Below, in pieces: positions 1-64,000 of a DNA stretch of 64,000 bases. The position numbers and the translations under genes are program-made. The notes beneath the pieces are model-generated. The model worked only from the letters and a program-made list of their open reading frames with translations. It was not told the DNA's origin and did not search any database. Origin of the DNA: a candidate division WOR-3 bacterium (GTDB lineage: Bacteria > Hydrothermota > Tepidihabitantia > Tepidihabitantales > Tepidihabitantaceae); the NCBI GenBank assembly GCA_965649295.1, contig CBFGKH010000006.1, positions 1-64,000 of the forward strand, given 5' to 3'. Within the stretch, counting starts at the first letter, position 1. Every line of letters starts with the position of its first letter.

Positions 1-138
1 TTGGGCAGCCCTAGGGCTGCGTTAGCCTAGCGCTCGACCACGAGCTTCTGGCTCGAAGTGAACCCACTAGCATCCAGCTTGACGAGATATACTCCAGCCG
101 CAAGCCCGCACAGGTCGCAAATCTTGCCCCTACAAACT

Positions 139-420
139 GATAGGTAACTTTGGCCCTACCCACACCCCACTGTCCCGGGGATGGTTTCCCAACCTCCTTG
201 CCGACCAGCCTCAACGCAAGCCTGCCGACGTCTCTCCCACTTTTGTTCTGAGAACCTCTGCTTCTGAGCTTCTGGCGGAGATTGGCAGCAAGCCTGCTTT
301 CGCCTCTCTTGCGGAGTTTTGGCGAGCCCTGTCCACCGGGCTTAGGCGAAGCTCTAGCCGAATCCTTCCCTCGCTCTTACTAGTTCTGCTTCAGGCCCCG
401 CTCTGAGCAAGCCTTGGGCC
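139..420 (-). repeat. Degenerate 12-nt-period array, copy A (inverted relative to copies B and C)
   Basis: About 20 successive 12-mers from 171 (tgtcccggggat ggtttcccaacc tccttgccgacc agcctcaacgca agcctgccgacg ...); anchor ACTGTCCCGGG at 169-179 is the reverse complement of the anchors at 14751 and 61926. Confidence 0.6.
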
Positions 421-585
421 AGGCCTCTTGCCTGGGCCTCGGGCCAGGGAGGAGCCAGATTGGTTCTCAGGCCGGCTGACCAGGCCAGGCCAAGAGCACA
501 ACCCGGTGTAGTGAGGCTGGGTGCGGTCGCGTTGCTAGTTCTGCTCGGCATTGCATTGTGGTCGGCTGCTGAGTAGTATGCACCG

Positions 586-1602
586 ATGTTGCCCAAGAGC
601 ATTGCCGGTGAGCTCTGTCGCATTCTGACCGCGGACGGGCTGGAGCTGCACGGCTTCTTCTGTCCAGGTCAAAAGCCAAGCGCCAAGCGGCCAAGGGCAA
701 GGCGGGCAAAGAGAATCGGAGTGCTGCACGTCCACGGCTGGCAGGGCAACTTCTATGAGAACCGGTTTATCTACGCCGCCGCTGCCAGCTACTCTGGCCG
801 TGGCCTTGGTTTCTTGGCAATGAACAACCGCGGCCACGACTACATTGCCGACATTCTCCGGCCAAGAGGCGAAGCCAAGGCTGAGCAACAAGAGAGTAGC
901 AAGCAGCAGCGAGGAGGAGAGACTGGGGTCTGGGCAGACTACGTGCAGCTTGGTGGCGTGTATGAGCGGCTGGCCGACTCTATTCCGGACATTCGGGCCG
1001 GGCTTGCTTTTCTAGCCAAGCGCGGTTACGGGCGATTCATTCTCCAGGGCCACAGCCACGGCGCGGTGAAGGCGGCGCACTACCTGGCCACGACCCAAGA
1101 CCGGCGGATAGCCGGCTTGGTGCTGCTATCGCCGTCTGATGACCTGGCCTGGGGCAGAAAACTGCTGGGCGACCGCTTTTCGGCAGTGCTGCGCCGGGCA
1201 ACCGCACTGGTTCGCGCTGGCCGGGAACGCGAGCTGCTACCGGCCGGGGCCTTTCCCTACCCGGTATCAGCCGGCACCTTTCTCGACTCATTTGGGCCAG
1301 ACGCCATGCCGGCGATGTTCAACCTGAGCCGAACCGACCGGAGCGAGTTCCCGGAACTGGCCGCCATCCGGGTACCAACATTAGCGGTTGTCGGCACGGT
1401 TGAGGAAGCGTTCGTGCTCGAACCGGCCGACTACCTTGACCGAATGCGGCAGGCGATGGTGCAGGCAGCCACCTTCACCGGCCACGTGGTGAACGGAGCG
1501 CCGCACAACTACCTCCGGTTTGAGCAGCAGCTTGCCGCTGTGCTTGAGGCCTGGCTGGACGGGCTCGGGTTGCGCCGTGCCGGACAGATGGCCAGCCGAT
1601 GA
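586..1602 (+). CDS. Alpha/beta hydrolase (DUF1749-like)
   Basis: HVHGW oxyanion segment, GHSHG nucleophile elbow, C-terminal GAPHNY His; TTGCAT-17-TAGTAT promoter ends 6 nt before the ATG. Confidence 0.8.
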   Translation: MLPKSIAGELCRILTADGLELHGFFCPGQKPSAKRPRARRAKRIGVLHVHGWQGNFYENRFIYAAAASYSGRGLGFLAMNNRGHDYIADILRPRGEAKAEQQESSKQQRGGETGVWADYVQLGGVYERLADSIPDIRAGLAFLAKRGYGRFILQGHSHGAVKAAHYLATTQDRRIAGLVLLSPSDDLAWGRKLLGDRFSAVLRRATALVRAGRERELLPAGAFPYPVSAGTFLDSFGPDAMPAMFNLSRTDRSEFPELAAIRVPTLAVVGTVEEAFVLEPADYLDRMRQAMVQAATFTGHVVNGAPHNYLRFEQQLAAVLEAWLDGLGLRRAGQMASR

Positions 1603-2408
1603 AAGACATCTTTGCGATTCTGCGCGAGCGCGCGCTTGCACTCACCCAGAACGGGCCGGATGCGGCCTTTCTGGTGCGCGGTATCTGGAAGGTCGAGCTG
1701 GCATTCCGACCCAATCCGGCTGAGCGCACGTTTCAGTACACCTTCTGGCTGGCAATGACTCAGGGTCAGGGGTGCTGTTACTGCACCGGTGACGATGAAC
1801 GGGGCCGAGACCTGGTTGGCAGTGATGCCCGCCAGCTTATTCAGGACCAGACCTGCATCGCCATTGCCGCACTCGATTCGATCTATGCCTCGATTCCGCG
1901 CCAGCCGGCCGCTGTCCACGAGCTGCGTGGCAACCCAATTGCCAAAACTACCGAGCGGACGCGGATAATCACCGAGGAGGCACTGCGCCTGCTGGACAAC
2001 CGCTGCCGTCGCCGGCCCCGGGTACTCAATGTCGGAGTGGTTGGCAACCTTATCCGCGACCTGCAGCAGCGTGGCTGCGAGGTGCGAGCTTCAGACCTCG
2101 AACCAGAGATGATTGGCCGCGAGGTACACGGCGTGGTCGTCGAAGACGGCTTTCGCACCCACCAACTGGTGGCCGAAGCTGACCTGGCGATTGTTACTGG
2201 CATGACCATTGCCACCGATTCACTCGGACTGATTGTTGAGGCCGCCCAGGCTAGCGGCACCAAGCTGTTGGTCTTTGCCGAGACCGGCGCGAACTTTGGC
2301 GAGGAATACTGCCAGACGATTGGGATTGACACCGTTGTCGCCGAGCCGTTCCCGTTCTACATCTTCCAAGGAGTGAGCACAATTGAGGTCTATCGGCGGT
2401 CAGGTTAG
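1599..2408 (+). CDS. Rossmann-like / DUF364-type protein
   Basis: VLNVGVVG, ADLAIVTGMTIATDSL resembles the DUF364 C-terminal domain; ATGA overlap with the upstream gene. Confidence 0.6.
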   Translation: MKDIFAILRERALALTQNGPDAAFLVRGIWKVELAFRPNPAERTFQYTFWLAMTQGQGCCYCTGDDERGRDLVGSDARQLIQDQTCIAIAALDSIYASIPRQPAAVHELRGNPIAKTTERTRIITEEALRLLDNRCRRRPRVLNVGVVGNLIRDLQQRGCEVRASDLEPEMIGREVHGVVVEDGFRTHQLVAEADLAIVTGMTIATDSLGLIVEAAQASGTKLLVFAETGANFGEEYCQTIGIDTVVAEPFPFYIFQGVSTIEVYRRSG

Positions 2409-2419
2409 GGGCCGGCACC

Positions 2420-3667
2420 ATGCTCTTTGAGCAGCACTTCTTCCAAGCTGGCCGGTTCACAAGCGATGGTGTCGAGCTTGCCGAGCTATTGGCAGTTCGG
2501 GGCACGCCGTGCTATCTCTACTCGGCCGGGCTGATGCTCGCAAAGCTCGAGCAGCTCCAGGCCGCCTTTCCGGGCTTCGCTATCCTCTACTCAGCCAAGG
2601 CCAATCCCAACATCGAGATTATTCGACTGCTGGGCACTGCCGGAGCCGGGGCTGAGATTAGCTCGCGCGGTGAACTACTAGCCGCACTGGCCGCCGGGGT
2701 TGCCCCCGAAAACATCGTCTATGTCGGCCCGGTCAAATCGCGAGCCGATATCAGCCTGGCAGTGAACCGTGGCATCTTTGCCATTGTCGTTGACTCGGCA
2801 CCGGAACTGGCCGAGGTTGAGAGCGTCGCTGTCGAGCAGGGCCGCGACGTCCGCGTGCTACTGCGGATCAACACCCACGAGCCAGCACCCCAGGCCAAGG
2901 AAGTGATGGTCGGCGGGCCATCGAAGTTCGGTTTCGATGAAGAACTGGTGGTTGAACAAGTGCGGTCGGTGCCGTTACGACGGGCGCGCATCAGTGGTAT
3001 TCAGGTCTATTCGGCTTCGAGCGTGCTCGACAGCCGGTGGCTTGGCCAGCACATTGACTACGTCGCCGCCCTCGCCCAGCGGCTTGCCACCGCGCTGCGG
3101 TTTGAGCTTGACTGCATTGACTTCGGTGGCGGCTTTGGCGTGCCGATGAATGACGAGCAGCCAGAGCTTGTTCTCGGCCCGGTCGCCGCTGCTGCCGCCC
3201 GGGTCAGAGCCGAGCTCGGCCGCTGCCGACTGCTCTTCGAGTCCGGCCGCTATCTTGTCGCCGAGGCCGGGCTTTTCCTTGCGCGGATTGTTCGAGTGAA
3301 GGAATCTCGCGGTCGGATACTCGCCATCTGCGACGGCGGCATGAACGCCTTTTCCCGACCGGTCTTCATGCGCATCAGCCACCCGGTGCGACTCCTCAAT
3401 CGGCTCACCGCGCCGCCGACCGCGACCGTTGACATCTGCGGCCCAATCTGCACCCCGCTCGACTGCATCGCCAGCGCTGTCCACCTGCCCCGGCCCCAGC
3501 CCGGCGATATTGTCGGCGTCGGCAACGCCGGTGCCTATGGCTACACGATGAGCCTGCTCGAATTCATGAGCCTCGGCCGTCCCGCCGAACTGCTGACCGC
3601 GGCCGGCACGATTCGGGTCATCCGCGAGCCCACCCCCAGCGCCAGCGAGCTAGCTAGCGGCCATTGA
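2420..3667 (+). CDS. Fold-type III PLP-dependent decarboxylase (LysA/BtrK-like)
   Basis: YSAKAN PLP lysine, SKFG, DFGGGFG, FESGRYLV, GPICTPLD, GAYG motifs. Confidence 0.85.
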   Translation: MLFEQHFFQAGRFTSDGVELAELLAVRGTPCYLYSAGLMLAKLEQLQAAFPGFAILYSAKANPNIEIIRLLGTAGAGAEISSRGELLAALAAGVAPENIVYVGPVKSRADISLAVNRGIFAIVVDSAPELAEVESVAVEQGRDVRVLLRINTHEPAPQAKEVMVGGPSKFGFDEELVVEQVRSVPLRRARISGIQVYSASSVLDSRWLGQHIDYVAALAQRLATALRFELDCIDFGGGFGVPMNDEQPELVLGPVAAAAARVRAELGRCRLLFESGRYLVAEAGLFLARIVRVKESRGRILAICDGGMNAFSRPVFMRISHPVRLLNRLTAPPTATVDICGPICTPLDCIASAVHLPRPQPGDIVGVGNAGAYGYTMSLLEFMSLGRPAELLTAAGTIRVIREPTPSASELASGH

Positions 3668-3707
3668 CAGCCGGCCCGGCCGGCTTATAATGAGCATATG
3701 CCCATAA
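3664..3707 (+). promoter_or_regulatory. Consensus sigma70 promoter with an overlapping palindromic operator
   Basis: TTGACA 3664-3669, 16-nt spacer, TATAAT 3686-3691; near-palindrome ATGAGCATATGCCCAT 3690-3705. Confidence 0.75.
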
Positions 3708-3731
3708 CTAGTAGTAACAAGCGAGGCGCTG

Positions 3732-3959
3732 ATGCCCAATCGTGACGGTAAGGGGCCGCTCGGACTGCGGCCGCCCACGAAACTCTGCGAGCTGGGCGGA
3801 TTGCGCTCGCTGCCCGGCGGACTTGGTCGCCGGCTGCGGCTCTTTCTTGGCAACCGGGCAACTGCCCAGCCTGCCCGCCAGCAGCTCGAAGAGTATCGGG
3901 CCGCCCTGCAGGCTGAACTGGCCGCGGTCGAGAGGCTATTGGCAGGGACCGATGCCTAG
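3732..3959 (+). CDS. DUF5320-like small protein
   Basis: MPxxDGxGPxG N-terminus, C-terminal coiled coil, GAGG RBS, typical context next to DUF134/NifX genes. Confidence 0.65.
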   Translation: MPNRDGKGPLGLRPPTKLCELGGLRSLPGGLGRRLRLFLGNRATAQPARQQLEEYRAALQAELAAVERLLAGTDA

Positions 3960-4293
3960 GCCGCGCTGCTGCCGGCGGGTGGCGGTTCAGCCGGGTGCCC
4001 AGTTCTACAAGCCGCAGGGCGTGCCGCTCTGTCGGCTGGCGACCGTTCACGTCGCCTTGGACGAGCTAGAGGCGTTGCGGCTCGTGGACGGCGAGGGACT
4101 GGATCAAGCTGCGGCCGCGGCCCAGATGGGCGTCTCAAGACAGACGCTCGGCCGGATTCTTGATGCGGCCCGGCACAAGCTGGCCCAGGCGCTGGTCGAG
4201 GGGCGGGCTATCGAGTTTGTATCTCATGCCTCGGTAAGAATCGTTGGCCGCCACCGTTGCGGCCGACAACGGAGAACAAAGGAGTCGGAATGA
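3952..4293 (+). CDS. DUF134 family HTH protein
   Basis: MPRPRCCRRV...FYKPQG...DELEALRLVD...AAAQMGVSRQTLGRIL..ARHKLA.ALVEG; start moved to the ATG at 3952. Confidence 0.9.
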   Translation: MPRPRCCRRVAVQPGAQFYKPQGVPLCRLATVHVALDELEALRLVDGEGLDQAAAAAQMGVSRQTLGRILDAARHKLAQALVEGRAIEFVSHASVRIVGRHRCGRQRRTKESE

Positions 4294-4656
4294 AGATTGT
4301 AGTCTGCGCTGATGGCGACACAATTGACAGTCGCGTTGATGCCGAGTTTGGACATTGCCGCGGCTGGCTGTTCATTGACACCGAGACCGATGCCTGCCAG
4401 CCCGGGCCGAACCAGACCCCGGCCGGCAACTGCAGAGGAACGGCGCTAGCAATGGCGATGGCCGCAAGCGGTGCCAAGGCAGTGATTATTGACCACTGTG
4501 GCCCGGGCGCGTTTGCTGCCCTAACGGCAGCCGGTCTAGCCGTCTATGCCGCGCCAGGGCTGAGCGTACGCGACGCAGTGGCCCAGTTCAAACAAGGACA
4601 ACTGCCCCGGGTTGAGGCTGCCCGCTGCGGCCACGGCAATCGCCACGGATACTGCC

Positions 4657-4667
<11 letters not shown>
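4290..4667 (+). CDS. NifB/NifX family Fe-Mo cofactor-binding-like protein
   Basis: MKIVVC...VDAEFGHC...GPGAFAAL; AAGGAG RBS before ATG 4290; His/Cys-rich tail. Confidence 0.85.
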
Positions 4668-5481
<814 letters not shown>

Positions 5482-5546
5482 GTCTGTCCCTTGCTTGTGG
5501 GCTTCATGCACTTCCCTTTGGTTCTATCTTAAGCTAGGAGGCGACG

Positions 5547-5900
5547 ATGACACAGCAGAAGATTGCCCTCTTTGCTTTCTCGGGCGAGCCTGGCTGCTTT
5601 GCCCACCTGATGCTCAACGCCATCGAGCTCCGCGAGCGCGGCCACGACGTCAAGGTGATAATCGAAGGCGACGCAACCAAGCTCATCTCGCTGCTTCGCA
5701 ACGAGACAAAGCCGTTTGCCGATCTCTACCGACGGTTCCTCTCCTATAATTTGATTGACTGCGTCTGCAAGGCCTGCGCGACCAAGAACAGTGTCGTGCC
5801 GGCAGTAATTGAACAGGGATTGCGCCTCGAGGGCGAGCTGGCCGGCCATCCAAGCATGGCCCGCTATCTTGAGGCCGGCTACGAACTAATCACCCTCTAG
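5547..5900 (+). CDS. DsrE-like cytoplasmic protein
   Basis: CFAHLMLNA, IIEG, CVCKAC, GHPSM..Y...GY; AGGAGG RBS. Confidence 0.75.
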   Translation: MTQQKIALFAFSGEPGCFAHLMLNAIELRERGHDVKVIIEGDATKLISLLRNETKPFADLYRRFLSYNLIDCVCKACATKNSVVPAVIEQGLRLEGELAGHPSMARYLEAGYELITL

Positions 5901-5903
5901 CCC

Positions 5904-6548
5904 GTGGCCGAGCCGAGTCCATTCGATGCGCTGGCCGAGCGCTACGATGCCTGGTACGACGGCAAGGGCCGGGTGGCTTTTGCCAGCGAGCTGGCCGCGC
6001 TGAAACTGGTCCTGCCCGAATGCCCACCGCCATGGCTGGAGATTGGTGTCGGCAGTGGCCGCTTTGCGCAGGCCCTAGGTATTCCGCTCGGCATTGACCC
6101 TTCGGCCGAACTGTTGGAGCTAGCCCAGCACCGCGGCATCAGGACAATCTGCGGCCGGGGCGAATCCCTGCCTCTGGCTGAAGCCAGCTTGGGCACGGCC
6201 TTCCTGCTGACCACTTGGGAGTTTCTGCCCAACCCCGCCTTGGTGCTCGCCGAGTGCCGGCGGGTGCTGCGACCCGATGGCCGGCTGGTGAACGCCTATC
6301 TTGACCGGGACGGCAAATGGGCAAAGCTCTACCTGGCCAAGGCCAAGGCCGGGCATCCCCTGTTCTGCCACGCCCACTTTGACAACCTAGACCAAGTAAG
6401 GCAGCAGACTGAGGAGGCCGGGTTCAGAGTTACCCGGATTGTTTCAACGCTGCTGGCCGGGCCGGACGAACCGCCGGTTCAAGAAGAACCCCAGGAAGGG
6501 TTCATTCCCGGCGCGAGCTTTGTTGTCGTCGTGGCCCAGCCTCGCTAG
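5904..6548 (+). CDS. Class I SAM-dependent methyltransferase
   Basis: YDAWY, LEIGVGSGRF, GIDPS, ECRRVLRPDG. Confidence 0.88.
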   Translation: MAEPSPFDALAERYDAWYDGKGRVAFASELAALKLVLPECPPPWLEIGVGSGRFAQALGIPLGIDPSAELLELAQHRGIRTICGRGESLPLAEASLGTAFLLTTWEFLPNPALVLAECRRVLRPDGRLVNAYLDRDGKWAKLYLAKAKAGHPLFCHAHFDNLDQVRQQTEEAGFRVTRIVSTLLAGPDEPPVQEEPQEGFIPGASFVVVVAQPR

Positions 6549-7501
6549 AACCCGAGCCGGCGCATTGCCGCTGCATGCTCGGCAAAGGTTGTCGAGAAGA
6601 TATGGGAGCCATCGCCACGGCTAACGAAGTAGAGATAGTCGTGACGTGCTGGCCTGAGTGCCGCAGCCAGGGCCTGGCGGCCGGGTGAGCAGATTGGGCC
6701 GGGCGGCAGGCCGAGATGTCGGTAGGTATTGTAGGGCGATTCCACCGCTAGGTCAGCATCACTCAGCCGCGACCGATGCTGGCCCAGCGCATACTCGACA
6801 GTCGCACAGGACTGTAGCGGCATACCGCGCCGGAGCCGGTTGACAAAGACACCGGCAATCAAGGCCATCTCTTGCGGCAACCGGGCCTCGCGCTCGACAA
6901 TCGAAGCGAGCGTCACCACTGCTGCTTCCGAACTGCGTGCCTTAGGCAAAGAATCGACAGCCACCAGCGAGTCCATGACCTCGCGAAACTGGCGCAGGAA
7001 CACGGCAACGACCTCAGTCGGCGTCATCGCGGTCGAGAACTCGTAGGTCTCCGGGAAAAGATAGCCCTCGGCGTTCGGTGCGGTGATGCCGAACCGACGA
7101 AGCAGGCCACTGTCGGCAGCCGCGGCCAGAAACCCGGCCGAGTCAACAAGGCCGGCCGCAGCCAGTCGGGCAGCAGTCTGCTGGCTGGTCAGGCCTTCCG
7201 GAATTGTCACAAACAGCCGGGCCGGCTCCTCGCGGGCGAGCACCCGCAGGACCTGCCGCTCATCTGAGTCGGTGCGCAACCGGTACCGGCCTGGGACAAT
7301 CCGGCGCTGATAGCCATTACGCCAAGCCAGCAGCCCAAACCGCAGCCGACTCCGGATTACCCCGCGCTGGGCAAGCGTATCGGCCAAAGCGGTGAGTCGC
7401 TCGCCGGGTCGGACAACCACTGTCACCGTCACCGGCGGCCTGCTCGGTCGCGAGCAGCCAAGCAGTATTATTATGAGGACAATTGCCGACCGCCAGCCCA
7501 T
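6545..7501 (-). CDS. mltG: Endolytic transglycosylase MltG
   Basis: TIPEG, EGYLFPETY, LASIVERE, NRL..GMPLQS, SPYNTY...GLPPGPI. Confidence 0.95.
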   Translation of the reverse strand: MGWRSAIVLIIILLGCSRPSRPPVTVTVVVRPGERLTALADTLAQRGVIRSRLRFGLLAWRNGYQRRIVPGRYRLRTDSDERQVLRVLAREEPARLFVTIPEGLTSQQTAARLAAAGLVDSAGFLAAAADSGLLRRFGITAPNAEGYLFPETYEFSTAMTPTEVVAVFLRQFREVMDSLVAVDSLPKARSSEAAVVTLASIVEREARLPQEMALIAGVFVNRLRRGMPLQSCATVEYALGQHRSRLSDADLAVESPYNTYRHLGLPPGPICSPGRQALAAALRPARHDYLYFVSRGDGSHIFSTTFAEHAAAMRRLGF

Positions 7502-7924
7502 CTAGCCGAGTGTGGCGAGATAATCCTCGAGGATGATTGTTGCCGCGACCCTGTCAACTGCCTGCTGCCGCCGCGGCTTGCGACTGGTACCGCCATAGAC
7601 CGTTGCCAGCACCTGACTGGCCCGGACCGTCGAAAACCGTTCGTTGATGGTATGGACCGGCAGCCTAGTCGCCGCTGCCAGCCGCCGGCAGAAGCCCTGC
7701 ACTGCCTGCGAACGCTGGCTGGGCTGGCCCCTGCTGCCAAGCGGCAGGCCGACAACCAGTTCACTGACCTGCCACTCGGCGATAATCCGACTGATGGCGC
7801 CAATCAACTCAGCCTCACAGCGATGGCTGACCGTGCCTAGGGCCTGGGCAATCGTCCGGGTCGGATCAGAAATCGCAAGACCGGTGCGGCGCGTGCCGTA
7901 ATCAATAGCGAGAATCCGTGACAA
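7502..7924 (-). CDS. ruvX: Holliday junction resolvase-like RuvX/YqgF
   Basis: LAIDYG..RTGLAISD, VVGLP, NERFST, DRVAA.IILE. Confidence 0.95.
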   Translation of the reverse strand: MSRILAIDYGTRRTGLAISDPTRTIAQALGTVSHRCEAELIGAISRIIAEWQVSELVVGLPLGSRGQPSQRSQAVQGFCRRLAAATRLPVHTINERFSTVRASQVLATVYGGTSRKPRRQQAVDRVAATIILEDYLATLG

Positions 7925-8011
7925 CTAGGCTAGTCTAGACGACCGGTCGCAGCCTGTAAAGGCAGTCCAAGCCGATTTGACTTACGAGTGCTGGCCGATA
8001 TAGTAACGGCT

Positions 8012-9499
8012 GTGACTGCCGAGCCTGCTCCAACACCGTCAAGCCCCCAAAGCGGCCATGACCGCGAGGTGCGGTTGCGTAAGCTCGGCCGATTGCGCGA
8101 GCTCGGCGTCATCCCTTATGCCTACCGCTGGGACCGCACCCACACGGCCCACCAGGCCACGAGCGACTTTGACGCGCTGACTGCGGCCGGCACCGAGGTC
8201 CGGGTTGCTGGCCGGCTCATGTCCCGACGCGAGCACGGCAAGACCCAGTTCGGCCACATTCAGGATGAGAGCGGCCGGCTTCAGCTCTATCTCCGCCGTG
8301 ACACGCTCGGCGAGGATGCCTTTGACCGCCTCGACCTGCTCGACATCGGCGACTTTGTCGGCGCCCGCGGCGAGCTGTTCCGAACTCGCACCGGCGAGAT
8401 AACGGTCAATGTCCGGGAACTGGTGTTACTCACCAAGTCCCTCCACCCTCTGCCCGAGAAGTTTCACGGTCTGCGTGACATCGAGACCCGTTACCGACAG
8501 CGCTATGTTGACCTGATTGTCAACCCCGAATCGCGGGCCGTCCTCGTCCGCCGCACCCAGCTTATCCGACTACTGCGCCAGTTCCTCGACAGTCGCGGCT
8601 TCATCGAGGTCGAGACGCCAATCCTGCAGCCCATCTACGGCGGAGCAGCCGCCGCGCCGTTTGTCACCCACTACAATGTTCTCGACCAGCCGATGTTTCT
8701 CCGCATCTCCGACGAACTCTACCTGAAACGGCTGATTGTTGGCGGGTTTGAGCGGGTGTACGAGATTGGCAAGGACTTTCGCAACGAGGGGCTGGACCGC
8801 ACCCACAATCCTGAATTCACCCAGCTTGAACTCTACTGGGCCTATGCCGACTACAACGATATGATGGCCTTGGTCGAGGAACTGTTCCGGTTTCTGGCCA
8901 TCGAACTCTACGGCCGGACCACCATCGAATACGGCGGTCGCACAATTGACTTTGGCCGGCCCTGGCAGCGGCTGCGCTTTGTTGACGAGCTGGCACGGCG
9001 GATTGAGGCCGATCCGCTCCGCCTCTCCTTGCCGCTGCTGCGCAAGGTTGCCGCCTATCACGGCATCGCGGTAAGCGAACAAACCTCCCACGCCAAGCTG
9101 CTCGACAAGCTCTTCTCCGAACTGGTTCAGGACCACATCGTCGAGCCGACCTTTGTCCTTGACCATCCGAAAGTTACAACCCCGCTCGCCAAAGAGCATC
9201 GGGACAATCCCGAGCTGGTCGAGCGGTTCGAGCCGGTTGTCTGCGGCATGGAACTGGGCAATGCCTTCTCCGAACTGAACGACCCGGTTGAGCAGCGGCG
9301 CCGGTTCGAGGCCGGAGTGGCCGCCAACGAGGAATACGCCACAGTTGACGAGGACTACTGCACCGCACTCGAGTATGGCATGCCGCCGACCGGCGGCCTG
9401 GGCATCGGCATAGACCGGCTGACAATGCTCTTCACCAACAGCTCGACCATCCGCGACGTAATCCTCTTTCCCCAGTTGCGACCGGCGCAAGAGCGGTGA
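8012..9499 (+). CDS. lysS: Lysine--tRNA ligase (class II)
   Basis: OB-fold, RYRQRYVDL, FRNEG...HNPEFT, YGMPPTGGLGIGIDR; in-frame GTG 8012 lies 7 nt after TATAGT (ORF track starts at 7988). Confidence 0.97.
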   Translation: MTAEPAPTPSSPQSGHDREVRLRKLGRLRELGVIPYAYRWDRTHTAHQATSDFDALTAAGTEVRVAGRLMSRREHGKTQFGHIQDESGRLQLYLRRDTLGEDAFDRLDLLDIGDFVGARGELFRTRTGEITVNVRELVLLTKSLHPLPEKFHGLRDIETRYRQRYVDLIVNPESRAVLVRRTQLIRLLRQFLDSRGFIEVETPILQPIYGGAAAAPFVTHYNVLDQPMFLRISDELYLKRLIVGGFERVYEIGKDFRNEGLDRTHNPEFTQLELYWAYADYNDMMALVEELFRFLAIELYGRTTIEYGGRTIDFGRPWQRLRFVDELARRIEADPLRLSLPLLRKVAAYHGIAVSEQTSHAKLLDKLFSELVQDHIVEPTFVLDHPKVTTPLAKEHRDNPELVERFEPVVCGMELGNAFSELNDPVEQRRRFEAGVAANEEYATVDEDYCTALEYGMPPTGGLGIGIDRLTMLFTNSSTIRDVILFPQLRPAQER

Positions 9500-9571
9500 G
9501 CCAGCCCAGCCCGATGTCATTTTGCCCAGGCCAACGGTCCGCTGACCGTCGCCTAGGCACAGGACTCGGCA

Positions 9572-10792
9572 GTGTGGTTTGAACTCTTCATGGCCCGGCG
9601 CTACCTGCGCGGCCGGGGCCGACGGTTCTTTTCCGGTATCACCGCCATCGCTATCGGCGGCGTCTTTGTCGGCGTCGCGGCAATCCTGATTGTCCTCTCC
9701 GTCGAAAACGGTTTTCACAAGGAGCTGCGCGACCGCATCCTCGGCGCCACCCCCCACATCGTCGTCACCCAGTACAGCTATGCCGCCTTTCCCTATGCCG
9801 GCCGTGACGACAGCCTCCAAGCCCGGATTGCCCGGGTTCCCGGCGTTGTCACCGTCGCCCCGTTTATTCTTGCCAAGACGCTCGTGCGCACCGAAAACGG
9901 CGTCGAAGGCGTCGTCATTCGCGGCATTGACCCAAATCAGGAGAACGAAGTGACCGAGATTGCCGGCACCATCCGCGATGGCCGTTTCGGCTTCGACTCG
10001 GCCGGCGTCGTCCTCGGCATCGAACTGGCCCGGATGCTCGGCGTGGCCGTCGGCGACCGCATCAACCTTGCCTCACCGTTCGGCGGCACCAGTACCCCTT
10101 TTGGCTTTCTACCCCGCACCCGCTACTTCCGGGTCAACGGCATCTTCGACGCCGGCATGTATGAGTACAACGCCTCGTTTGTCTATCTCAGCCTTGACGA
10201 GATTCAACGGTTTCTCGGCATGCCCGGCCAGATTACCGGCTTTGAGGTGCGAGTGCGCGACGTCTATGCCTCCACCGCCGTGGCCCGGCGCATCACCAAC
10301 ACGCTCGGCCATCCCTACCGGGCCGTTGACTGGATTGCCCAGAACCGCAACCTCTTCACCGCGCTCCGACTCGAAAAGGTCGTCACCTTCATCGTCCTCG
10401 TCCTCATCGTCCTCGTCGCCGCCTTCAACATCATCGGCATGTTGATGATGATGGTAATGCGCAAGACCAGCGAGATTGGCATCCTCAAGGCAATCGGCGC
10501 CGGCCCCGGCACCATCACCCGCATCTTCATCGCTGCCGGCGGCCTGATTGGCCTCATCGGCACCGTCACCGGCGCCGGCTTTGGCCTGCTCGTCTCGTGG
10601 CTACTGAACAAATACCGATTTGTCTCCCTGCCCGGCGATGTCTATTTCATCAAGAACCTGCCGGTCCAGATTCAGCCCCTCGATTTCCTGCTCGTCAGCG
10701 GCGCTGCCATCATCATCACCTTTGCCGCCACCATCTATCCGGCCCGGCGGGCTGCCCAGCTCGTACCGCTGGAGGCGATTCGCCATGAGTGA
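9572..10792 (+). CDS. lolC: Lipoprotein-releasing ABC permease LolC/E
   Basis: ARRYLR, NGF..EL..RILG, AAFNI, EIGILKAIGA, YPARRAA. Confidence 0.9.
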   Translation: MWFELFMARRYLRGRGRRFFSGITAIAIGGVFVGVAAILIVLSVENGFHKELRDRILGATPHIVVTQYSYAAFPYAGRDDSLQARIARVPGVVTVAPFILAKTLVRTENGVEGVVIRGIDPNQENEVTEIAGTIRDGRFGFDSAGVVLGIELARMLGVAVGDRINLASPFGGTSTPFGFLPRTRYFRVNGIFDAGMYEYNASFVYLSLDEIQRFLGMPGQITGFEVRVRDVYASTAVARRITNTLGHPYRAVDWIAQNRNLFTALRLEKVVTFIVLVLIVLVAAFNIIGMLMMMVMRKTSEIGILKAIGAGPGTITRIFIAAGGLIGLIGTVTGAGFGLLVSWLLNKYRFVSLPGDVYFIKNLPVQIQPLDFLLVSGAAIIITFAATIYPARRAAQLVPLEAIRHE

Positions 10793-11477
10793 ACCGGACG
10801 TGGTGCTCGCTGCCCAGGACATCTGGCGCGAGTTTGTCGTTGGCCCGGAGCGGCTCGTCGTATTACGCGGAATTGATCTCAACGTCAGCCGCGGCGAGCT
10901 GGTCGCCATCCTCGGCCCGTCCGGCACCGGCAAATCCACCCTGCTCCACATCCTCGGCGGCCTCGACCGGCCCAACCGCGGCCGGGTGCTACTTGATTCC
11001 CTTGACATCTTCAGCTATGCTGAAAACCAGCGGCACACAATTCGTAACCGCAAGATCGGATTTGTGTTTCAGTTTCACCACCTGCTCGCCGAGTTCACCG
11101 TCCTCGAAAACGTCGCCATGCCGCTCTTTATCGGCGGCGTCGAGCGCCGACAGGCCCTAGAACGGGCCCGCGCCGCTCTCAGCACCGTTGACTTCACGAC
11201 TCGCCTTGGCCATCGGCCGGCCGAACTCTCCGGTGGCGAGCGGGCCCGAGCCGCCGTTGCTCGGGCGCTGGTCAACTCGCCAGCACTCATTCTCGCCGAC
11301 GAACCGACCGGCAACCTCGACGCTTACTCTGCGGCCGCCCTCACCGACCTCTTTGTCCGCCTGAGCAACGAACAGAAACTGACCATCCTCGTCGTCACCC
11401 ACAACCAGGCAGTCGCCGACCGGGCCGGGCGCCGGCTCCGCCTCCACGATGGCAGGCTCTACGAAGAAAGAGTGTAG
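10785..11477 (+). CDS. lolD: Lipoprotein-releasing ABC ATPase LolD
   Basis: GPSGTGKST, GFVFQFHHLL, LSGGE, ADEPTGNLD, VTHN; GGAGG RBS before ATG 10785. Confidence 0.92.
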   Translation: MSEPDVVLAAQDIWREFVVGPERLVVLRGIDLNVSRGELVAILGPSGTGKSTLLHILGGLDRPNRGRVLLDSLDIFSYAENQRHTIRNRKIGFVFQFHHLLAEFTVLENVAMPLFIGGVERRQALERARAALSTVDFTTRLGHRPAELSGGERARAAVARALVNSPALILADEPTGNLDAYSAAALTDLFVRLSNEQKLTILVVTHNQAVADRAGRRLRLHDGRLYEERV

Positions 11478-11964
11478 CCTCTGCGGCCGGGCCGAGTCGC
11501 TCATCGAGGTCAGCCGCATCGGCACTGATGGCAAAACGGCGACAATCCTCGTCTGCACCGACTGCGCCCGCCAGCACGGCCTGCTACCAGCCAACGCCGA
11601 ACCGACCAGCCCCGAAAAAGTCATCGCCAAGCTCGGCGAAGAGATTGCCCCGACCGACGCCGAACTCGTCTGCCCGGGCTGCCAGCAGAGCTACGCCGAC
11701 TTCAAACGCAAGGGCCGGGCCGGCTGCGCCCAATGCTACACCACCTTTGGCGACCGGCTGAAACCGCTCGTCCGCCGGATTCACGGCGCTGTCCAACACA
11801 TCGGCCGCACCCCCAGCCCTGGCCCCAAGCCGGCTCAAGACCAGGCCCAGATCGAACGGCTGCGCCGCGAGCTAGCGGCCGCAATCGAACAAGAGGACTA
11901 CGAGCGAGCCGCCGGCATCCGCGACCGGCTCGCCCGGTGCGGCAATGAACCGACCAATACCTAA
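11449..11964 (+). CDS. mcsA: McsA (UvrB/UvrC motif protein)
   Basis: Four CxxC motifs and a C-terminal UVR motif (EDYERAAGIRD); directly upstream of mcsB. Confidence 0.88.
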   Translation: MAGSTKKECSLCGRAESLIEVSRIGTDGKTATILVCTDCARQHGLLPANAEPTSPEKVIAKLGEEIAPTDAELVCPGCQQSYADFKRKGRAGCAQCYTTFGDRLKPLVRRIHGAVQHIGRTPSPGPKPAQDQAQIERLRRELAAAIEQEDYERAAGIRDRLARCGNEPTNT

Positions 11965-12988
11965 CGTCGGCGCCTGGCTCGGTAGCGACGGCCCGGAATC
12001 AGACGTCGTCGTCGCCAGCCGGGTCCGCCTCGCCCGCAACCTCGCCAATGTACCCTTCCTCACCCGGGCCAGCACCGCTGACCAAGACCTCGTCATCCGC
12101 GCTACCGAACTCGCCCTCGCCGACGCCGGCCTGCTCGAACACGGCCGCTTCTACGAACCCGAACTCCTCACCCCCGAACAAGGCCAATACCTCCTCGAAC
12201 GCCACCTCGTCTCCCCCGACTTTGCCCGCTCGCACGCCCGCCGCGGCCTCTACCTCACAAGCGACGAGACCAAAAGCCTGATGGTCAACGAAGAAGACCA
12301 CCTCCGCTTGCAGGTTTTGGGGTCCGGCCTTGCCCTCACTCCCTGCCTTGACCAGGCCACCGACTTCGACCGCCAGCTCGAAGCCCGCCTCCATATCGCC
12401 AGCTCCCCCGAGTTCGGCTACCTCACCGCCTGCCCCACCAACCTCGGCACCGGCCTGCGTGCCTCGGTCCTCATCCACCTGCCGGCCCTCGTCCTCACCC
12501 GCGAAATCGAGAAAGTCCTGCGCGGCGCCATCGCCATCGGCCTCAACGTCCGCGGCATCTACGGCGAAGGCACCGACACCCGCGGCAACTTCTTCCAAAT
12601 CTCCAACGCCCGCACCCTCGGCCAGACCGAACCCGAAATAGTCGAAATCGTCGCCACCGCTGCCCGCCAGCTCATTGACTACGAACGCAAAGCCCGTGCC
12701 TGGCTCATGCGCAACCTCCGCCTCGAAACCGAAGACAAGGTCTTTCGCTCCCTCGGTCTGCTCCGCAGCGCCCGCCTCCTCACCTCCGACGAAGCCATCA
12801 ACCTCCTTGCCACGGTGCGGCTCGGCATCTGCCTCGGCATCATCAACGAACTCGACCTCGGCCTCGTCACCCGGCTCCTCGTTCTCGTCCGGCCCGCCAA
12901 CCTCCAGCAACACCTTGGCCAGACCCTCGACAGCAATGGCCGCGACGAACGCCGGGCAACATTCCTCCGCGAACTACTCGTCAGCTAA
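11945..12988 (+). CDS. mcsB: Protein arginine kinase McsB
   Basis: SRVRLARN, MVNEEDHLR, GYLTACPTNLGTGLRAS, FQISN. Confidence 0.95.
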   Translation: MNRPIPNVGAWLGSDGPESDVVVASRVRLARNLANVPFLTRASTADQDLVIRATELALADAGLLEHGRFYEPELLTPEQGQYLLERHLVSPDFARSHARRGLYLTSDETKSLMVNEEDHLRLQVLGSGLALTPCLDQATDFDRQLEARLHIASSPEFGYLTACPTNLGTGLRASVLIHLPALVLTREIEKVLRGAIAIGLNVRGIYGEGTDTRGNFFQISNARTLGQTEPEIVEIVATAARQLIDYERKARAWLMRNLRLETEDKVFRSLGLLRSARLLTSDEAINLLATVRLGICLGIINELDLGLVTRLLVLVRPANLQQHLGQTLDSNGRDERRATFLRELLVS

Positions 12989-13006
12989 CCAAAGGAGGAA
13001 AGCAAG

Positions 13007-14392
13007 ATGAGCCAGAAAGACTCTGCCAAATTGCGCGAGCTGCCCGCAGTTGACCGGCTGCTCGGCGACGAGCGCCTCGCCGACATCCTCGGCCGGCTCC
13101 CCCGCCGTCTCGCCGTCCGCCTCATCCGGCAGCATCTCGACGAACTCCGCCAGAGACTCGCCGCCGGCCAAGCCGAGGGCTTCGACATCGAGAAACTCCG
13201 AAAGGAACTGGCCCGCGAACTACGTCCCAGCCTCACCCGCGCCATCAACGGCCTTGGCATCATCCTCCACACCGGCCTTGGCCGCTCGCCACTTTCCCGC
13301 GCTGCCCGCGAAGCCCTGCTCGACGCGAGCGAACACTTCTGCACCCTCGAAATTGACCTGGCCACCGGTCGCCGTGGCTCCCGCTACCGCCACATCGAAC
13401 CTCTGCTCTGCGAACTCACCGGCGCCGAAGCCGCCATGATTGTCAACAACAACTGCGCCGCCACCCTTCTCATCCTCGCCGGCCTTGCCAGCGGCCGCGA
13501 AGTAATCGTCTCCCGCGGCCAGCTCATCGAAATCGGCGGCTCATTCCGCATCCCCGACGTCATGCGCCAGAGCGGCTGCCGGATGGTCGAAGTCGGCACC
13601 ACTAACCGCACCCACCTCCGCGACTACGAAAACGCCATCACCCCAGAAACCGCCCTCCTCCTCCGCGTCCACACCTCCAACTACCGCATCACCGGCTTCA
13701 CCAAAGAAGTGAGTCTCGCTGAACTCGTCGAACTCGGCCGCAAGCGGGGCATTCCGGTCGCCGACGACCTCGGGTCCGGTGCCCTGATTGACCTCTCCAA
13801 ATACGGCCTACCCAAAGAACCTCTGGTCCAAGAATCAATCGCCACCGGCGCCGACATCGTCACCTTCTCCGGCGACAAACTCATCGGCGCAACCCAAGCC
13901 GGCATCATCGTCGGCCGCCGCTGCTACATTGATCGACTAAAGAAACACCCCCTTACCCGGGCACTGCGCTGTGGCAAACTCACCTACGCCGTGCTCGAAC
14001 GCACCCTCCTCCTCTTCCTCGACGAAGAAAAGGCAGTCCGCGAACACGCCCTGTACCAGCTCCTCCTCAAACCGATACCCCAAATCCAACGCGAAGCCCG
14101 CCAGCTCCTGCGGCGCGTCCAACCGCACCTTACCGGCAAAGCCGAAATCGCCATCCAGCCTGCCAAAGCCGAAATCGGCGGCGGCTCACTCGCAACCGAA
14201 AGCCTCGAAACCCGAGTAGTCGCAATCCGGCCCAAAGACCAGAGTGCCGACGAACTCGCCCGCCGAATGCGAACAAACCGACCGCCGGTCTTTGGTCGAA
14301 TCGAACACGACCAATACCTGCTCGACTTTCGCACCATCCGCCGCGACGAGATACCCATCATCGCCCAAGCCCTGCTCAAAGCACTGACCTGA
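13007..14392 (+). CDS. selA: L-seryl-tRNA(Sec) selenium transferase
   Basis: VNNNCAA, SRGQLIEIGGSFRIPDVM, EVGTTNRTH, DDLGSG, FSGDKL. Confidence 0.96.
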   Translation: MSQKDSAKLRELPAVDRLLGDERLADILGRLPRRLAVRLIRQHLDELRQRLAAGQAEGFDIEKLRKELARELRPSLTRAINGLGIILHTGLGRSPLSRAAREALLDASEHFCTLEIDLATGRRGSRYRHIEPLLCELTGAEAAMIVNNNCAATLLILAGLASGREVIVSRGQLIEIGGSFRIPDVMRQSGCRMVEVGTTNRTHLRDYENAITPETALLLRVHTSNYRITGFTKEVSLAELVELGRKRGIPVADDLGSGALIDLSKYGLPKEPLVQESIATGADIVTFSGDKLIGATQAGIIVGRRCYIDRLKKHPLTRALRCGKLTYAVLERTLLLFLDEEKAVREHALYQLLLKPIPQIQREARQLLRRVQPHLTGKAEIAIQPAKAEIGGGSLATESLETRVVAIRPKDQSADELARRMRTNRPPVFGRIEHDQYLLDFRTIRRDEIPIIAQALLKALT

Positions 14393-14415
14393 CACCAGCC
14401 TGCCCAATAGGTTTC

Positions 14416-14481
14416 CTTCGACTCTGCTCGGAGCAGGCTTCGTATCCTTGGTGATTACTCCAGCTCCGCTCGGGGCAGGCT
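14416..14481 (+). repeat. Two tandem REP-like units (third copy at 21001-21024)
   Basis: cttcgactctgctcggagcaggct and ctccagctccgctcggggcaggct; third copy ctccgacttcgctcggggcaagat. Confidence 0.6.
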
Positions 14482-14509
14482 CGGTGATTGAGTCCGGTCC
14501 GGCAACAGC

Positions 14510-14791
14510 GGCCCCAGCCCAAACCAGAAGCCATAACCTAAGCCTGACCCAGACCCGACCGGCAACACCCCGAGCCAGACCCTTGTAAGCAACGGCTGAC
14601 AGAGCGCCGAAGACTCAGTCGGCAGCTCGCCGGCAAACCTCCTGACTAGCAGCGACACAGACCTACTCCGAAAGAAACTCCCCAGTAGCGGAGAAAACGC
14701 TCTCAGAAACTTCTCCACAAACTGGCCAACAAACAACTGGGGAGACCATTCCCGGGACAGTAGAGGGGAGGGGTGGCTAACTCGTATTATC
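14510..14791 (+). repeat. Degenerate 12-nt-period array, copy B
   Basis: Units such as gcgccgaagact cagtcggcagct cgccggcaaacc tcctgactagca gcgacacagacc tactccgaaaga ... actggggagacc attcccgggaca, then a G-rich tract and TATC. Confidence 0.65.
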
Positions 14792-14930
14792 CGACCAGAT
14801 AGCCGCTAGTTAGGACAATTACGACTGTGACCGACGCTACTGGTTGTCAGCAGACGTTATTGTTTCGAACAACAGCTTTCTTGCTAATCGGCAATCCCTT
14901 GGGCTTAATGACCGGACAGTCTAGAGAGGT

Positions 14931-16149
14931 TCAGCGCGGCAGCAACTCTCGAACGAGACCTTCGATGTTGTTGACAGTAAGTGACACCTTCCAGTTCTGC
15001 GTGGAGAAATCGTAGATGGCGTGATCATCCGACAAGTCCAGCCTAACATGGTCACGATACCCAATCCCGATACCCCAGCAGATTCCAATTGCCTTGAGTT
15101 TACCCAGATTTCTCCGTATCAGGACTTCATCGAGGCCATAGTGAACCTGCTCATATCCGGGACGTTCAAACACAATGCCACCGCGCTGACCCTCGATGTC
15201 CTCGACGTAGCCCAGACGAACGTGAATGCATCTGGCTAGCATCGCTTCCACTGCGACGCTCCGTCAAAGGCTACGCCACTCTTCCTGCAGCATTCGGCCG
15301 ACGGTCTTTGACCGATCGGGATTGTGGAACATGCCGACAAGGACCTTATCTGCCTCGGCACTGAATCGAACACGAAGCAGGCGGCCATCGTACGGAGTTA
15401 CTGCCGCTCCCAGCCGCAACATCCACGGCAACGGATCGCTCTCGCCGTTGTCGGTGGAGCCGATGTTGGGGCCGATATTAGCTAGGGTCGTACCAGGACT
15501 CAGGAAGTCAATGGGCCGATACATCGCGCCGAGATCGAGAGCGCCGGTCGCCCCAGTGCCGCCCGACGAGATGCCCCAGTTCCGGCATTTCTGTCCAAAC
15601 CCAATCAAACACCAAGTAGCTGTAGATGAGTTTGAGGCTCGCACCGATGCCCAGCTGCTTTGAGAACTTCATCGCCGCGTGCACGCCGAACGCGCCGTCC
15701 CACGTCGTGTAGCGACCAAGGAACTCGTTTCGTTCGTTGATAACGTCCGTCTCGCCGGTTGAGAGGTAGAGCAGGTCCGCTCCAACATTGACGGGACGAC
15801 CTGCGACAGACGGCAGAAGCCGATCCGTTCCGCCAGAAGCGCAAACAAGCATCATGCCTGGATAGAGCCGAGGCAACCAACCGTTCGTACCGTGCCATCT
15901 CCACGGCCATGGGCTAACAACTGACTTTGTGAGTACGCCGCCGGAACCTGTCTGAAAGGCGAACCCAGCTGAGTTCGAGTAAGCAGCATCGTTGTCATCG
16001 GCCATCGCACACATGGTCCCGCCGAGCGAAGTTGACCGAGCCGTTGGCTAAACTATTAGGAACACCGCGCCAGGGTTCTGGCTCGCGGATAAAGACTGAC
16101 CGTTAAGGGCGAGCAGTAGTAACAGCAATCCGCGGATACACGGATTCAT
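14931..16149 (-). pseudogene. PorV/PorQ-like outer-membrane barrel pseudogene
   Basis: Signal peptide from ATG 16149; GAVFLIV-TAG-PTARS..LGG (TAG at 16048-16050); the sequence continues in three frames (16014-15508, 15644-15264, 15251-14931) with DPLP..LRLG and RLGY motifs. Confidence 0.75.
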
Positions 16150-16156
16150 GTTGCGC

Positions 16157-16594
16157 CTACATGCGGTAGTCGAAATCGACTCGTGTGGTTACCCGTTTCG
16201 ATGAGATTACAGAGAATGTGTTATCGTAGATAACGTAGTATGTGCCGGCTTCGGTAAGTTCCACGTTGAATGCGCCAGTGGTGGTTTGCCCAGACGAATA
16301 GAGCGAAGTCGCGCTATGACCGTTGGACCAGTTAGTAAAGTTCATTGCATCCATGACATAGACCCTGATGTCGTTTCCACTACCACCGCTGGCTGTAAAG
16401 TTACCGCGCAGTCGCGGGGATTCCATCGCATCGCTCACATACACGGAGTAACGCGTGTAGGTACCTGGCGGCACCGTAATCGTCCCGTTGACAACGTTAT
16501 CGGTGTACGGCCTAGAGAAGTCGCAGGACTGTATGAGGAGTGGAACCATTCCGACAAGGAGAAAACGCAATAATGTTCTGTAAATACTCTTCAT
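16157..16594 (-). CDS. Small lipoprotein, GOLD/beta-sandwich-like
   Basis: Lipobox LIQSC, GGSGNDI, GTYYVIYDNTFS; start moved to ATG 16594. Confidence 0.7.
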   Translation of the reverse strand: MKSIYRTLLRFLLVGMVPLLIQSCDFSRPYTDNVVNGTITVPPGTYTRYSVYVSDAMESPRLRGNFTASGGSGNDIRVYVMDAMNFTNWSNGHSATSLYSSGQTTTGAFNVELTEAGTYYVIYDNTFSVISSKRVTTRVDFDYRM

Positions 16595-16628
16595 GTTGGA
16601 TTCGTTCCTTTCAGAAAAACATGCTTCC

Positions 16629-17195
16629 TTACCTGAGAATTCCAATGCGATAGAGCAATTTCCGCGCCAGCTCTTCTTCCGAAGCAAACGTGAACCAGGT
16701 CAGGCAGCACGCTGGGTTGACTTCGTCACGGAATGAGCCCGCGAAAAGAATCTGGCCAGTCTCCTTCTTTATGATCCGAAACGTAGGAGTATCCCCGCGG
16801 CTTCGCACTATGAAGGCATAGTCAGCCCTCGTTTCGGCAATGAGAGCAACCGGATCAACACTGGTCTTGACCTCTCCGCTCTTTCCGGTCTCGCCGGAAA
16901 CGATTGCCAGCCCACCGCCGCTTGTCACACCAACACCGACACCAGTCCCGCTACTGCGGTAGTCGCTACGTTCCTTCAGCATTACCGGTCTCTCAACGAC
17001 GTTGGCGCCGCATCTCAAAAGAACAGTCATCACGTGATCGGCTGCGCGAACATCTGCATCGTTCATCGTCTCGGGAATGACAGTCACCACTGTACCCGGT
17101 GCGGGATCACGTACGACGTATTCATACTTGGTGACACAGCCGGCTACAATGAGGAATAGCACCAGCAGTGCATCATAACGGTTCTTGCTTCTCAT
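16629..17195 (-). CDS. Hypothetical lipoprotein
   Basis: Lipobox VAGC, VVER segment, GGAG RBS. Confidence 0.7.
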   Translation of the reverse strand: MRSKNRYDALLVLFLIVAGCVTKYEYVVRDPAPGTVVTVIPETMNDADVRAADHVMTVLLRCGANVVERPVMLKERSDYRSSGTGVGVGVTSGGGLAIVSGETGKSGEVKTSVDPVALIAETRADYAFIVRSRGDTPTFRIIKKETGQILFAGSFRDEVNPACCLTWFTFASEEELARKLLYRIGILR

Positions 17196-17336
17196 TATGT
17201 CAGTGACTCCATATCAACTGTCTGCTTTCCTTGGCTGCGATGACCATTGCCAAGGTAGCTTGGCGAGTACGTGCTGTCAAGCCTGGTAGCGCCGAACACA
17301 AGCAAGTCGAATCTCGGCTAGTAGTTACGCTGAACC

Positions 17337-17927
17337 TTAGTCCGGGCCGGCAATGGCCGCGACCCAATCGCGGTAGAGGATGCTGTACATCTTCAGGTCA
17401 ACAAACCGGCCTTTGGCCTGAACGTGCTCGCGCAGTACGCCCTCAAAGACCATCCCGGCCTTCTCCAGCACCCGTGCTGATGCCGGATTCTCGACAAAGC
17501 AGCGCGCTTCAATCCGGTTGAGCCCTAGCGCCGTGAAGCCGAACCTAATTACTGCCCGCACCGCCTCGGTCATCAGCCCCTGATTCCAGAACTGGCGGTT
17601 GAGCGCATAACCAAGCTCGGCGCGGCGATGCTGATGAGCAAAATGGCCAAACCCGCAGGTGCCAATCAGCCGGTCATTCTGCCGCTCGGTCAGGCCCCAC
17701 ATCATCGCTTGGCCGCTGGCAGTCTCGGCAATCAGCCGGCCAATTACTGCCGCTGATTCGGCCAGCGACTGGTGGGTGGCAAAAATGACATACTTGGTCA
17801 GTTTCGGGTCGCTCGCATACTCAAACATCGCCCGAGCATCACTCGGCCGCAGCGGCCGCAACCGCAGCCGCTCGGTCACAATCGCCGGCGGTTCGGAACC
17901 GGCATCGGCAAGGTGGTCGTCGAGCAC
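17337..17927 (-). CDS. GNAT N-acetyltransferase, RimJ/RimL type
   Basis: TERLRLR, AELGY.L...FWNQG.MTEA, N.ASARVLEK.G. Confidence 0.92.
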   Translation of the reverse strand: MLDDHLADAGSEPPAIVTERLRLRPLRPSDARAMFEYASDPKLTKYVIFATHQSLAESAAVIGRLIAETASGQAMMWGLTERQNDRLIGTCGFGHFAHQHRRAELGYALNRQFWNQGLMTEAVRAVIRFGFTALGLNRIEARCFVENPASARVLEKAGMVFEGVLREHVQAKGRFVDLKMYSILYRDWVAAIAGPD

Positions 17928-18077
17928 TGCCGCAGTCTAGAGACTGACCCCCAAAGGTCAAGTGGGGGAATAGCCACTGGCCCGGACGGGTATCTATCAG
18001 CGCTGGGGCGGGCGACTTGACACTTGCTCGCCCCGGCACGATACTCTTGCCCACGGCCCGTTACCGAAAGGAGCGCC

Positions 18078-18659
18078 ATGCTTGGTCTTCGTCTGTTGCT
18101 TGTCCTGTTGCTGGTCTTGGCCGGCAGTTGTGTGGTGTCGCCGACAACTATCCAGCAGTTGCAGGAATTGAGTGAGAATTACTCGATTTCGCCGAGTTTC
18201 GATTTGGCTCGCACCTGGCGGGTGGCAGTGCTCCCGCCCACTTCGACGGCGTCGAATCCGGCGCCGGCGTCGCTTTATGACCACATCGGTCTTAGCCTGA
18301 TGAAGGTGCGCAATATCGCGGTGGTGGATCGGTCGCTAGTGGATGCTCTGCTGCGGGAGCAGGCGTTCAGCTATTCTGGGGTTGTTGACCCGGCAACAGC
18401 GGTGCGGCTGGGCCGACTGGCTGGTGCCGAGGCGGTGGCAGTGACGACAATCACCCAGCTCGCCCACGACGATTTCTTTACTGACAGCCCGGACCAGCGC
18501 GATGCCCGGCTCTATCTGAAGCTCATCGCGGTTGAGACGGGCGAGGTGCTCTATTATGCGATTGGCCAGGGTTCGAGCTTCAGTGGTGCTGATGAGGCAA
18601 CTGCGGGTGCGTTTGAGGTTGCGATTGCGCCGTTGCGCAGAAAGGCAGGTAATCAATGA
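18078..18659 (+). CDS. CsgG/HfaB-like lipoprotein
   Basis: Lipobox LAGSC, VVDRS.VD.LLREQ..S.SG.VD..TA.RLG, VETGEV; AAGGAG RBS. Confidence 0.75.
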   Translation: MLGLRLLLVLLLVLAGSCVVSPTTIQQLQELSENYSISPSFDLARTWRVAVLPPTSTASNPAPASLYDHIGLSLMKVRNIAVVDRSLVDALLREQAFSYSGVVDPATAVRLGRLAGAEAVAVTTITQLAHDDFFTDSPDQRDARLYLKLIAVETGEVLYYAIGQGSSFSGADEATAGAFEVAIAPLRRKAGNQ

Positions 18660-19657
18660 TCCGGGGTTCTCGTCGCCAACTGGGTGGCGTTCTCGGTTGT
18701 GGTCTGGTCTTGCTCGGTGCTGCTCTGCTCTTGGCTACGGGTTGTGTTTCGTCGAGCACGGTGCGGCCGGCTGCGGCTGACTTGGGGTCAACGCCGCCGC
18801 CCACTACTGATAATAGGGACGATTTCTCCTTGCCGGAGCCGTTGCTCTTGCCGCGGGTTGAGAAGCCGGTTACCGAGCTGCTGCCGGGCGGCGCTATTGA
18901 TTGGACCGCACAGGTGGTTCGGGCGCGGGGGACCGGTGTACTCGACCCGGGCAATCCCAACCGGGCCCAGGCCCGGCTGATGGCCGAACGGGCCGCCGTC
19001 GTTGTCGCCCAGCGCAATCTGCTGGAGATGGTCAAGGGTGTACGGGTTGATTCTGACACCAAGGTCGAGAACTTTATGACCAAGTACGATGTCGTCTATT
19101 CTCATGTTGACGGCATCGTCAAGGGTGCGCGGCCGGTCGGGCCGGCAGTTTATGATTCGGCTGCCGGCACGGTCGAGGTCGAGCTGGAGCTGCCGCTTTA
19201 TGGTGCTGGCGGAGTTGAGGCAGCGGTAGCGCCGGTGCTGCCATCACCCAGTGCCCAGCCTGATGTGGCAACAGCGAGCATCTCGCCCCAGGTGCGGGAG
19301 TTTCTGCGCCAGTATGGCGGCCTGGTTTTTGATGCCGGCAATTCTGGCCTCAAACCGGCGCTCTTTCCGAAGATTTATGACGACCGTGGCAATCTCCTGC
19401 TCGATACCCGCGAGTATCTGCTCCATTCTGGTCAGGCCGGTGCCTATACGGTCAGGTTTGTCAGTGCGCTCGAGGGAATACTGGCGCGGCCGGAGTTCGC
19501 CCGCCAGCCGCTGGTCCTGCGGGTAAAGCAGGTGACTGGCCGGCTCGGTTCGGATATCGTTCTGAGCGGCGCTGATGCGGACAAGCTCAAGTGGCTGAAG
19601 GACGGCGCTCGGTTTCTCTTCAATGCCGGCCGGTTCCTGGTCCGGCTGATGCTCTAG
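18656..19657 (+). CDS. LPP20-like lipoprotein
   Basis: Lipobox LATGC, IDW....VRARG.G, A.RAA.V.AQRNLLE.V.GV.VDSDT.V. Confidence 0.7.
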   Translation: MIRGSRRQLGGVLGCGLVLLGAALLLATGCVSSSTVRPAAADLGSTPPPTTDNRDDFSLPEPLLLPRVEKPVTELLPGGAIDWTAQVVRARGTGVLDPGNPNRAQARLMAERAAVVVAQRNLLEMVKGVRVDSDTKVENFMTKYDVVYSHVDGIVKGARPVGPAVYDSAAGTVEVELELPLYGAGGVEAAVAPVLPSPSAQPDVATASISPQVREFLRQYGGLVFDAGNSGLKPALFPKIYDDRGNLLLDTREYLLHSGQAGAYTVRFVSALEGILARPEFARQPLVLRVKQVTGRLGSDIVLSGADADKLKWLKDGARFLFNAGRFLVRLML

Positions 19658-19664
19658 CACGACC

Positions 19665-20918
19665 ATGAGACGCATTCTGCACTTCGCTCGAACTGTCTGC
19701 ACCGGTTCGCTGGTGGTCACTCCTCTCCTCATCTTTCTTGCTGGCTGCTATGTCCCGGCCTATGTCGCGCCGTCAGCACCGGCTTCAGCCACTCCGCCAA
19801 CTGCCGCGGTGACGCCGGCTCCGAGCGAGGGCACCGCAGTACTGGCTGAGGGCGCGGCTGCTGTTGACGGCGACCCTGCCATTGCCCGGGACCGGGCGAT
19901 TCGTGACGGCTTGCGCAAGGCAGTGGAACAAGGGGTTGGCACCTATATCACATCTGAGACCAGGGTACAGAACTTCCAACTCCTCTCCGACCGCATCTAT
20001 TCCCAGGCCCAGGGTTATGTTTCGTCGTATCAGGTGCTGAGCGAGTGGCAGGAGGCCGGGCTTTATCGGGTTGCAGTCCGTGCCTGGGTGAAGCTCGACC
20101 GGTTGCAGGATGACCTGGCTGCGCTTGGTCTGTTGATTGAGCAGCAGGGCCGACCCCGGGTGATGGTAGTGGTGAGGGAGCTTGACAATCCGGCTGATAT
20201 CACGGTCACCGACCGGCTGATGTCCGAAGACCTGCTGGCGACGATGATTCTTGATGCTTTCCAGGCCCGGGGTTTTCCGGTAGTTGATGCGGCAACTGTT
20301 GCGGCCAACCTCCGGCGCGACCAGCTCCGGGCGATCCTCGCCGGTGACGACGCTGCCGCCCAGGCCCTGGGTCAGCGCACCGGTGCCGAGGTAGTGATTG
20401 CCGGCACGGCCCAGCGCGAAAGCGAACGCAAGACCGTTCCCTATTCGGGCACGGTTGCCGATTTCTACCGGTTCCGCATCGCCTGCCGGGCTATCAATGT
20501 TGCCACTGCCGGAGTGCTGGGTGCGGCAGCGCTCACCCGCGAAGTTCCGTTCAGCGTGGATGAAGCCCGCCGGGCTGTGGCTGAGTCAACTGCGGCGAAG
20601 CTGATTGGCGACATCGTTCGCAACTGGCAGCGCCGGATTGCCGCCCTCGAAATCCACTGCACCAACGCCGATTTTGACCGAGTGCAGCGGTTCCGTTCAG
20701 AGCTGCTCACTGGGGTACGCGGCGTACGCACGGTGGTGATTCGCGACCTGGCCGGCGGCCTGGCCCTGCTCGAAGTCACTGCCGAAACATCACCGCAGGA
20801 GATTGTGGACGACCTAACCCGCAAAAAACTGGCGGTCGAGTTTGTGGTCAAGGGGCTCACCGGCAACCGGATTGACATCAGCTTCACCCCTGCCACCAAG
20901 CCCGACCAAGGCCGATGA
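19665..20918 (+). CDS. Lipoprotein with FlgT N-terminal-like domain
   Basis: Lipobox LAGC, AEGAA....ARD.AI.D.LRKAVEQG.G..I.SET.V.NF. Confidence 0.72.
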   Translation: MRRILHFARTVCTGSLVVTPLLIFLAGCYVPAYVAPSAPASATPPTAAVTPAPSEGTAVLAEGAAAVDGDPAIARDRAIRDGLRKAVEQGVGTYITSETRVQNFQLLSDRIYSQAQGYVSSYQVLSEWQEAGLYRVAVRAWVKLDRLQDDLAALGLLIEQQGRPRVMVVVRELDNPADITVTDRLMSEDLLATMILDAFQARGFPVVDAATVAANLRRDQLRAILAGDDAAAQALGQRTGAEVVIAGTAQRESERKTVPYSGTVADFYRFRIACRAINVATAGVLGAAALTREVPFSVDEARRAVAESTAAKLIGDIVRNWQRRIAALEIHCTNADFDRVQRFRSELLTGVRGVRTVVIRDLAGGLALLEVTAETSPQEIVDDLTRKKLAVEFVVKGLTGNRIDISFTPATKPDQGR

Positions 20919-21055
20919 GAATCCGTTGCCTGTCCCTGTCTCCTCATCCTCTCCGTCTCCTTGCCCATACCCTTGGTGCCGTGGTGTCCTTGGTGGTTAA
21001 CTCCGACTTCGCTCGGGGCAAGATTGGTGGTAAGTCCTACTACCGGAGGTGGTAA

Positions 21056-21847
21056 ATGACCCGCACTCTGCTCTGTCTGCTCCTGGCTGCTGCCTTGGGC
21101 CTGACCTGCCTCGTCAGCTGCGACATTAGTGAGTTTGCGGCGACGATTGTCGTGGCCCAGGTAGCCAGAACGCTCAGCCCGGAGAGTAACACTGCTACTG
21201 TGCTGATTGGCAACGCCGAAATTGTGAACCTGCTCAACAATCAGCGCGAGTGGATGCGCCTGCCTAGCCCGCTCGATACCGCATTTGTCAACCCTTTTCC
21301 CGGCCAGATTGAGCCGGTGACCGGTGCGACCTGCCTGGTCAACTCGGACACGCTCGGGCCGAAACTGCCCGGCGTCTATTTCCGGGCGGCACTGGGACTA
21401 CAGCCCCGACAGCGCTACGACCTGGCCATCACCATGCCTGATGGTAATACCGTTACCGCCTATGGGTTTTTGCCCAGCGACTTCACCATCACCCAGCCGG
21501 TAACCGGCGACACGGTCCTCGATGACTGGACCTTGGCCGTTGCTTGGACTCGCGCTGACTCAGCCCAGACCTATCTTGTCGGCATCAACCCGACCGATAC
21601 TCTCAGCCCGGCCCAGGGCTGGTCCGACTCGCGGACCGACACAAGCTGCCTCGTTCCGGCCACAGCGTTTCGGGACTCGCTTGGCAACTATGTGCCGGGT
21701 GAATACCTACTCGGTGTCACAGCGGTCAACGGCGGCTGGCAGGGCAGTGGTCTTGACCTGTTTCTGAGTGGCGGCAACTTGAACGGCGCCAAGGGCGTGT
21801 TTGGCTGCGCGGTTTATGCCCGGCCGCTGCTCATCTACGCCCGCTAG
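21056..21847 (+). CDS. Hypothetical lipoprotein (DUF4249-like)
   Basis: Lipobox LVSC, GGAGGT RBS, beta-rich sequence. Confidence 0.65.
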   Translation: MTRTLLCLLLAAALGLTCLVSCDISEFAATIVVAQVARTLSPESNTATVLIGNAEIVNLLNNQREWMRLPSPLDTAFVNPFPGQIEPVTGATCLVNSDTLGPKLPGVYFRAALGLQPRQRYDLAITMPDGNTVTAYGFLPSDFTITQPVTGDTVLDDWTLAVAWTRADSAQTYLVGINPTDTLSPAQGWSDSRTDTSCLVPATAFRDSLGNYVPGEYLLGVTAVNGGWQGSGLDLFLSGGNLNGAKGVFGCAVYARPLLIYAR

Positions 21848-21851
21848 GGTT

Positions 21852-23261
21852 CTAGTCGCTCGTGTAGAGCGTCAGTCGGTCCGAGCGCACCAGTAGTTCG
21901 ATACTGCCGCCGGCAATGATGTCGCCGGCAATTACGTCCTGGGCCCGGGCCGGCAACTGAATCCGTTGCCCAACCGTCAGGTCCGGATTGAGAATCAGCA
22001 ACTCTGGCTGGTCAAACCGCGAGGGATAGAAGAGCGGGTCCGGACAGACCAGCACCTGCCGAACTGACGAGAGGACAATCTCGACCCGACGGTCTCCGTC
22101 TAGGTCAGCAAGCAGCCGTAGTCGCCAGAGCTGCTTTGAGCCGGTTGCACCGGTGTCGGATTGGAGCACACCGGTCTGGTCAAGTCGGCCTTCGGCATAG
22201 CGATAGACGGCTACCCCGGCCACTGGTCCAGACCAGGCCGCCACAATCTCGTTCTGGCCATCACCGTCAAGGTCTGCACAGCCTACTGACTCAAACGACC
22301 GTCCCGTCCCATCATCACTCTGGGCCAGGATTTGGCCAGTCCTGCCGTCGAGTACAAACAGCCCACCGCCGTCCTGTCCCCAGGTGTGACAGGCAGCAAC
22401 CACCTCGCGCCGGCCATCACCGTCAAGGTCTGCAGCCAGCACCCGGCAGCCAGCAAAAGTCCAGGCCCCAAATGCCTGCTGCCAGACAAGCTCGCCTCCG
22501 TCAGTGAGCACCAGGCAGTAGCAGGAATCGGTGTCGCTGGTATTGTTCACCCTGATGCCGTGCTCCTCGCTGTAGGTACCCACCAGCAGCTCCTCGATAG
22601 TATCACCGGTCAAATCGGTCACTGCCCAGACAAAAGGCCGGCTAGCCAAGCGATAGACCCAGGCCTTGCTCCGCTCACCAAGGTCAAAAGCCCTAATCCC
22701 ATAATCGGGGTAATGGCCACCAGTCGGCTTGAGGCGAGTTGTAATGGCAAACAGCCGGCCATTGATCGAGAGAATCCACGCCAGCGGCTCTGGCCGCTCC
22801 TGCAGCTCGGGTGGTAGTCGGGCAAACCTAGGCCTGACACCGCGCTTTGCTGTCGGTACGATTCTGACCCCAGGGTCAAGCGGCGACCGAAAATTGGACT
22901 TGGGCAAGCCGTCACTGTTCAACACGAGATTCGGCTGGTCCCCAATCGGAAAGAGCAGAATCTCCAGTTTACCGTCACTGTCCAGGTCAGCAGTTCCCAA
23001 GGCCATTCCCTCGGCGCTAGCCATCGGCACCTGCTCGTGGTCGGCCAATAAGAAGTGCTCGGCCTCCCAAGCCTCGCGGTAGTGCAGCTCTCTTGCTGAC
23101 CCCTTGCCTGACTGGCCAAAGTAGAGCAGGTTCTGGCGGGTTGCACCCCACCAGAGCCAGGGCTGGGGCTGCGGCTGCGGCCGTTCGCAGCCACCGAGCA
23201 ATAGCAGGGCCAGCACCAAGGCTTGGCTAGTTACTGCCCTGCCAGGACCTGACCAGCTCAC
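21852..23261 (-). CDS. FG-GAP/VCBS repeat lipoprotein
   Basis: Several ADLDGDG..E repeats, lipobox LGGC; start uncertain. Confidence 0.8.
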   Translation of the reverse strand: MSWSGPGRAVTSQALVLALLLLGGCERPQPQPQPWLWWGATRQNLLYFGQSGKGSARELHYREAWEAEHFLLADHEQVPMASAEGMALGTADLDSDGKLEILLFPIGDQPNLVLNSDGLPKSNFRSPLDPGVRIVPTAKRGVRPRFARLPPELQERPEPLAWILSINGRLFAITTRLKPTGGHYPDYGIRAFDLGERSKAWVYRLASRPFVWAVTDLTGDTIEELLVGTYSEEHGIRVNNTSDTDSCYCLVLTDGGELVWQQAFGAWTFAGCRVLAADLDGDGRREVVAACHTWGQDGGGLFVLDGRTGQILAQSDDGTGRSFESVGCADLDGDGQNEIVAAWSGPVAGVAVYRYAEGRLDQTGVLQSDTGATGSKQLWRLRLLADLDGDRRVEIVLSSVRQVLVCPDPLFYPSRFDQPELLILNPDLTVGQRIQLPARAQDVIAGDIIAGGSIELLVRSDRLTLYTSD

Positions 23262-24237
23262 TAACGACCTCCCGATATCGCACCGCTCCCTGTGCGGTCA
23301 CCTGCACCAGCTCGTCCTGACGCTCGAGTAGACCGCGCTGGACCAGTTCCCGCACTTTGCCCGGTTGGATTAGCTTCGCTTCAAGCCCGAAAGGCAGAAA
23401 TAGCTCGACCAGCCGCCTGGGGCTCGCCGGCAACAGTACCGCCTCACCGGCCAGGGCCTGCCGGACATAGCCGTCAAATTCCGGCCGATTGAACCACGCC
23501 TCGCGGTCGCCAATCGTCGGTGCTGCCGGGCCAAAGCCCACAAGCCGCGCCTGGCCCGGCCGACCCGGATAGCGCTGGGCCGCCTTGCCCGGCCGGGCAT
23601 AGTAGTGAAGGCCAATCCGCTCATAGCCCTGGCTAGCCAGCCGCTCGGCAGTGCGTCGCACTATCCCCAGCATCGTCAGCTCATCAAACCGGGCTGGCAG
23701 CCAGCAGCGCAGACAGTCTGGGCCCAAGCTGAGGATGGCGTCAAGCCGACGCTCCCATTCTCGACCATCAGGGCTGAACGGCAGCGCCACTTCTATCGCC
23801 CTGAAGCTGGCCGACCGGAGCAGTTCAAAGTCACCCCGCTCTCGGTCAGGGTCGGTGACAAACAGCACCGCCCGGTCAAAACCAGACTCGGCCAGCACCT
23901 TGGCCCGACCGGCATCAACTGTTCCCGGCACCACTGTAATCGCTTGAGCGGCCAGCCGGCTGCTGAAATTGTCGTAGAGAACCTGCAGCACCCGATAGAG
24001 ACTGTCGAGGCTCAGCCGGGTTGCCCCACCACCGAGCCAGACAGTGTCAAGCTCGACCCCGCGAAAACCGCCGGCCCGCTGGCCAATCTCCCGACAGACC
24101 GCCTCGACAAACCGCGCTGCCTTTTTCGGATTGGGGCTGGTTGCCGGACAGCCGGTGTCCGGGTCTGGATAGGGGCCAAATGGCACGACCAGGACAGCAC
24201 AGCCGGCGACAACCGGTTCCAGCCCCTGGCCCTGCAC
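23227..24237 (-). CDS. Degenerate HemN/HemW-like protein lacking the radical-SAM Cys motif
   Basis: DTVWLGGG, GFGPAA, HemN-like C-terminus, downstream of lepB; VPFGPYPDPDTGC replaces CxxxCxxC. Confidence 0.7.
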   Translation of the reverse strand: MQGQGLEPVVAGCAVLVVPFGPYPDPDTGCPATSPNPKKAARFVEAVCREIGQRAGGFRGVELDTVWLGGGATRLSLDSLYRVLQVLYDNFSSRLAAQAITVVPGTVDAGRAKVLAESGFDRAVLFVTDPDRERGDFELLRSASFRAIEVALPFSPDGREWERRLDAILSLGPDCLRCWLPARFDELTMLGIVRRTAERLASQGYERIGLHYYARPGKAAQRYPGRPGQARLVGFGPAAPTIGDREAWFNRPEFDGYVRQALAGEAVLLPASPRRLVELFLPFGLEAKLIQPGKVRELVQRGLLERQDELVQVTAQGAVRYREVVSELVRSWQGSN

Positions 24238-24242
24238 TGCCG

Positions 24243-25052
24243 CTATCTGACCAGCCGGCCGATTCGATTGAGACGGATGGCCCAGGGCGAGAGGATGATT
24301 TTCGGGATGTTGGGCGGGTTGGTCGCTGCGCTCGTCGAGAAGTAGAGCACCAGCGGCTTGCCCTTGACGTATTCGACTGGAAGCGGGCCGAAGAACCGGC
24401 TGTCCTCGGAGTCATCCCGATTATCGCCCATCACAAAGATACAGCCCGGCGGCACCACCACCGGACCAAACTGGTCCCGAACATACGGCGTGTACTGGGT
24501 GCGGAAAAAGGCCTGCCGCTCCCAGAGCTCCTGAAAGTTGGGCGGCACCGGCACCAGTCCGGGAAACGTCCGCGTGTCCGAGTGGGTGACATACGGCTCT
24601 GCCGGTCGCCGGCCATTGACATAGAGCGTCTTGTCCCGGTACTCGACTGTGTCACCAGCCACCGCCACACAGCGCTTCACCAGCGTCAGCGGCACATACC
24701 ACTGAAAGAACTTGGTCTCGGTGTTCCAGAAAAGCGGCAGCACCGGCAGCCAGCTCGGAAAGATGCGGCGGGCATTGGGCGGGACGTCCGGGTCAAGCGG
24801 GAATCGGAAGATGACGATGTCGCCCGGCCGCGGGTCGCGCACCCGAATCACGGTTCGACCCGAGAAAGGCAGCTTCACACCAAAGACAAACTTATTCACC
24901 AGCATGAAGTCGCCGATAAAGATGGTGTTCAGCATCGAGCCAGTCGGCACCATGAACGCCTCGACGAGAAACGACCGAATCAGGAGCACCGCGACAATGA
25001 CCGGTCCCCATTCGGCTGCCTGCCGCCGCAGCCAGCGCCCAAGTCGGTTCAT
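24243..25052 (-). CDS. lepB: Signal peptidase I
   Basis: VPTGSM, GD...VNK, VKRC, MGDNRD.S.DSRF.G. Confidence 0.95.
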   Translation of the reverse strand: MNRLGRWLRRQAAEWGPVIVAVLLIRSFLVEAFMVPTGSMLNTIFIGDFMLVNKFVFGVKLPFSGRTVIRVRDPRPGDIVIFRFPLDPDVPPNARRIFPSWLPVLPLFWNTETKFFQWYVPLTLVKRCVAVAGDTVEYRDKTLYVNGRRPAEPYVTHSDTRTFPGLVPVPPNFQELWERQAFFRTQYTPYVRDQFGPVVVPPGCIFVMGDNRDDSEDSRFFGPLPVEYVKGKPLVLYFSTSAATNPPNIPKIILSPWAIRLNRIGRLVR

Positions 25053-25298
25053 CAGTCGCCACCCCTAGCCCTGGTCTGGCGACTGCATCGGCAGCTTGCT
25101 GCCCTCAGTATGGGATAACTTGGCATTGGGGCGTAGTCTAGCGGACGCCGCCGAATGAGTCAAACCGCCACTACCCATCGCTCCCTCTTGACCCCAGCAT
25201 CTCCCCGTGGCATATTCTTCCGATGGCGATTGCCAGTCCCCTCACCCGACCTAGTAACTTCACTGAGGTACATTCCTAGCCGCCAAGCTCCGTCCTGC

Positions 25299-26468
25299 TT
25301 GCTGAACGATTCACAAACCCCAGCCACCACCGAACGAGCGGTAACGCTACGTGACCTCGCCGCTGTCTTTCTGCGGATTGGCGCAGTCGGTTTCGGCGGT
25401 GGTGTCGGTATGCTGGCCCTCATCCGCGATGCCGTTGTCAAACGCCGGCAGTGGGTGTCGGAAGAACAGTTGTCGGTAGCAGTGGCGATGGGCCAGCTCC
25501 TGCCCGGGCCGTTTGTCACAAACTATGTCGAGTACATCGGCTACCGCCTCTGTGGTTGGCCCGGTCTGGTCGTGGCCGTGGTCAGCCTGCTACTCCCCTG
25601 TTTCGTGCTGATGGTTGGCCTGTCTGCGCTTTACTTCCGTTTCGGCTCCGTGCCCGTCGTGATGCGCATCTTTGCTGGGGTTCAGCCGGTGGTAGTCGCG
25701 ATTCTCGCTTGGGCAACGCTCGACATCGGCCGAACCAACATCAGGACAACACCGGCACTAGTTATCGGACTCGCCGCAGCGGTCGCGCTCCTTCTCCGGG
25801 CCGACGTCCTCTTTGTCGTGCTCGGCTGCGGCCTGCTGGGCATCATCCTGAGTGGTGCCTGGCGAACATGGTCGCCCAATCGCACCGCGGCCTTGGCACC
25901 GGTGTCGTTTCTTCTCGGGTCAATGGCCGGGGCCGGACTACCAGCAGTGCTAAGTCGGGCCGGCGAGCTGTTGATGGTATTTCTCAAGATTGGCACTGTC
26001 ATCTTTGGTGGTGGCTTTGCCGCGATTCCGTTTCTCCAGTATGAGGTCGTCACCCTTCACCGCTGGCTCACTACCACCGAGTTCATCAACGGCGTTGCCC
26101 TTGGCCAAATTACACCCGGGCCGGTAGCAATCACCGGTGCGTTTATCGGCTACAAGGTCCTCGGCCTGCCCGGAGCAATCCTAGCCACGGTCGGCACTGT
26201 CCTCCCTTCGACGCTGATGCTTGTCGGCCTGATTCACGTCTATCAGCGCATCGAGCAGCAGCCACTGGTGCGCGGTTTTCTTGCCGGGGTGATGCCGGCA
26301 GTTGTCGGAATGCTGCTGGTAGCAACGGTAACAATCGGCTCGACAGCGATTACCGGCCTGGTGCCGGCACTGGTTGCCATCCTCGCCCTGGCTCTACTGT
26401 TGCGGTTTCGGCCCGACCCAATCTGGCTCATTGTTGGTGGCGGCATTATCGGTCTGGTTACCGGCTGA
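25299..26468 (+). CDS. chrA: Chromate efflux transporter (long-chain CHR)
   Basis: Two CHR halves (F..IG...FGGG, PGP); start uncertain (ORF is open from 25155). Confidence 0.88.
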   Translation: MLNDSQTPATTERAVTLRDLAAVFLRIGAVGFGGGVGMLALIRDAVVKRRQWVSEEQLSVAVAMGQLLPGPFVTNYVEYIGYRLCGWPGLVVAVVSLLLPCFVLMVGLSALYFRFGSVPVVMRIFAGVQPVVVAILAWATLDIGRTNIRTTPALVIGLAAAVALLLRADVLFVVLGCGLLGIILSGAWRTWSPNRTAALAPVSFLLGSMAGAGLPAVLSRAGELLMVFLKIGTVIFGGGFAAIPFLQYEVVTLHRWLTTTEFINGVALGQITPGPVAITGAFIGYKVLGLPGAILATVGTVLPSTLMLVGLIHVYQRIEQQPLVRGFLAGVMPAVVGMLLVATVTIGSTAITGLVPALVAILALALLLRFRPDPIWLIVGGGIIGLVTG

Positions 26469-26555
26469 TGACGTTACCCAATCGCGGATTGCTTCCCTAT
26501 CACCAGCCTGGTGGGAACGGTTTGACCCAAGCATGATGGCGGTTAGGATTTGAAG

Positions 26556-29500
26556 ATGAGTCGCTCGCTGCCCGCGCTCTGCTACCTCTTTGCACTCACT
26601 GGCCTTGCTCTTGCCCAGGAACCGGTAGAACTGATTGCGGCTGATTCCCGCCAAGTGGTCTTCGAACTCTCGCTCGATTCGGTCACAATCGTCACTGATC
26701 CCGCCGGTGTTGCCTTACTGGCGCCCGGCTGGTACAGCCTCGACGAACCCGGCGACCTCGACATCCCCTGCCGCGACGTGCTGGTGGGCATTCCGCCTGG
26801 TGCTCGGCCGGTGCTCGCTGCTCGGCCGCTGCTGACCGAGACGATGGCCGATGTCCGGCTGCGCCGCATACCGGCTTTTGCCGAACACAGCTCTGACCAG
26901 CCTGAACCGCTCACCGCTGAATCCCAAACCCCACCCTTGGCAGAAATCGTCGCTATAGAACGTTTTCGTGACATTCAGGTTGCCCGGGTTCGAGTCCGTG
27001 CCGCCCGACCCAACCTGCCGGCGAACGGGATTGAGCTTCTGCGCCGGTTACAGGTGACGGTAAGTTTCCGGGGCGGAGAAAGAGCACCCCAGTCTGCCAA
27101 CACTAGCCCAGCGCCGGCGCTCGATTCAGCCCTGGCTCGGATGCTTGTGAACGGCAATCAGGCTCTTAGCTGGAAACAGGCACCAAGCGACCAAGATTCT
27201 GTTAACTTCTTCAGCCGCTCCGCGGTCTGGGTCAAGGTCGAGATCGAGACGACTGGCATCTACCAGATTCGGCCTGCTGACTTGCGTGAGCTCGGCTTCA
27301 ACCCGGACGCGATTGACCCGGCAACCCTGCGGCTCTACGGCCTTGGCCGCCACATCGAGAACGGCCCTTATGGCGACACGATCGCCGAGGTTGCAGTCTT
27401 GGTCTCCGATAACGGCAACAACCGGTTTGACGGCAGTGACTACCTGGCATTCTACGCTGAATCCCCGTCCTACTGGCAACGGGCTGACTCACTATGGAGA
27501 ACCAATCCGTTTACCACCCGCGCCTGTTTCTGGCTTACCTGGGGAACTGGCCCGGGCCGCCGGATGGCTGAAGTTTCGGGCGGCGGAGCAACCTCGCCCC
27601 GGACAACGGCATTCCGCCGGGTCCGTCTTGAGCGTGACGAACTCTGTCCGGCCCGGTCCGGACTCCTCTGGCTCTGGCAGTATTTCTACAAAGCGTCCGG
27701 CCCGATTCCGGTGGACACCGCCGTTGTGCTTGACCTGCCAGAGCGGGACACGATTCTGCGGATTGCCGGTCGGCTGATTGGCCGCTACAGCGGCGATGTT
27801 TCGGTCCCCTATCCCTTGATTCTCTCGCTCAACGGATTTGTGCTCGACACCGTGACTGTCACTGCTCGGGCCCAGACTCCGCCGCCTTGCGACTTTGTTT
27901 TCGATTCCCTACCCCTGCTCGTTGCCGCCCGACCCAACTTGACCGACAGCCTTGGCTTCCTGCTCTATCCGGAGCGCGAGGAAGAGCTCTTCCTTGACTA
28001 CCTCGAAGTTGACTACATCGCCCGGCTTCGCCTGACCCGCGACCGGCCTTTCATCGAGTTCTCGGTGCGCGACAGTGGCGGCGCCGACTTTGAAATTAGT
28101 GGCGCACCAGAGAATACGGTCGTCGTTGATGCAACCGACCCGATAGCGCCAAAGCTCATCCGACTTGGCACCAAGACAAGCCGCGGCCTGGCTTTGCGAC
28201 TGGTTCCCAGCGCCGTACCGGCCCGGATTGCCTGTGCCCTTCCCGATCATCTGCGCCGGCCAGTTCTGAGCCGCCAGCAACCCGGCACTCTGCGCAGCCC
28301 GTCGGTTGCTGCCGACTACTGCATCATTTGCCCGGATGAGTTCTACGACGCGGCCGTAATTCTCGCTCGCTATCGTGAGAACAATGTCCCTGGTCTGCCC
28401 ATGGCTCGGGCTCAGGCTTTCCGGCTCTCGGAGATCTACAACGACTACGCTTTTGGCTGGGAAGAACCAGGTGCCATCAAAGCCTTTCTGCGGGCCAAAC
28501 GTCCTCAATATGTGCTGCTGGCCGGCGACGGCACCTATGACTATCGCAATATCCTCGGTCTGCGCACGAACCCAACCCTGCCACCATATGAGACCGGCAT
28601 TGACATTGATCCCGAGGTCTATGGCCGCACTGCCAAAGCACTCGACGCCTGGTATGCCGACCTCGATGGTGCCGGGTCCAGCCCGGACCTGATTCTCGGT
28701 CGGATAACCTGTCGCAGTGCGGTTGAGCTTCGCCTCTTTCTCGATAAGGTGAAAGAATATGAATCCCAGCCACCCGGGTACTGGGCGAAACGGTTCATTC
28801 TGCTCGCTGACGACGAATACCTTGGCACAGTCACCCGCCGCGACCCGATTGGCTTTCAGCACATCTTCGGCTCTGAGGCGATGGCCACCCGGGCCACACC
28901 CCTGCTCGACCCGGTAAAAATCTACCTTACCGAGTGGCCGCCAGGTGACCGGGGTCGTTCCGAACTGGCCCTGCGCAACGAACTCGACCGCGGCGCCCTG
29001 CTCTGGTGCTTCTATGGTCACGGCGCCGGATTTCAGCTCAACCACGAGAAGACCCTCGAAATTGCCAAGGTGCGCAACATCCGCAACGGTCGCCGCCTGC
29101 CTCTGGCATTCTTCGGCTCCTGCGGCGTGGGCCGGTTCGACGACACCCGGTTCGAGGCAATTGCCGAGGAGCTGGTCAGGTTTGACCAGGGCTGCATCGC
29201 CACAATCGGCGCAACCAAGGCGACCGAGTCTGGTGGTAATGAATACTTGGCCGGAATTCTCTTCCCTTATCTAATGAACAACCCCAGCCTGCCGATTGGC
29301 CCCGCGTTCTACTCTGCCTACACCCAAGCCAATACCCTCTACCATCTGTTTGGCGACCCGGCAACAAGGCTGCGGATGCCGGTCTTGGGGCCAGAACCAA
29401 TTGCCCTACCTGACACTTTCTACCCCGGTGCCCGCATCACTGCCAGTTGTTCGGTTTCAGCCCAGAGTGGCTGGTTTGGACTGGCTACCCACGAGGCCAA

Positions 29501-30449
29501 CTGGCTGCGCAACTACCGTTCGGACAACGGCCAGCAGGTAAACTACATCCTGCCCGGCTATCGGCTGACCGAGCTACAGGGCCGGTTTGACTCGGGTTTG
29601 GTTCGGGCCGAGTTTGTTGTGCCTCGGATTAACTATCCCGAGACGACCGCAACTGGCGACGGTTTCTATGTCCGGCGACCAAATTCATCACGTATCAGTA
29701 CCCTGACCGGGAATGGCGACAGCCTCTGGTCAGGTCTGCGCGGTACGATTCCGTTCAGCCGCGACACCGTGCCCAAGACCGACAACACTCCACCCCAGCT
29801 CAAGCTCTTTGCCGACAGGATTCGGCTGGTTCCGAACGATACGACCCGAGTGCCAGTCGGTTTTGAGCTAATCGGCGAGGCGAGCGACCCATCTGGCATC
29901 CTGCTCGTGCCAATACCCGACCTGATGCTGAGTCTCACCTTTGCCGGCACCAGGACCGATCTGACTCCATACTTCAGCTACGACCAGAACTCTTCTACTA
30001 CTGGCCGCTTCACCTATCCTATCCGGCTTACCCGGACCGTTGACTCGCTCACCGTCGTCGTCTCCGACAATATGGTTGACCCATCCAGCCCAGGCCGCAA
30101 CCGCACCACCCAGACAGTCTGGCTGGCAACCGACCTCGCCGACGTGCTTCGGCTCGATTCCTGTCTAGTCTATCCAAACCCAGGCCAAGGCCCAGCCCAC
30201 TTCACCTTCTGGCTATCACGCTCCGCCCAAGTTAGCCTACGTATCTACACCCTTTCCGGACGGCTGGTTCGAGCGATTCCCGCCGGCCTGCGGCCATTCG
30301 GCTTCAATTCCATCTACTGGGACGGCCAGGACTGTAACGGCACCCCCCTGCCCAACGGCGTCTATCTGTACCGCCTCAGCGCTACAGCCCGGACCGCCTC
30401 TTCGACTCAGAGCGCCGGCCACACCGATAAACTGATTATCTATCGCTAG
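26556..30449 (+). CDS. Peptidase C25 (gingipain/PorU-like) with C-terminal FlgD/T9SS-type domain
   Basis: Signal peptide, propeptide-like N-terminus, LAGD, GHG and GSC catalytic dyad, LFGDPA, YPNP...WDG...NGVYLY. Confidence 0.88.
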   Translation: MSRSLPALCYLFALTGLALAQEPVELIAADSRQVVFELSLDSVTIVTDPAGVALLAPGWYSLDEPGDLDIPCRDVLVGIPPGARPVLAARPLLTETMADVRLRRIPAFAEHSSDQPEPLTAESQTPPLAEIVAIERFRDIQVARVRVRAARPNLPANGIELLRRLQVTVSFRGGERAPQSANTSPAPALDSALARMLVNGNQALSWKQAPSDQDSVNFFSRSAVWVKVEIETTGIYQIRPADLRELGFNPDAIDPATLRLYGLGRHIENGPYGDTIAEVAVLVSDNGNNRFDGSDYLAFYAESPSYWQRADSLWRTNPFTTRACFWLTWGTGPGRRMAEVSGGGATSPRTTAFRRVRLERDELCPARSGLLWLWQYFYKASGPIPVDTAVVLDLPERDTILRIAGRLIGRYSGDVSVPYPLILSLNGFVLDTVTVTARAQTPPPCDFVFDSLPLLVAARPNLTDSLGFLLYPEREEELFLDYLEVDYIARLRLTRDRPFIEFSVRDSGGADFEISGAPENTVVVDATDPIAPKLIRLGTKTSRGLALRLVPSAVPARIACALPDHLRRPVLSRQQPGTLRSPSVAADYCIICPDEFYDAAVILARYRENNVPGLPMARAQAFRLSEIYNDYAFGWEEPGAIKAFLRAKRPQYVLLAGDGTYDYRNILGLRTNPTLPPYETGIDIDPEVYGRTAKALDAWYADLDGAGSSPDLILGRITCRSAVELRLFLDKVKEYESQPPGYWAKRFILLADDEYLGTVTRRDPIGFQHIFGSEAMATRATPLLDPVKIYLTEWPPGDRGRSELALRNELDRGALLWCFYGHGAGFQLNHEKTLEIAKVRNIRNGRRLPLAFFGSCGVGRFDDTRFEAIAEELVRFDQGCIATIGATKATESGGNEYLAGILFPYLMNNPSLPIGPAFYSAYTQANTLYHLFGDPATRLRMPVLGPEPIALPDTFYPGARITASCSVSAQSGWFGLATHEANWLRNYRSDNGQQVNYILPGYRLTELQGRFDSGLVRAEFVVPRINYPETTATGDGFYVRRPNSSRISTLTGNGDSLWSGLRGTIPFSRDTVPKTDNTPPQLKLFADRIRLVPNDTTRVPVGFELIGEASDPSGILLVPIPDLMLSLTFAGTRTDLTPYFSYDQNSSTTGRFTYPIRLTRTVDSLTVVVSDNMVDPSSPGRNRTTQTVWLATDLADVLRLDSCLVYPNPGQGPAHFTFWLSRSAQVSLRIYTLSGRLVRAIPAGLRPFGFNSIYWDGQDCNGTPLPNGVYLYRLSATARTASSTQSAGHTDKLIIYR

Positions 30450-30546
30450 TTACCGGCTGCTCGCCGGCCACAACCGGTAGATAGAGTCACCAGCGCCTGC
30501 TAATTTTCGGCTTGACTTGGAGGCGACGGTGGCTAAGATTGGGCCT

Positions 30547-31401
30547 GTGAACCGACTCCAGGTGATGGTTGCCCTGAAGCGGCAGAACAGGCTGCTGCAC
30601 CTGTCGGTTCCGAATTATGCCGTAGTATTGGCCGGCCTCGCCTTGGTCGGCCTGCTCTTTTTCGGAGTGTTCACCCTGCTACGCGCCGGCGATTCGGTAC
30701 GCCTTGCCCAACTGGTCCGGGAGAACACCGAACTGCGACGCCAGGTGGAACAGTATGGCGCTGCTCTCGACACCTTCCGGCTGTTCCTAGCCGCTGCTGA
30801 GAAGCTCGACAACAAACTCCGCGCCGCCATCAACCTAAGCCTGATACCCTCGGACATTCGGCTAATGGGCATTGGCGGGCAGGAACCCCCCAACCCCGAA
30901 CTGCAGGTTGATAATCTGCTCCGACGGGTACGGCTCGAAAGACGCTCCCTCGCCGAAATCGAAGCAGCCGTGAATAGCCAGCAGGCCCGTCTCGCCAATC
31001 TGCCGTCAATCTGGCCAGTCCAAGGCTGGTTAGCATCAGGCTTTGGCTATCGCCAGGACCCCTTCACCGGTCGTCGCGCTCTTCACCCTGGCCTCGACAT
31101 CGTCGCGCCTGCTGGCACTGACATCGTTGCGACCGCCGATGGCCGAGTCGTCTATTCTGGCTGGAAACCAGGCTGGGGCCGGTGCATCGAGATTGACCAC
31201 GGCTACGGCATTCGCACCTTTTATGCCCATTGTCGAAACTTGAAGGTTGCAGCCGGTGCCAAAGTCAGCCGCGGTCAGGTAATCGCCACAGTCGGTTCAT
31301 CCGGCCGCTCAACAGGCGTCCACCTTCATTACGGCGTCACCCTGAACGGTAACTGGGTTGACCCGCAGAACTACATTATCACTCAGCTCGCTGCCAACTA
31401 G
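30547..31401 (+). CDS. M23 family metallopeptidase
   Basis: PSIWPV.G, HPGLD, HLHY; N-terminal TM and coiled coil; GTG 30547 lies 7 nt after TAAGAT. Confidence 0.92.
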   Translation: MNRLQVMVALKRQNRLLHLSVPNYAVVLAGLALVGLLFFGVFTLLRAGDSVRLAQLVRENTELRRQVEQYGAALDTFRLFLAAAEKLDNKLRAAINLSLIPSDIRLMGIGGQEPPNPELQVDNLLRRVRLERRSLAEIEAAVNSQQARLANLPSIWPVQGWLASGFGYRQDPFTGRRALHPGLDIVAPAGTDIVATADGRVVYSGWKPGWGRCIEIDHGYGIRTFYAHCRNLKVAAGAKVSRGQVIATVGSSGRSTGVHLHYGVTLNGNWVDPQNYIITQLAAN

Positions 31402-32654
31402 CGCAAGACCACAACCGGCAGTTTCTCGACAACTGTGCCTGTCTTCGTGCGATATTCGAGCCGCACAACATAAATTCCTTCTGCCACGACTGCGCCGGTT
31501 GCATTGCGGCCATCCCAGCTCAGCCGACCACTGGTCGCTACCGGCCGGCAGTCAACCAGCTTTCGCTGATACCTGCCGGCCAGGTCAACCACGGCAATGG
31601 TCAGCCTGCCGCCCGGCTCCGGGAGCTGGTAGCCAATAGCAAGCGAGTCATCGAAGCCAGCGCTCGCTGGCCTGAACCGTTCCAGACCAAGCCAGAGCAG
31701 TCTGCCCTGACCTGGCCCGACAACCAACCGGCGGCCATTGTTGGTCGGGTTGCGGTCCTGAACAATCTCGACTCTGGCCCAGAGATCGGTCCTGCTCTCC
31801 GGACAAAGGAAACCGCAGGCCCTTACAAGACTGCTCTCTGGCAGTAGTGGCACACCGTCGAATCTAGCGACAAACTCAGCCGACGCTGGTACCGAGTCGC
31901 CATTACGGTCGAGCCACACTGACAACTGCCAAAAGTCAGCCCGGGTCGTTCCTTGATTCCTAACCGCCACCGAGCAGACGACATACTGTCCCGGTTCGTT
32001 AGCAGCACTGCCGAGGAACAGCTCCGTGACCGCCAGGTCAACAATCGAACTGGCGCTATTCTTGCGACCGGGCGTGGCCCCGGCCGAATCAACGCAACAG
32101 AGCCAGTTGCTCTCGTGGTCGGGCCGGTCAGCATAGATACGCTCCCACGCTATGCCGTCGCCTGGGTCACGGGGCAGCCGGTCAGCAGCATCCAGTGGTG
32201 TCCCAAAAGTCGAAACCGTCTCACCGTAGGGCGACACTACTAGCACCGGATCGGACGTTGCCAAGCCATTGCCAATAGTAGTGTTGCGGGTCGTCAGTAT
32301 CAGGGCCGAATCTCCGAACCGATAGGGCCTGACCCAGCCACCGACCGGATTGGGGTCGGTGTACTCTGAATCCAGGACAACCGCATACTGGCCAGGCCCA
32401 AGCCAGGTGCTATTGATAATGAGCGTCGGATTGTCGGCCAGGATAGTCGAATCAGTCCAAGCAACCAGCCGGTCCGGCGAGTCGCCATCATCAATTACCC
32501 AGTCGAAGAGGTCAACAGCTTCGGTGCTGCCATTGTAGAGCTCAACAAACTCGTTGCGGTCCTCGGGCCCGTGCGCGCCGCTGGTGCCGGCCGGGTTGGC
32601 CATCACCTCGCTAATGACTACCGACCGACTGACCAGCAACAAGAGCAACAGCAT
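31398..32654 (-). CDS. Lamin-tail domain / CARDB / FlgD-type secreted protein
   Basis: VVISEVMANP...EFVELYN, TPGRKNS, C-terminal WDGRN..G..V..GIY. Confidence 0.8.
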   Translation of the reverse strand: MLLLLLLVSRSVVISEVMANPAGTSGAHGPEDRNEFVELYNGSTEAVDLFDWVIDDGDSPDRLVAWTDSTILADNPTLIINSTWLGPGQYAVVLDSEYTDPNPVGGWVRPYRFGDSALILTTRNTTIGNGLATSDPVLVVSPYGETVSTFGTPLDAADRLPRDPGDGIAWERIYADRPDHESNWLCCVDSAGATPGRKNSASSIVDLAVTELFLGSAANEPGQYVVCSVAVRNQGTTRADFWQLSVWLDRNGDSVPASAEFVARFDGVPLLPESSLVRACGFLCPESRTDLWARVEIVQDRNPTNNGRRLVVGPGQGRLLWLGLERFRPASAGFDDSLAIGYQLPEPGGRLTIAVVDLAGRYQRKLVDCRPVATSGRLSWDGRNATGAVVAEGIYVVRLEYRTKTGTVVEKLPVVVLR

Positions 32655-32721
32655 TATGCCGATGATAGTCTAGCTGGACAGGCAGTCAAACAGCCCGGAA
32701 GCGAGCAGGCAGAACCCGCGA

Positions 32722-34303
32722 CTAGTATCCCGTCGTCACCTTGCCGGTGAATCTGAACAGGCCGTCTTCGAGCTCGATCACGTCCGACGGCAGGTCCGCT
32801 CTCGGGTTCCGGCCCGGTTCCCACCAGCCGAGTGTACCCGAGAAATGACCGGTGACCGCGTCACTGCGGCATCGGTCGACGTTGATGGCCGCGCCCACGC
32901 CGACGAAGCCTGAACAAGCCATGTAGGCGCGCTCGCGGTCAACATCCATCCAGTAAATCACCGAGCCATCGGTTGATGTATTGAACTGTCCAGGCTGGTT
33001 GCCCGGGAAGGTTATCCTGACGGTGGCTGCGACATCTTCGCTACCGTCCGGGCAAAGCAACGCGTGGATGACTGACCCGGAACTGTAGCGCATCGCCTGT
33101 ACCGATGCCGCCTTCAGCAGTTCGCCCGACCGCCTGACCTGGCAGACCGCGCGCAGCAGCACCATGCTGTCACCGAACACCCGGAACTCTGCGTGACCGC
33201 CGTCGCGCTCCACTGGGTCAATCAGTGTCCCCCATCTCGGCTTTGGCCTCACCCGGGAAACAGGAGTCGGCCATTGCGCGGAAGAATGTCGTGTCCTTAT
33301 CGCACGACCACGCATCGCCGACCGCCCACGTGTAGCCACACACCACGTCGGCTCCGGCGTCAAGAAAAGCCTGCACCAACGCTGGTGTCGAGAAAGCGGC
33401 GTAGGCGCTAAAGCAGCAAGAGAGATAGACGATGGTCTTGGTCTGGTTCAACGGCAACGATTCGGTCGTGTTGAAGTCAGCGTTGGCACGGATGAATCCG
33501 GGCAGCAGGACAATGTTGTAGTACGGCTTGCCCACGAAGCGCACGATCGCGGCCTGGCGTAACTGGTCAGGGCCTGGTTTGAGGTAGCCAATAAGCTGGC
33601 TGACCGCCGCCTCAGCCATCTGCTTCTTGCCGTAGGTCTTGCCCAACACGATTCCTGCCTCGTCCACTGGGCTACCCGGAAGAACGGGAACGGTGGTGCC
33701 GTGCCCGCTCCAGAACAGAATGCTGGCACCAGGGTTGATCGCCCCCAGTGCCAAGCCCAGATCCACATCACTGCCACTGAACATGTCGTAGTTCTTCCAG
33801 TTGAGCTTGCGGCTAAAGATGCCTCGGATTGCGTCGCTGGCCCTTCGTGTCCCGGGCAGCTCGGTATCGAACGGAAGCATGTAGCTGGGAGCATCACCCA
33901 CCTCGCCGCCGCCGGCGCTGCGCGCGGCTGGCTCCTGCTGCAACGCGGCACCAGCGGAGCCAGTCGTATCGCGCCGGATGTCGCCGGTTCCGGCCAGCAG
34001 CCCGCTGGTGAAGAACGCCCAGACCGTGCTATCGAGCGCTATCTGCGCGGTATCAACGCCCTCCTGCGTCAGCAGGAACGCCTGCGCCTGCGCGCAGGCC
34101 GCGTCGATGTCGCCAGCTGCGAGCTGCGCCGCATAGATTCTCGATGCGGAATCAATTGCGGTTAGGTTCGCCTCGATGGTACGTTCCTCGAACCGGCTGT
34201 AATCAGCCGGCCTCGCCTGTTTGCAGGTCAACAGCAGGAACGGGGTCAGGACGAATACCGCGAGCGCGATTACGCGCCGGACACGGTTGACTGAAATCAA
34301 CAC
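32722..34303 (-). pseudogene. Lipoprotein with clan CD protease-like motifs, split by a +1 frameshift
   Basis: Lipobox LLTC, WSGHG and YLSCC; removing one base from the C5 run at 33229-33233 joins ORFs 34303-33218 and 33363-32722. Confidence 0.6.
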
Positions 34304-34352
34304 TCCTCCTGGGTAAAAGTAAGATGTTAGTCATCCCTGTCCGGCAGTCAAA

Positions 34353-34382
34353 GCCTGCGCCCCGCTTCGGCGGGGCGCAGGC
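34353..34382 (-). terminator. Hairpin terminator after the hydrogenase operon
   Basis: 13-bp perfect stem GCCTGCGCCCCGC-ttcg-GCGGGGCGCAGGC. Confidence 0.8.
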
Positions 34383-34399
34383 GCTTGTTGTTCTTACGA

Positions 34400-36352
34400 C
34401 TAGACCAAGTAGTCGCCGCGGGGCGTGTAGTGGGTGTGGAGGTATTTGTGCGACACCTCGCCACACGGCCCGTCGGTCAAGAACTCCTCATAGAGCTTCA
34501 GCACATGCGGGTTCTCGTGTGACTTCCGAATCGGCAGACCCATGTCCTCGGCGTAGATTGCCTTGGCGCGGGCCGCGCGAATTGACGGACTGGTCGGAAT
34601 CGGCTGGCCGCCGCCGCCAAGACATCCACCCGGACAGGCCATGAACTCGATGAAGTGGCAGCTGGCAAACTTGCCGCCCGCTTTGATGTCATCCATCACC
34701 TTACGAGCATTGGCCGTGCCGTGGGCAACCGCAACCTTGAGCGTGACACCCTCGAGCCACTTCCAATCACTGCCCAACTTGCCTTTCTTGACTAGATTAT
34801 GGAAGAGCGCCGGCACCGGCCCAACTTGGGGTATCTTGATTTCCATATACTTGATACCCTCGAACCCGCGCACCGGCACGACATTGGCATCGGTGAAAAC
34901 GTCCTCTGCCTTCAGTCCGGTGACGACTTCGACAACCGTGCGCAACGCCGCTTCCATCACGCCGCCGGTCGCACCGAAAATCAGGCCCGCACCGGACGCA
35001 TCGCCGAACGGCAGGTCGAAGTGGGACTTAGGCATGTGCGGCAGGTCAATACCCGCTTCCTTTATCATCTGGGCCATCTCCCGGGTGGTAAGCCCGTAGT
35101 CAACGTCCTTGTACCCGGAAGAGTTCATCTCCGGCCGGTTGGCCTCAAACTTCTTCGCCGAACACGGCATCAAGGAGACGCAGACGATACTGGCTGGGTC
35201 AATGCCCTGCTTCTGGGCGTAGTAGGTCTTGATCAGTGCACCAAACATCTGCTGCGGCGACTTGCAGGAAGAGACGTAGGGCAGCCAGTCCGGATAGAAG
35301 TGTTCGATGAACTTCACCCAGCCGGGCGAGCAGGAGGTGAACTGCGGCAGGTAGGCCTGCTCTTTCTTGACCAACGCCTTGTACAGCCGAATGAGCAGCT
35401 CCGTCCCCTCTTCGATAATCGTCAAGTCTGCGGTTGTATTGGTGTCAAAAACCATGTCGAACCCGGCCCGCCGGATAGCAGTATTCATCTCCAGCGTCAC
35501 CGACGTCCCCGGCGGCAGTCCGAACTCCTCGGCGATTGCCGCCCGCGGGCTCGGCGCAGTCTGCATGACAACGTGCTTCTTCGGGTCATCAATCGCGGCC
35601 CAGATTTCATCCGACGGGTCCTTGGCCCGCAGTGCTCCGGTCGGGCAACGGTTGATGCACTGACCACAGTTGATACAGATGACGTCGGCAAGTTGCCGGT
35701 CCATGAAGGTTTCGATCCGAGTCTGATCACTGCGATGGGCAGCGGTCAGCACTCCGACCGACTGCAGGTCAATGCAGGTGCGCACGCAGCGCCGGCAGAG
35801 CACGCACTTGTTCATGTCCCGCACGACCGAGTAGGACGAACGGTCTATCTCGTAGCGTGGTTTGTCGGGATGGCCGAAGCGGAAGAAGTCAACGCCATAC
35901 TCTTTTGCCAGCGCCTGCAACTCACAGTTGTTGTTGCGGAAACAGGAGTAGCATTCACCGTAGTGCTTAGAAAGCAGCAGGTCGAGCACGTGGCGGCGAG
36001 CTTGGCGCACGCGCGGACTAGTTGTCTTGACCACGGTCGGCTCGGTAATCGGATAGGTGCAAGCAGTCTGAAGTGTCCGCTGCTTCTCAACCTCGACAAC
36101 GCAGATGCGACAGACACCAGCTAGGCAGAGGTCCTCGTGATAGCAGAGCGTCGGAATGCGAATCCCGGCCGACTTGGCAGCATCGAGAATCGTCGTCCCG
36201 AACGGAACCTTCATCTCAATGTCGTCAATCTTCACCGCCACCTGGCCGCCAATGTCGCCGGGCCGACCGGCGGGAACCACATGCGGCTTCTCGCTCGTCG
36301 GCACTGTGCTTGTCACCGCGACCTGGGTCGGTTTCTTCTTTCTATCTGCCAT
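34400..36352 (-). CDS. hydA: [FeFe]-hydrogenase group A catalytic subunit
   Basis: H-cluster motifs TSCSPGW, MPCSAKKFE, EFMACPGGCLGGGGQP; N-terminal 2Fe-2S and 4Fe-4S motifs. Confidence 0.96.
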   Translation of the reverse strand: MADRKKKPTQVAVTSTVPTSEKPHVVPAGRPGDIGGQVAVKIDDIEMKVPFGTTILDAAKSAGIRIPTLCYHEDLCLAGVCRICVVEVEKQRTLQTACTYPITEPTVVKTTSPRVRQARRHVLDLLLSKHYGECYSCFRNNNCELQALAKEYGVDFFRFGHPDKPRYEIDRSSYSVVRDMNKCVLCRRCVRTCIDLQSVGVLTAAHRSDQTRIETFMDRQLADVICINCGQCINRCPTGALRAKDPSDEIWAAIDDPKKHVVMQTAPSPRAAIAEEFGLPPGTSVTLEMNTAIRRAGFDMVFDTNTTADLTIIEEGTELLIRLYKALVKKEQAYLPQFTSCSPGWVKFIEHFYPDWLPYVSSCKSPQQMFGALIKTYYAQKQGIDPASIVCVSLMPCSAKKFEANRPEMNSSGYKDVDYGLTTREMAQMIKEAGIDLPHMPKSHFDLPFGDASGAGLIFGATGGVMEAALRTVVEVVTGLKAEDVFTDANVVPVRGFEGIKYMEIKIPQVGPVPALFHNLVKKGKLGSDWKWLEGVTLKVAVAHGTANARKVMDDIKAGGKFASCHFIEFMACPGGCLGGGGQPIPTSPSIRAARAKAIYAEDMGLPIRKSHENPHVLKLYEEFLTDGPCGEVSHKYLHTHYTPRGDYLV

Positions 36353-36355
36353 TGC

Positions 36356-37537
36356 CTACTCCTTTACTGCGGGCACGCGGCCCAGGATTTCTGACCGGAA
36401 GTGCTCGGTAATGTCGAGGAACGCGTTGGCACTCGATTGGCCAAGTCCGCACTTGGACGCGCTCTGCATGGTTCGGCCCAGAGCCTGCAGCTCGCGCAGA
36501 TAGCCGATTGAGCAGCGACCCTGCTTCAATAGCCGCACCCCTTCCAGCAGTTTGGGATTGCCCTCGCGGCAGGGCGTGCACTGACCGCACGACTCCTCGA
36601 CAAAGAACTCAAGAAAGTTCTCGGCCACGTCGAGCATGTCGCGCTGCGGCCCGATGACAATCACCGAGCCGCCGGTTGCCAGGTCTTCAAACCCAAGCTT
36701 GCGCTCAAACTGGGAGCGCGGCACGGTCCGACCCGAAGCACCACCGACCTGCACCGCCTTGGCATCTTCACCCTGCACGAGTTTCAGCACCTGCCGGACA
36801 CTCGTGCCCCAGGCAACCTCATAGACACCGGGCTTGCGACAGTCGCCAGAAACCGATAGCAACTTCGAGCCGGTAGAGAAGTCGGTGCCGTGCTGGCGAA
36901 ACCACTCCGGCCCCTTGGCTAGAATCTGGGCACAGGCGATTAGCGTTTCGACATTGTTGACCGCGGTCGGCGCGCCAACCAAGCCGGTATTCACCGGATA
37001 GGGCGGCCGGTTGCGCGGTTCGCCGCGACTGCCTTCGAGCGACTCGATCAACGCTGTCTCCTCGCCGCAAACATAGGCTCCCGCGCCCATCCGAATCTCA
37101 ATATCAAGGTCGAAACCGGAACCGAGGATATTCTTGCCCTGCAGGTTTTTCTTACGCCGCTCTTCGAGCTTGGCCTCGAGCCCGGGCCGCATGTAGGTGT
37201 ACTCGGCCCGCAGGTAAATAACCCCGAGCGTTGCCCCAATGGCATAGCCGCCAATCGTAATACCGTCAAGGAGTGCGTCCAGCCTTTCGGAAAGCAGCAT
37301 CCGGTCCTTGAACGTGCCCGGCTCACCCTCGTCGGCATTACAGACAATGAACTTCTTGTGATACTGGACTGCCGCGCAGAGATTCCACTTCACCGCCGTC
37401 GGAAAGCCGGCCCCGCCGCGACCACGAATGCCCGACTCCCGCACCATCCGGATGACCTCCGCGCGCGGCATCGCCAACGCTTTCTTCAGACCCGAGCCCG
37501 GCTCATAGCGTTCCATAATATGCAGTACGCTACTCAT
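36356..37537 (-). CDS. hydB: NuoF-like diaphorase subunit (short form)
   Basis: GRGGAGFP, NADEGEPGTFKDR, GAGAYVCGEET, ESCGQCTPCREG. Confidence 0.92.
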   Translation of the reverse strand: MSSVLHIMERYEPGSGLKKALAMPRAEVIRMVRESGIRGRGGAGFPTAVKWNLCAAVQYHKKFIVCNADEGEPGTFKDRMLLSERLDALLDGITIGGYAIGATLGVIYLRAEYTYMRPGLEAKLEERRKKNLQGKNILGSGFDLDIEIRMGAGAYVCGEETALIESLEGSRGEPRNRPPYPVNTGLVGAPTAVNNVETLIACAQILAKGPEWFRQHGTDFSTGSKLLSVSGDCRKPGVYEVAWGTSVRQVLKLVQGEDAKAVQVGGASGRTVPRSQFERKLGFEDLATGGSVIVIGPQRDMLDVAENFLEFFVEESCGQCTPCREGNPKLLEGVRLLKQGRCSIGYLRELQALGRTMQSASKCGLGQSSANAFLDITEHFRSEILGRVPAVKE

Positions 37538-38063
37538 GATGCCCGCCTTTGCCAGCTGCTGTCAGCAGTCCGTGAGTGGCGATGAACAAGCGCCGGTATT
37601 TCTCAATAACATCGGAGACCAGTTCCGGATGAACACCAGTATAGACATCATCGTTGACCAACATCGCCGGCCCGTGATCGCACATGCCCAGACAGTTGCA
37701 ATACTCAAGCGTGAACATCCGGTCCCGGGTCGTCTCACCGAACTTGATACCGAGCTCATTTTCGAGCTGCCGTGCGACCTCGCGCTTGCCGGCGAAGTCA
37801 CAGGACAGCGTCCGGCAGAGCCGGATGACAAACCGGCCCTTCGGCTCCGTCGAAAGATAGGAGTAGAACGAAACCACCCCATAGACCTCGGTGGGAAAGA
37901 CCCCAAGCTGACGGGCAATCTCCTGCATCGCGAAGTCAGAGATGTAACGGTATTTCTCCTGAATCGCTTCGAGTATCGGCAGCATCCCGTCGCGCTTGTG
38001 TTCGTATTTTTCGGCCAGCACGGCAATCTCATGCCGCAGCGATTCTCTTTCTGATGCCAGCAT
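37530..38063 (-). CDS. hydC: NuoE-like 2Fe-2S subunit
   Basis: CRTLSC and CLGMC thioredoxin-like 2Fe-2S motifs. Confidence 0.92.
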   Translation of the reverse strand: MLASERESLRHEIAVLAEKYEHKRDGMLPILEAIQEKYRYISDFAMQEIARQLGVFPTEVYGVVSFYSYLSTEPKGRFVIRLCRTLSCDFAGKREVARQLENELGIKFGETTRDRMFTLEYCNCLGMCDHGPAMLVNDDVYTGVHPELVSDVIEKYRRLFIATHGLLTAAGKGGHHE

Positions 38064-38066
38064 ATG

Positions 38067-38447
38067 CTACTTCTTTCCGCCAAGCAAAGCCTTGACCTTG
38101 GCGACAAGGTCAGCCGGCGCGACCGGCTTAGAAACAAACTCATCAACGGGGGCGAACTCCGAGTCCCGGCCGTACTTGTAGCCGGTCACGTGGCCGATTG
38201 ACGAGAGGATGATAATCGGTGTCTGGACGCCCTTGCGGCGCAGGTCCTGGGCCACGACGAATCCGTCGTCCGGCTCCTCCATCATCACATCGAGGATGAT
38301 GAGGTCCGGCTTCTCTTCCTCGACGGCCTTCATACCGGTGACCCGACTATCGGCGCTGGCCACGGCAAAACCCTCGGCCGTTAGCACCAGCCGGATCGAG
38401 TCAACAATATCAGGGTCGTCGTCCACTATCAGTACCTTTGGCATCAC
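38067..38447 (-). CDS. Single-domain response regulator
   Basis: LIVDDD, DLIILDVMM, KP; first gene of the hyd operon. Confidence 0.9.
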   Translation of the reverse strand: MMPKVLIVDDDPDIVDSIRLVLTAEGFAVASADSRVTGMKAVEEEKPDLIILDVMMEEPDDGFVVAQDLRRKGVQTPIIILSSIGHVTGYKYGRDSEFAPVDEFVSKPVAPADLVAKVKALLGGKK

Positions 38448-38704
38448 GACTCCTTGGTTATCGCCGCCGGTCCTACTCGGGGAGCGAGACGGCAGCGCAA
38501 GCTATGTACCTCGAGACTTTAGGTCAAATACTACGGTTGTTGGCGAAATATGAGGGTGCGACCTAAAGGCCCAATTGTAACAATGAAAAGCCCGTTGGCA
38601 AGGCCTCCCACCGAAACATGTTCAGCCGTGTCGAGCCGCGTCCCGAGTGGGTTCTTGCCGGCTGTTGCCTTGACTAGCCATATTCACCCTCCTATAGTTG
38701 CGTC

Positions 38705-41700
38705 GTGCATATCAAAGAGCTGACGCTCATCGGGTTCAAGTCGTTTGCCGACAAGACAACCTTACGTTTCTCACCGGGCATGAATGCCATCATCGGCCCC
38801 AATGGTTGCGGCAAGACAAACGTGCTAGATGCCCTGCGCTGGGTGCTGGGCGAGCAGTCCTTTTCGATGCTGCGCTGCGCCAAGAATGAGGACCTGATTT
38901 TTGGCGGGACAGCGACCGTGCCGGCAAGCAACTACGCCGAGGTCCGGCTGGTCCTGGCCGAGGACGGTCGAGCGAACGCCATCTCAATCCGCCCAGCGGA
39001 CACCGCCAGCAATGAGAATGATGTCGGCCTGGCCGCCGGGGGAGCAACTGATAAGGAAACCGCCACATGCGTGAGCGAGATCGAGATCCGCCGCCGCTAC
39101 TACCGCTCGGGCGAAAGCGAGTATTTCCTCAATCGGCAGCCCTGTCGCCTGCGCGATATTCAGGATTTCTTCCTCTCATCAGGCGCCGGCACCAAGACGT
39201 ATTCGATTTTTGACCTACGCCAGATGCGCGAGATCATTGCCGGCAATATCCGCCGGCTGTTCGAGGAAGCGGCGACCTTGGCCCGTTACCAAGAGGCGAA
39301 AGCCGAGTGTCTGCGCAAGCTCAGCCTGACCGAGCAGGACCTTACCCGGCTGGACGACATCATCGCCGAGCGCGAACGTGTCGTGCAGTCGCTCGGACGC
39401 CAAGCCGGTCGGCTCAAGGCCTATGAGAAGTTGAAGGCCGAAGAGAAAGCCCTACGCCTGATCGAGCTGCGGACCGAGTATGACAGTCTGCGCCGGGAGG
39501 TTGAACAGGCCGAACTCGGTGTCGCCGCCTTAGAACAGGCCGATGCCGGCCGTCTGGCTGAGATTCACCGCCTCGAAGAGGAACTGGCGGTCCAGCGCAG
39601 CCGACTGCGGGACATGCAGGCCGCCCGCGACGCCGCCACGCTCTCGGTACGAAAGCAGCGCGAAATAGTGACTGCGCTGGAGAACGCCAATCTGCTGGCC
39701 GAGGAGCGCATCCGGTTTCTGCAGGACAACGCCACCACCGCTGCTGCCGAGCAGGCTGCCGCTACCGAGACTCTCGCCAGTCTGGAACAAGCCTTGGCAG
39801 CGGCAGCAGAGCGACTCGAAAAGGCAACCGGCGCGGTCGCCGCTGCGAGTGAGCGGCTGGCATCGTGCCGCGAACGAGTGCAAACAACCGAGGAAGGTCT
39901 GTTCCGGCTGCGTGAGCACGAGTCGGCGCTGGCTGGACAACTGGCCGAGCTACTGGAAAAACAGCAGCAACTGCGCCAGGAACTGGCCCGCCTTGAGGCC
40001 GACCGCGACAACCAAAGCGCAGCCCTAGCCCGACTGGGAACCGAGCTAGCAACCCTAAAGGAACGGTCGGCAAAGGCCACGGCTGCCAGGGATGCGGCTG
40101 CAGCCCGGCTGGCCGCGGCCAGCGACGAAATTGACCGCACTCGCCGCTCGCGCCAAGACCTCGAAGCCGAACTGGCGAAGATCAACGCCGCCCGCAGCGA
40201 CTGCCGGAATCGCCTCGCCAAGCTGCGCGACGAACAGGCCGCGGTCGAACGTGAGCTGGCCGTGCTGCGAACAGCACTGGCCCAAGACCAAGCCGAGACT
40301 GCCCAGCAATTGATTGGGGAGAGATTTGTCGGCGGGATTGAGAGTTTTCTCACAATTGAACCAGGTTGGGAACGGGCTACCGAGGCCGTGCTCTATGCAC
40401 TAGTTGACTTCCTAGTAACTAGCGGTGAGTTTGACCCGGCCTGGCTCGAAAGGCTTGCTGCGGCGCGGCCAGACCTGCGGTTTGGACTGCTGACGATGGC
40501 ACCAGCCAATTCGACCAGCGACGCGCCGCCTGCCAGCAAGGAGCCGCTGCCGCACCGGCTGCTCGAGCACATCCAGGTGCGGCCGGATGCGCCACCAGCG
40601 CTGGCCGCAACTCTGGCGCAGGCCCTGGTCTGCAATAGCCCAGCCGAGTTTGCTGAACTGGCCATTGCCCATCCGGACTGGATTCTTGTAACGCCGGGGG
40701 GCTGCTGTCGGTTTGCTGACGGTCGCGTGGTTCTAGAGAGTCGCGAACGGGGCAGACTGTCTCTCTCCAGTTTGGTCGCGGCCAGAACCGAGCGGCTTCA
40801 GCAGCTTGCCGCTGAGGTAACGGCGCTGCGCCAGCAGGATGCCGAGCTTGGCCGTCAGCAAGAAGAGCTGGACCGACAACTGAGCGCAACTGCGCTTGGC
40901 CTTTTTGAGGCCCAGAACGAGAAGGCATCGCTTGATGCCACCTTGGCTGCTGCCGAGATAAGTTGCGGCGAACTGGCACGCGACGCCGAACGGTTACAGG
41001 CCGAGCAACAGTCGGTGCTGAAAGCCGCGCAGGCCAATCGCGAGCGGCTGGTGCAGGTAGCCGGCGAGCTGGACGAGCTGGAACGCCGCATTCTGGCCAC
41101 TGAGATGGCATTGAGCACAACCCGCACCGATGTCGCCCGCATCGAGAAAGAGGTCAAAGAGCTGCTCGCCGCGGCCCAGCAGGCCCTGGCCGAGCTAGCA
41201 GAAAAGCGACAGCTAGTTGTCCGGCTCGAGGCTGAAAATGACTTTCTCCGCCGGCAACTCGACGAACACCGTCTTCGCCGCAATGCCCGCGAGCGCCAGT
41301 TGACCGCGGCTCAGGAAGAAATCGCCAGACTGACCGAGCAGATTGCCGGCCGGGCTGACGAGCTCGCCGCGGCCCAGCAGGCCCTGGCCGAGATCGAAGC
41401 TGCTGCCGCCACAATCAATCTCGGTGACGTTGTCGCCGCGACCGAGGCAATCGAAACCAACCTCGCCGAGCTGCGCCGCGCCCAGGAGCAGAGTACAAAC
41501 CTACTCCTCGAACAGCGGCAGAAGCTCTACAAACTGAACCTGCGGGTCCAGGCCTGCCTCGAAGAGGCAAAGACAAGCTACGCCACCGACTTGGCGAGTT
41601 ATGTACCGGCTACGGAGTCGGGAGTCACGACCACTGAGTTACTGGAGCGGCTGGCGCAGTTACGACGCCGCATCGAAGCGCTGGGCCAGGTCAACAGCTT

Positions 41701-42313
41701 GGCCGGCGAGGAATACGCCCGCGAGAAGGCTGACCTGGAGAAACTGCGGGCCCAGCGGGACGACGTTGCCCAAGCCAAAATCAATCTCAACGCCACGCTC
41801 GCCGGTATTGACCGCCACGCGCAAGAGCAGTTCATCGCCACCTACTCGCTTGTGCGCGACCATTTTCAGGCGGTATTCCGCCAGCTCTTTCTCGACGGCG
41901 AGGCCGATCTCGTCCTAACCGACCCGGCCAATCCGCTCCAGTCCGAGATTGGCATCGTCGCCCGGCCGCGGGGCAAAAACCCAAAGCTACTGGCCCAGCT
42001 GTCTGACGGCGAGAAGGCACTATTGGCCGTCTCGCTCCTCTTTGCTTTCTACCGGGTGAAGCCAGCGCCGTTCTGTTTCCTCGACGAGGTAGATGCTCCA
42101 CTCGACGACGCCAATGTCGGCCGGTTTGCCGACTACCTGCGCAACATCGCTGAGCAAACCCAGGTAATCATCATCACCCACAACCGGCTGACCGTCGAAC
42201 GGGCCAACGTTGTCTTCGGCGTCACTGCCGAGCAGCCTGGCATCTCGAAACTGGTCGCGGTGAATCTGGCCGAATACCAGACTGAAGAATCGCGAATGGC
42301 GAGTACCAAATGA
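38705..42313 (+). CDS. smc: Chromosome segregation protein SMC
   Basis: GFKSF, GPNGCGKTN, long coiled coils with hinge, LSDGEK, LDEVDAPLD. Confidence 0.95.
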   Translation: MHIKELTLIGFKSFADKTTLRFSPGMNAIIGPNGCGKTNVLDALRWVLGEQSFSMLRCAKNEDLIFGGTATVPASNYAEVRLVLAEDGRANAISIRPADTASNENDVGLAAGGATDKETATCVSEIEIRRRYYRSGESEYFLNRQPCRLRDIQDFFLSSGAGTKTYSIFDLRQMREIIAGNIRRLFEEAATLARYQEAKAECLRKLSLTEQDLTRLDDIIAERERVVQSLGRQAGRLKAYEKLKAEEKALRLIELRTEYDSLRREVEQAELGVAALEQADAGRLAEIHRLEEELAVQRSRLRDMQAARDAATLSVRKQREIVTALENANLLAEERIRFLQDNATTAAAEQAAATETLASLEQALAAAAERLEKATGAVAAASERLASCRERVQTTEEGLFRLREHESALAGQLAELLEKQQQLRQELARLEADRDNQSAALARLGTELATLKERSAKATAARDAAAARLAAASDEIDRTRRSRQDLEAELAKINAARSDCRNRLAKLRDEQAAVERELAVLRTALAQDQAETAQQLIGERFVGGIESFLTIEPGWERATEAVLYALVDFLVTSGEFDPAWLERLAAARPDLRFGLLTMAPANSTSDAPPASKEPLPHRLLEHIQVRPDAPPALAATLAQALVCNSPAEFAELAIAHPDWILVTPGGCCRFADGRVVLESRERGRLSLSSLVAARTERLQQLAAEVTALRQQDAELGRQQEELDRQLSATALGLFEAQNEKASLDATLAAAEISCGELARDAERLQAEQQSVLKAAQANRERLVQVAGELDELERRILATEMALSTTRTDVARIEKEVKELLAAAQQALAELAEKRQLVVRLEAENDFLRRQLDEHRLRRNARERQLTAAQEEIARLTEQIAGRADELAAAQQALAEIEAAAATINLGDVVAATEAIETNLAELRRAQEQSTNLLLEQRQKLYKLNLRVQACLEEAKTSYATDLASYVPATESGVTTTELLERLAQLRRRIEALGQVNSLAGEEYAREKADLEKLRAQRDDVAQAKINLNATLAGIDRHAQEQFIATYSLVRDHFQAVFRQLFLDGEADLVLTDPANPLQSEIGIVARPRGKNPKLLAQLSDGEKALLAVSLLFAFYRVKPAPFCFLDEVDAPLDDANVGRFADYLRNIAEQTQVIIITHNRLTVERANVVFGVTAEQPGISKLVAVNLAEYQTEESRMASTK

Positions 42314-42364
42314 CAAACCGCGAACCCGTTTGCGCTTCTGGCATTACACCACCAGACTAGCCTC

Positions 42365-43252
42365 GTGGCTCTCTTTCACCGAATCGGCGCGGCAGCAAAA
42401 AGAATCTTTGCCGGACTTAGCAAGACCCGGCAGGCATTGCAGCGCGTGCTCGTCGCTGCCAACACCGAAGAAATCGAAGAAGCACTGCTCGGGGCCGACG
42501 TCGGCGTCAAAGCCACAGCTCTGCTCGTTGAGAAGGCCGCCCGAGCCGGCGAAAACCGCCGTGCAGTGCTCGAAGCCGAGATTGCTCGGCTACTACCGCC
42601 ACCACCGGCAAGCCCCAGCTCCCAAGGTCCAAGACCTAAAGTCATCATGGTCGTCGGCGTCAACGGCTCAGGCAAAACGACAACCGTAGGCAAGCTCTGC
42701 CGCCACTTTGCCGCAGCCGGCCAAAGAGTAATAGTTGCCGCGGCTGACACCTACCGGGATGCTGCTGCCGAACAGCTTCGCATCTGGGCTGAGCGGGCCG
42801 GAGTCGAGATTGTCCTCTCGCGGCAGGGCCAGGACGCAGCCGCGGTCGCATTCGACACGATCCAGAAAGCAATCGGCAACAACATTGACGTTGTGCTCGT
42901 TGACACTGCTGGTCGGCTGCACACCCGCAAGGACCTGATGGCCGAAGCCGCCAAAATCAAGCGAGTCTGCGGCCGGGCCCGACCCGGTGCACCTGACGAA
43001 GTTTGGCTGGTGCTAGATGCGACAGTCGGCCAGAACGGACTGCGTCAGGCCGCTGCCTTTCACGAACTCCTCGGCCTAACCGGCCTGATAGTTACCAAAC
43101 TCGACGGCACCGCCAAAGGCGGCATACTGATACCAATCGCCATGGAACTCGGCGTGCCCATCCGCTACATCGGCACCGGCGAGACAATGGACGACCTCGC
43201 ACCATTCGACCCGGCCGACTATGCCCGAGCCCTCTTTGCCACCGACGACTAG
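42365..43252 (+). CDS. ftsY: SRP receptor FtsY
   Basis: GVNGSGKTTT, DTAGR, TKLDGTAKGG. Confidence 0.96.
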   Translation: MALFHRIGAAAKRIFAGLSKTRQALQRVLVAANTEEIEEALLGADVGVKATALLVEKAARAGENRRAVLEAEIARLLPPPPASPSSQGPRPKVIMVVGVNGSGKTTTVGKLCRHFAAAGQRVIVAAADTYRDAAAEQLRIWAERAGVEIVLSRQGQDAAAVAFDTIQKAIGNNIDVVLVDTAGRLHTRKDLMAEAAKIKRVCGRARPGAPDEVWLVLDATVGQNGLRQAAAFHELLGLTGLIVTKLDGTAKGGILIPIAMELGVPIRYIGTGETMDDLAPFDPADYARALFATDD

Positions 43253-43255
43253 CAA

Positions 43256-44881
43256 CTAGGAGACTGGCTCGGCCGCCGCACTGTCCGCCTCTAACCAGGC
43301 CTCGAGAACCATAATCGCGTCACTCGCCGCCGCCTTCACAATCGCCGGCTCACGACTAAACGGCCAAGGCCGGACAATCCGCCGCAGCTCCGGCAGAATC
43401 CGCGTGACCCGCAACCGCGCCAGTCCGGTAATAGCCGCCGCCCGCAGACCAGGCTGAGGATCAGTCAGCACCGACAACAAGAAAGGCACCGCCACCGGAT
43501 TGCCAATCTCGCCCAGTGCCTGCACTACATTCTGCCGAACCAAATCACTCTCATCCTGCAGCCGGTCAAGGAGAGCCATCGTCGCGTGATAGTCACGAAT
43601 CCGGCCGAGTGCCGCTGCTGCAGTAGCCCGCACCACGGCATCCCGATCACGCAGCGCCCCAACCAGCGCCGGCACCGCCCGTGCCTCACAAATCTCACCC
43701 AGCGCCTGAGCCGCCACAACCCGTACGCCCACCGCAGACTCGGCCAGTCCCTGGACCAGCCGCTCACAGGCCCCTTTATGCCGAAGCCGACCCAGTAGGT
43801 CAATCACCCGCACCCGCACCGCGACCCCGGCCTGCCCGAGCAACCGAAACAACGGCTCAATCGCTGCATCTCCCTGCCGCTCCAGACTGTCAGCAGCAGC
43901 CGCCGCAATCATCGGGTCGTCGTCATCCAGCGCCGCAGTCAGCGCATCCGCAGCCCGAGCATGGCGGATGCGACCAAGCGCGGTCGCCGCTGCCAGACGG
44001 ACACAAGCCTCCTCGTCGCGCAAGGCAATAGCCAGCGGGTCAATCGCTGTCGGGTCACCAATTGTGCCCAGTAGCTCGGCCGCAGTGGCCCTGACTACCG
44101 GCGCATCATGCGCCAGCAGCCCGACGACCGGCACGATTGCCGCTTTGCCGCTGGACAAGATTCGCTCACGGGCACTAAGCCGAGCAGCGATGTCGCCACC
44201 AAGCAGAGCCCGAACCAGCGGCTCAATCGCTGCATCACTCACATATCGGAGTGCCGCGGCTGCTGCCTCACGCACGGTCGGATTGGGGTCATCGGCAGCT
44301 AGCCGGGTAAGGGCATCAACCGCACTCCGGCTGCCAATTCGGCCTAAGGCCCGGGCAGCCGCAATCCGCAACGCTGGACTATCATCAGCCAGCTCGTCAA
44401 TCAACGCCTCAGCAGTACGGGGATCAGCAAGCTCGGCTAGAGCCCGGGCGGCCGCAATCCGCACATTCTCATCAAGGTCTCGCAGCAGCTCCAGCAACGG
44501 CGCGACTGTCGGTTCAGTGCCAATCAAACCCAAAGCCGTAGCCAGCGCTGCCCGGACCGCTGGCTCGGGATCAGCAACATGGCTCGCCAAGAACCCAACC
44601 GCGGCCGAAAGCCGCAACCGACCGAGCAGCTCCGGCAACAGTGTGCCCGGCGAACCCTGCCAGTTGGCGATGTACTGCAGTACCGGCCCGGCCGCATCCG
44701 GGCCCAGTCCGACCAGGGCCTCGGCCGCCCTCGTCCGCACTGCCACGTCCGCATCGTCGAGCAACAGCACCAGCGCACCAGCGGCTTCAGCCCCTCCCAT
44801 CCGACGCAGTCTTTCGATCACCCGAATGCGGACTACTGAGTCAGCACTCGCCAGCCCGTTTAGCCAGTCCCTAACCGCCAC
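43256..44881 (-). CDS. HEAT/PBS-lyase repeat protein
   Basis: Many L.D.D..VR..AA.ALG repeats. Confidence 0.9.
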   Translation of the reverse strand: MAVRDWLNGLASADSVVRIRVIERLRRMGGAEAAGALVLLLDDADVAVRTRAAEALVGLGPDAAGPVLQYIANWQGSPGTLLPELLGRLRLSAAVGFLASHVADPEPAVRAALATALGLIGTEPTVAPLLELLRDLDENVRIAAARALAELADPRTAEALIDELADDSPALRIAAARALGRIGSRSAVDALTRLAADDPNPTVREAAAAALRYVSDAAIEPLVRALLGGDIAARLSARERILSSGKAAIVPVVGLLAHDAPVVRATAAELLGTIGDPTAIDPLAIALRDEEACVRLAAATALGRIRHARAADALTAALDDDDPMIAAAAADSLERQGDAAIEPLFRLLGQAGVAVRVRVIDLLGRLRHKGACERLVQGLAESAVGVRVVAAQALGEICEARAVPALVGALRDRDAVVRATAAAALGRIRDYHATMALLDRLQDESDLVRQNVVQALGEIGNPVAVPFLLSVLTDPQPGLRAAAITGLARLRVTRILPELRRIVRPWPFSREPAIVKAAASDAIMVLEAWLEADSAAAEPVS

Positions 44882-44900
44882 CCCTATCCTCTTCTACTGC

Positions 44901-45251
44901 TCACCGCTCTTTCCGACGACCGGTTTCTGGACAGACCTCCGAACGGAGCCAGTCCAGATAGCGTTTAGAACCGACCGCAACCGGCAAGGCAATAAGCTCA
45001 GGAGTATCATAGGGATGCCTGCTCGTCACCGCCGAAAACAGCCGCCGCAAGCGCGAGCCGGTCGTCTTCGCCACCACCAGCCACTCGCGACTGGAGATCA
45101 CACGGCCCTGCCAGCGATAAGTACTCTGAACCGGCCCAACAACCTGCACACAGGCGGCCAGCCGTTCCTCAACAAGCGAACCAGCCAACGAACGGGCCAG
45201 CGCCAGAGTCGGAGTTGTTGTAAGAACAAAGAAATATCCCCTGGCCATCAT
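44901..45251 (-). CDS. cutA: Divalent-cation tolerance protein CutA
   Basis: LVEERLAAC, S.YRWQG, HPYDTPE, YLDW. Confidence 0.93.
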   Translation of the reverse strand: MMARGYFFVLTTTPTLALARSLAGSLVEERLAACVQVVGPVQSTYRWQGRVISSREWLVVAKTTGSRLRRLFSAVTSRHPYDTPELIALPVAVGSKRYLDWLRSEVCPETGRRKER

Positions 45252-45293
45252 CAGATAGTGCCACTAGAAGTGATAAACGTCAAGCCCTATAAT

Positions 45294-45406
45294 GTCATTC
45301 CAAGGAGCCCACTCTACCCAAAATGTCATCTCGAAGAGTGTAGCGACGAGGGATTGCCTCTCCTTTCTCCAAGGAATTCCACGTACGCAGACGCCGGTGG
45401 AATGAC
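45294..45406. repeat. Degenerate REP/MITE-like element with GTCATTCCA/TGGAATGAC ends
   Basis: 9-bp perfect terminal inverted repeat; internal second TGTCAT...GCGACGAG..AT unit. Confidence 0.55.
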
Positions 45407-45470
45407 GGTGCGAATCGCCTCCTTTCAGGGCAATTTGACAGCCGGGCCTCGGCTCCTAGAATGAATAGCA

Positions 45471-46259
45471 ATGACATTGCAGAAACTACTGCCGGCAGTT
45501 CTCATAGCGGCAACCGGAGCGGTGATCCTGCGCTGCTCCGATGCACCGCTGATAACCCGTCAGGCCAGCCGCGTCGTTTTGGCCGAGACGTTCTCGACCA
45601 CTGAGTGAGCGTACTGTGAGGCCGCGGAGCGGTCTTTCGACAGCCTCGGACAGAGCTACGGTGACTCGCTGGTCCACGTGACCTGGTACCAGTCGTTTCT
45701 CCCGCTGCCCATTACCACGCCCGAAGGCGAGGCACGGGCCCTGCGCTACAACGTTCAGAGTATCTGGCCGTCGACCTACTTTGATGGATTCTACAAAGCA
45801 CCAATGGTCTCGGTCGAGGACTCGTTCTATACCGTCTATCGTGACTACGTTGACTTTGCCCGATCCCAGCCGGCAATCCTCGAAATAGGATGCGATACAT
45901 TGACAACCCGGCTTGGTCCAACGAATCTGAGCATCGGCCTCCGGATCACCCCAACCGACTCGGCAGTTGACGGTATGCGGACTCTGCAGCTTGTCGCGGT
46001 AGTATATGAAGACAGTGCTCCTTATCCGTCGTTCAGCGGTGATACCGCCTATGCTCGCTATTGTGCTCGAACCGTCATCGGTGGCGCCTGGGGAGTTCCG
46101 GTCAGTTTCCGTTTTGGTCAGGAGTTCGACACCGTGCTGACCACGCCCCTGGGTAACTGGACAACAGCACGCCTGGGCGCGGCGGTATTTGTTCAGGACA
46201 CGTCGAACCTGCGGGTAATGCAGTCGCTGCTTATCCGCCGGTTCCCGACCGGTCCTTGA
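45471..46259 (+). CDS. Omp28-like lipoprotein, putative selenoprotein (U46-A-Y-C49)
   Basis: Signal peptide with Cys22, RVVLAETFSTTE-TGA(45606-45608)-AYC, in frame with ORF 45678; SECIS-like hairpin GAGGCCG-cggag-CGGTCTT; TTGACA/TAGAAT promoter. Confidence 0.85.
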
Positions 46260-46291
46260 AGAGTAATGTTGCTGATGTTGAGGAGTAGGCA

Positions 46292-46834
46292 ATGAAGCGT
46301 CTGTTTTGGTTGTTGGCTGTTTTGCTTGTGACTATTGCGATGCTCGGCGCGGCCGAGGAGGAAAAGAAGTATCCGAAGGCTCCGGATTTCACACTGAAGG
46401 ACATCAATGGCAAGGAGGTCAGGCTGTCGGAGCTGCTGAAGAACGGGCCGGTCTATCTGGAGTGCTGGGACCTGCCTTGCGTCAACTGCATTGCCGAGCT
46501 TGATGCGCTGGTACCGATCTATGACTCGCTGAAAGAACGCGGACTACAGATCGTCGCCCTGTCGGTGGACAAGCCCGGCGACGCTGCCCGGGTCAAGGCT
46601 TTTGTCAAGAGCAAGAAGTGGCCCTACATCGTTCTGCTCGACCAGCAGTCCAAGGTGAAGAAGGCCTACAGCATCGTCATCAAGCCAACCGCCTATCTCA
46701 TCAATACCGCTGGCGAGATCGTCTATACCCACATCGGCTATAAGAAGGGCGATGAAAAGAAGATTCGCGATGAGTTTCTGCGCTGGTTGCCCGAAAAGCC
46801 GGCTGCCGATGGGCCGGCGACCAAGGAGGAGTAG
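46292..46834 (+). CDS. TlpA/peroxiredoxin-like thiol-disulfide oxidoreductase, exported
   Basis: Signal peptide, APDFTL, WDLPCVNC, SVD, PTAYLI. Confidence 0.9.
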   Translation: MKRLFWLLAVLLVTIAMLGAAEEEKKYPKAPDFTLKDINGKEVRLSELLKNGPVYLECWDLPCVNCIAELDALVPIYDSLKERGLQIVALSVDKPGDAARVKAFVKSKKWPYIVLLDQQSKVKKAYSIVIKPTAYLINTAGEIVYTHIGYKKGDEKKIRDEFLRWLPEKPAADGPATKEE

Positions 46835-48326
46835 GCTGGGAGTCGGTTTTCGGTTCTGTCTTGTTGCCGGCCTGTTGCTGGCTATCGTCGGAGCGACTGA
46901 GCTGACGATTCAGGGTGTCAACCGGGCCGAGTTCTGGGCCTATCAGGAGAACTGGGCCACCAGCATTGAGGACAAGCTCGACCTGAACATCGGCTATGGA
47001 GACCTTGGTGCCGAGCTTGGTCTCTTTCTTTTTGAACCTTCCCAGCCCTGGACCGGCCTCCGCAAGCCGCTGCGGCTGCTCGACTATACGATTGCCTACA
47101 GCCCAGAGCAGTTCGAGCTGCTCTATGGCAAGTTCTTTCAGACGTTCGGCAAAGGACTGGCCCTGCGTGCCTATGCCGATGACGATTTCCGCCACTATAA
47201 GAGCCTGCACGGCCTACGCGGCACTGCCCATTTACCGTTTTCGACCGACATTGTAGTATTGGGCGGCCGGCTGCGCGAAATATTCTTCCAAGAGAACACC
47301 TACAAACTGCTGAATGCGGCTGACACCGGGTTCCAAGTTGTCGGCGCCGACCTTGAATCGCGGCCTCAAGACTGGCTGGGTTTCGGCGGACGTTATGTTC
47401 GCATCAATCGCGACTCGACCAAGGACCCGACACCGAAGGCTTTTACTGAACTATTTGGCGGCAATCTCGCCACGACCCTTGGGCCGGTTGACCTCTACGG
47501 CGAATACTGCCGCCGGCTTGGCACAAGACCGGGCATTGGCGGCCGGGAGACCGGCTACGGACTCTATCTGATCGGCACTGCTGCCTTTTCTGGTTACTCG
47601 CTGCTCGGTGAGTATCTCGACTACTACAACCTTGCCTTCCCGACCGGCACCTATCACTTCAACGACCCACCCACCCCAATCAAGTCCGGCGTAGCGCTGA
47701 ACCGGGGCGAAGATGAGCGCGGGTTTAGCATCGGCGCAACCGCCACCCCTTGGAGCACGCTCTATCTCGAAGCTGACTACGGCCGGCTGTATCGCCACAA
47801 AAATGCCGACGCTGGCGCAGTCGAGTGGGAAGGCAAAGCGCGCTACTCAGTGGGAGCGGACTGGACGTTTGAGGCAAAGTTCAATCATATGGTTCAGGAG
47901 AATGTTGAGCTGCACGTGCTCGATCGGGTTACTGATAAACCGACGATTCATGTCAACTATCTTCTCGGCGAGCACAGTTTTGCCCTCGAGGCCGAGTACA
48001 ATTGGGTCTATGAGGAACGCGACGACACGCCCGGTCGGGTAGCCGACACGATGCGCTATCACGAAACAGCAGTTGCCTTGAGCTACGGGTTCGGGGAAGC
48101 GCTGCTTTTCACTGCCGGCTGGCAAGGGGTGGACATGAAGCTGGACCGTCGCTACGCTGGCCAGCAGTCCTGGCCGATGTTTGAGGTGGTCTGGAATATC
48201 AACGAGCAGAACGTCCTGCGCTGTCGGATTGGCGCCGAGCGCGGTGGCTACACCTGCTCTGGTGGCGTCTGTCGGTTTGAATCGCCGTTCACTGGCGCCA
48301 AACTGCAACTTATCAGCCGGTTCTAG
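46809..48326 (+). CDS. Outer-membrane beta-barrel, DUF6029-like
   Basis: FQTFGKGLALR, amphipathic strands, C-terminal GGYTCSGGVCR...F; start uncertain. Confidence 0.75.
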   Translation: MGRRPRRSRLGVGFRFCLVAGLLLAIVGATELTIQGVNRAEFWAYQENWATSIEDKLDLNIGYGDLGAELGLFLFEPSQPWTGLRKPLRLLDYTIAYSPEQFELLYGKFFQTFGKGLALRAYADDDFRHYKSLHGLRGTAHLPFSTDIVVLGGRLREIFFQENTYKLLNAADTGFQVVGADLESRPQDWLGFGGRYVRINRDSTKDPTPKAFTELFGGNLATTLGPVDLYGEYCRRLGTRPGIGGRETGYGLYLIGTAAFSGYSLLGEYLDYYNLAFPTGTYHFNDPPTPIKSGVALNRGEDERGFSIGATATPWSTLYLEADYGRLYRHKNADAGAVEWEGKARYSVGADWTFEAKFNHMVQENVELHVLDRVTDKPTIHVNYLLGEHSFALEAEYNWVYEERDDTPGRVADTMRYHETAVALSYGFGEALLFTAGWQGVDMKLDRRYAGQQSWPMFEVVWNINEQNVLRCRIGAERGGYTCSGGVCRFESPFTGAKLQLISRF

Positions 48327-48345
48327 TCTTTGGACAGGTGACAGT

Positions 48346-48483
48346 ATGAGGCGAAGAATCACATTTGTCGTGCTAGCGGTAGTCGGGGTTGCTGCCATCA
48401 TCCTTGGCATCCGGTTCGGCGACCCCGAGACAATTCACCGCTTTGCGGCCCAGATATGACTATCCTGCATGGGGCTCGTGTAG
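48346..48483 (+). CDS. CD1871A-like small membrane protein, putative selenoprotein (U38-L-S-C41)
   Basis: MRRRITFVVLAVVGVAAIILGIRFGDPETIHRFAAQI-TGA(48457-48459)-LSCMGLV-TAG; hairpin GGGCT-cgtgt-AGCCC. Confidence 0.85.
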
Positions 48484-48503
48484 CCCACGAATGGCGGTAA
48501 CCA

Positions 48504-49763
48504 ATGGCTAAGCGTCGAATCGCTCCACACCGCATCGTCCAGGTCCTCTTCACCGTCGCCATCAACAGCTACATCCTGGCCTATGTCCAGCAGAAGGTGC
48601 TGTATCAAGGCGTGCTCAAGTCAATCCCCCAGCCGGTTCTCAACTGCTACGGCGGCCCGCTCTCGGTCTTTGCCTGTCCGATTGGCTCTACTCAGCAGAT
48701 GATTGGCCAGCACATTGTTCCCTGGCTGCCGCTGGGGATTTTTGTGGTGGTCGGTGCGTTTGTCGGTCGGGCTGCGTGCGGCTGGCTCTGCCCGCTCGGC
48801 CTGTACCAAGACCTGCTCTACAAGCTCCGGGTTGGGCCCCGGGCCAAGGCCAGACGCTGGCTCACGTTTGGCGTGATTGCCACAATCGCTGCTGCTATCA
48901 GCGCGGCGCTGGTCATTTTTGTCCGTCTCCCGGCTCTCAAAGTATTTGGCTATGGCTGGCTGCCCTTCACTCTGGCTGTGCTCCTCGTCGCCATTCGGGG
49001 CAAACTTGCCCTGCCCGCCCGGGTCTGGCTTGGAGGTTGGCTTGCCGCAATCGGACTTGGCCTGCTTGTCTGGTTCAGGTTCGAACCAGGGTTTGGCGTT
49101 GTGACTGCTGCAATCGGCATGGTGGTGCTCGGGCTGGCCGGCCGCTGGTTTGCCGCAGTGGTGGCGGCTGTTGCTGCGTTTGTGCTGACGTCAGTGGGGC
49201 CGGCGTTCGCGATCGGCCCGCTTTCAGGAGTGGCACTCCGGCTGGTGCTAGTCGCGGTCGCGCTAGGTCTGCCGCTGCTGCTTGATGTACTTCTTCGAGT
49301 CTCGCTGCCGTCGAGCCTCCTCAAGTTTGCGTTCCTAGTCCTGATTGCGGGCGTGGTGGCGTATGTCACTGCCGAACCCTGGTTCTGTAAGCTCTGTCCG
49401 CACGGCACGTTCGAGGCCGGCATCCCGCTTGTCCTCTGGGACCCAGTCAATGCCCTGCGCGGGCTGGTCGGCTGGCTCTACTGGGTGAAGATTGGGCTGC
49501 TGCTGGTGCTGGTCGTTGCCGCCATCGCTATCAAACGGCCCTTCTGTCGGATTATCTGCCCGATTGGCGCCATCTATTCGGTCTTCAACAAAGTAAGCCT
49601 GCTCCATTTGAAAAAGACCGAGGGCTGTACCAACTGCGGGCTCTGCCAGCGCATCTGCCCGATGGACATCGAGCCGCAGCGCGCTCCAAATCAGCTCGAG
49701 TGCGTCCGCTGTTTTGAGTGTGCTTGGCGCTGTCCCCGGTCGGGCCTGAAGATCCGGGTCTAG
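48504..49763 (+). CDS. Membrane 4Fe-4S binding protein (NapH/MauN-like)
   Basis: CGWLCP, FCKLCP, FCRIICP motifs, two C-terminal CxxCxxCxxxCP motifs, many TM helices. Confidence 0.88.
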   Translation: MAKRRIAPHRIVQVLFTVAINSYILAYVQQKVLYQGVLKSIPQPVLNCYGGPLSVFACPIGSTQQMIGQHIVPWLPLGIFVVVGAFVGRAACGWLCPLGLYQDLLYKLRVGPRAKARRWLTFGVIATIAAAISAALVIFVRLPALKVFGYGWLPFTLAVLLVAIRGKLALPARVWLGGWLAAIGLGLLVWFRFEPGFGVVTAAIGMVVLGLAGRWFAAVVAAVAAFVLTSVGPAFAIGPLSGVALRLVLVAVALGLPLLLDVLLRVSLPSSLLKFAFLVLIAGVVAYVTAEPWFCKLCPHGTFEAGIPLVLWDPVNALRGLVGWLYWVKIGLLLVLVVAAIAIKRPFCRIICPIGAIYSVFNKVSLLHLKKTEGCTNCGLCQRICPMDIEPQRAPNQLECVRCFECAWRCPRSGLKIRV

Positions 49764-49805
49764 CCCACCATTGCCGGCGGCCTCGCCCTGGCTACAATTG
49801 TGCCC

Positions 49806-50693
49806 TTGAGAAAACCAGCATGGCTTCGTGCCCGTCTTGCTGGCGGGCAGCAGTTCGAGCAAGTGAACGAGCGGCTGAACCGCTACGGTCTGCACACGGT
49901 CTGTTCGCAGGCGCGGTGTCCGAACCTGGCCGAGTGCTGGAATAGCGGCACCGCCACTTTTCTTATTCTCGGTGATACCTGCACCCGCCACTGCCGATTC
50001 TGCTCGGTCCGTACCGGCAACCCGCACGGCAACGTTGACAGAACCGAGCCCGGTCGGCTCGCAGCCGCCGTGGCCGAATTGGGCCTGGGCTATGTTGTGC
50101 TGACATCGGTTGACCGGGACGACCTGCCAGACCTCGGAGCCGAGCTTTTTGCAGAAGCGGTGAGGAGCATCAAGGGAACAAGAACAGTAGGCCGGTCCCT
50201 CGTTCCGCTAGTTGAAGTACTCACGCCCGACTTCGGTGGCAGAGCAGAGCTGCTGCGCCTGGTGGTTGAAGCCGGGCCGGATGTGTTTGGCCACAACCTC
50301 GAAACAGTGGCGCGACTGAGTCCACGCGTCCGCGACCCGCGCGCCTCCTACCAGCAATCCCTTGCCGTGCTGGCAACACTGAAAAGGCTCAACCCGGCAC
50401 TATTGACCAAAAGCAGCCTTCTCGTCGGGCTGGGCGAGACTGACGAGGAAATACTCCAGGCACTGCGCGACCTCCGTTCGGTAGGCTGTGACATCGTCAC
50501 TATCGGCCAGTATCTGCAGCCGGCCCACCACTGCCTGCCGGTCGCGCGCTATCTGCCGCCTGCAGAGTTTACAGCGCTGGCCGAGGCGGCACGGGCACTC
50601 GGGTTCAGACAGGCCTTCTGCGGGCCGCTCGTCCGCAGTTCCTATCACGCTGCCGAAATTGCGAGCTTGGCAGCGCCGACCAGCACCAGTTGA
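49806..50693 (+). CDS. lipA: Lipoyl synthase
   Basis: CSQARCPNLAEC, CTRHCRFC, RSSY; TTG 49806 lies 7 nt after TACAAT (ORF track starts at 49800). Confidence 0.96.
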   Translation: MRKPAWLRARLAGGQQFEQVNERLNRYGLHTVCSQARCPNLAECWNSGTATFLILGDTCTRHCRFCSVRTGNPHGNVDRTEPGRLAAAVAELGLGYVVLTSVDRDDLPDLGAELFAEAVRSIKGTRTVGRSLVPLVEVLTPDFGGRAELLRLVVEAGPDVFGHNLETVARLSPRVRDPRASYQQSLAVLATLKRLNPALLTKSSLLVGLGETDEEILQALRDLRSVGCDIVTIGQYLQPAHHCLPVARYLPPAEFTALAEAARALGFRQAFCGPLVRSSYHAAEIASLAAPTSTS

Positions 50694-52090
50694 TGGAGAG
50701 CAGCACCGCCGACAAAACACCGCCTGACCAAAGCCTGACCCCGGCCGCAGTTCGACGCGGACTGACCGTCTCGATTATCGAAGGCTCGTTTGCCACCCTC
50801 TACGCCACGCTCGCCGGCGGAATGTTTCTCAATGGACTGGCGCTGCTGCTCGGCGCCAACTCGTTCGGCATCGCCCTGCTTTCAGCAATACCGGCGCTGG
50901 TGACCGGCTTCGGATTCTTGGCTGGCTACCTCGTCCGTCAAGTCGGCGAGCGCAAGCGACTGGTCATCTGGACCGCCGGGTTTGGCCGGGCAGTCTTTGT
51001 CGTGCTGGTACCACTGCTCCTGCTGCGAGCAAAGGTACCGCTGGCACTCCTCTTTGCGACACTGGCCATATCAAGCATCCTGATGACGGTTGCCGGCACG
51101 ACCTGGCAGTCATGGATATCCGACCTGGTGCCGGATGAACGTCGGGGCCGGTTCTTTGGCCTACGCAACGCCATTCACGGGTTTCTTGGCGTGGCTACCG
51201 CCTATCTTGCCGGCCGCGGCATGGATGCCCTGAAGCTGCGCGGACTGGAGGCCACCGGCTATGGCCTGGCCTTCGGCCTGGCAGTGCTGTTTGGCCTTAT
51301 CTCAACACTGCTGCTGCGTCAGCCCGAACCGCGGATGGCCCCAAAACCAGCAGTGGGTCTGCGCGAGCTGCTCTTCGGCCCGCTATCTGAACCGCAGTTT
51401 CGGAAGTTTACCATCTTCCTCGCTGCCTGGTTCCTCACCGGCACCCTGGCATCGCCCTTCTACATCGTCCACCTGATGAAGAATCTGCATTTCTCGTTCA
51501 CCGCCATTGGTGTCTATTCGCTGGTGAGCGGCGGCAGTGGCGTGCTCTTTCAGCTCCTCTGGGGCCGGGCCATTGACCGGTTCGGCTCGCGACCGGTGAC
51601 CGTTCTCAAATTCTCGCTTGTCGGCATCATGCCCTTGCTCTGGGTCTTTGCCACGCCCTCGTTCCGGCTGCCAATCTGGATTGACGCGCTGATGAATGGC
51701 CTAGTCTGGTCTGGCGGCAGCCTCGGACTGTGGAACCTCCTGCTCGACCTCGCCGACAACCCCGCCCGCAAAGAGAGCTACTTCGCCATCTACTCGGTTG
51801 TGACCGGGCTTGGCGCATTCCTTGCCTCGCTCTTTGCCGGAGCCATTGCCCAAGCACTCTCCCAGTTCCACCTTACCATTCTCGGACGGACATTCGTCAA
51901 CTATCATGTAATGTTTCTCGCCGCCGGACTCAACCGGTTTCTGGTGCTGCCGCTGCTGCTCCGTGTCCAGGAACGCGACTCGAAACCGGTACGTCACGCG
52001 GTCCGGGCAATCGTCACCACTGCCCTGTGGCGGCTGAACGCCGGCAAGGATATTTTGCTCGATACCCTCGGCATCCGGCGCCAGGACTAG
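50690..52090 (+). CDS. MFS transporter
   Basis: About 12 TM segments, WISDLVP..RRGRFFG, WGRAIDRFG. Confidence 0.88.
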   Translation: MMESSTADKTPPDQSLTPAAVRRGLTVSIIEGSFATLYATLAGGMFLNGLALLLGANSFGIALLSAIPALVTGFGFLAGYLVRQVGERKRLVIWTAGFGRAVFVVLVPLLLLRAKVPLALLFATLAISSILMTVAGTTWQSWISDLVPDERRGRFFGLRNAIHGFLGVATAYLAGRGMDALKLRGLEATGYGLAFGLAVLFGLISTLLLRQPEPRMAPKPAVGLRELLFGPLSEPQFRKFTIFLAAWFLTGTLASPFYIVHLMKNLHFSFTAIGVYSLVSGGSGVLFQLLWGRAIDRFGSRPVTVLKFSLVGIMPLLWVFATPSFRLPIWIDALMNGLVWSGGSLGLWNLLLDLADNPARKESYFAIYSVVTGLGAFLASLFAGAIAQALSQFHLTILGRTFVNYHVMFLAAGLNRFLVLPLLLRVQERDSKPVRHAVRAIVTTALWRLNAGKDILLDTLGIRRQD

Positions 52091-52178
52091 TCCTGCCTTT
52101 GACAGCTATCGCCGGGCGGCGATAATGTTCTCAATCCGCGGGCGTTTCCCAAAACCTCCGCAACAAAAGGAGCGTTCT

Positions 52179-53225
52179 ATGAAGAAGCTGTCCGTAGTAG
52201 CAATGCTCCTCGCAGCAGCGACGCTCGGCCTGGCGTTTGACCGCGTCGTCGTCATCGAGGAAGCATACCAAGAGGACTGAGGCACTTGCGTCGCTGCCAG
52301 TTCGGCAGTTGACCAGATCTGTTTCAACAATCCTGAGCGCGTCGCCGCCGTGCAGTGGCATGTCGACGCTGGTTACCCACAGTATTGCGCCGAGGCGCGC
52401 GCCAAGTGGTACCAGTATCCGCCGCCCTACAACGGCAGCTACGCCACACCCTGGGCCTGGATTGACGGCAAGAGCCGCGGTTACACCTACACCCAGTGGG
52501 CAAGCTACGTTACCTCACGGCTGGCAGTGCCCACCGACATCAGACTTGACCTGTCCGGCGAGTACAACCCAGCCACCCGAACCGGTACCCTTGTCGCGGT
52601 GATGTTCAACAGCGGAATGATGCCGCTCAACGCGGCCCTGCAAGTGGCAATCACCGAGGACAGTATCAACTATACCGGTCCCAACGGCGACCCTTGGCAT
52701 AACCACGTCTGCCGCGACTACGTGCCCGACCAGAACGGTTCACCGGTCTTGATTCCGTCGGGCGGCTATGACACGGTCACCGTCAGCTACACATTGAGCG
52801 CGGGCTGGCGCGAGCGGTTTGTCAAAATCGTCGCCTATGTCCAGAGCACCACTACCCAGCCCGACTCGTCCCGTCCGGTCTATCAGGGAGCCAGCGCGCC
52901 AGTGCTCTCCTTTGTCGGCGTTGCCGAACCGCGCATCCCAGACTCTTTCTACGACAACCTGACCGTGACTGCGGGGCCAAACCCGTGCCCGACCAGTGCC
53001 GAGTTTTGCTTCACCGGCCGGCCAGGCCAGAGCTACCGCCTGACCATCTTCGCTCCCGACGGCAGCCGGGTGCGCGAGTTCACCGGCACAATCACCACCG
53101 GGCAGAACAAGCTCAACTGGGACAGAACCGATACCCACGGTCGCAAGGTCAGCCGCGGCATCTATGGCTACCGGCTGGCTGCAACCGGCTGCGCCGCCAC
53201 TGGCAAACTAGTCATTACCGACTAG
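52179..53225 (+). CDS. Omp28-like secreted protein with FlgD/T9SS-type CTD, putative selenoprotein (U34-G-T-C37)
   Basis: AAGGAG RBS, signal peptide, DRVVVIEEAYQED-TGA(52278-52280)-GTC, TPWAWIDG, HNHVCRD; hairpin GCTGCC-agttc-GGCAGT. Confidence 0.88.
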
Positions 53226-53243
53226 TCTCGACCCTCACTTCTT

Positions 53244-53269
53244 GCGGGGCAGGCTGATGCCTGCCCCGC
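53244..53269 (+). terminator. Hairpin after the first Omp28-like paralogue (copy at 54458-54483)
   Basis: GCGGGGCAGG-N6-CCTGCCCCGC. Confidence 0.7.
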
Positions 53270-53392
53270 TGCCATTGGTCAGGATAAGGATTAGCCAGTG
53301 TTGATTGACTGAGTGCCGGCATAGCCTAGAATAGAACCTGCTACGTTAAGGTGCTGTCCCGCACCAACGGACAAACTGTCAGGAGGCTTGGC

Positions 53393-54439
53393 ATGAAAAG
53401 ACCGTCCGCAATCATCGCGCTGCTCGCTGTCGCGACGCTGGCCGCCGCGTTTGACCGCGTCGTCGTCATCGAGGAAGCATACTGGGAAGGATGACCTACC
53501 TGTCCGGCTTCCAGCCGTGCGCTGGACCAGATAGCAATAGACTATGCCGGCTACGTCGCTGCGATCGAGTGGCACGGCGTATCCGGATATCCGTTATACT
53601 CGCCTGAGGCGCGGAATAAGTGGCGTCAGTACCCACCAACCGCACCACCCAACTCCTACTACACACCTTGGGCCTGGATTGATGGCGTGAGCCGCGGCTC
53701 TGCCTACAATAGTTGGAGCGGTTATGTGAGCCAACGCATCCTCGTCCCGAGCGACATCCGCATGACCACCACCGGCACCTACAACCCCAGTACCCGCCAA
53801 GGCACTATCACCGTCGTCCTGTTCAACAGCGGAATGATGCCGCTCGACGCGGTGCTGCATCTGGCGATTACCGAAGACAGCCTGTACTACGCCGCCCCGA
53901 ACGGCGACCAGTGGCACAATCACGTCCTGCGCGACTACGTGCCGACTGAGACCGGCACCCCGGTTTCGGTTCCGTCCGGCGGCTACGATACGGTAACACT
54001 CAGTTACACAATCGGTGCCGGCTGGGTAGAACGGATGTGTGCGCTCGTCACCTATGTCCAGGGTCCACTACAGCCCGACTCGTCGCGGCCAGTATATCAA
54101 GGTGGCGTGGCACCGCTGCTCTCCTTTGTCGGTGTTGCCGAGCCGCGCATCCCAGACTCTTTCTACGACAACCTGACCGTGACTGCAGGGCCGAACCCGT
54201 GCCCGACCAGTGCCGAGTTCTGCTTCACCGGCCGGCCAGGCCAGAGCTACCGCCTGACCATCTTCGCTCCCGACGGCAGCCGGGTGCGCGAGTTCACCGG
54301 CACAATCACCACCGGGCAGAACAAGCTCAACTGGGACAGAACCGATGCCCACGGTCGCAAGGTCAGCCGCGGCATCTACGGCTACCGGCTGGCTGGAACC
54401 GGCTGCGCCGCCACTGGCAAACTGGTCATTACCGACTAG
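53393..54439 (+). CDS. Second Omp28-like secreted paralogue, putative selenoprotein (U34-P-T-C37)
   Basis: AGGAGG RBS, signal peptide, DRVVVIEEAYWEG-TGA(53492-53494)-PTC; same length (1047 nt) and same TGA codon as its paralogue; hairpin TCCAGC-cgtgc-GCTGGA. Confidence 0.88.
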
Positions 54440-54559
54440 TCTCGACCCTTGCTTCTTGCGGGGCAGGCTCCGTCCTGCCCCGCTTACTGTCCATTGACAG
54501 CTACCGGCCGACTGCTATATTCAGCCGCAGAACCGAACCCAACCAAGGAGACAAGAACA

Positions 54560-55324
54560 ATGAGACGTTTTCTGAGCATAGTTGCTCTGTCAGCGCTAGT
54601 CCTGTTCGGCTGCGGCAAGACAACCGTCGGCAAGGGCCGGATTGTTGACGTGCCGCCAATTCCTGACGGCGAGCTGAACCGCTACCAGATGTTCCTCAAC
54701 GGTGAGCCGAACGGCCAGTTCGAAATGATTGCCCGGCACGATATATTCAAGGAACGACCGGCCTGGCGTCTGGACATCGTGGCTCGCACCGCTGCTGCCG
54801 GCCTACAGACGACTGACTCCTCAGTAGTCTATGTCACCCGCGACAGTCTGGTGCCACTTTCGAGCTTCCGGTTCGTGCGAACCGGCAATGCCCTGATTGC
54901 GACCGCTGCTAACTACGTGGCCGAAGGCGTGGCAGTTACCACTTGGGCGGCCGGCGAGGAGAAACAAAGAATGCTGCCTCGCACCGGCTGGAGCTACGAC
55001 ACCGACCAGCTCACATTCCTGTGCCGAGCTTTGCGTATCTCGGCTGACAGGCCGGTGAGCATTCAGGTCGTAAGTCCAATGGGTCCACCTTCGGGCGGCA
55101 TCGTCTTCGAAGGAAGAATTGGTGCTCTCGCTGACCAGACTATTACCGTTCCCGCCGGGACGTTCGACTGCAACCGGGTAGTGATGAATATCGGCCCGCA
55201 CGTAGTTCAGGTCTGGTACGAAAAGACCGGTGCGCGGCGAATGATCCGCTACGAACAGCCCGGTACCGGCATAACAATTGAGCTAGTCTCGACCGAACGT
55301 TATGTCGAAGAAAGCAATTCCTGA
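54560..55324 (+). CDS. DUF3108-like lipoprotein
   Basis: AAGGAG RBS, lipobox LFGC, ITVPAGTFDC motif. Confidence 0.75.
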   Translation: MRRFLSIVALSALVLFGCGKTTVGKGRIVDVPPIPDGELNRYQMFLNGEPNGQFEMIARHDIFKERPAWRLDIVARTAAAGLQTTDSSVVYVTRDSLVPLSSFRFVRTGNALIATAANYVAEGVAVTTWAAGEEKQRMLPRTGWSYDTDQLTFLCRALRISADRPVSIQVVSPMGPPSGGIVFEGRIGALADQTITVPAGTFDCNRVVMNIGPHVVQVWYEKTGARRMIRYEQPGTGITIELVSTERYVEESNS

Positions 55325-55676
55325 CCAGACATAACCTTCCGATTACTGATGTCGCAGCGGCAGCCAACCTGCCCATCTGTCGCCTCGACACAATCGCCAT
55401 CTAGACGCATACCGACATAAGCCTAGCAAATACGTAACTTGTAATCCGACACGACTACTGCGCCACCATCACAATAGCACTGGCGACCGGCCTCGTTGGC
55501 GCGACAAGACAACGTCGCAGCTCCTATCACTCGTAACAACGTAAGTTAGATAGCAAGACCCGCGACAACCCCAGCCGCGACACCTTGCGCACACCAATCA
55601 TGACTTTCACCGCCATAATTCATATCCTAATTGAAATACAAACACTTAGCTCCCAATTTGCCAGCAACAATCGGCT

Positions 55677-55692
55677 TGGCACGGATAGTGCA
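55677..55692 (+). promoter_or_regulatory. Sigma54-like -24/-12 promoter
   Basis: TGGCACGGATAGTGCA versus consensus TGGCACG-N4-TTGC; AT-rich upstream with IHF-like CAA-N4-TTA. Confidence 0.55.
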
Positions 55693-55702
55693 CAATAAGT
55701 TG

Positions 55703-56073
55703 CGCATGACGGCTAATGGCTACACAGGACATTTCCTCGCCTCACCTCCGGCGAGCAGCGGTTTGCCATTGTCCCCGTCGAGATGGGCCTTAAGCTTCCG
55801 GGTTGGCTCCTGCCTTGGTCTCCAAATCACCGCAGATCCTAACGGTCTACAAAGCCTCAGCACGTCATTATGTAGCCTCCTTGCCAGCCCGGAAGCTGAC
55901 AATTCTGAGGGTCGGAGCAGTTCTCACTCTCTGCCCTGTGCAGTCACCCCTCAACACCGGACCGAAGCCATGTTACACCCCATCGGCCCGTGCCCCCTGA
56001 CCGCACAGACTTACTGAACCTGCACCGACCTGACAGCTGAAGGTGCCGCCGCGAGCGGCACCTTCCCTTTTCT
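55703..56073 (+). ncRNA. Candidate structured ncRNA (about 370 nt)
   Basis: Lies between the sigma54-like promoter and an 11-bp hairpin plus U-tract (56039-56073); several long helices; family not recognised. Confidence 0.4.
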
Positions 56074-56111
56074 CCCAGTACTTGCTGCTGGCCATAACGC
56101 TGTTCTCTAGA

Positions 56112-56264
56112 GAAAAGACGCCCTGACTCACGCCAGGGCGTCACCAAAGGAGGTCGATGGCTCCTGAGTACTTGCCGCCGAAATCGCGGGAACGGCCGGG
56201 CGGGACCCATCTGTCGGCCGGCCCAAGTTGATCGTTGGTCTGACCACTACTGGTCAGTGCCAAC
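56112..56264 (-). ncRNA. Candidate sRNA (about 150 nt)
   Basis: Minus-strand TTGACA(56299-56294)-18-TATGAT(56275-56270), two internal hairpins, terminator GACGCCCTG-N8-CAGGGCGTC-TTTT. Confidence 0.5.
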
Positions 56265-56743
56265 GAGAAATCATATAGAACCGCACTAGGCCGTGTCAAG
56301 CGATTCACACGATGGCATTACTCATTGATAAACCGAATATTAGACAACGCTGACACTTGTCATATGTCTTCGCAATTACTACTGTCCTCGTAGGTCACTG
56401 TTCTTCATCCGGTTAGAGCCATAGCCCCCTGCGAGATCGGACGCAAACGGGCCTTTCTGATTGTAATATACTGACAGACAATATCTTACAGTTTATGGCC
56501 GCTCTTCATCGCTAACTGCGCAGTATGCTAGCCTCATCCGGGCAACGACATTCTGATCGGCCTGTTGTGGCATGGCCGCCTACGACCATCACCAAATCGA
56601 GAATCTCTCCCGCCAATCACCCATGGGTCAGCCGACCGCCTCATAGCAACCCTGCTTGGTTGGGCGCTTCTGAAGAATACCTGTTTCCAGCCGGGCTGCT
56701 GCGGGCTGTTGCCAAGAGTTTATCTGGCTTGTAGAATGGAACC

Positions 56744-57292
56744 GTGAAGGCGGCGCAGTATTCAGTCATAGCCTTCCCGAAGCTCGATAACGAAACGCAG
56801 CTTCAGCGTTTACGCGAGAAGTTCGGCTCATGGTCCTATGACCTGCGGCCCTATCTTACTATTGTCCCACCCTTCACGCCCCTGACATTGGACGAGCTGC
56901 AGCACATCACCGAACACATCAGCGCGGTACGCAAGAAGTTGCATCCTTTTGCAGTCAGCTTCAGCGAATGTGTGGCGGCCAAGGAAGCAATACTCCTCAT
57001 TGTCGCCGAAGGCCGGGAACGGATTACCGAACTGGTGCGAGCAGTTCACGGCAGCGAGGCGCTGACGATTGCCGGTATCCCTGAGCAGGAACCGGCACTT
57101 TGGCTGGGCAGGGTGGGCGACCCGAGACAGCTCGCTACCGCCGTTGCCGAGGTGAATCGCCTGCGCCGAACTATCGGCATCGTTGATTCTCTCTCGTTTG
57201 TTCGCGGTGCGGCCGACGACTCGATGCGGCTGGTACTGACAATGCCGTTTGGTATTGGCCGGGTTGATTATCACGAGCGCTTTCCAGCCTAG
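56744..57292 (+). CDS. 2H phosphoesterase / 2'-5' RNA ligase-like protein, degenerate
   Basis: PYLTIV.PF and PALWLGR at the two HxT positions; leaderless promoter TTGCCA-17-TAGAAT. Confidence 0.6.
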   Translation: MKAAQYSVIAFPKLDNETQLQRLREKFGSWSYDLRPYLTIVPPFTPLTLDELQHITEHISAVRKKLHPFAVSFSECVAAKEAILLIVAEGRERITELVRAVHGSEALTIAGIPEQEPALWLGRVGDPRQLATAVAEVNRLRRTIGIVDSLSFVRGAADDSMRLVLTMPFGIGRVDYHERFPA

Positions 57293-57430
57293 CCAACCAA
57301 TCGTTGTTCGGCCACGTCCTAATTGCCAGCCGAGCGAGCGGGCTTGACCCGATTGCTAGTGACCTTCTATAATCTTTGAGTTGAGTATGGTTTTGACCGC
57401 AGAGCATTGAACCAAAGGAGCTGGCCAACA

Positions 57431-58078
57431 ATGCGTTTCTTCTTTCCATTGGTCCTGCTGGCCGGACTTGCCCTGGGCCAGAGCAAAGAACTACCGGTGA
57501 TGCCCTATGACTCGCTGATGGAGGACCGGGTTTCGATTGACGGCTATGTTGACCGCGAGGAGAATGAATACCCGGCCTCCTTCTACGACAAGGCGAGCGG
57601 CCTGACCGTCAGCTGGGGATTTGACGACTCGCTGGTCTATGTTGCGCTCGAGACCAAGGGCAAAGGCTGGTTTGCCATCGGGTTCGGCTCACCGAAGATG
57701 CACGAGTCGAACATGGTCATCGGCTACTACTCCGACGATTCGTCGGATGTCCGCAACCAATACGGCGTCGGCTACGGCCACTCCGACATCGTGCTACCAG
57801 ACACTTTCGACTTCGAGGCCGAAATTGACCGCGACGAGGAGACCGGCGTGACAGCGCTGGAGTTCTGCTATCCACTGAACTGGCCAGTGAAAGAAGGACT
57901 GGCTGTTGCCGGCTTTGCTCCGGGCGATGTCTTCGACATGATTCTGGCCCAAAATACAAAGTCAATATCCTTCACCGCGCCCCATACCCATAAGTCGGCA
58001 CTAAAGTTCCGCATGGCACCGATTCCGCCCAAGCCTGCTCCCGACAAAGGCACGAACCAGTCACCGGACAAGAAGTAG
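57431..58078 (+). CDS. DOMON domain-containing exported protein
   Basis: Signal peptide, GWFAIGF...KM..SNMVIG, C-terminal His; AAGGAG RBS. Confidence 0.7.
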   Translation: MRFFFPLVLLAGLALGQSKELPVMPYDSLMEDRVSIDGYVDREENEYPASFYDKASGLTVSWGFDDSLVYVALETKGKGWFAIGFGSPKMHESNMVIGYYSDDSSDVRNQYGVGYGHSDIVLPDTFDFEAEIDRDEETGVTALEFCYPLNWPVKEGLAVAGFAPGDVFDMILAQNTKSISFTAPHTHKSALKFRMAPIPPKPAPDKGTNQSPDKK

Positions 58079-58144
58079 CGGCACCGGGCCGGGTTATCGC
58101 CTGGGATTGACTTCGGGAGCCTGACGGCTATTGTCTCACTCGTT

Positions 58145-59467
58145 ATGAGGATTCCACTGATTGCGCTGCTAGTTGGTCTGCTACTCACCGGCTGCGACGA
58201 GAGCCAGCGACCGGTTGCAACTGTCAACGGCGAGGTGATAACCGCTGCCGCACTGGCCCGACGGCTGCCGCCCAACCTCGACACTACGGCCAAGGCCGAA
58301 AGCATCAAGCTCGCGACCCTCAACAGCCTGATTGACAAACGGCTGCTCATTCAGGAAGCGCTCCGCCGCGGACTGGAGAAGAATATCGAGCATCAGCTCG
58401 AACTGGACAAGAAGTTTCTGGTCTTGCAGCGGCTGTATGATGCCGTTACCGAGGCTGCTGGTCGGCCCACTGACGCCCAATTGCGCGAGGCCTATGAACT
58501 GCTGAAGACCGAAGCCCACCTGCGCCTGATTACTGTCGCGACTGAGTCGCTGGCCAAGCTGGTCAGTGCCGAGCTGGCAGCCGGCGCACCGTTTGAGTCG
58601 CTGGCCGCGCGCTATTCGTCGCATCCGTCCGCTGCCAATGGTGGCGACATCGGCTTCGTATCGCCGTTCTATCTCGATGAACAGTTGTGGGGTCTTGTCG
58701 GCAAACTGAAGGACGGCGAGCAGACCCAACCGGTGAAGGTAGCCGACGGCTGGCAAATAGTTAAAGTGCTCGAACGGCGCCAGGCCAGTCCGGCACCGCC
58801 GAGCCTCGATGACAAGGATTTCCGGGAACAGCTACGTGCCCGACTGGCCCAACAGCGTCGCCGGGCAGTAGCTGAGAAGTATCTGGCCGACATGCGGGCC
58901 CGGATAACCTATAACGAGCCGGGCGTGCAGATTCTGATGTTCCGGCCGGTGGATTCACTCAGTGAGGAAGAGAAAGCGGTGCCGGTTGCCATTAAGGACG
59001 GCAAGAAGTATGTCAAAGTCGAACGGCTGCTCCGCGTGGCCCGCGGGTTTCCGGTCCAGCTCGATACGGCGCTGAAACGGTATGCCATCCGCCGAGAGAT
59101 TGAAGAAGACCTGATGTATGAGGACGGGCTCAAACGGGGCCTCGACAAGCTGCCGCGCGTCGCTGCCGAACTGGCCGAGCGCCGCGACGACCTGCTCTAT
59201 CAACTGGTCTATCAGCAGGAAGTGGCCGATCGGGCCTGCGTGACCGATGAGGAAATCCGTCAGTACTACGATGCCAACCGGCAGAAGTATGTCGAGCCGG
59301 ACTTTGAACGCCTGAAGAGCCTGATTCGTAACGAGCTCGAATGCGAGCGAGTCACCGCCCGGCAAAAAGAGTATTTTGCCGAACTGCGGAATCAGGCAAA
59401 GATTACAATTGATGAGAAAGTGCTGCGGTCGGTACGACCGGCGCCGCGCGAGAAGTGGCCGCGCTAG
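58145..59467 (+). CDS. Parvulin-type PPIase lipoprotein
   Basis: Lipobox LTGC, VATVNG, FESLAARYS, GGDIG. Confidence 0.85.
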   Translation: MRIPLIALLVGLLLTGCDESQRPVATVNGEVITAAALARRLPPNLDTTAKAESIKLATLNSLIDKRLLIQEALRRGLEKNIEHQLELDKKFLVLQRLYDAVTEAAGRPTDAQLREAYELLKTEAHLRLITVATESLAKLVSAELAAGAPFESLAARYSSHPSAANGGDIGFVSPFYLDEQLWGLVGKLKDGEQTQPVKVADGWQIVKVLERRQASPAPPSLDDKDFREQLRARLAQQRRRAVAEKYLADMRARITYNEPGVQILMFRPVDSLSEEEKAVPVAIKDGKKYVKVERLLRVARGFPVQLDTALKRYAIRREIEEDLMYEDGLKRGLDKLPRVAAELAERRDDLLYQLVYQQEVADRACVTDEEIRQYYDANRQKYVEPDFERLKSLIRNELECERVTARQKEYFAELRNQAKITIDEKVLRSVRPAPREKWPR

Positions 59468-59503
59468 CTACAAGCCGGCGCCGAAGCCGAAATTGAGGAG
59501 TCA

Positions 59504-60346
59504 ATGATGATTAGAAAACTGCTGCCCGTGATGCTGATACTCGCTCTGACGGTTGGCTGTGAGAAACAGCCAAAGCCGGCCTTCACCGGCCCGGTGATTG
59601 CCACCGTCAACGGCGACAAGCTGACCAAGACCGAACTCGACAGTCTCGCGCCCGAAGGATTCGAGTTCAACCGGCAGAACCTCGAACAGATTCTCGACAA
59701 GTGGGTCTCGAATTCGCTGATGTATCAGGAGGCCGTGCGCCGCGGCATTGACAAGGAGCCGCAGGTTCGAGCCCATCTGCGCCGGCTCGAACGCGACTAT
59801 CTTGTAAACGAGCTGCTTGACCGACTGACCGCCCAGGTGACGGTCGGACCGGATGAACTGATGCAGTATTACACCGAGCACCGCGACGAGTTCACCTATG
59901 AAGTGAAGATAATGCGCATCATCTTGCCCGACTCCCTGACCGCGGCCCAGACATTGGCCGAATTGCGTGCCGGCGCTGATTTCAAGAAGCTAGCCAAGGA
60001 ACGCTCTCAGGACATCCTGCTGCCGGCTGGGCAGGAATCCAAGTACTTCTCGCGTTCGGTCGGTGACCCGCGGATGGGCGGCGACCCAACCCTCGAGGAA
60101 GCAATCTTTGCGCTGAAGCCCGGCGAGATTTCTGACGTCATTCCGACCCAGGAAGGCTACCAGATAGTCAAGCTGGTGGACAAGAAGAAGACCCGCGCCG
60201 ATGTCACGTTCGCCGAGCAGAAAGATTACATTCAGGCGATCCTCTCCTACCGCAAGAGTCAGGCCATGGTGGACAGCGTGCTAGCGAGCCTGCGGGCCAA
60301 GGCCAAGATTGAACTCAACCCCGACGCGTTCTTCGAAAAGAAGTAG
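59504..60346 (+). CDS. Parvulin-type PPIase lipoprotein
   Basis: Lipobox TVGC, GADFKKLAKERS, LKPGEISD. Confidence 0.87.
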   Translation: MMIRKLLPVMLILALTVGCEKQPKPAFTGPVIATVNGDKLTKTELDSLAPEGFEFNRQNLEQILDKWVSNSLMYQEAVRRGIDKEPQVRAHLRRLERDYLVNELLDRLTAQVTVGPDELMQYYTEHRDEFTYEVKIMRIILPDSLTAAQTLAELRAGADFKKLAKERSQDILLPAGQESKYFSRSVGDPRMGGDPTLEEAIFALKPGEISDVIPTQEGYQIVKLVDKKKTRADVTFAEQKDYIQAILSYRKSQAMVDSVLASLRAKAKIELNPDAFFEKK

Positions 60347-60391
60347 CCAAACGAGCAGGAGAACCACTAAGAGCGCGAAGGCAGAACGGCG

Positions 60392-61678
60392 ATGAGACCC
60401 TTCCGGCTGGCACTGGTGATGCTTGGTCTGCTTGGTGCCTTGGTGGTAAGCCTGACCCAAGCCGCCAGCAGCGCCGACAGCATCGTTGCGGTCGTCGGTG
60501 ACCGCATCATCCTCGAAAGTGAGGTCCGGCTAGCCGCCGACTTTCTCCGGCTGGCCAGCCCAGACACCGGCCTTACCGACGCCGCCATCCGCGCCGCGGT
60601 GATTCAGCGGATGATAGATGACTTCGTGCTCGGCTTTCAGGCTGAGCAGGAGTCAATCACCGTCGAGCCAAGCGAGGTCGCCGAGGAGGTCGCTGTCAGT
60701 ATCGAGCAGGTCATTGAGCGCTTCGGCGACGAGGAGAGCTATCGGGCTGCCCTTGCCGCCGAAGGACTGACCGAGAAGGTTTTGCGCCAACGTTACGAGG
60801 AGGAGGCTCGGCGCAAGCTTCTCGCGCGCCGACTCCTCGACAAGGCCGGTCTGACCCAAATCTACATCTCACCGGGCGAAGTTGAACGGTTCTACAACGA
60901 GAACAAGGATTCGATTGCCCGGGTGCCGGGTCAGGCCGTGCTCGCCCATATGCTCTTCATTCCCCGACCGCCTGCCCAGGTTGAGTCTGCCGGCATGCGC
61001 CGGATGACCGAGATAATGGACGTCCTCGCGCGCGGCGGCGACTTCGCCACTGTCGCCAGTTCTTTTTCTGAAGACCGAGCCACTGCCAGCCGCGGCGGCG
61101 ACTGGGACTGGAAAGGGCTGACCGACCTGCCGCCCGATATCGCCACGGTCGCCAGTCAGCTAGCACCCGGTCAGACCGCTCCACCGTTCCGCACCCGCGA
61201 CGGCTTCATCCTGCTGCGGCTCGAAGAGAAGCGGGGCGAACGGCTCCGACTGCGCTCAATACTAGTCCGGCTGCCAGTGACACGGGCCGACAGCCTGCGC
61301 GCACGGGAACGGGCTCTGGAGGTACGGCGCAAACTACTCGCGGGCGCATCGTTCGACTCACTCGCCCGGTTATACAGCGAAGACCCGAGCACTGCCGACT
61401 CCGGCGGGTTTCTCGGCTGCTTCATGATTGATGGCCTGAGCGAACCGTTCCGGACCGTTGTCAGCCAGATGCAGACCGGCGATGTAAGCGAACCTGTCCT
61501 CTCTGAGCACGGCTATCATCTGGTCAAGGCAATTGTCCTGCAGCCGGAACGCGAGATGTCATACCTTGAGATGCAGGACGAGCTGCGCAACTACCTCTAC
61601 CAGCAGAAACTAAGCCAACGTTTACAGGAATACCTAGGCCGCATCAGCAAGAAGGTCTTCATCCGACGCTACGGCTAA
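60392..61678 (+). CDS. surA: SurA-like chaperone/PPIase
   Basis: DSIVAVVG..IILESE, two rotamase domains. Confidence 0.85.
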   Translation: MRPFRLALVMLGLLGALVVSLTQAASSADSIVAVVGDRIILESEVRLAADFLRLASPDTGLTDAAIRAAVIQRMIDDFVLGFQAEQESITVEPSEVAEEVAVSIEQVIERFGDEESYRAALAAEGLTEKVLRQRYEEEARRKLLARRLLDKAGLTQIYISPGEVERFYNENKDSIARVPGQAVLAHMLFIPRPPAQVESAGMRRMTEIMDVLARGGDFATVASSFSEDRATASRGGDWDWKGLTDLPPDIATVASQLAPGQTAPPFRTRDGFILLRLEEKRGERLRLRSILVRLPVTRADSLRARERALEVRRKLLAGASFDSLARLYSEDPSTADSGGFLGCFMIDGLSEPFRTVVSQMQTGDVSEPVLSEHGYHLVKAIVLQPEREMSYLEMQDELRNYLYQQKLSQRLQEYLGRISKKVFIRRYG

Positions 61679-61968
61679 GGCCCTGCCCGCGACATCGGCC
61701 CAAAGGGCTCGGGTAGCCGATTCCGAATCACCTAAGAAAACCCAGCCGGCAAGTCCACCGCAAGCTCAACCACAAAGAGCCTAAGTCATCTTACCAAAGA
61801 CCCATCACCAAACTCTGCGCTAGACCCAGCCCGAGACCGACCGTAGAAGAGCCGCTGAAACTGAACCGGAAAGAGCCTGTCAGGCCGACCCAAGAGCCAC
61901 ATCGTCAGCAGTTCTGGGGACGACTCCCGGGACAGTCCCGGGGATGGGGTGCGAAAAGTGTCCTTATC
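61677..61968 (+). repeat. Degenerate 12-nt-period array, copy C
   Basis: Units such as ttaccaaagacc catcaccaaact ctgcgctagacc cagcccgagacc gaccgtagaaga gccgctgaaact ... actcccgggaca, then a G-rich tract and TATC. Confidence 0.65.
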
Positions 61969-62092
61969 GCGTAAATATCTTCAACATCAGACGATACACA
62001 GAAATCCACCACTGGCGGCTGTGTACTTTGAAGTACACAAACTGCCGGCGGCGGGACAACTGCCCGCCGCCGGAATTGCCGAACGGTCGAAT

Positions 62093-64000
62093 CTAGCGTT
62101 CGATAACGAGCTTGCGCGTCTCTGACCTTCTCGCCGACTCAAGCCGAACGAGATAGGTACCAGCCGGTAGCGAACGGAGGTCAACGGTCATGGCTGCTGC
62201 GGTTGTCTGTCCGAACCGCTGGGTCAGGACACGGCGGCCAATTGCATCATAGACCGACAACGTCGCTTGGCCGGTGAATGGCCCAGTAGTCAGGCGCAGC
62301 CGGCCGGAACGTAACGGATTCGGGCCAATCATCAGGCGCCCATCAGCAGTTGCGGGTCGGTTGGTAGCAACACCATCCTGGCTCGAACGAAAACCAGCGT
62401 AGGTCTCTGGCCAATCCATCCAGCGCCAGAACTCAAGTGTCCGATTGCCCTTGAGGGCAAAGAGAACGCCTGGTTCATACCAGACAAGATCACCGCCAGC
62501 CCTGACCTTGCGCTTTTTGCCTGTCACCCGGCCCCATTGCGGCATCGTGTCGAGTTCGCGCCAGGAATCGTTGGCCACATAGTAGCGATAGTACTCCTGA
62601 GTGTTGCCGCCCTTGAGCGCATAGAAACCGTCACCCGACCAGGCTCCGGCAGCGCCCTCGCCCGACTTCTTGCTGCGGCCGAAATAGCGGCTGACAAAAG
62701 GCATCCCGCGCAACGTGTCACTGCTCCAGGTGCGCGTCGGCACATCATAGCGATAGAGCCGGTGGAACTTGGCCTGGTGAGCATAGATGGCGGTTGCGCC
62801 GTCACTGACCAGGAACGAACCTTTGCCATACTTATCGCTGGCGCTGGTCGGCGCTCTTGGCTCGTTCTCCCACCTCTTGGTTACGGTATTGAAGCGGTAG
62901 AACTCATTCTTATCACCCTTGAGCAGATAGACATAGCCGGTATCGGCCCAGTTGACATAGGCGAGGTCGGTGCCACCTTTGACTTTGTAGCCACCGGCCG
63001 GGACATTCGCCAACGGCTGCCAGGAATCGGCCAAGGCATCGTAGCGGTAGAACTCAAGCGTGTTGTTACCCTTGGTCGCGTAGATGTAACGTTCGCCGTC
63101 GGTCACGGCCCGTGCGCCTCTGGCCGGCACTTTGCCCTTTGGACCGAGAAGGAAATCGGCCCTTGGCGTCCAACTGTCTGCCAGCGGATTGTAGCTGTAG
63201 AAGCTGACGGTCTTGCCACCCTTGAGCGCATAGACCCTGCCGTCGGCAGGATGGAACACGAGCCAGCCGCCGTCCTTGACCGTGTTCGCTCCTGGCGCAG
63301 CCGGTAGAGACTGAAGCTCAGACCAGCCATAGGTCGGCATTGCCACCTGGACCCGGAAATGACCGCTGATAGTGTCGTTGGCTCTGTTCTGGTCTTGAGC
63401 CGCAGCCAGCGAGCAGCGCACCGTGTAGTAGCCAATCGGCCGCGGTGGCAGCCAGTCGTCGAAAACGAGTGTCGGTTCCTCTTCGGCCCCGATCGCCACC
63501 CCAGTAAGCCGTGACTCGTAGCAAATCCTGCCGTCCTGCTCGATGGCAAGCACGGCGTCAACCAGTGTCGGCAAAGTTCCGATGTTACGAACCCGCACCT
63601 TCGGCGTAACCGTTGCGGCCGTGTCAACCACCGGGCCGGGCGATACTATCTGCCGAGCCGCTACATCAATCTGGCCCGCAAAGAAGGCTGCCTCGACGAC
63701 ATCGTTGGCTGGCTCGCAGTCGCCGGCCATGGCCACTGAGCAGCGACCCAGATGGTCGCCCGCCGGAATATCAATCTCCGGGAAGACAACGGTCGTCTCT
63801 GCCCCAACCGGCAGACCGGCATCGAGTGTCAACGTCGCTTCCAGGCCTGGCAACCCTGGAATCGAGTAGTAAGCTGTCACCGGCGACCGAATATTGCCCG
63901 GATCGGATTGACAAGTCGGCAGCGCGGCGCGAGCAGCCCAGTCGGAACCGAACAGACCGGCGCCTCAATGGCGCTGGCCCCGACATCGCGGACAGCTACA
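62093..64000 (-). CDS. Secreted CARDB + Kelch-repeat protein with T9SS-type CTD; runs off the window, frameshifted near 63900
   Basis: Kelch-like YALKGGNT.EF repeats, PNP...YD..GR...GTYLV CTD; the upstream frame (RDVGASAIEAP...) is joined by removing one CGGAT at 63899-63908. Confidence 0.8.

What the first reader, a model, noticed from the sequence alone, without database searches (positions are those of the whole stretch)
45471..54439. Four hidden UxxC selenoproteins in one envelope redox cluster: candidate selenium-based trans-envelope electron relay
Seen: four genes each carry one in-frame TGA three codons before a Cys: 45606 (UAYC), 48457 (ULSC), 52278 (UGTC), 53492 (UPTC). Reading through restores the start, signal peptide and family motif that the ORF track cuts off. 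The genes lie with an exported CxxC TlpA, a beta-barrel ending in CSGGVC and a NapH-like membrane polyferredoxin, and selA is 31 kb away. Known: Omp28-like and CD1871A-like proteins normally have CxxC at these positions, and Sec usually replaces the first Cys. Inference: electrons could pass from the membrane Fe-S protein and Sec peptide to TlpA, then to the barrel and Sec lipoprotein, and on to surface Omp28-like proteins. I know the parts separately but cannot confirm whether this full Sec-rich combination has been described.
Basis: partly seen in the sequence, partly recalled or inferred. Interest (0 to 1): 0.92.

Follow-up and report, generated by a model that had tools for sequence, protein, structure and literature searches.

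The report
Four selenoproteins in envelope redox cluster
An uncultured WOR-3 bacterium really does encode four hidden selenocysteine proteins inside one conserved gene cluster for cell-envelope thiol chemistry, including a tiny membrane selenopeptide paired with an iron-sulfur membrane protein that may feed electrons to the cell surface.

Summary
All four read as selenocysteine: the genome has tRNA-Sec, selA, selB and two selD. The TGA is kept in orthologues across the phylum, more distant homologues carry Cys at the same column, and each TGA is followed by a hairpin.

The genes sit in a conserved cluster:
- an Omp28-like lipoprotein (Sec)
- TlpA
- a DUF6029 barrel of about 24 strands with an invariant Cys pair
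- a 45-aa membrane peptide (Sec)
- a NapH-like polyferredoxin
- LipA
- an MFS transporter
- two surface-sorted Omp28-like proteins (Sec) built like HBP35

New here: the [U/C]xxC peptide lies directly upstream of the NapH-like gene in 67 of 75 assessable loci from many phyla. TlpA is often adjacent, which makes this pair a candidate membrane electron source.

Not new: NCBIfam already curates "Omp28-related selenoprotein" and "CD1871A family". This scan has already found the TlpA-barrel-UxxC cassette in other phyla.

The order and direction of the proposed electron relay remain inference. The one complex prediction gave no answer. Verdict: real, conserved and uncharacterised, a new variant of a known kind.

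The parts
45435..45462 (+). promoter-like site (11 of 12) just upstream of gene 1
   Evidence: 10 sites were found in the region against 2.6 expected from shuffles
45471..46259 (+). Gene 1: Omp28-like lipoprotein, Sec at codon 46 (TGA 45606-45608, motif U-A-Y-C). A conserved Cys at residue 22 (C-S-D-A-P) looks like a lipobox. No C-terminal sorting domain.
   Evidence: Weak NCBIfam Omp28 hits. 29 of the 30 best phylum matches carry one TGA. A homologue with CTYC is in L082.
45618..45636 (+). SECIS-like hairpin of gene 1: 8-bp stem, loop GGA, 12 nt after the UGA
   Evidence: 97.5% of cells paired over 30 distinct sequences; 5 of 8 pairs show compensatory change; 0 of 500 shuffles reach the observed value.
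46292..46834 (+). exported TlpA/ResA-like thiol:disulfide oxidoreductase, active site W-D-L-P-C-V-N-C
   Evidence: AhpC-TSA 77.8 bits, Redoxin 58.9 bits. The CxxC is present in all 40 distinct active-site strings printed.
46809..48326 (+). DUF6029 outer-membrane beta-barrel of about 24 long strands. An invariant Cys pair (C-S-G-G-V-C) sits on a short hairpin before the last strand. The start is uncertain; the ORF opens at 46752.
   Evidence: Model pLDDT 88.6, pTM 0.82.
48346..48483 (+). Gene 2: 45-aa single-pass membrane peptide, Sec at codon 38 (TGA 48457-48459), C-terminus Q-I-U-L-S-C-M-G-L-V. Related to the CD1871A family.
48471..48487 (+). SECIS-like hairpin of the peptide gene. It spans the TAG stop codon, and its 3' arm is non-coding.
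   Evidence: 95.8% of cells paired over 16 sequences; 2 of 6 pairs compensatory; 0 of 500 shuffles reach the observed value.
48504..49763 (+). NapH-like membrane polyferredoxin. It has four conserved Cys pairs (C48/C58P, C92xxxC96P, C295xxC298P, C348xxxC352P) and two C-terminal 4Fe-4S motifs. In this family of genomes it carries an extra membrane insert of about 165 aa.
49800..50693 (+). lipoyl synthase LipA. Kept in the cluster only in the window's own taxonomic family.
   Evidence: LipA within 2 kb in 17 of 79 NapH-like loci
50690..52090 (+). MFS transporter. Its start overlaps the LipA stop by 4 nt.
52099..52126 (+). promoter-like site (11 of 12) upstream of gene 3
52179..53225 (+). Gene 3: Omp28-like protein with signal peptide, thioredoxin fold, beta-sandwich and C-terminal sorting domain. 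Sec at codon 34 (TGA 52278-52280, U-G-T-C).
52294..52308 (+). SECIS-like hairpin of gene 3 (CUGCC-AGUUC-GGCAG)
   Evidence: 41 of 45 family members pass the hairpin rule, against 241 of 1711 control Cys codons.
53305..53332 (+). promoter-like site (10 of 12) upstream of gene 4
53393..54439 (+). Gene 4: paralogue of gene 3 (74% identity in alignment A1). Sec at codon 34 (TGA 53492-53494, U-P-T-C).
   Evidence: The 3' 300 nt are 94% identical to gene 3.
53510..53526 (+). SECIS-like hairpin of gene 4 (UCCAGC-CGUGC-GCUGGA)
13031..14374 (+). selA (selenocysteine synthase), part of the Sec machinery
   Evidence: 575.6 bits, cut-off 267.9

Best explanation
The cluster encodes an envelope thiol/selenol redox system with four true selenoproteins.

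Shown:
- The four TGAs are decoded as Sec.
- The gene set is conserved in order in the window's taxonomic family: Omp28-like lipoprotein, TlpA, DUF6029 barrel, [U/C]xxC peptide, NapH-like protein, then surface-sorted Omp28-like proteins.
- Its core persists in more distant lineages.
- The peptide and the NapH-like protein form a tight gene pair across many phyla, often with abutting or overlapping reading frames.

Inferred:
- The NapH-like Fe-S protein and its peptide form an inner-membrane module. It carries reducing equivalents from cytoplasmic 4Fe-4S clusters to a [Sec/Cys]xxC pair at the outer face of the membrane.
- That pair keeps periplasmic TlpA reduced.
- TlpA in turn serves the thioredoxin-fold Omp28-like proteins: the lipoprotein on the periplasmic side and the two sorted proteins on the cell surface.
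- The wide barrel with its invariant Cys pair may be the contact point across the outer membrane.
- The final substrate is unknown. A disulfide, peroxide, chalcogen or metal species at the cell surface is possible.
For: Sec decoding:
- Machinery is complete.
- The TGA is conserved in orthologues: 148 of 150 listed matches for genes 3/4, 29 of 30 best matches for gene 1, and 15 Sec plus 5 Cys peptides in 20 fetched loci.
- Cys stands at the same column in P0034, L082 and the distant peptides.
- Downstream hairpins show compensatory change. The hairpin rule is met by 41 of 45 gene 3 family sites against 14% of control Cys codons.

Fold:
- The gene 3 model (pLDDT 90.5) places U34xxC37 at the N-terminus of helix 1 of a thioredoxin fold. 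Its best solved match is HBP35, 5y1a, at E 3.8e-14.

Synteny:
- All 20 fetched loci have TlpA, barrel and NapH-like in the window's order.
- In an independent sample of 79 loci drawn through the NapH-like protein, the peptide lies directly upstream in 67 of 75 assessable loci. TlpA is within 3 kb in 44, the barrel in 34, and an Omp28-like gene within 8 kb in 31.
- 13 loci have TlpA without the barrel. Several loci that the tblastn screen had scored as having neither TlpA nor barrel have an Omp28-like gene with a sorting or dockerin domain directly after the NapH-like gene.

Other:
- The barrel Cys pair is invariant in 43 distinct C-termini, down to 23% identity.
- The barrel model has about 24 long strands and resembles usher, TonB-dependent and MtrB barrels.
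- Two PorU-like genes and many proteins with the same C-terminal domain support surface sorting.
Against: - No experiment or structure links any two of these proteins.
- The direction of electron flow is not determined by sequence.
- The membrane topology of the NapH-like protein is ambiguous. A simple hydropathy scan does not call the first helix, so the side of the C48/C58 pair is unsettled.
- The genome has a CcdA homologue, the usual donor to TlpA-type proteins. It sits in a separate ArsR-methyltransferase-CcdA-thioredoxin-permease operon.
- 32 of 79 NapH-like loci show neither TlpA nor barrel within 3 kb; some of these are short contigs. The Dictyoglomota loci lack the peptide.
- 17 of the 20 loci fetched first were chosen because gene 1 and gene 3 hits lay on one contig. 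That set is therefore biased for their linkage, though not for the genes between them.
Confidence: 0.55

Rival explanations
1. Same parts, opposite direction. The NapH-like protein and peptide act as a thiol oxidase, a functional analogue of DsbB or VKOR. It draws electrons from TlpA and the Omp28-like proteins and passes them through Fe-S clusters to quinone or a cytoplasmic acceptor, so the system forms disulfides in exported proteins.
For: By recall, not tested here, NapH itself is a quinol-linked membrane protein whose potentials suit electron uptake from thiols better than thiol reduction. The same conserved neighbourhood fits either direction.
Against: By recall, TlpA/ResA-type proteins are reductants in characterised systems. 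By recall, Sec in the N-terminal position of a UxxC motif is typical of reductases and peroxidases. The cytoplasmic two-cluster ferredoxin domain suggests low-potential input. In 2 of the 24 loci whose neighbours were scanned, a Fer4_20 + pyridine-nucleotide oxidoreductase gene lies next to the NapH-like gene.
Confidence: 0.15
2. Linked genes without a through-envelope chain. The NapH-like/peptide/TlpA module serves ordinary periplasmic needs such as repair of oxidised proteins or cofactor maturation. The Omp28-like selenoproteins work on their own as surface antioxidants or as binders of metals or chalcogens. The barrel is a porin or export channel.
For: - The NapH-like/peptide pair occurs with TlpA but without barrel or Omp28-like genes in 13 loci, and with neither TlpA nor barrel in 32.
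- An OPX paper likened DUF6029 to Wzi-type polysaccharide porins by HHpred (PMC9603273, passages read).
- A second selenopeptide and Cys-type Omp28 paralogues lie beside yedF-like and selD genes elsewhere in the genome. This hints at a chalcogen link.
Against: - The barrel Cys pair is invariant wherever the barrel accompanies TlpA.
- The full gene order is kept across genera and, in its core, across families.
- Omp28-like genes also follow the NapH-like gene directly in Zixibacteria.
- The selD-adjacent arrangement was not found in the selD loci of 29 relatives.
Confidence: 0.25
3. The TGAs are true stops, pseudogene lesions, assembly errors or a reassigned codon, and the upstream frames are open by chance in a GC-rich genome.
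For: GC-rich genomes have many long chance ORFs. A crude genome-wide screen for a TGA near a Cys plus a hairpin gave 592 mostly meaningless candidates. Single-sequence folding z-scores downstream of the four TGAs are not significant.
Against: - The TGA position and the flanking protein sequence are conserved across more than 100 genomes.
- Homologues have Cys at the column.
- The hairpins covary.
- The Sec machinery is complete, including selD genes that themselves carry a TGA.
- Gene 1 and the Cys-type peptides end on TGA, so TGA is also a normal stop.
Confidence: 0.02

Closest known systems
NCBIfam NF045500 'Omp28-related selenoprotein'. Earlier notes of this scan equate it with 'hypothetical protein GOS_C' of Zhang & Gladyshev 2008 (PMC2398784).
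   Same: An exported protein with a thioredoxin-like fold, UxxC at the first active-site position and many Cys homologues. [quoted passage not shown]
   Different: The window proteins score 46.9, 37.6 and 25.4 bits against a cut-off of 200, so they are a sister group and not members of that model. I could not check that GOS_C and NF045500 are the same family. Genes 3 and 4 add a C-terminal sorting domain. Gene 1 is a lipoprotein.
HBP35 of Porphyromonas gingivalis (PDB 5y1a)
   Same: It is the best solved structural match to the gene 3 model (E 3.8e-14, TM 0.55/0.60). By recall, HBP35 has an N-terminal thioredoxin domain and a type IX secretion C-terminal domain.
   Different: Sequence identity is 13%. 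The window proteins have Sec in the active site. The haem-binding role of HBP35 (recalled) was not tested here.
NCBIfam NF040920 'CD1871A family CXXC motif-containing protein'
   Same: A small single-pass peptide with a C-terminal CxxC motif. 14 of 37 Cys-type relatives match the model at E <= 0.01. One database homologue carries this name.
   Different: The window peptide scores 24 bits against a cut-off of 32 and has Sec in place of the first Cys. Two full-text searches returned no paper: 'CD1871A' alone, and 'Omp28' with 'selenoprotein'. I did not search for Sec forms of small membrane peptides under other names.
NapH / MauN / NosR / CcoG membrane polyferredoxins
   Same: Fer4_5 membrane modules with CxxxCP motifs and a C-terminal pair of 4Fe-4S motifs.
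   Different: It scores 44.3 bits against a cut-off of 213 for the NapH/MauN model. It has two further conserved Cys pairs (C48/C58P and C295xxC298P). It always comes with the small peptide and often with TlpA. No nap, nos or cco genes appear among the genes scanned in the cluster, 43256-55321.
CcdA/DsbD to TlpA/ResA/CcmG periplasmic reducing pathway
   Same: A TlpA-type exported reductase that needs a membrane electron donor.
   Different: The donor gene next to TlpA here is an Fe-S protein with a peptide, not CcdA. The only CcdA in the genome lies in an unrelated operon.
MtrCAB trans-outer-membrane electron conduit
   Same: A wide barrel that could let a periplasmic and a surface redox protein meet. 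MtrB (6r2q_B) is among the structural matches of the barrel model.
   Different: The similarity is generic (TM about 0.43). There are no cytochromes here, and the chemistry would be thiol/selenol exchange. This is an analogy only.

Membership tests
Bacterial selenoprotein gene | In-frame UGA conserved among orthologues, with conserved coding sequence on both sides | tested here: met
Bacterial selenoprotein gene | Homologues with Cys at the aligned position | tested here: met
   P0034 has CDGC, L082 has CTYC, and peptides have CLSC
Bacterial selenoprotein gene | Stem-loop shortly downstream of the UGA (SECIS), with G in the apical loop | tested here: met
   The numerical rule used (loop 15-25 nt after the UGA, G in the first two loop bases) is adapted from recall of bSECISearch criteria.
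Bacterial selenoprotein gene | Genome encodes tRNA-Sec, SelA, SelB and SelD | tested here: met
   all are above the curated cut-offs
Bacterial selenoprotein gene | Selenium incorporated into the protein | not testable with these tools
   needs 75Se labelling or mass spectrometry
Pfam PF11551 Omp28 | Score above the gathering cut-off of 34.9 bits | tested here: met
   Gene 3 scores 48.3 and gene 4 scores 40.7. Gene 1 has no Pfam hit, so it does not meet the cut-off. Its Cys paralogue on contig C1 reaches 35.5.
NCBIfam NF045500 Omp28-related selenoprotein | Score above the cut-off of 200 bits | tested here: not met
   46.9, 37.6 and 25.4 bits
NCBIfam NF040920 CD1871A family | Score above the cut-off of 32 bits | tested here: not met
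   24 bits, E 2.7e-5. 14 of 37 Cys relatives match at E <= 0.01.
NapH/MauN family (TIGR02163) | Score above the cut-off of 213 bits | tested here: not met
   44.3 bits, C-terminal part only. Pfam Fer4_5 scores 50.1 against a cut-off of 22.
TlpA/ResA-type thiol:disulfide oxidoreductase | Thioredoxin-like AhpC-TSA/Redoxin domain with CxxC and an export signal | tested here: met
   AhpC-TSA 77.8 bits and Redoxin 58.9 bits. The CxxC is conserved. The specific ResA and TlpA NCBIfam models are below their cut-offs. The signal peptide was judged by eye from the sequence.
Pfam PF19494 DUF6029 | Score above the cut-off of 27 bits | tested here: met
   67.3 bits
Type IX secretion cargo (C-terminal sorting domain) | Recognisable CTD, and a sorting machinery in the genome | tested here: inconclusive
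   FlgD_ig scores 21.7 and 20.2 bits, below the cut-off of 27. Many homologues carry a precomputed PF18962 hit. Two PorU-like genes score 369 and 340 bits, below the cut-off of 420. The best structural match is HBP35.

The most novel reading that the evidence does not exclude
The cluster is a complete trans-envelope thiol/selenol electron conduit, a sulfur/selenium counterpart of the Mtr cytochrome conduit. A NapH-like Fe-S protein with a 45-aa selenopeptide replaces CcdA/DsbD as the inner-membrane electron exporter. TlpA carries the electrons across the periplasm. A 24-stranded barrel with an invariant Cys pair lets an Omp28-like selenolipoprotein hand them to surface-anchored selenoproteins. 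These then reduce an extracellular substrate.
Probability: 0.2. Interest if true: 0.9.

Novelty: new variant of a known kind. Interest (0 to 1): 0.66.

Why it matters
Three reasons, if the reading holds.

- How diderm bacteria keep thiol enzymes reduced at or beyond the outer membrane is unexplained. This cluster names a full candidate parts list. It also names a specific, testable membrane donor that is not CcdA/DsbD: the peptide plus the NapH-like protein.
- It shows that the CD1871A-like peptide family (at least 577 sequence clusters, nearly all annotated 'hypothetical') has Sec forms in WOR-3 and in two Chloroflexota loci.
- Standard gene calling truncates or misses all four genes. Most database homologues of genes 3 and 4 start just after the TGA, so annotation of this phylum systematically loses the active sites.

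Tried and rejected
- Complex prediction. A natural Cys-type peptide with its own short NapH-like partner (the L125 pair, with alignments A6 and A7) gave 'no answer': score 0.06 against a mark of 0.32. It counts neither for nor against binding.
- Single-sequence folding downstream of the four TGAs gave non-significant z-scores. A per-sequence rule with a control was used instead.
- A genome-wide screen for further Sec genes (a TGA near a Cys plus a hairpin) gave 592 candidates. It was too noisy for a selenoproteome count. It did turn up the second selenopeptide.
- Rfam found nothing in the window at gathering thresholds.
- A simple hydropathy scan could not fix the topology of the NapH-like protein.
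- I tested whether the selD/yedF-adjacent selenopeptide is a conserved arrangement. It was found in 0 of 29 relatives' selD loci, with flanks of about 1.5 kb.
- Literature searches returned nothing for 'Omp28' with 'selenoprotein', for 'CD1871A', for 'NapH-like' with 'TlpA', and for 'selenoprotein' with 'WOR-3'. 'DUF6029' appears only in one paper on polysaccharide export porins. The library lacks most subscription journals, so absence there is not proof.
- The idea that TGA is reassigned to Trp or Gly was rejected: homologues have Cys at the column, and TGA also ends genes.

Full report
**1. The observation**

- 45606-45608, followed by A-Y-C
- 48457-48459, followed by L-S-C
- 52278-52280, followed by G-T-C
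- 53492-53494, followed by P-T-C

Under table 11 each gene is cut in two or loses its start. Reading TGA through gives four products:
- a 262-aa protein (gene 1)
- a 45-aa peptide (gene 2)
- two 348-aa proteins (genes 3 and 4)

The three larger proteins begin with a signal peptide and the 45-aa peptide with a membrane segment. Promoter-like sites lie just upstream of three of the restored starts. They match 11 of 12 positions before genes 1 and 3, and 10 of 12 before gene 4. The region holds 10 such sites against 2.6 expected from shuffles.

**2. Are they selenocysteine codons?**

The genome is 2.28 Mb in 19 contigs, 100% complete by marker genes. It holds the whole Sec machinery, all above curated cut-offs:
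- a tRNA-Sec of 72.9 bits, called SeC/tca by ARAGORN
- selB at 345 bits
- selA inside the window at 13031-14374, 576 bits
- two selD genes, each with one in-frame TGA of its own

The comparative evidence is strong.

- *Genes 3 and 4.* Gene 3 was searched against 272 genomes of the phylum, and 162 had a match. Of the 150 matches listed, 148 contain one in-frame TGA; one of those also has a TAG. The two without a stop begin at query residue 53 or 86, past the Sec column. A further 223 matches were not listed. Among 120 database homologues, most are 285-307 aa long and begin just after the TGA, so gene callers truncated them. Those that carry a source name are mostly called 'Omp28-related outer membrane protein [candidate division WOR-3]'. 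One full-length protein, P0034, has C-D-G-C at the aligned position.
- *Gene 1.* Of the 30 best matches, 29 carry one TGA; the exception is a partial hit. Weaker paralogues mix TGA forms with forms that have no stop, read here as Cys forms. A homologue in L082 reads C-T-Y-C.
- *The peptide.* It was found between the barrel and NapH-like genes in all 20 fetched cluster loci. Fifteen read ...Q-I-U-L-[SG]-C-M-G-L-[VG]. Five, from more distant families, read ...V-M-C-L-S-C-M-G-L-Q-Q.

Each TGA is followed by a hairpin.

- *Gene 1.* The stem is 8 bp, with 97.5% of cells paired over 30 distinct sequences. Five of the 8 pairs show compensatory change. None of 500 shuffles, and no slid register, comes near.
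- *The peptide.* The stem is 6 bp and spans the stop codon, so its 3' arm is non-coding. It is 95.8% paired, with 2 of 6 pairs compensatory.
- *Genes 3 and 4.* The hairpin occurs in two registers, so I used a per-sequence rule. 41 of 45 sites pass it, against 241 of 1711 (14%) control Cys codons in long ORFs of the same genome.

TGA is also an ordinary stop here: gene 1 and the Cys-type peptides end on it. I regard Sec decoding of all four as established short of protein chemistry.

**3. What the proteins are**

- *Genes 3 and 4.* They hit Pfam Omp28 (48.3 and 40.7 bits; cut-off 34.9) and, weakly, FlgD_ig. The AlphaFold2 model of gene 3 has pLDDT 90.5. It shows a thioredoxin fold with U34-x-x-C37 at the start of the first helix, then a beta-sandwich, then a C-terminal Ig-like domain. 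Its best solved match is HBP35 of Porphyromonas gingivalis, 5y1a, at E 3.8e-14. The genome has two PorU-like genes, one of them in the window at 27219-30440. Many of its proteins carry the same C-terminal domain. Surface sorting is therefore likely but not proven.
- *Gene 1.* It is a divergent relative of the same thioredoxin-plus-sandwich unit. It gives weak NCBIfam Omp28 hits and about 25% identity to gene 3 orthologues by tblastn. It has a conserved lipobox-like Cys and no sorting domain.
- *TlpA.* It is an AhpC-TSA/Redoxin protein with an invariant CxxC.
- *The barrel.* It is a DUF6029 protein (67.3 bits). Its model (pLDDT 88.6) has about 24 long strands and resembles usher, TonB-dependent and MtrB barrels at TM 0.4-0.55. 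The pair C-x-G-G-x-C sits on a short hairpin before the last strand. It is invariant in 43 distinct sequences, down to 23% identity.
- *The 419-aa membrane protein.* It has Fer4_5 modules and a NapH-like C-terminus with two 4Fe-4S motifs. It is far below the NapH model's cut-off. Sixteen Cys are invariant across nine diverse relatives, eight of them in four pairs outside the cluster motifs.

**4. Conservation of the cluster**

In 20 regions fetched from relatives, all have TlpA, barrel, peptide and NapH-like in the window's order. Other genes are less constant:
- LipA follows in 15 regions.
- The MFS gene follows in 13.
- Omp28-type sorted genes lie within the fetched stretch in 17.

One caveat applies. 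I chose 17 of these regions because gene 1 and gene 3 hits shared a contig. That biases the set for their linkage, but not for the genes in between.

Five loci from more distant families keep the sorted Omp28 genes, the lipoprotein, TlpA, the barrel, a Cys-type peptide and a short NapH-like protein. They lack LipA and MFS, which therefore look like passengers or a lineage-specific addition.

**5. The new point: a peptide / NapH-like pair**

An independent sample was drawn through the NapH-like protein from one genome per species. It gave 79 loci. The record titles that name a lineage include Stahlbacteria, Zixibacteria, TA06, Latescibacterota, Chloroflexota, Ignavibacteria, Thermodesulfobacteriota, Sedimentisphaerales, Firmicutes and Dictyoglomota. 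The counts from that sample are:
- A short single-pass peptide ending [U/C]-x-x-C-[MILV]-G-[LIV] lies directly upstream in 67 of 75 assessable loci. 48 are Cys forms and 19 are Sec forms.
- Two of the Sec forms come from outside the window's lineage, by record title: an Anaerolineae MAG (L146, U-L-S-C) and a Chloroflexota MAG (L172, U-Y-S-C).
- TlpA is within 3 kb in 44 of 79 loci, 13 of them without any barrel.
- The barrel is within 3 kb in 34.
- An Omp28-like gene is within 8 kb in 31.

In many loci the peptide's stop abuts or overlaps the NapH-like start. In Zixibacteria, Omp28-like genes with sorting or dockerin domains directly follow the NapH-like gene. In two loci a Fer4_20 + pyridine-nucleotide oxidoreductase gene is adjacent. 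The six Dictyoglomota-type loci lack the peptide and have unrelated neighbours.

The peptide family is large: 577 clusters at E <= 0.001, nearly all 'hypothetical', one named 'CD1871A family CXXC motif-containing protein'. 14 of 37 Cys-type members match NCBIfam NF040920. The window's own peptide scores 24 bits against a cut-off of 32.

**6. How it most likely works**

*Shown:* four Sec genes; a conserved gene order; a tight peptide/NapH-like pair; invariant redox motifs in every component; a thioredoxin fold for the Omp28-like proteins.

*Inferred:*
- The Fe-S protein and its peptide pass reducing equivalents from cytoplasmic clusters to a [Sec/Cys]xxC pair outside the membrane.
- This pair reduces TlpA.
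- TlpA serves the lipoprotein and, through or at the wide barrel with its Cys pair, the surface-sorted selenoproteins.

The points against are these:
- The direction of flow is open; an oxidising, DsbB-like role is a real rival.
- Topology is unresolved. A hydropathy scan misses the first helix.
- A CcdA exists elsewhere in the genome, in an ars-like operon with its own thioredoxin.
- 32 of the 79 NapH-like loci show neither TlpA nor barrel nearby.
- No substrate is indicated.

The one complex prediction allowed gave no answer and is not evidence either way.

**7. Comparison with what is known, and novelty**

- Omp28-related selenoproteins are already curated as NF045500. A Trx-like UxxC family, 'GOS_C', was reported in 2008 (PMC2398784, passages read). 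That the two are the same family is a statement of earlier notes of this scan, which I could not verify.
- The window proteins fall far below NF045500's cut-off, so they are a sister group rather than members.
- Earlier notes of this scan describe the TlpA + DUF6029 barrel + exported UxxC cassette on other DNA, from Marinimicrobia and Zixibacteria. They include the invariant barrel Cys pair and the HBP35 likeness. I reproduced both independently here.
The full-text searches I ran returned no paper on either.
- I therefore file the finding as a new variant of a known kind.

**8. Verdict**

The interest lies in a concrete, testable candidate for a DsbD-independent electron supply to envelope and surface thiol/selenol enzymes, and in the systematic mis-annotation of these genes.

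Noticed in passing
G000 contig C1, about 318.4-323.8 kb (locus L190:4353-9817, minus strand): A second selenopeptide of the same family (...S-S-G-I-U-I-P-C-M-G-L-G-K) lies here. It is flanked by two Cys-type Omp28 paralogues: a CSYC lipoprotein and a 596-aa CTYC protein with Omp28 and MAM domains. It is followed by a yedF-like TusA+DsrE gene and a selD that itself carries Sec. No NapH-like gene is adjacent, and the genome has only one of that family.
   Followed up: partly
G000 contig C1:355394-358244: The second selD copy, which also has one in-frame TGA, lies immediately next to selB.
   Followed up: no
window 49800-52090: LipA and an MFS transporter overlap by 4 nt. They sit inside the redox cluster in all sampled genera of the window's taxonomic family but not in more distant lineages. 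A link between lipoate (a dithiol) and this system is conceivable but untested.
   Followed up: partly
window 43256-45251 (minus strand): A CutA1 divalent-ion tolerance gene and a 541-aa HEAT-repeat gene lie divergently upstream of gene 1. The same pair sits there in several related genera (for example L089, L090, L095, L096, L103-L107).
   Followed up: partly
window 52857-53156 and 54071-54370: The last 300 nt of genes 3 and 4 (the sorting domain) are 94% identical, while the preceding 263 nt are 72% identical. This suggests gene conversion or a recent partial duplication.
   Followed up: partly
window 27219-30440: A PorU-like gene (340 bits to the type IX sortase model, below the cut-off of 420) lies in the window. 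A second copy is on contig C9. About 20 proteins in the genome share the same C-terminal domain.
   Followed up: no
G000 contig C7:103994-107620 (L221): The only CcdA/DsbD-type gene of the genome sits in an operon of ArsR, SAM methyltransferase, CcdA, thioredoxin and ArsP-like permease.
   Followed up: partly
L146 (Anaerolineae MAG) and L172 (Chloroflexota MAG), directly upstream of their NapH-like genes: These are Sec forms of the small peptide (U-L-S-C and U-Y-S-C) in Chloroflexota-labelled MAGs, outside the window's lineage. Sec seems to have replaced Cys in this family more than once.
   Followed up: no
L131:3595-5163 and L143:8843-10459: A Fer4_20 + pyridine-nucleotide-disulfide oxidoreductase gene, like the small subunit of glutamate synthase, lies next to the peptide/NapH-like pair. 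It is a possible NAD(P)H-linked electron donor.
   Followed up: no
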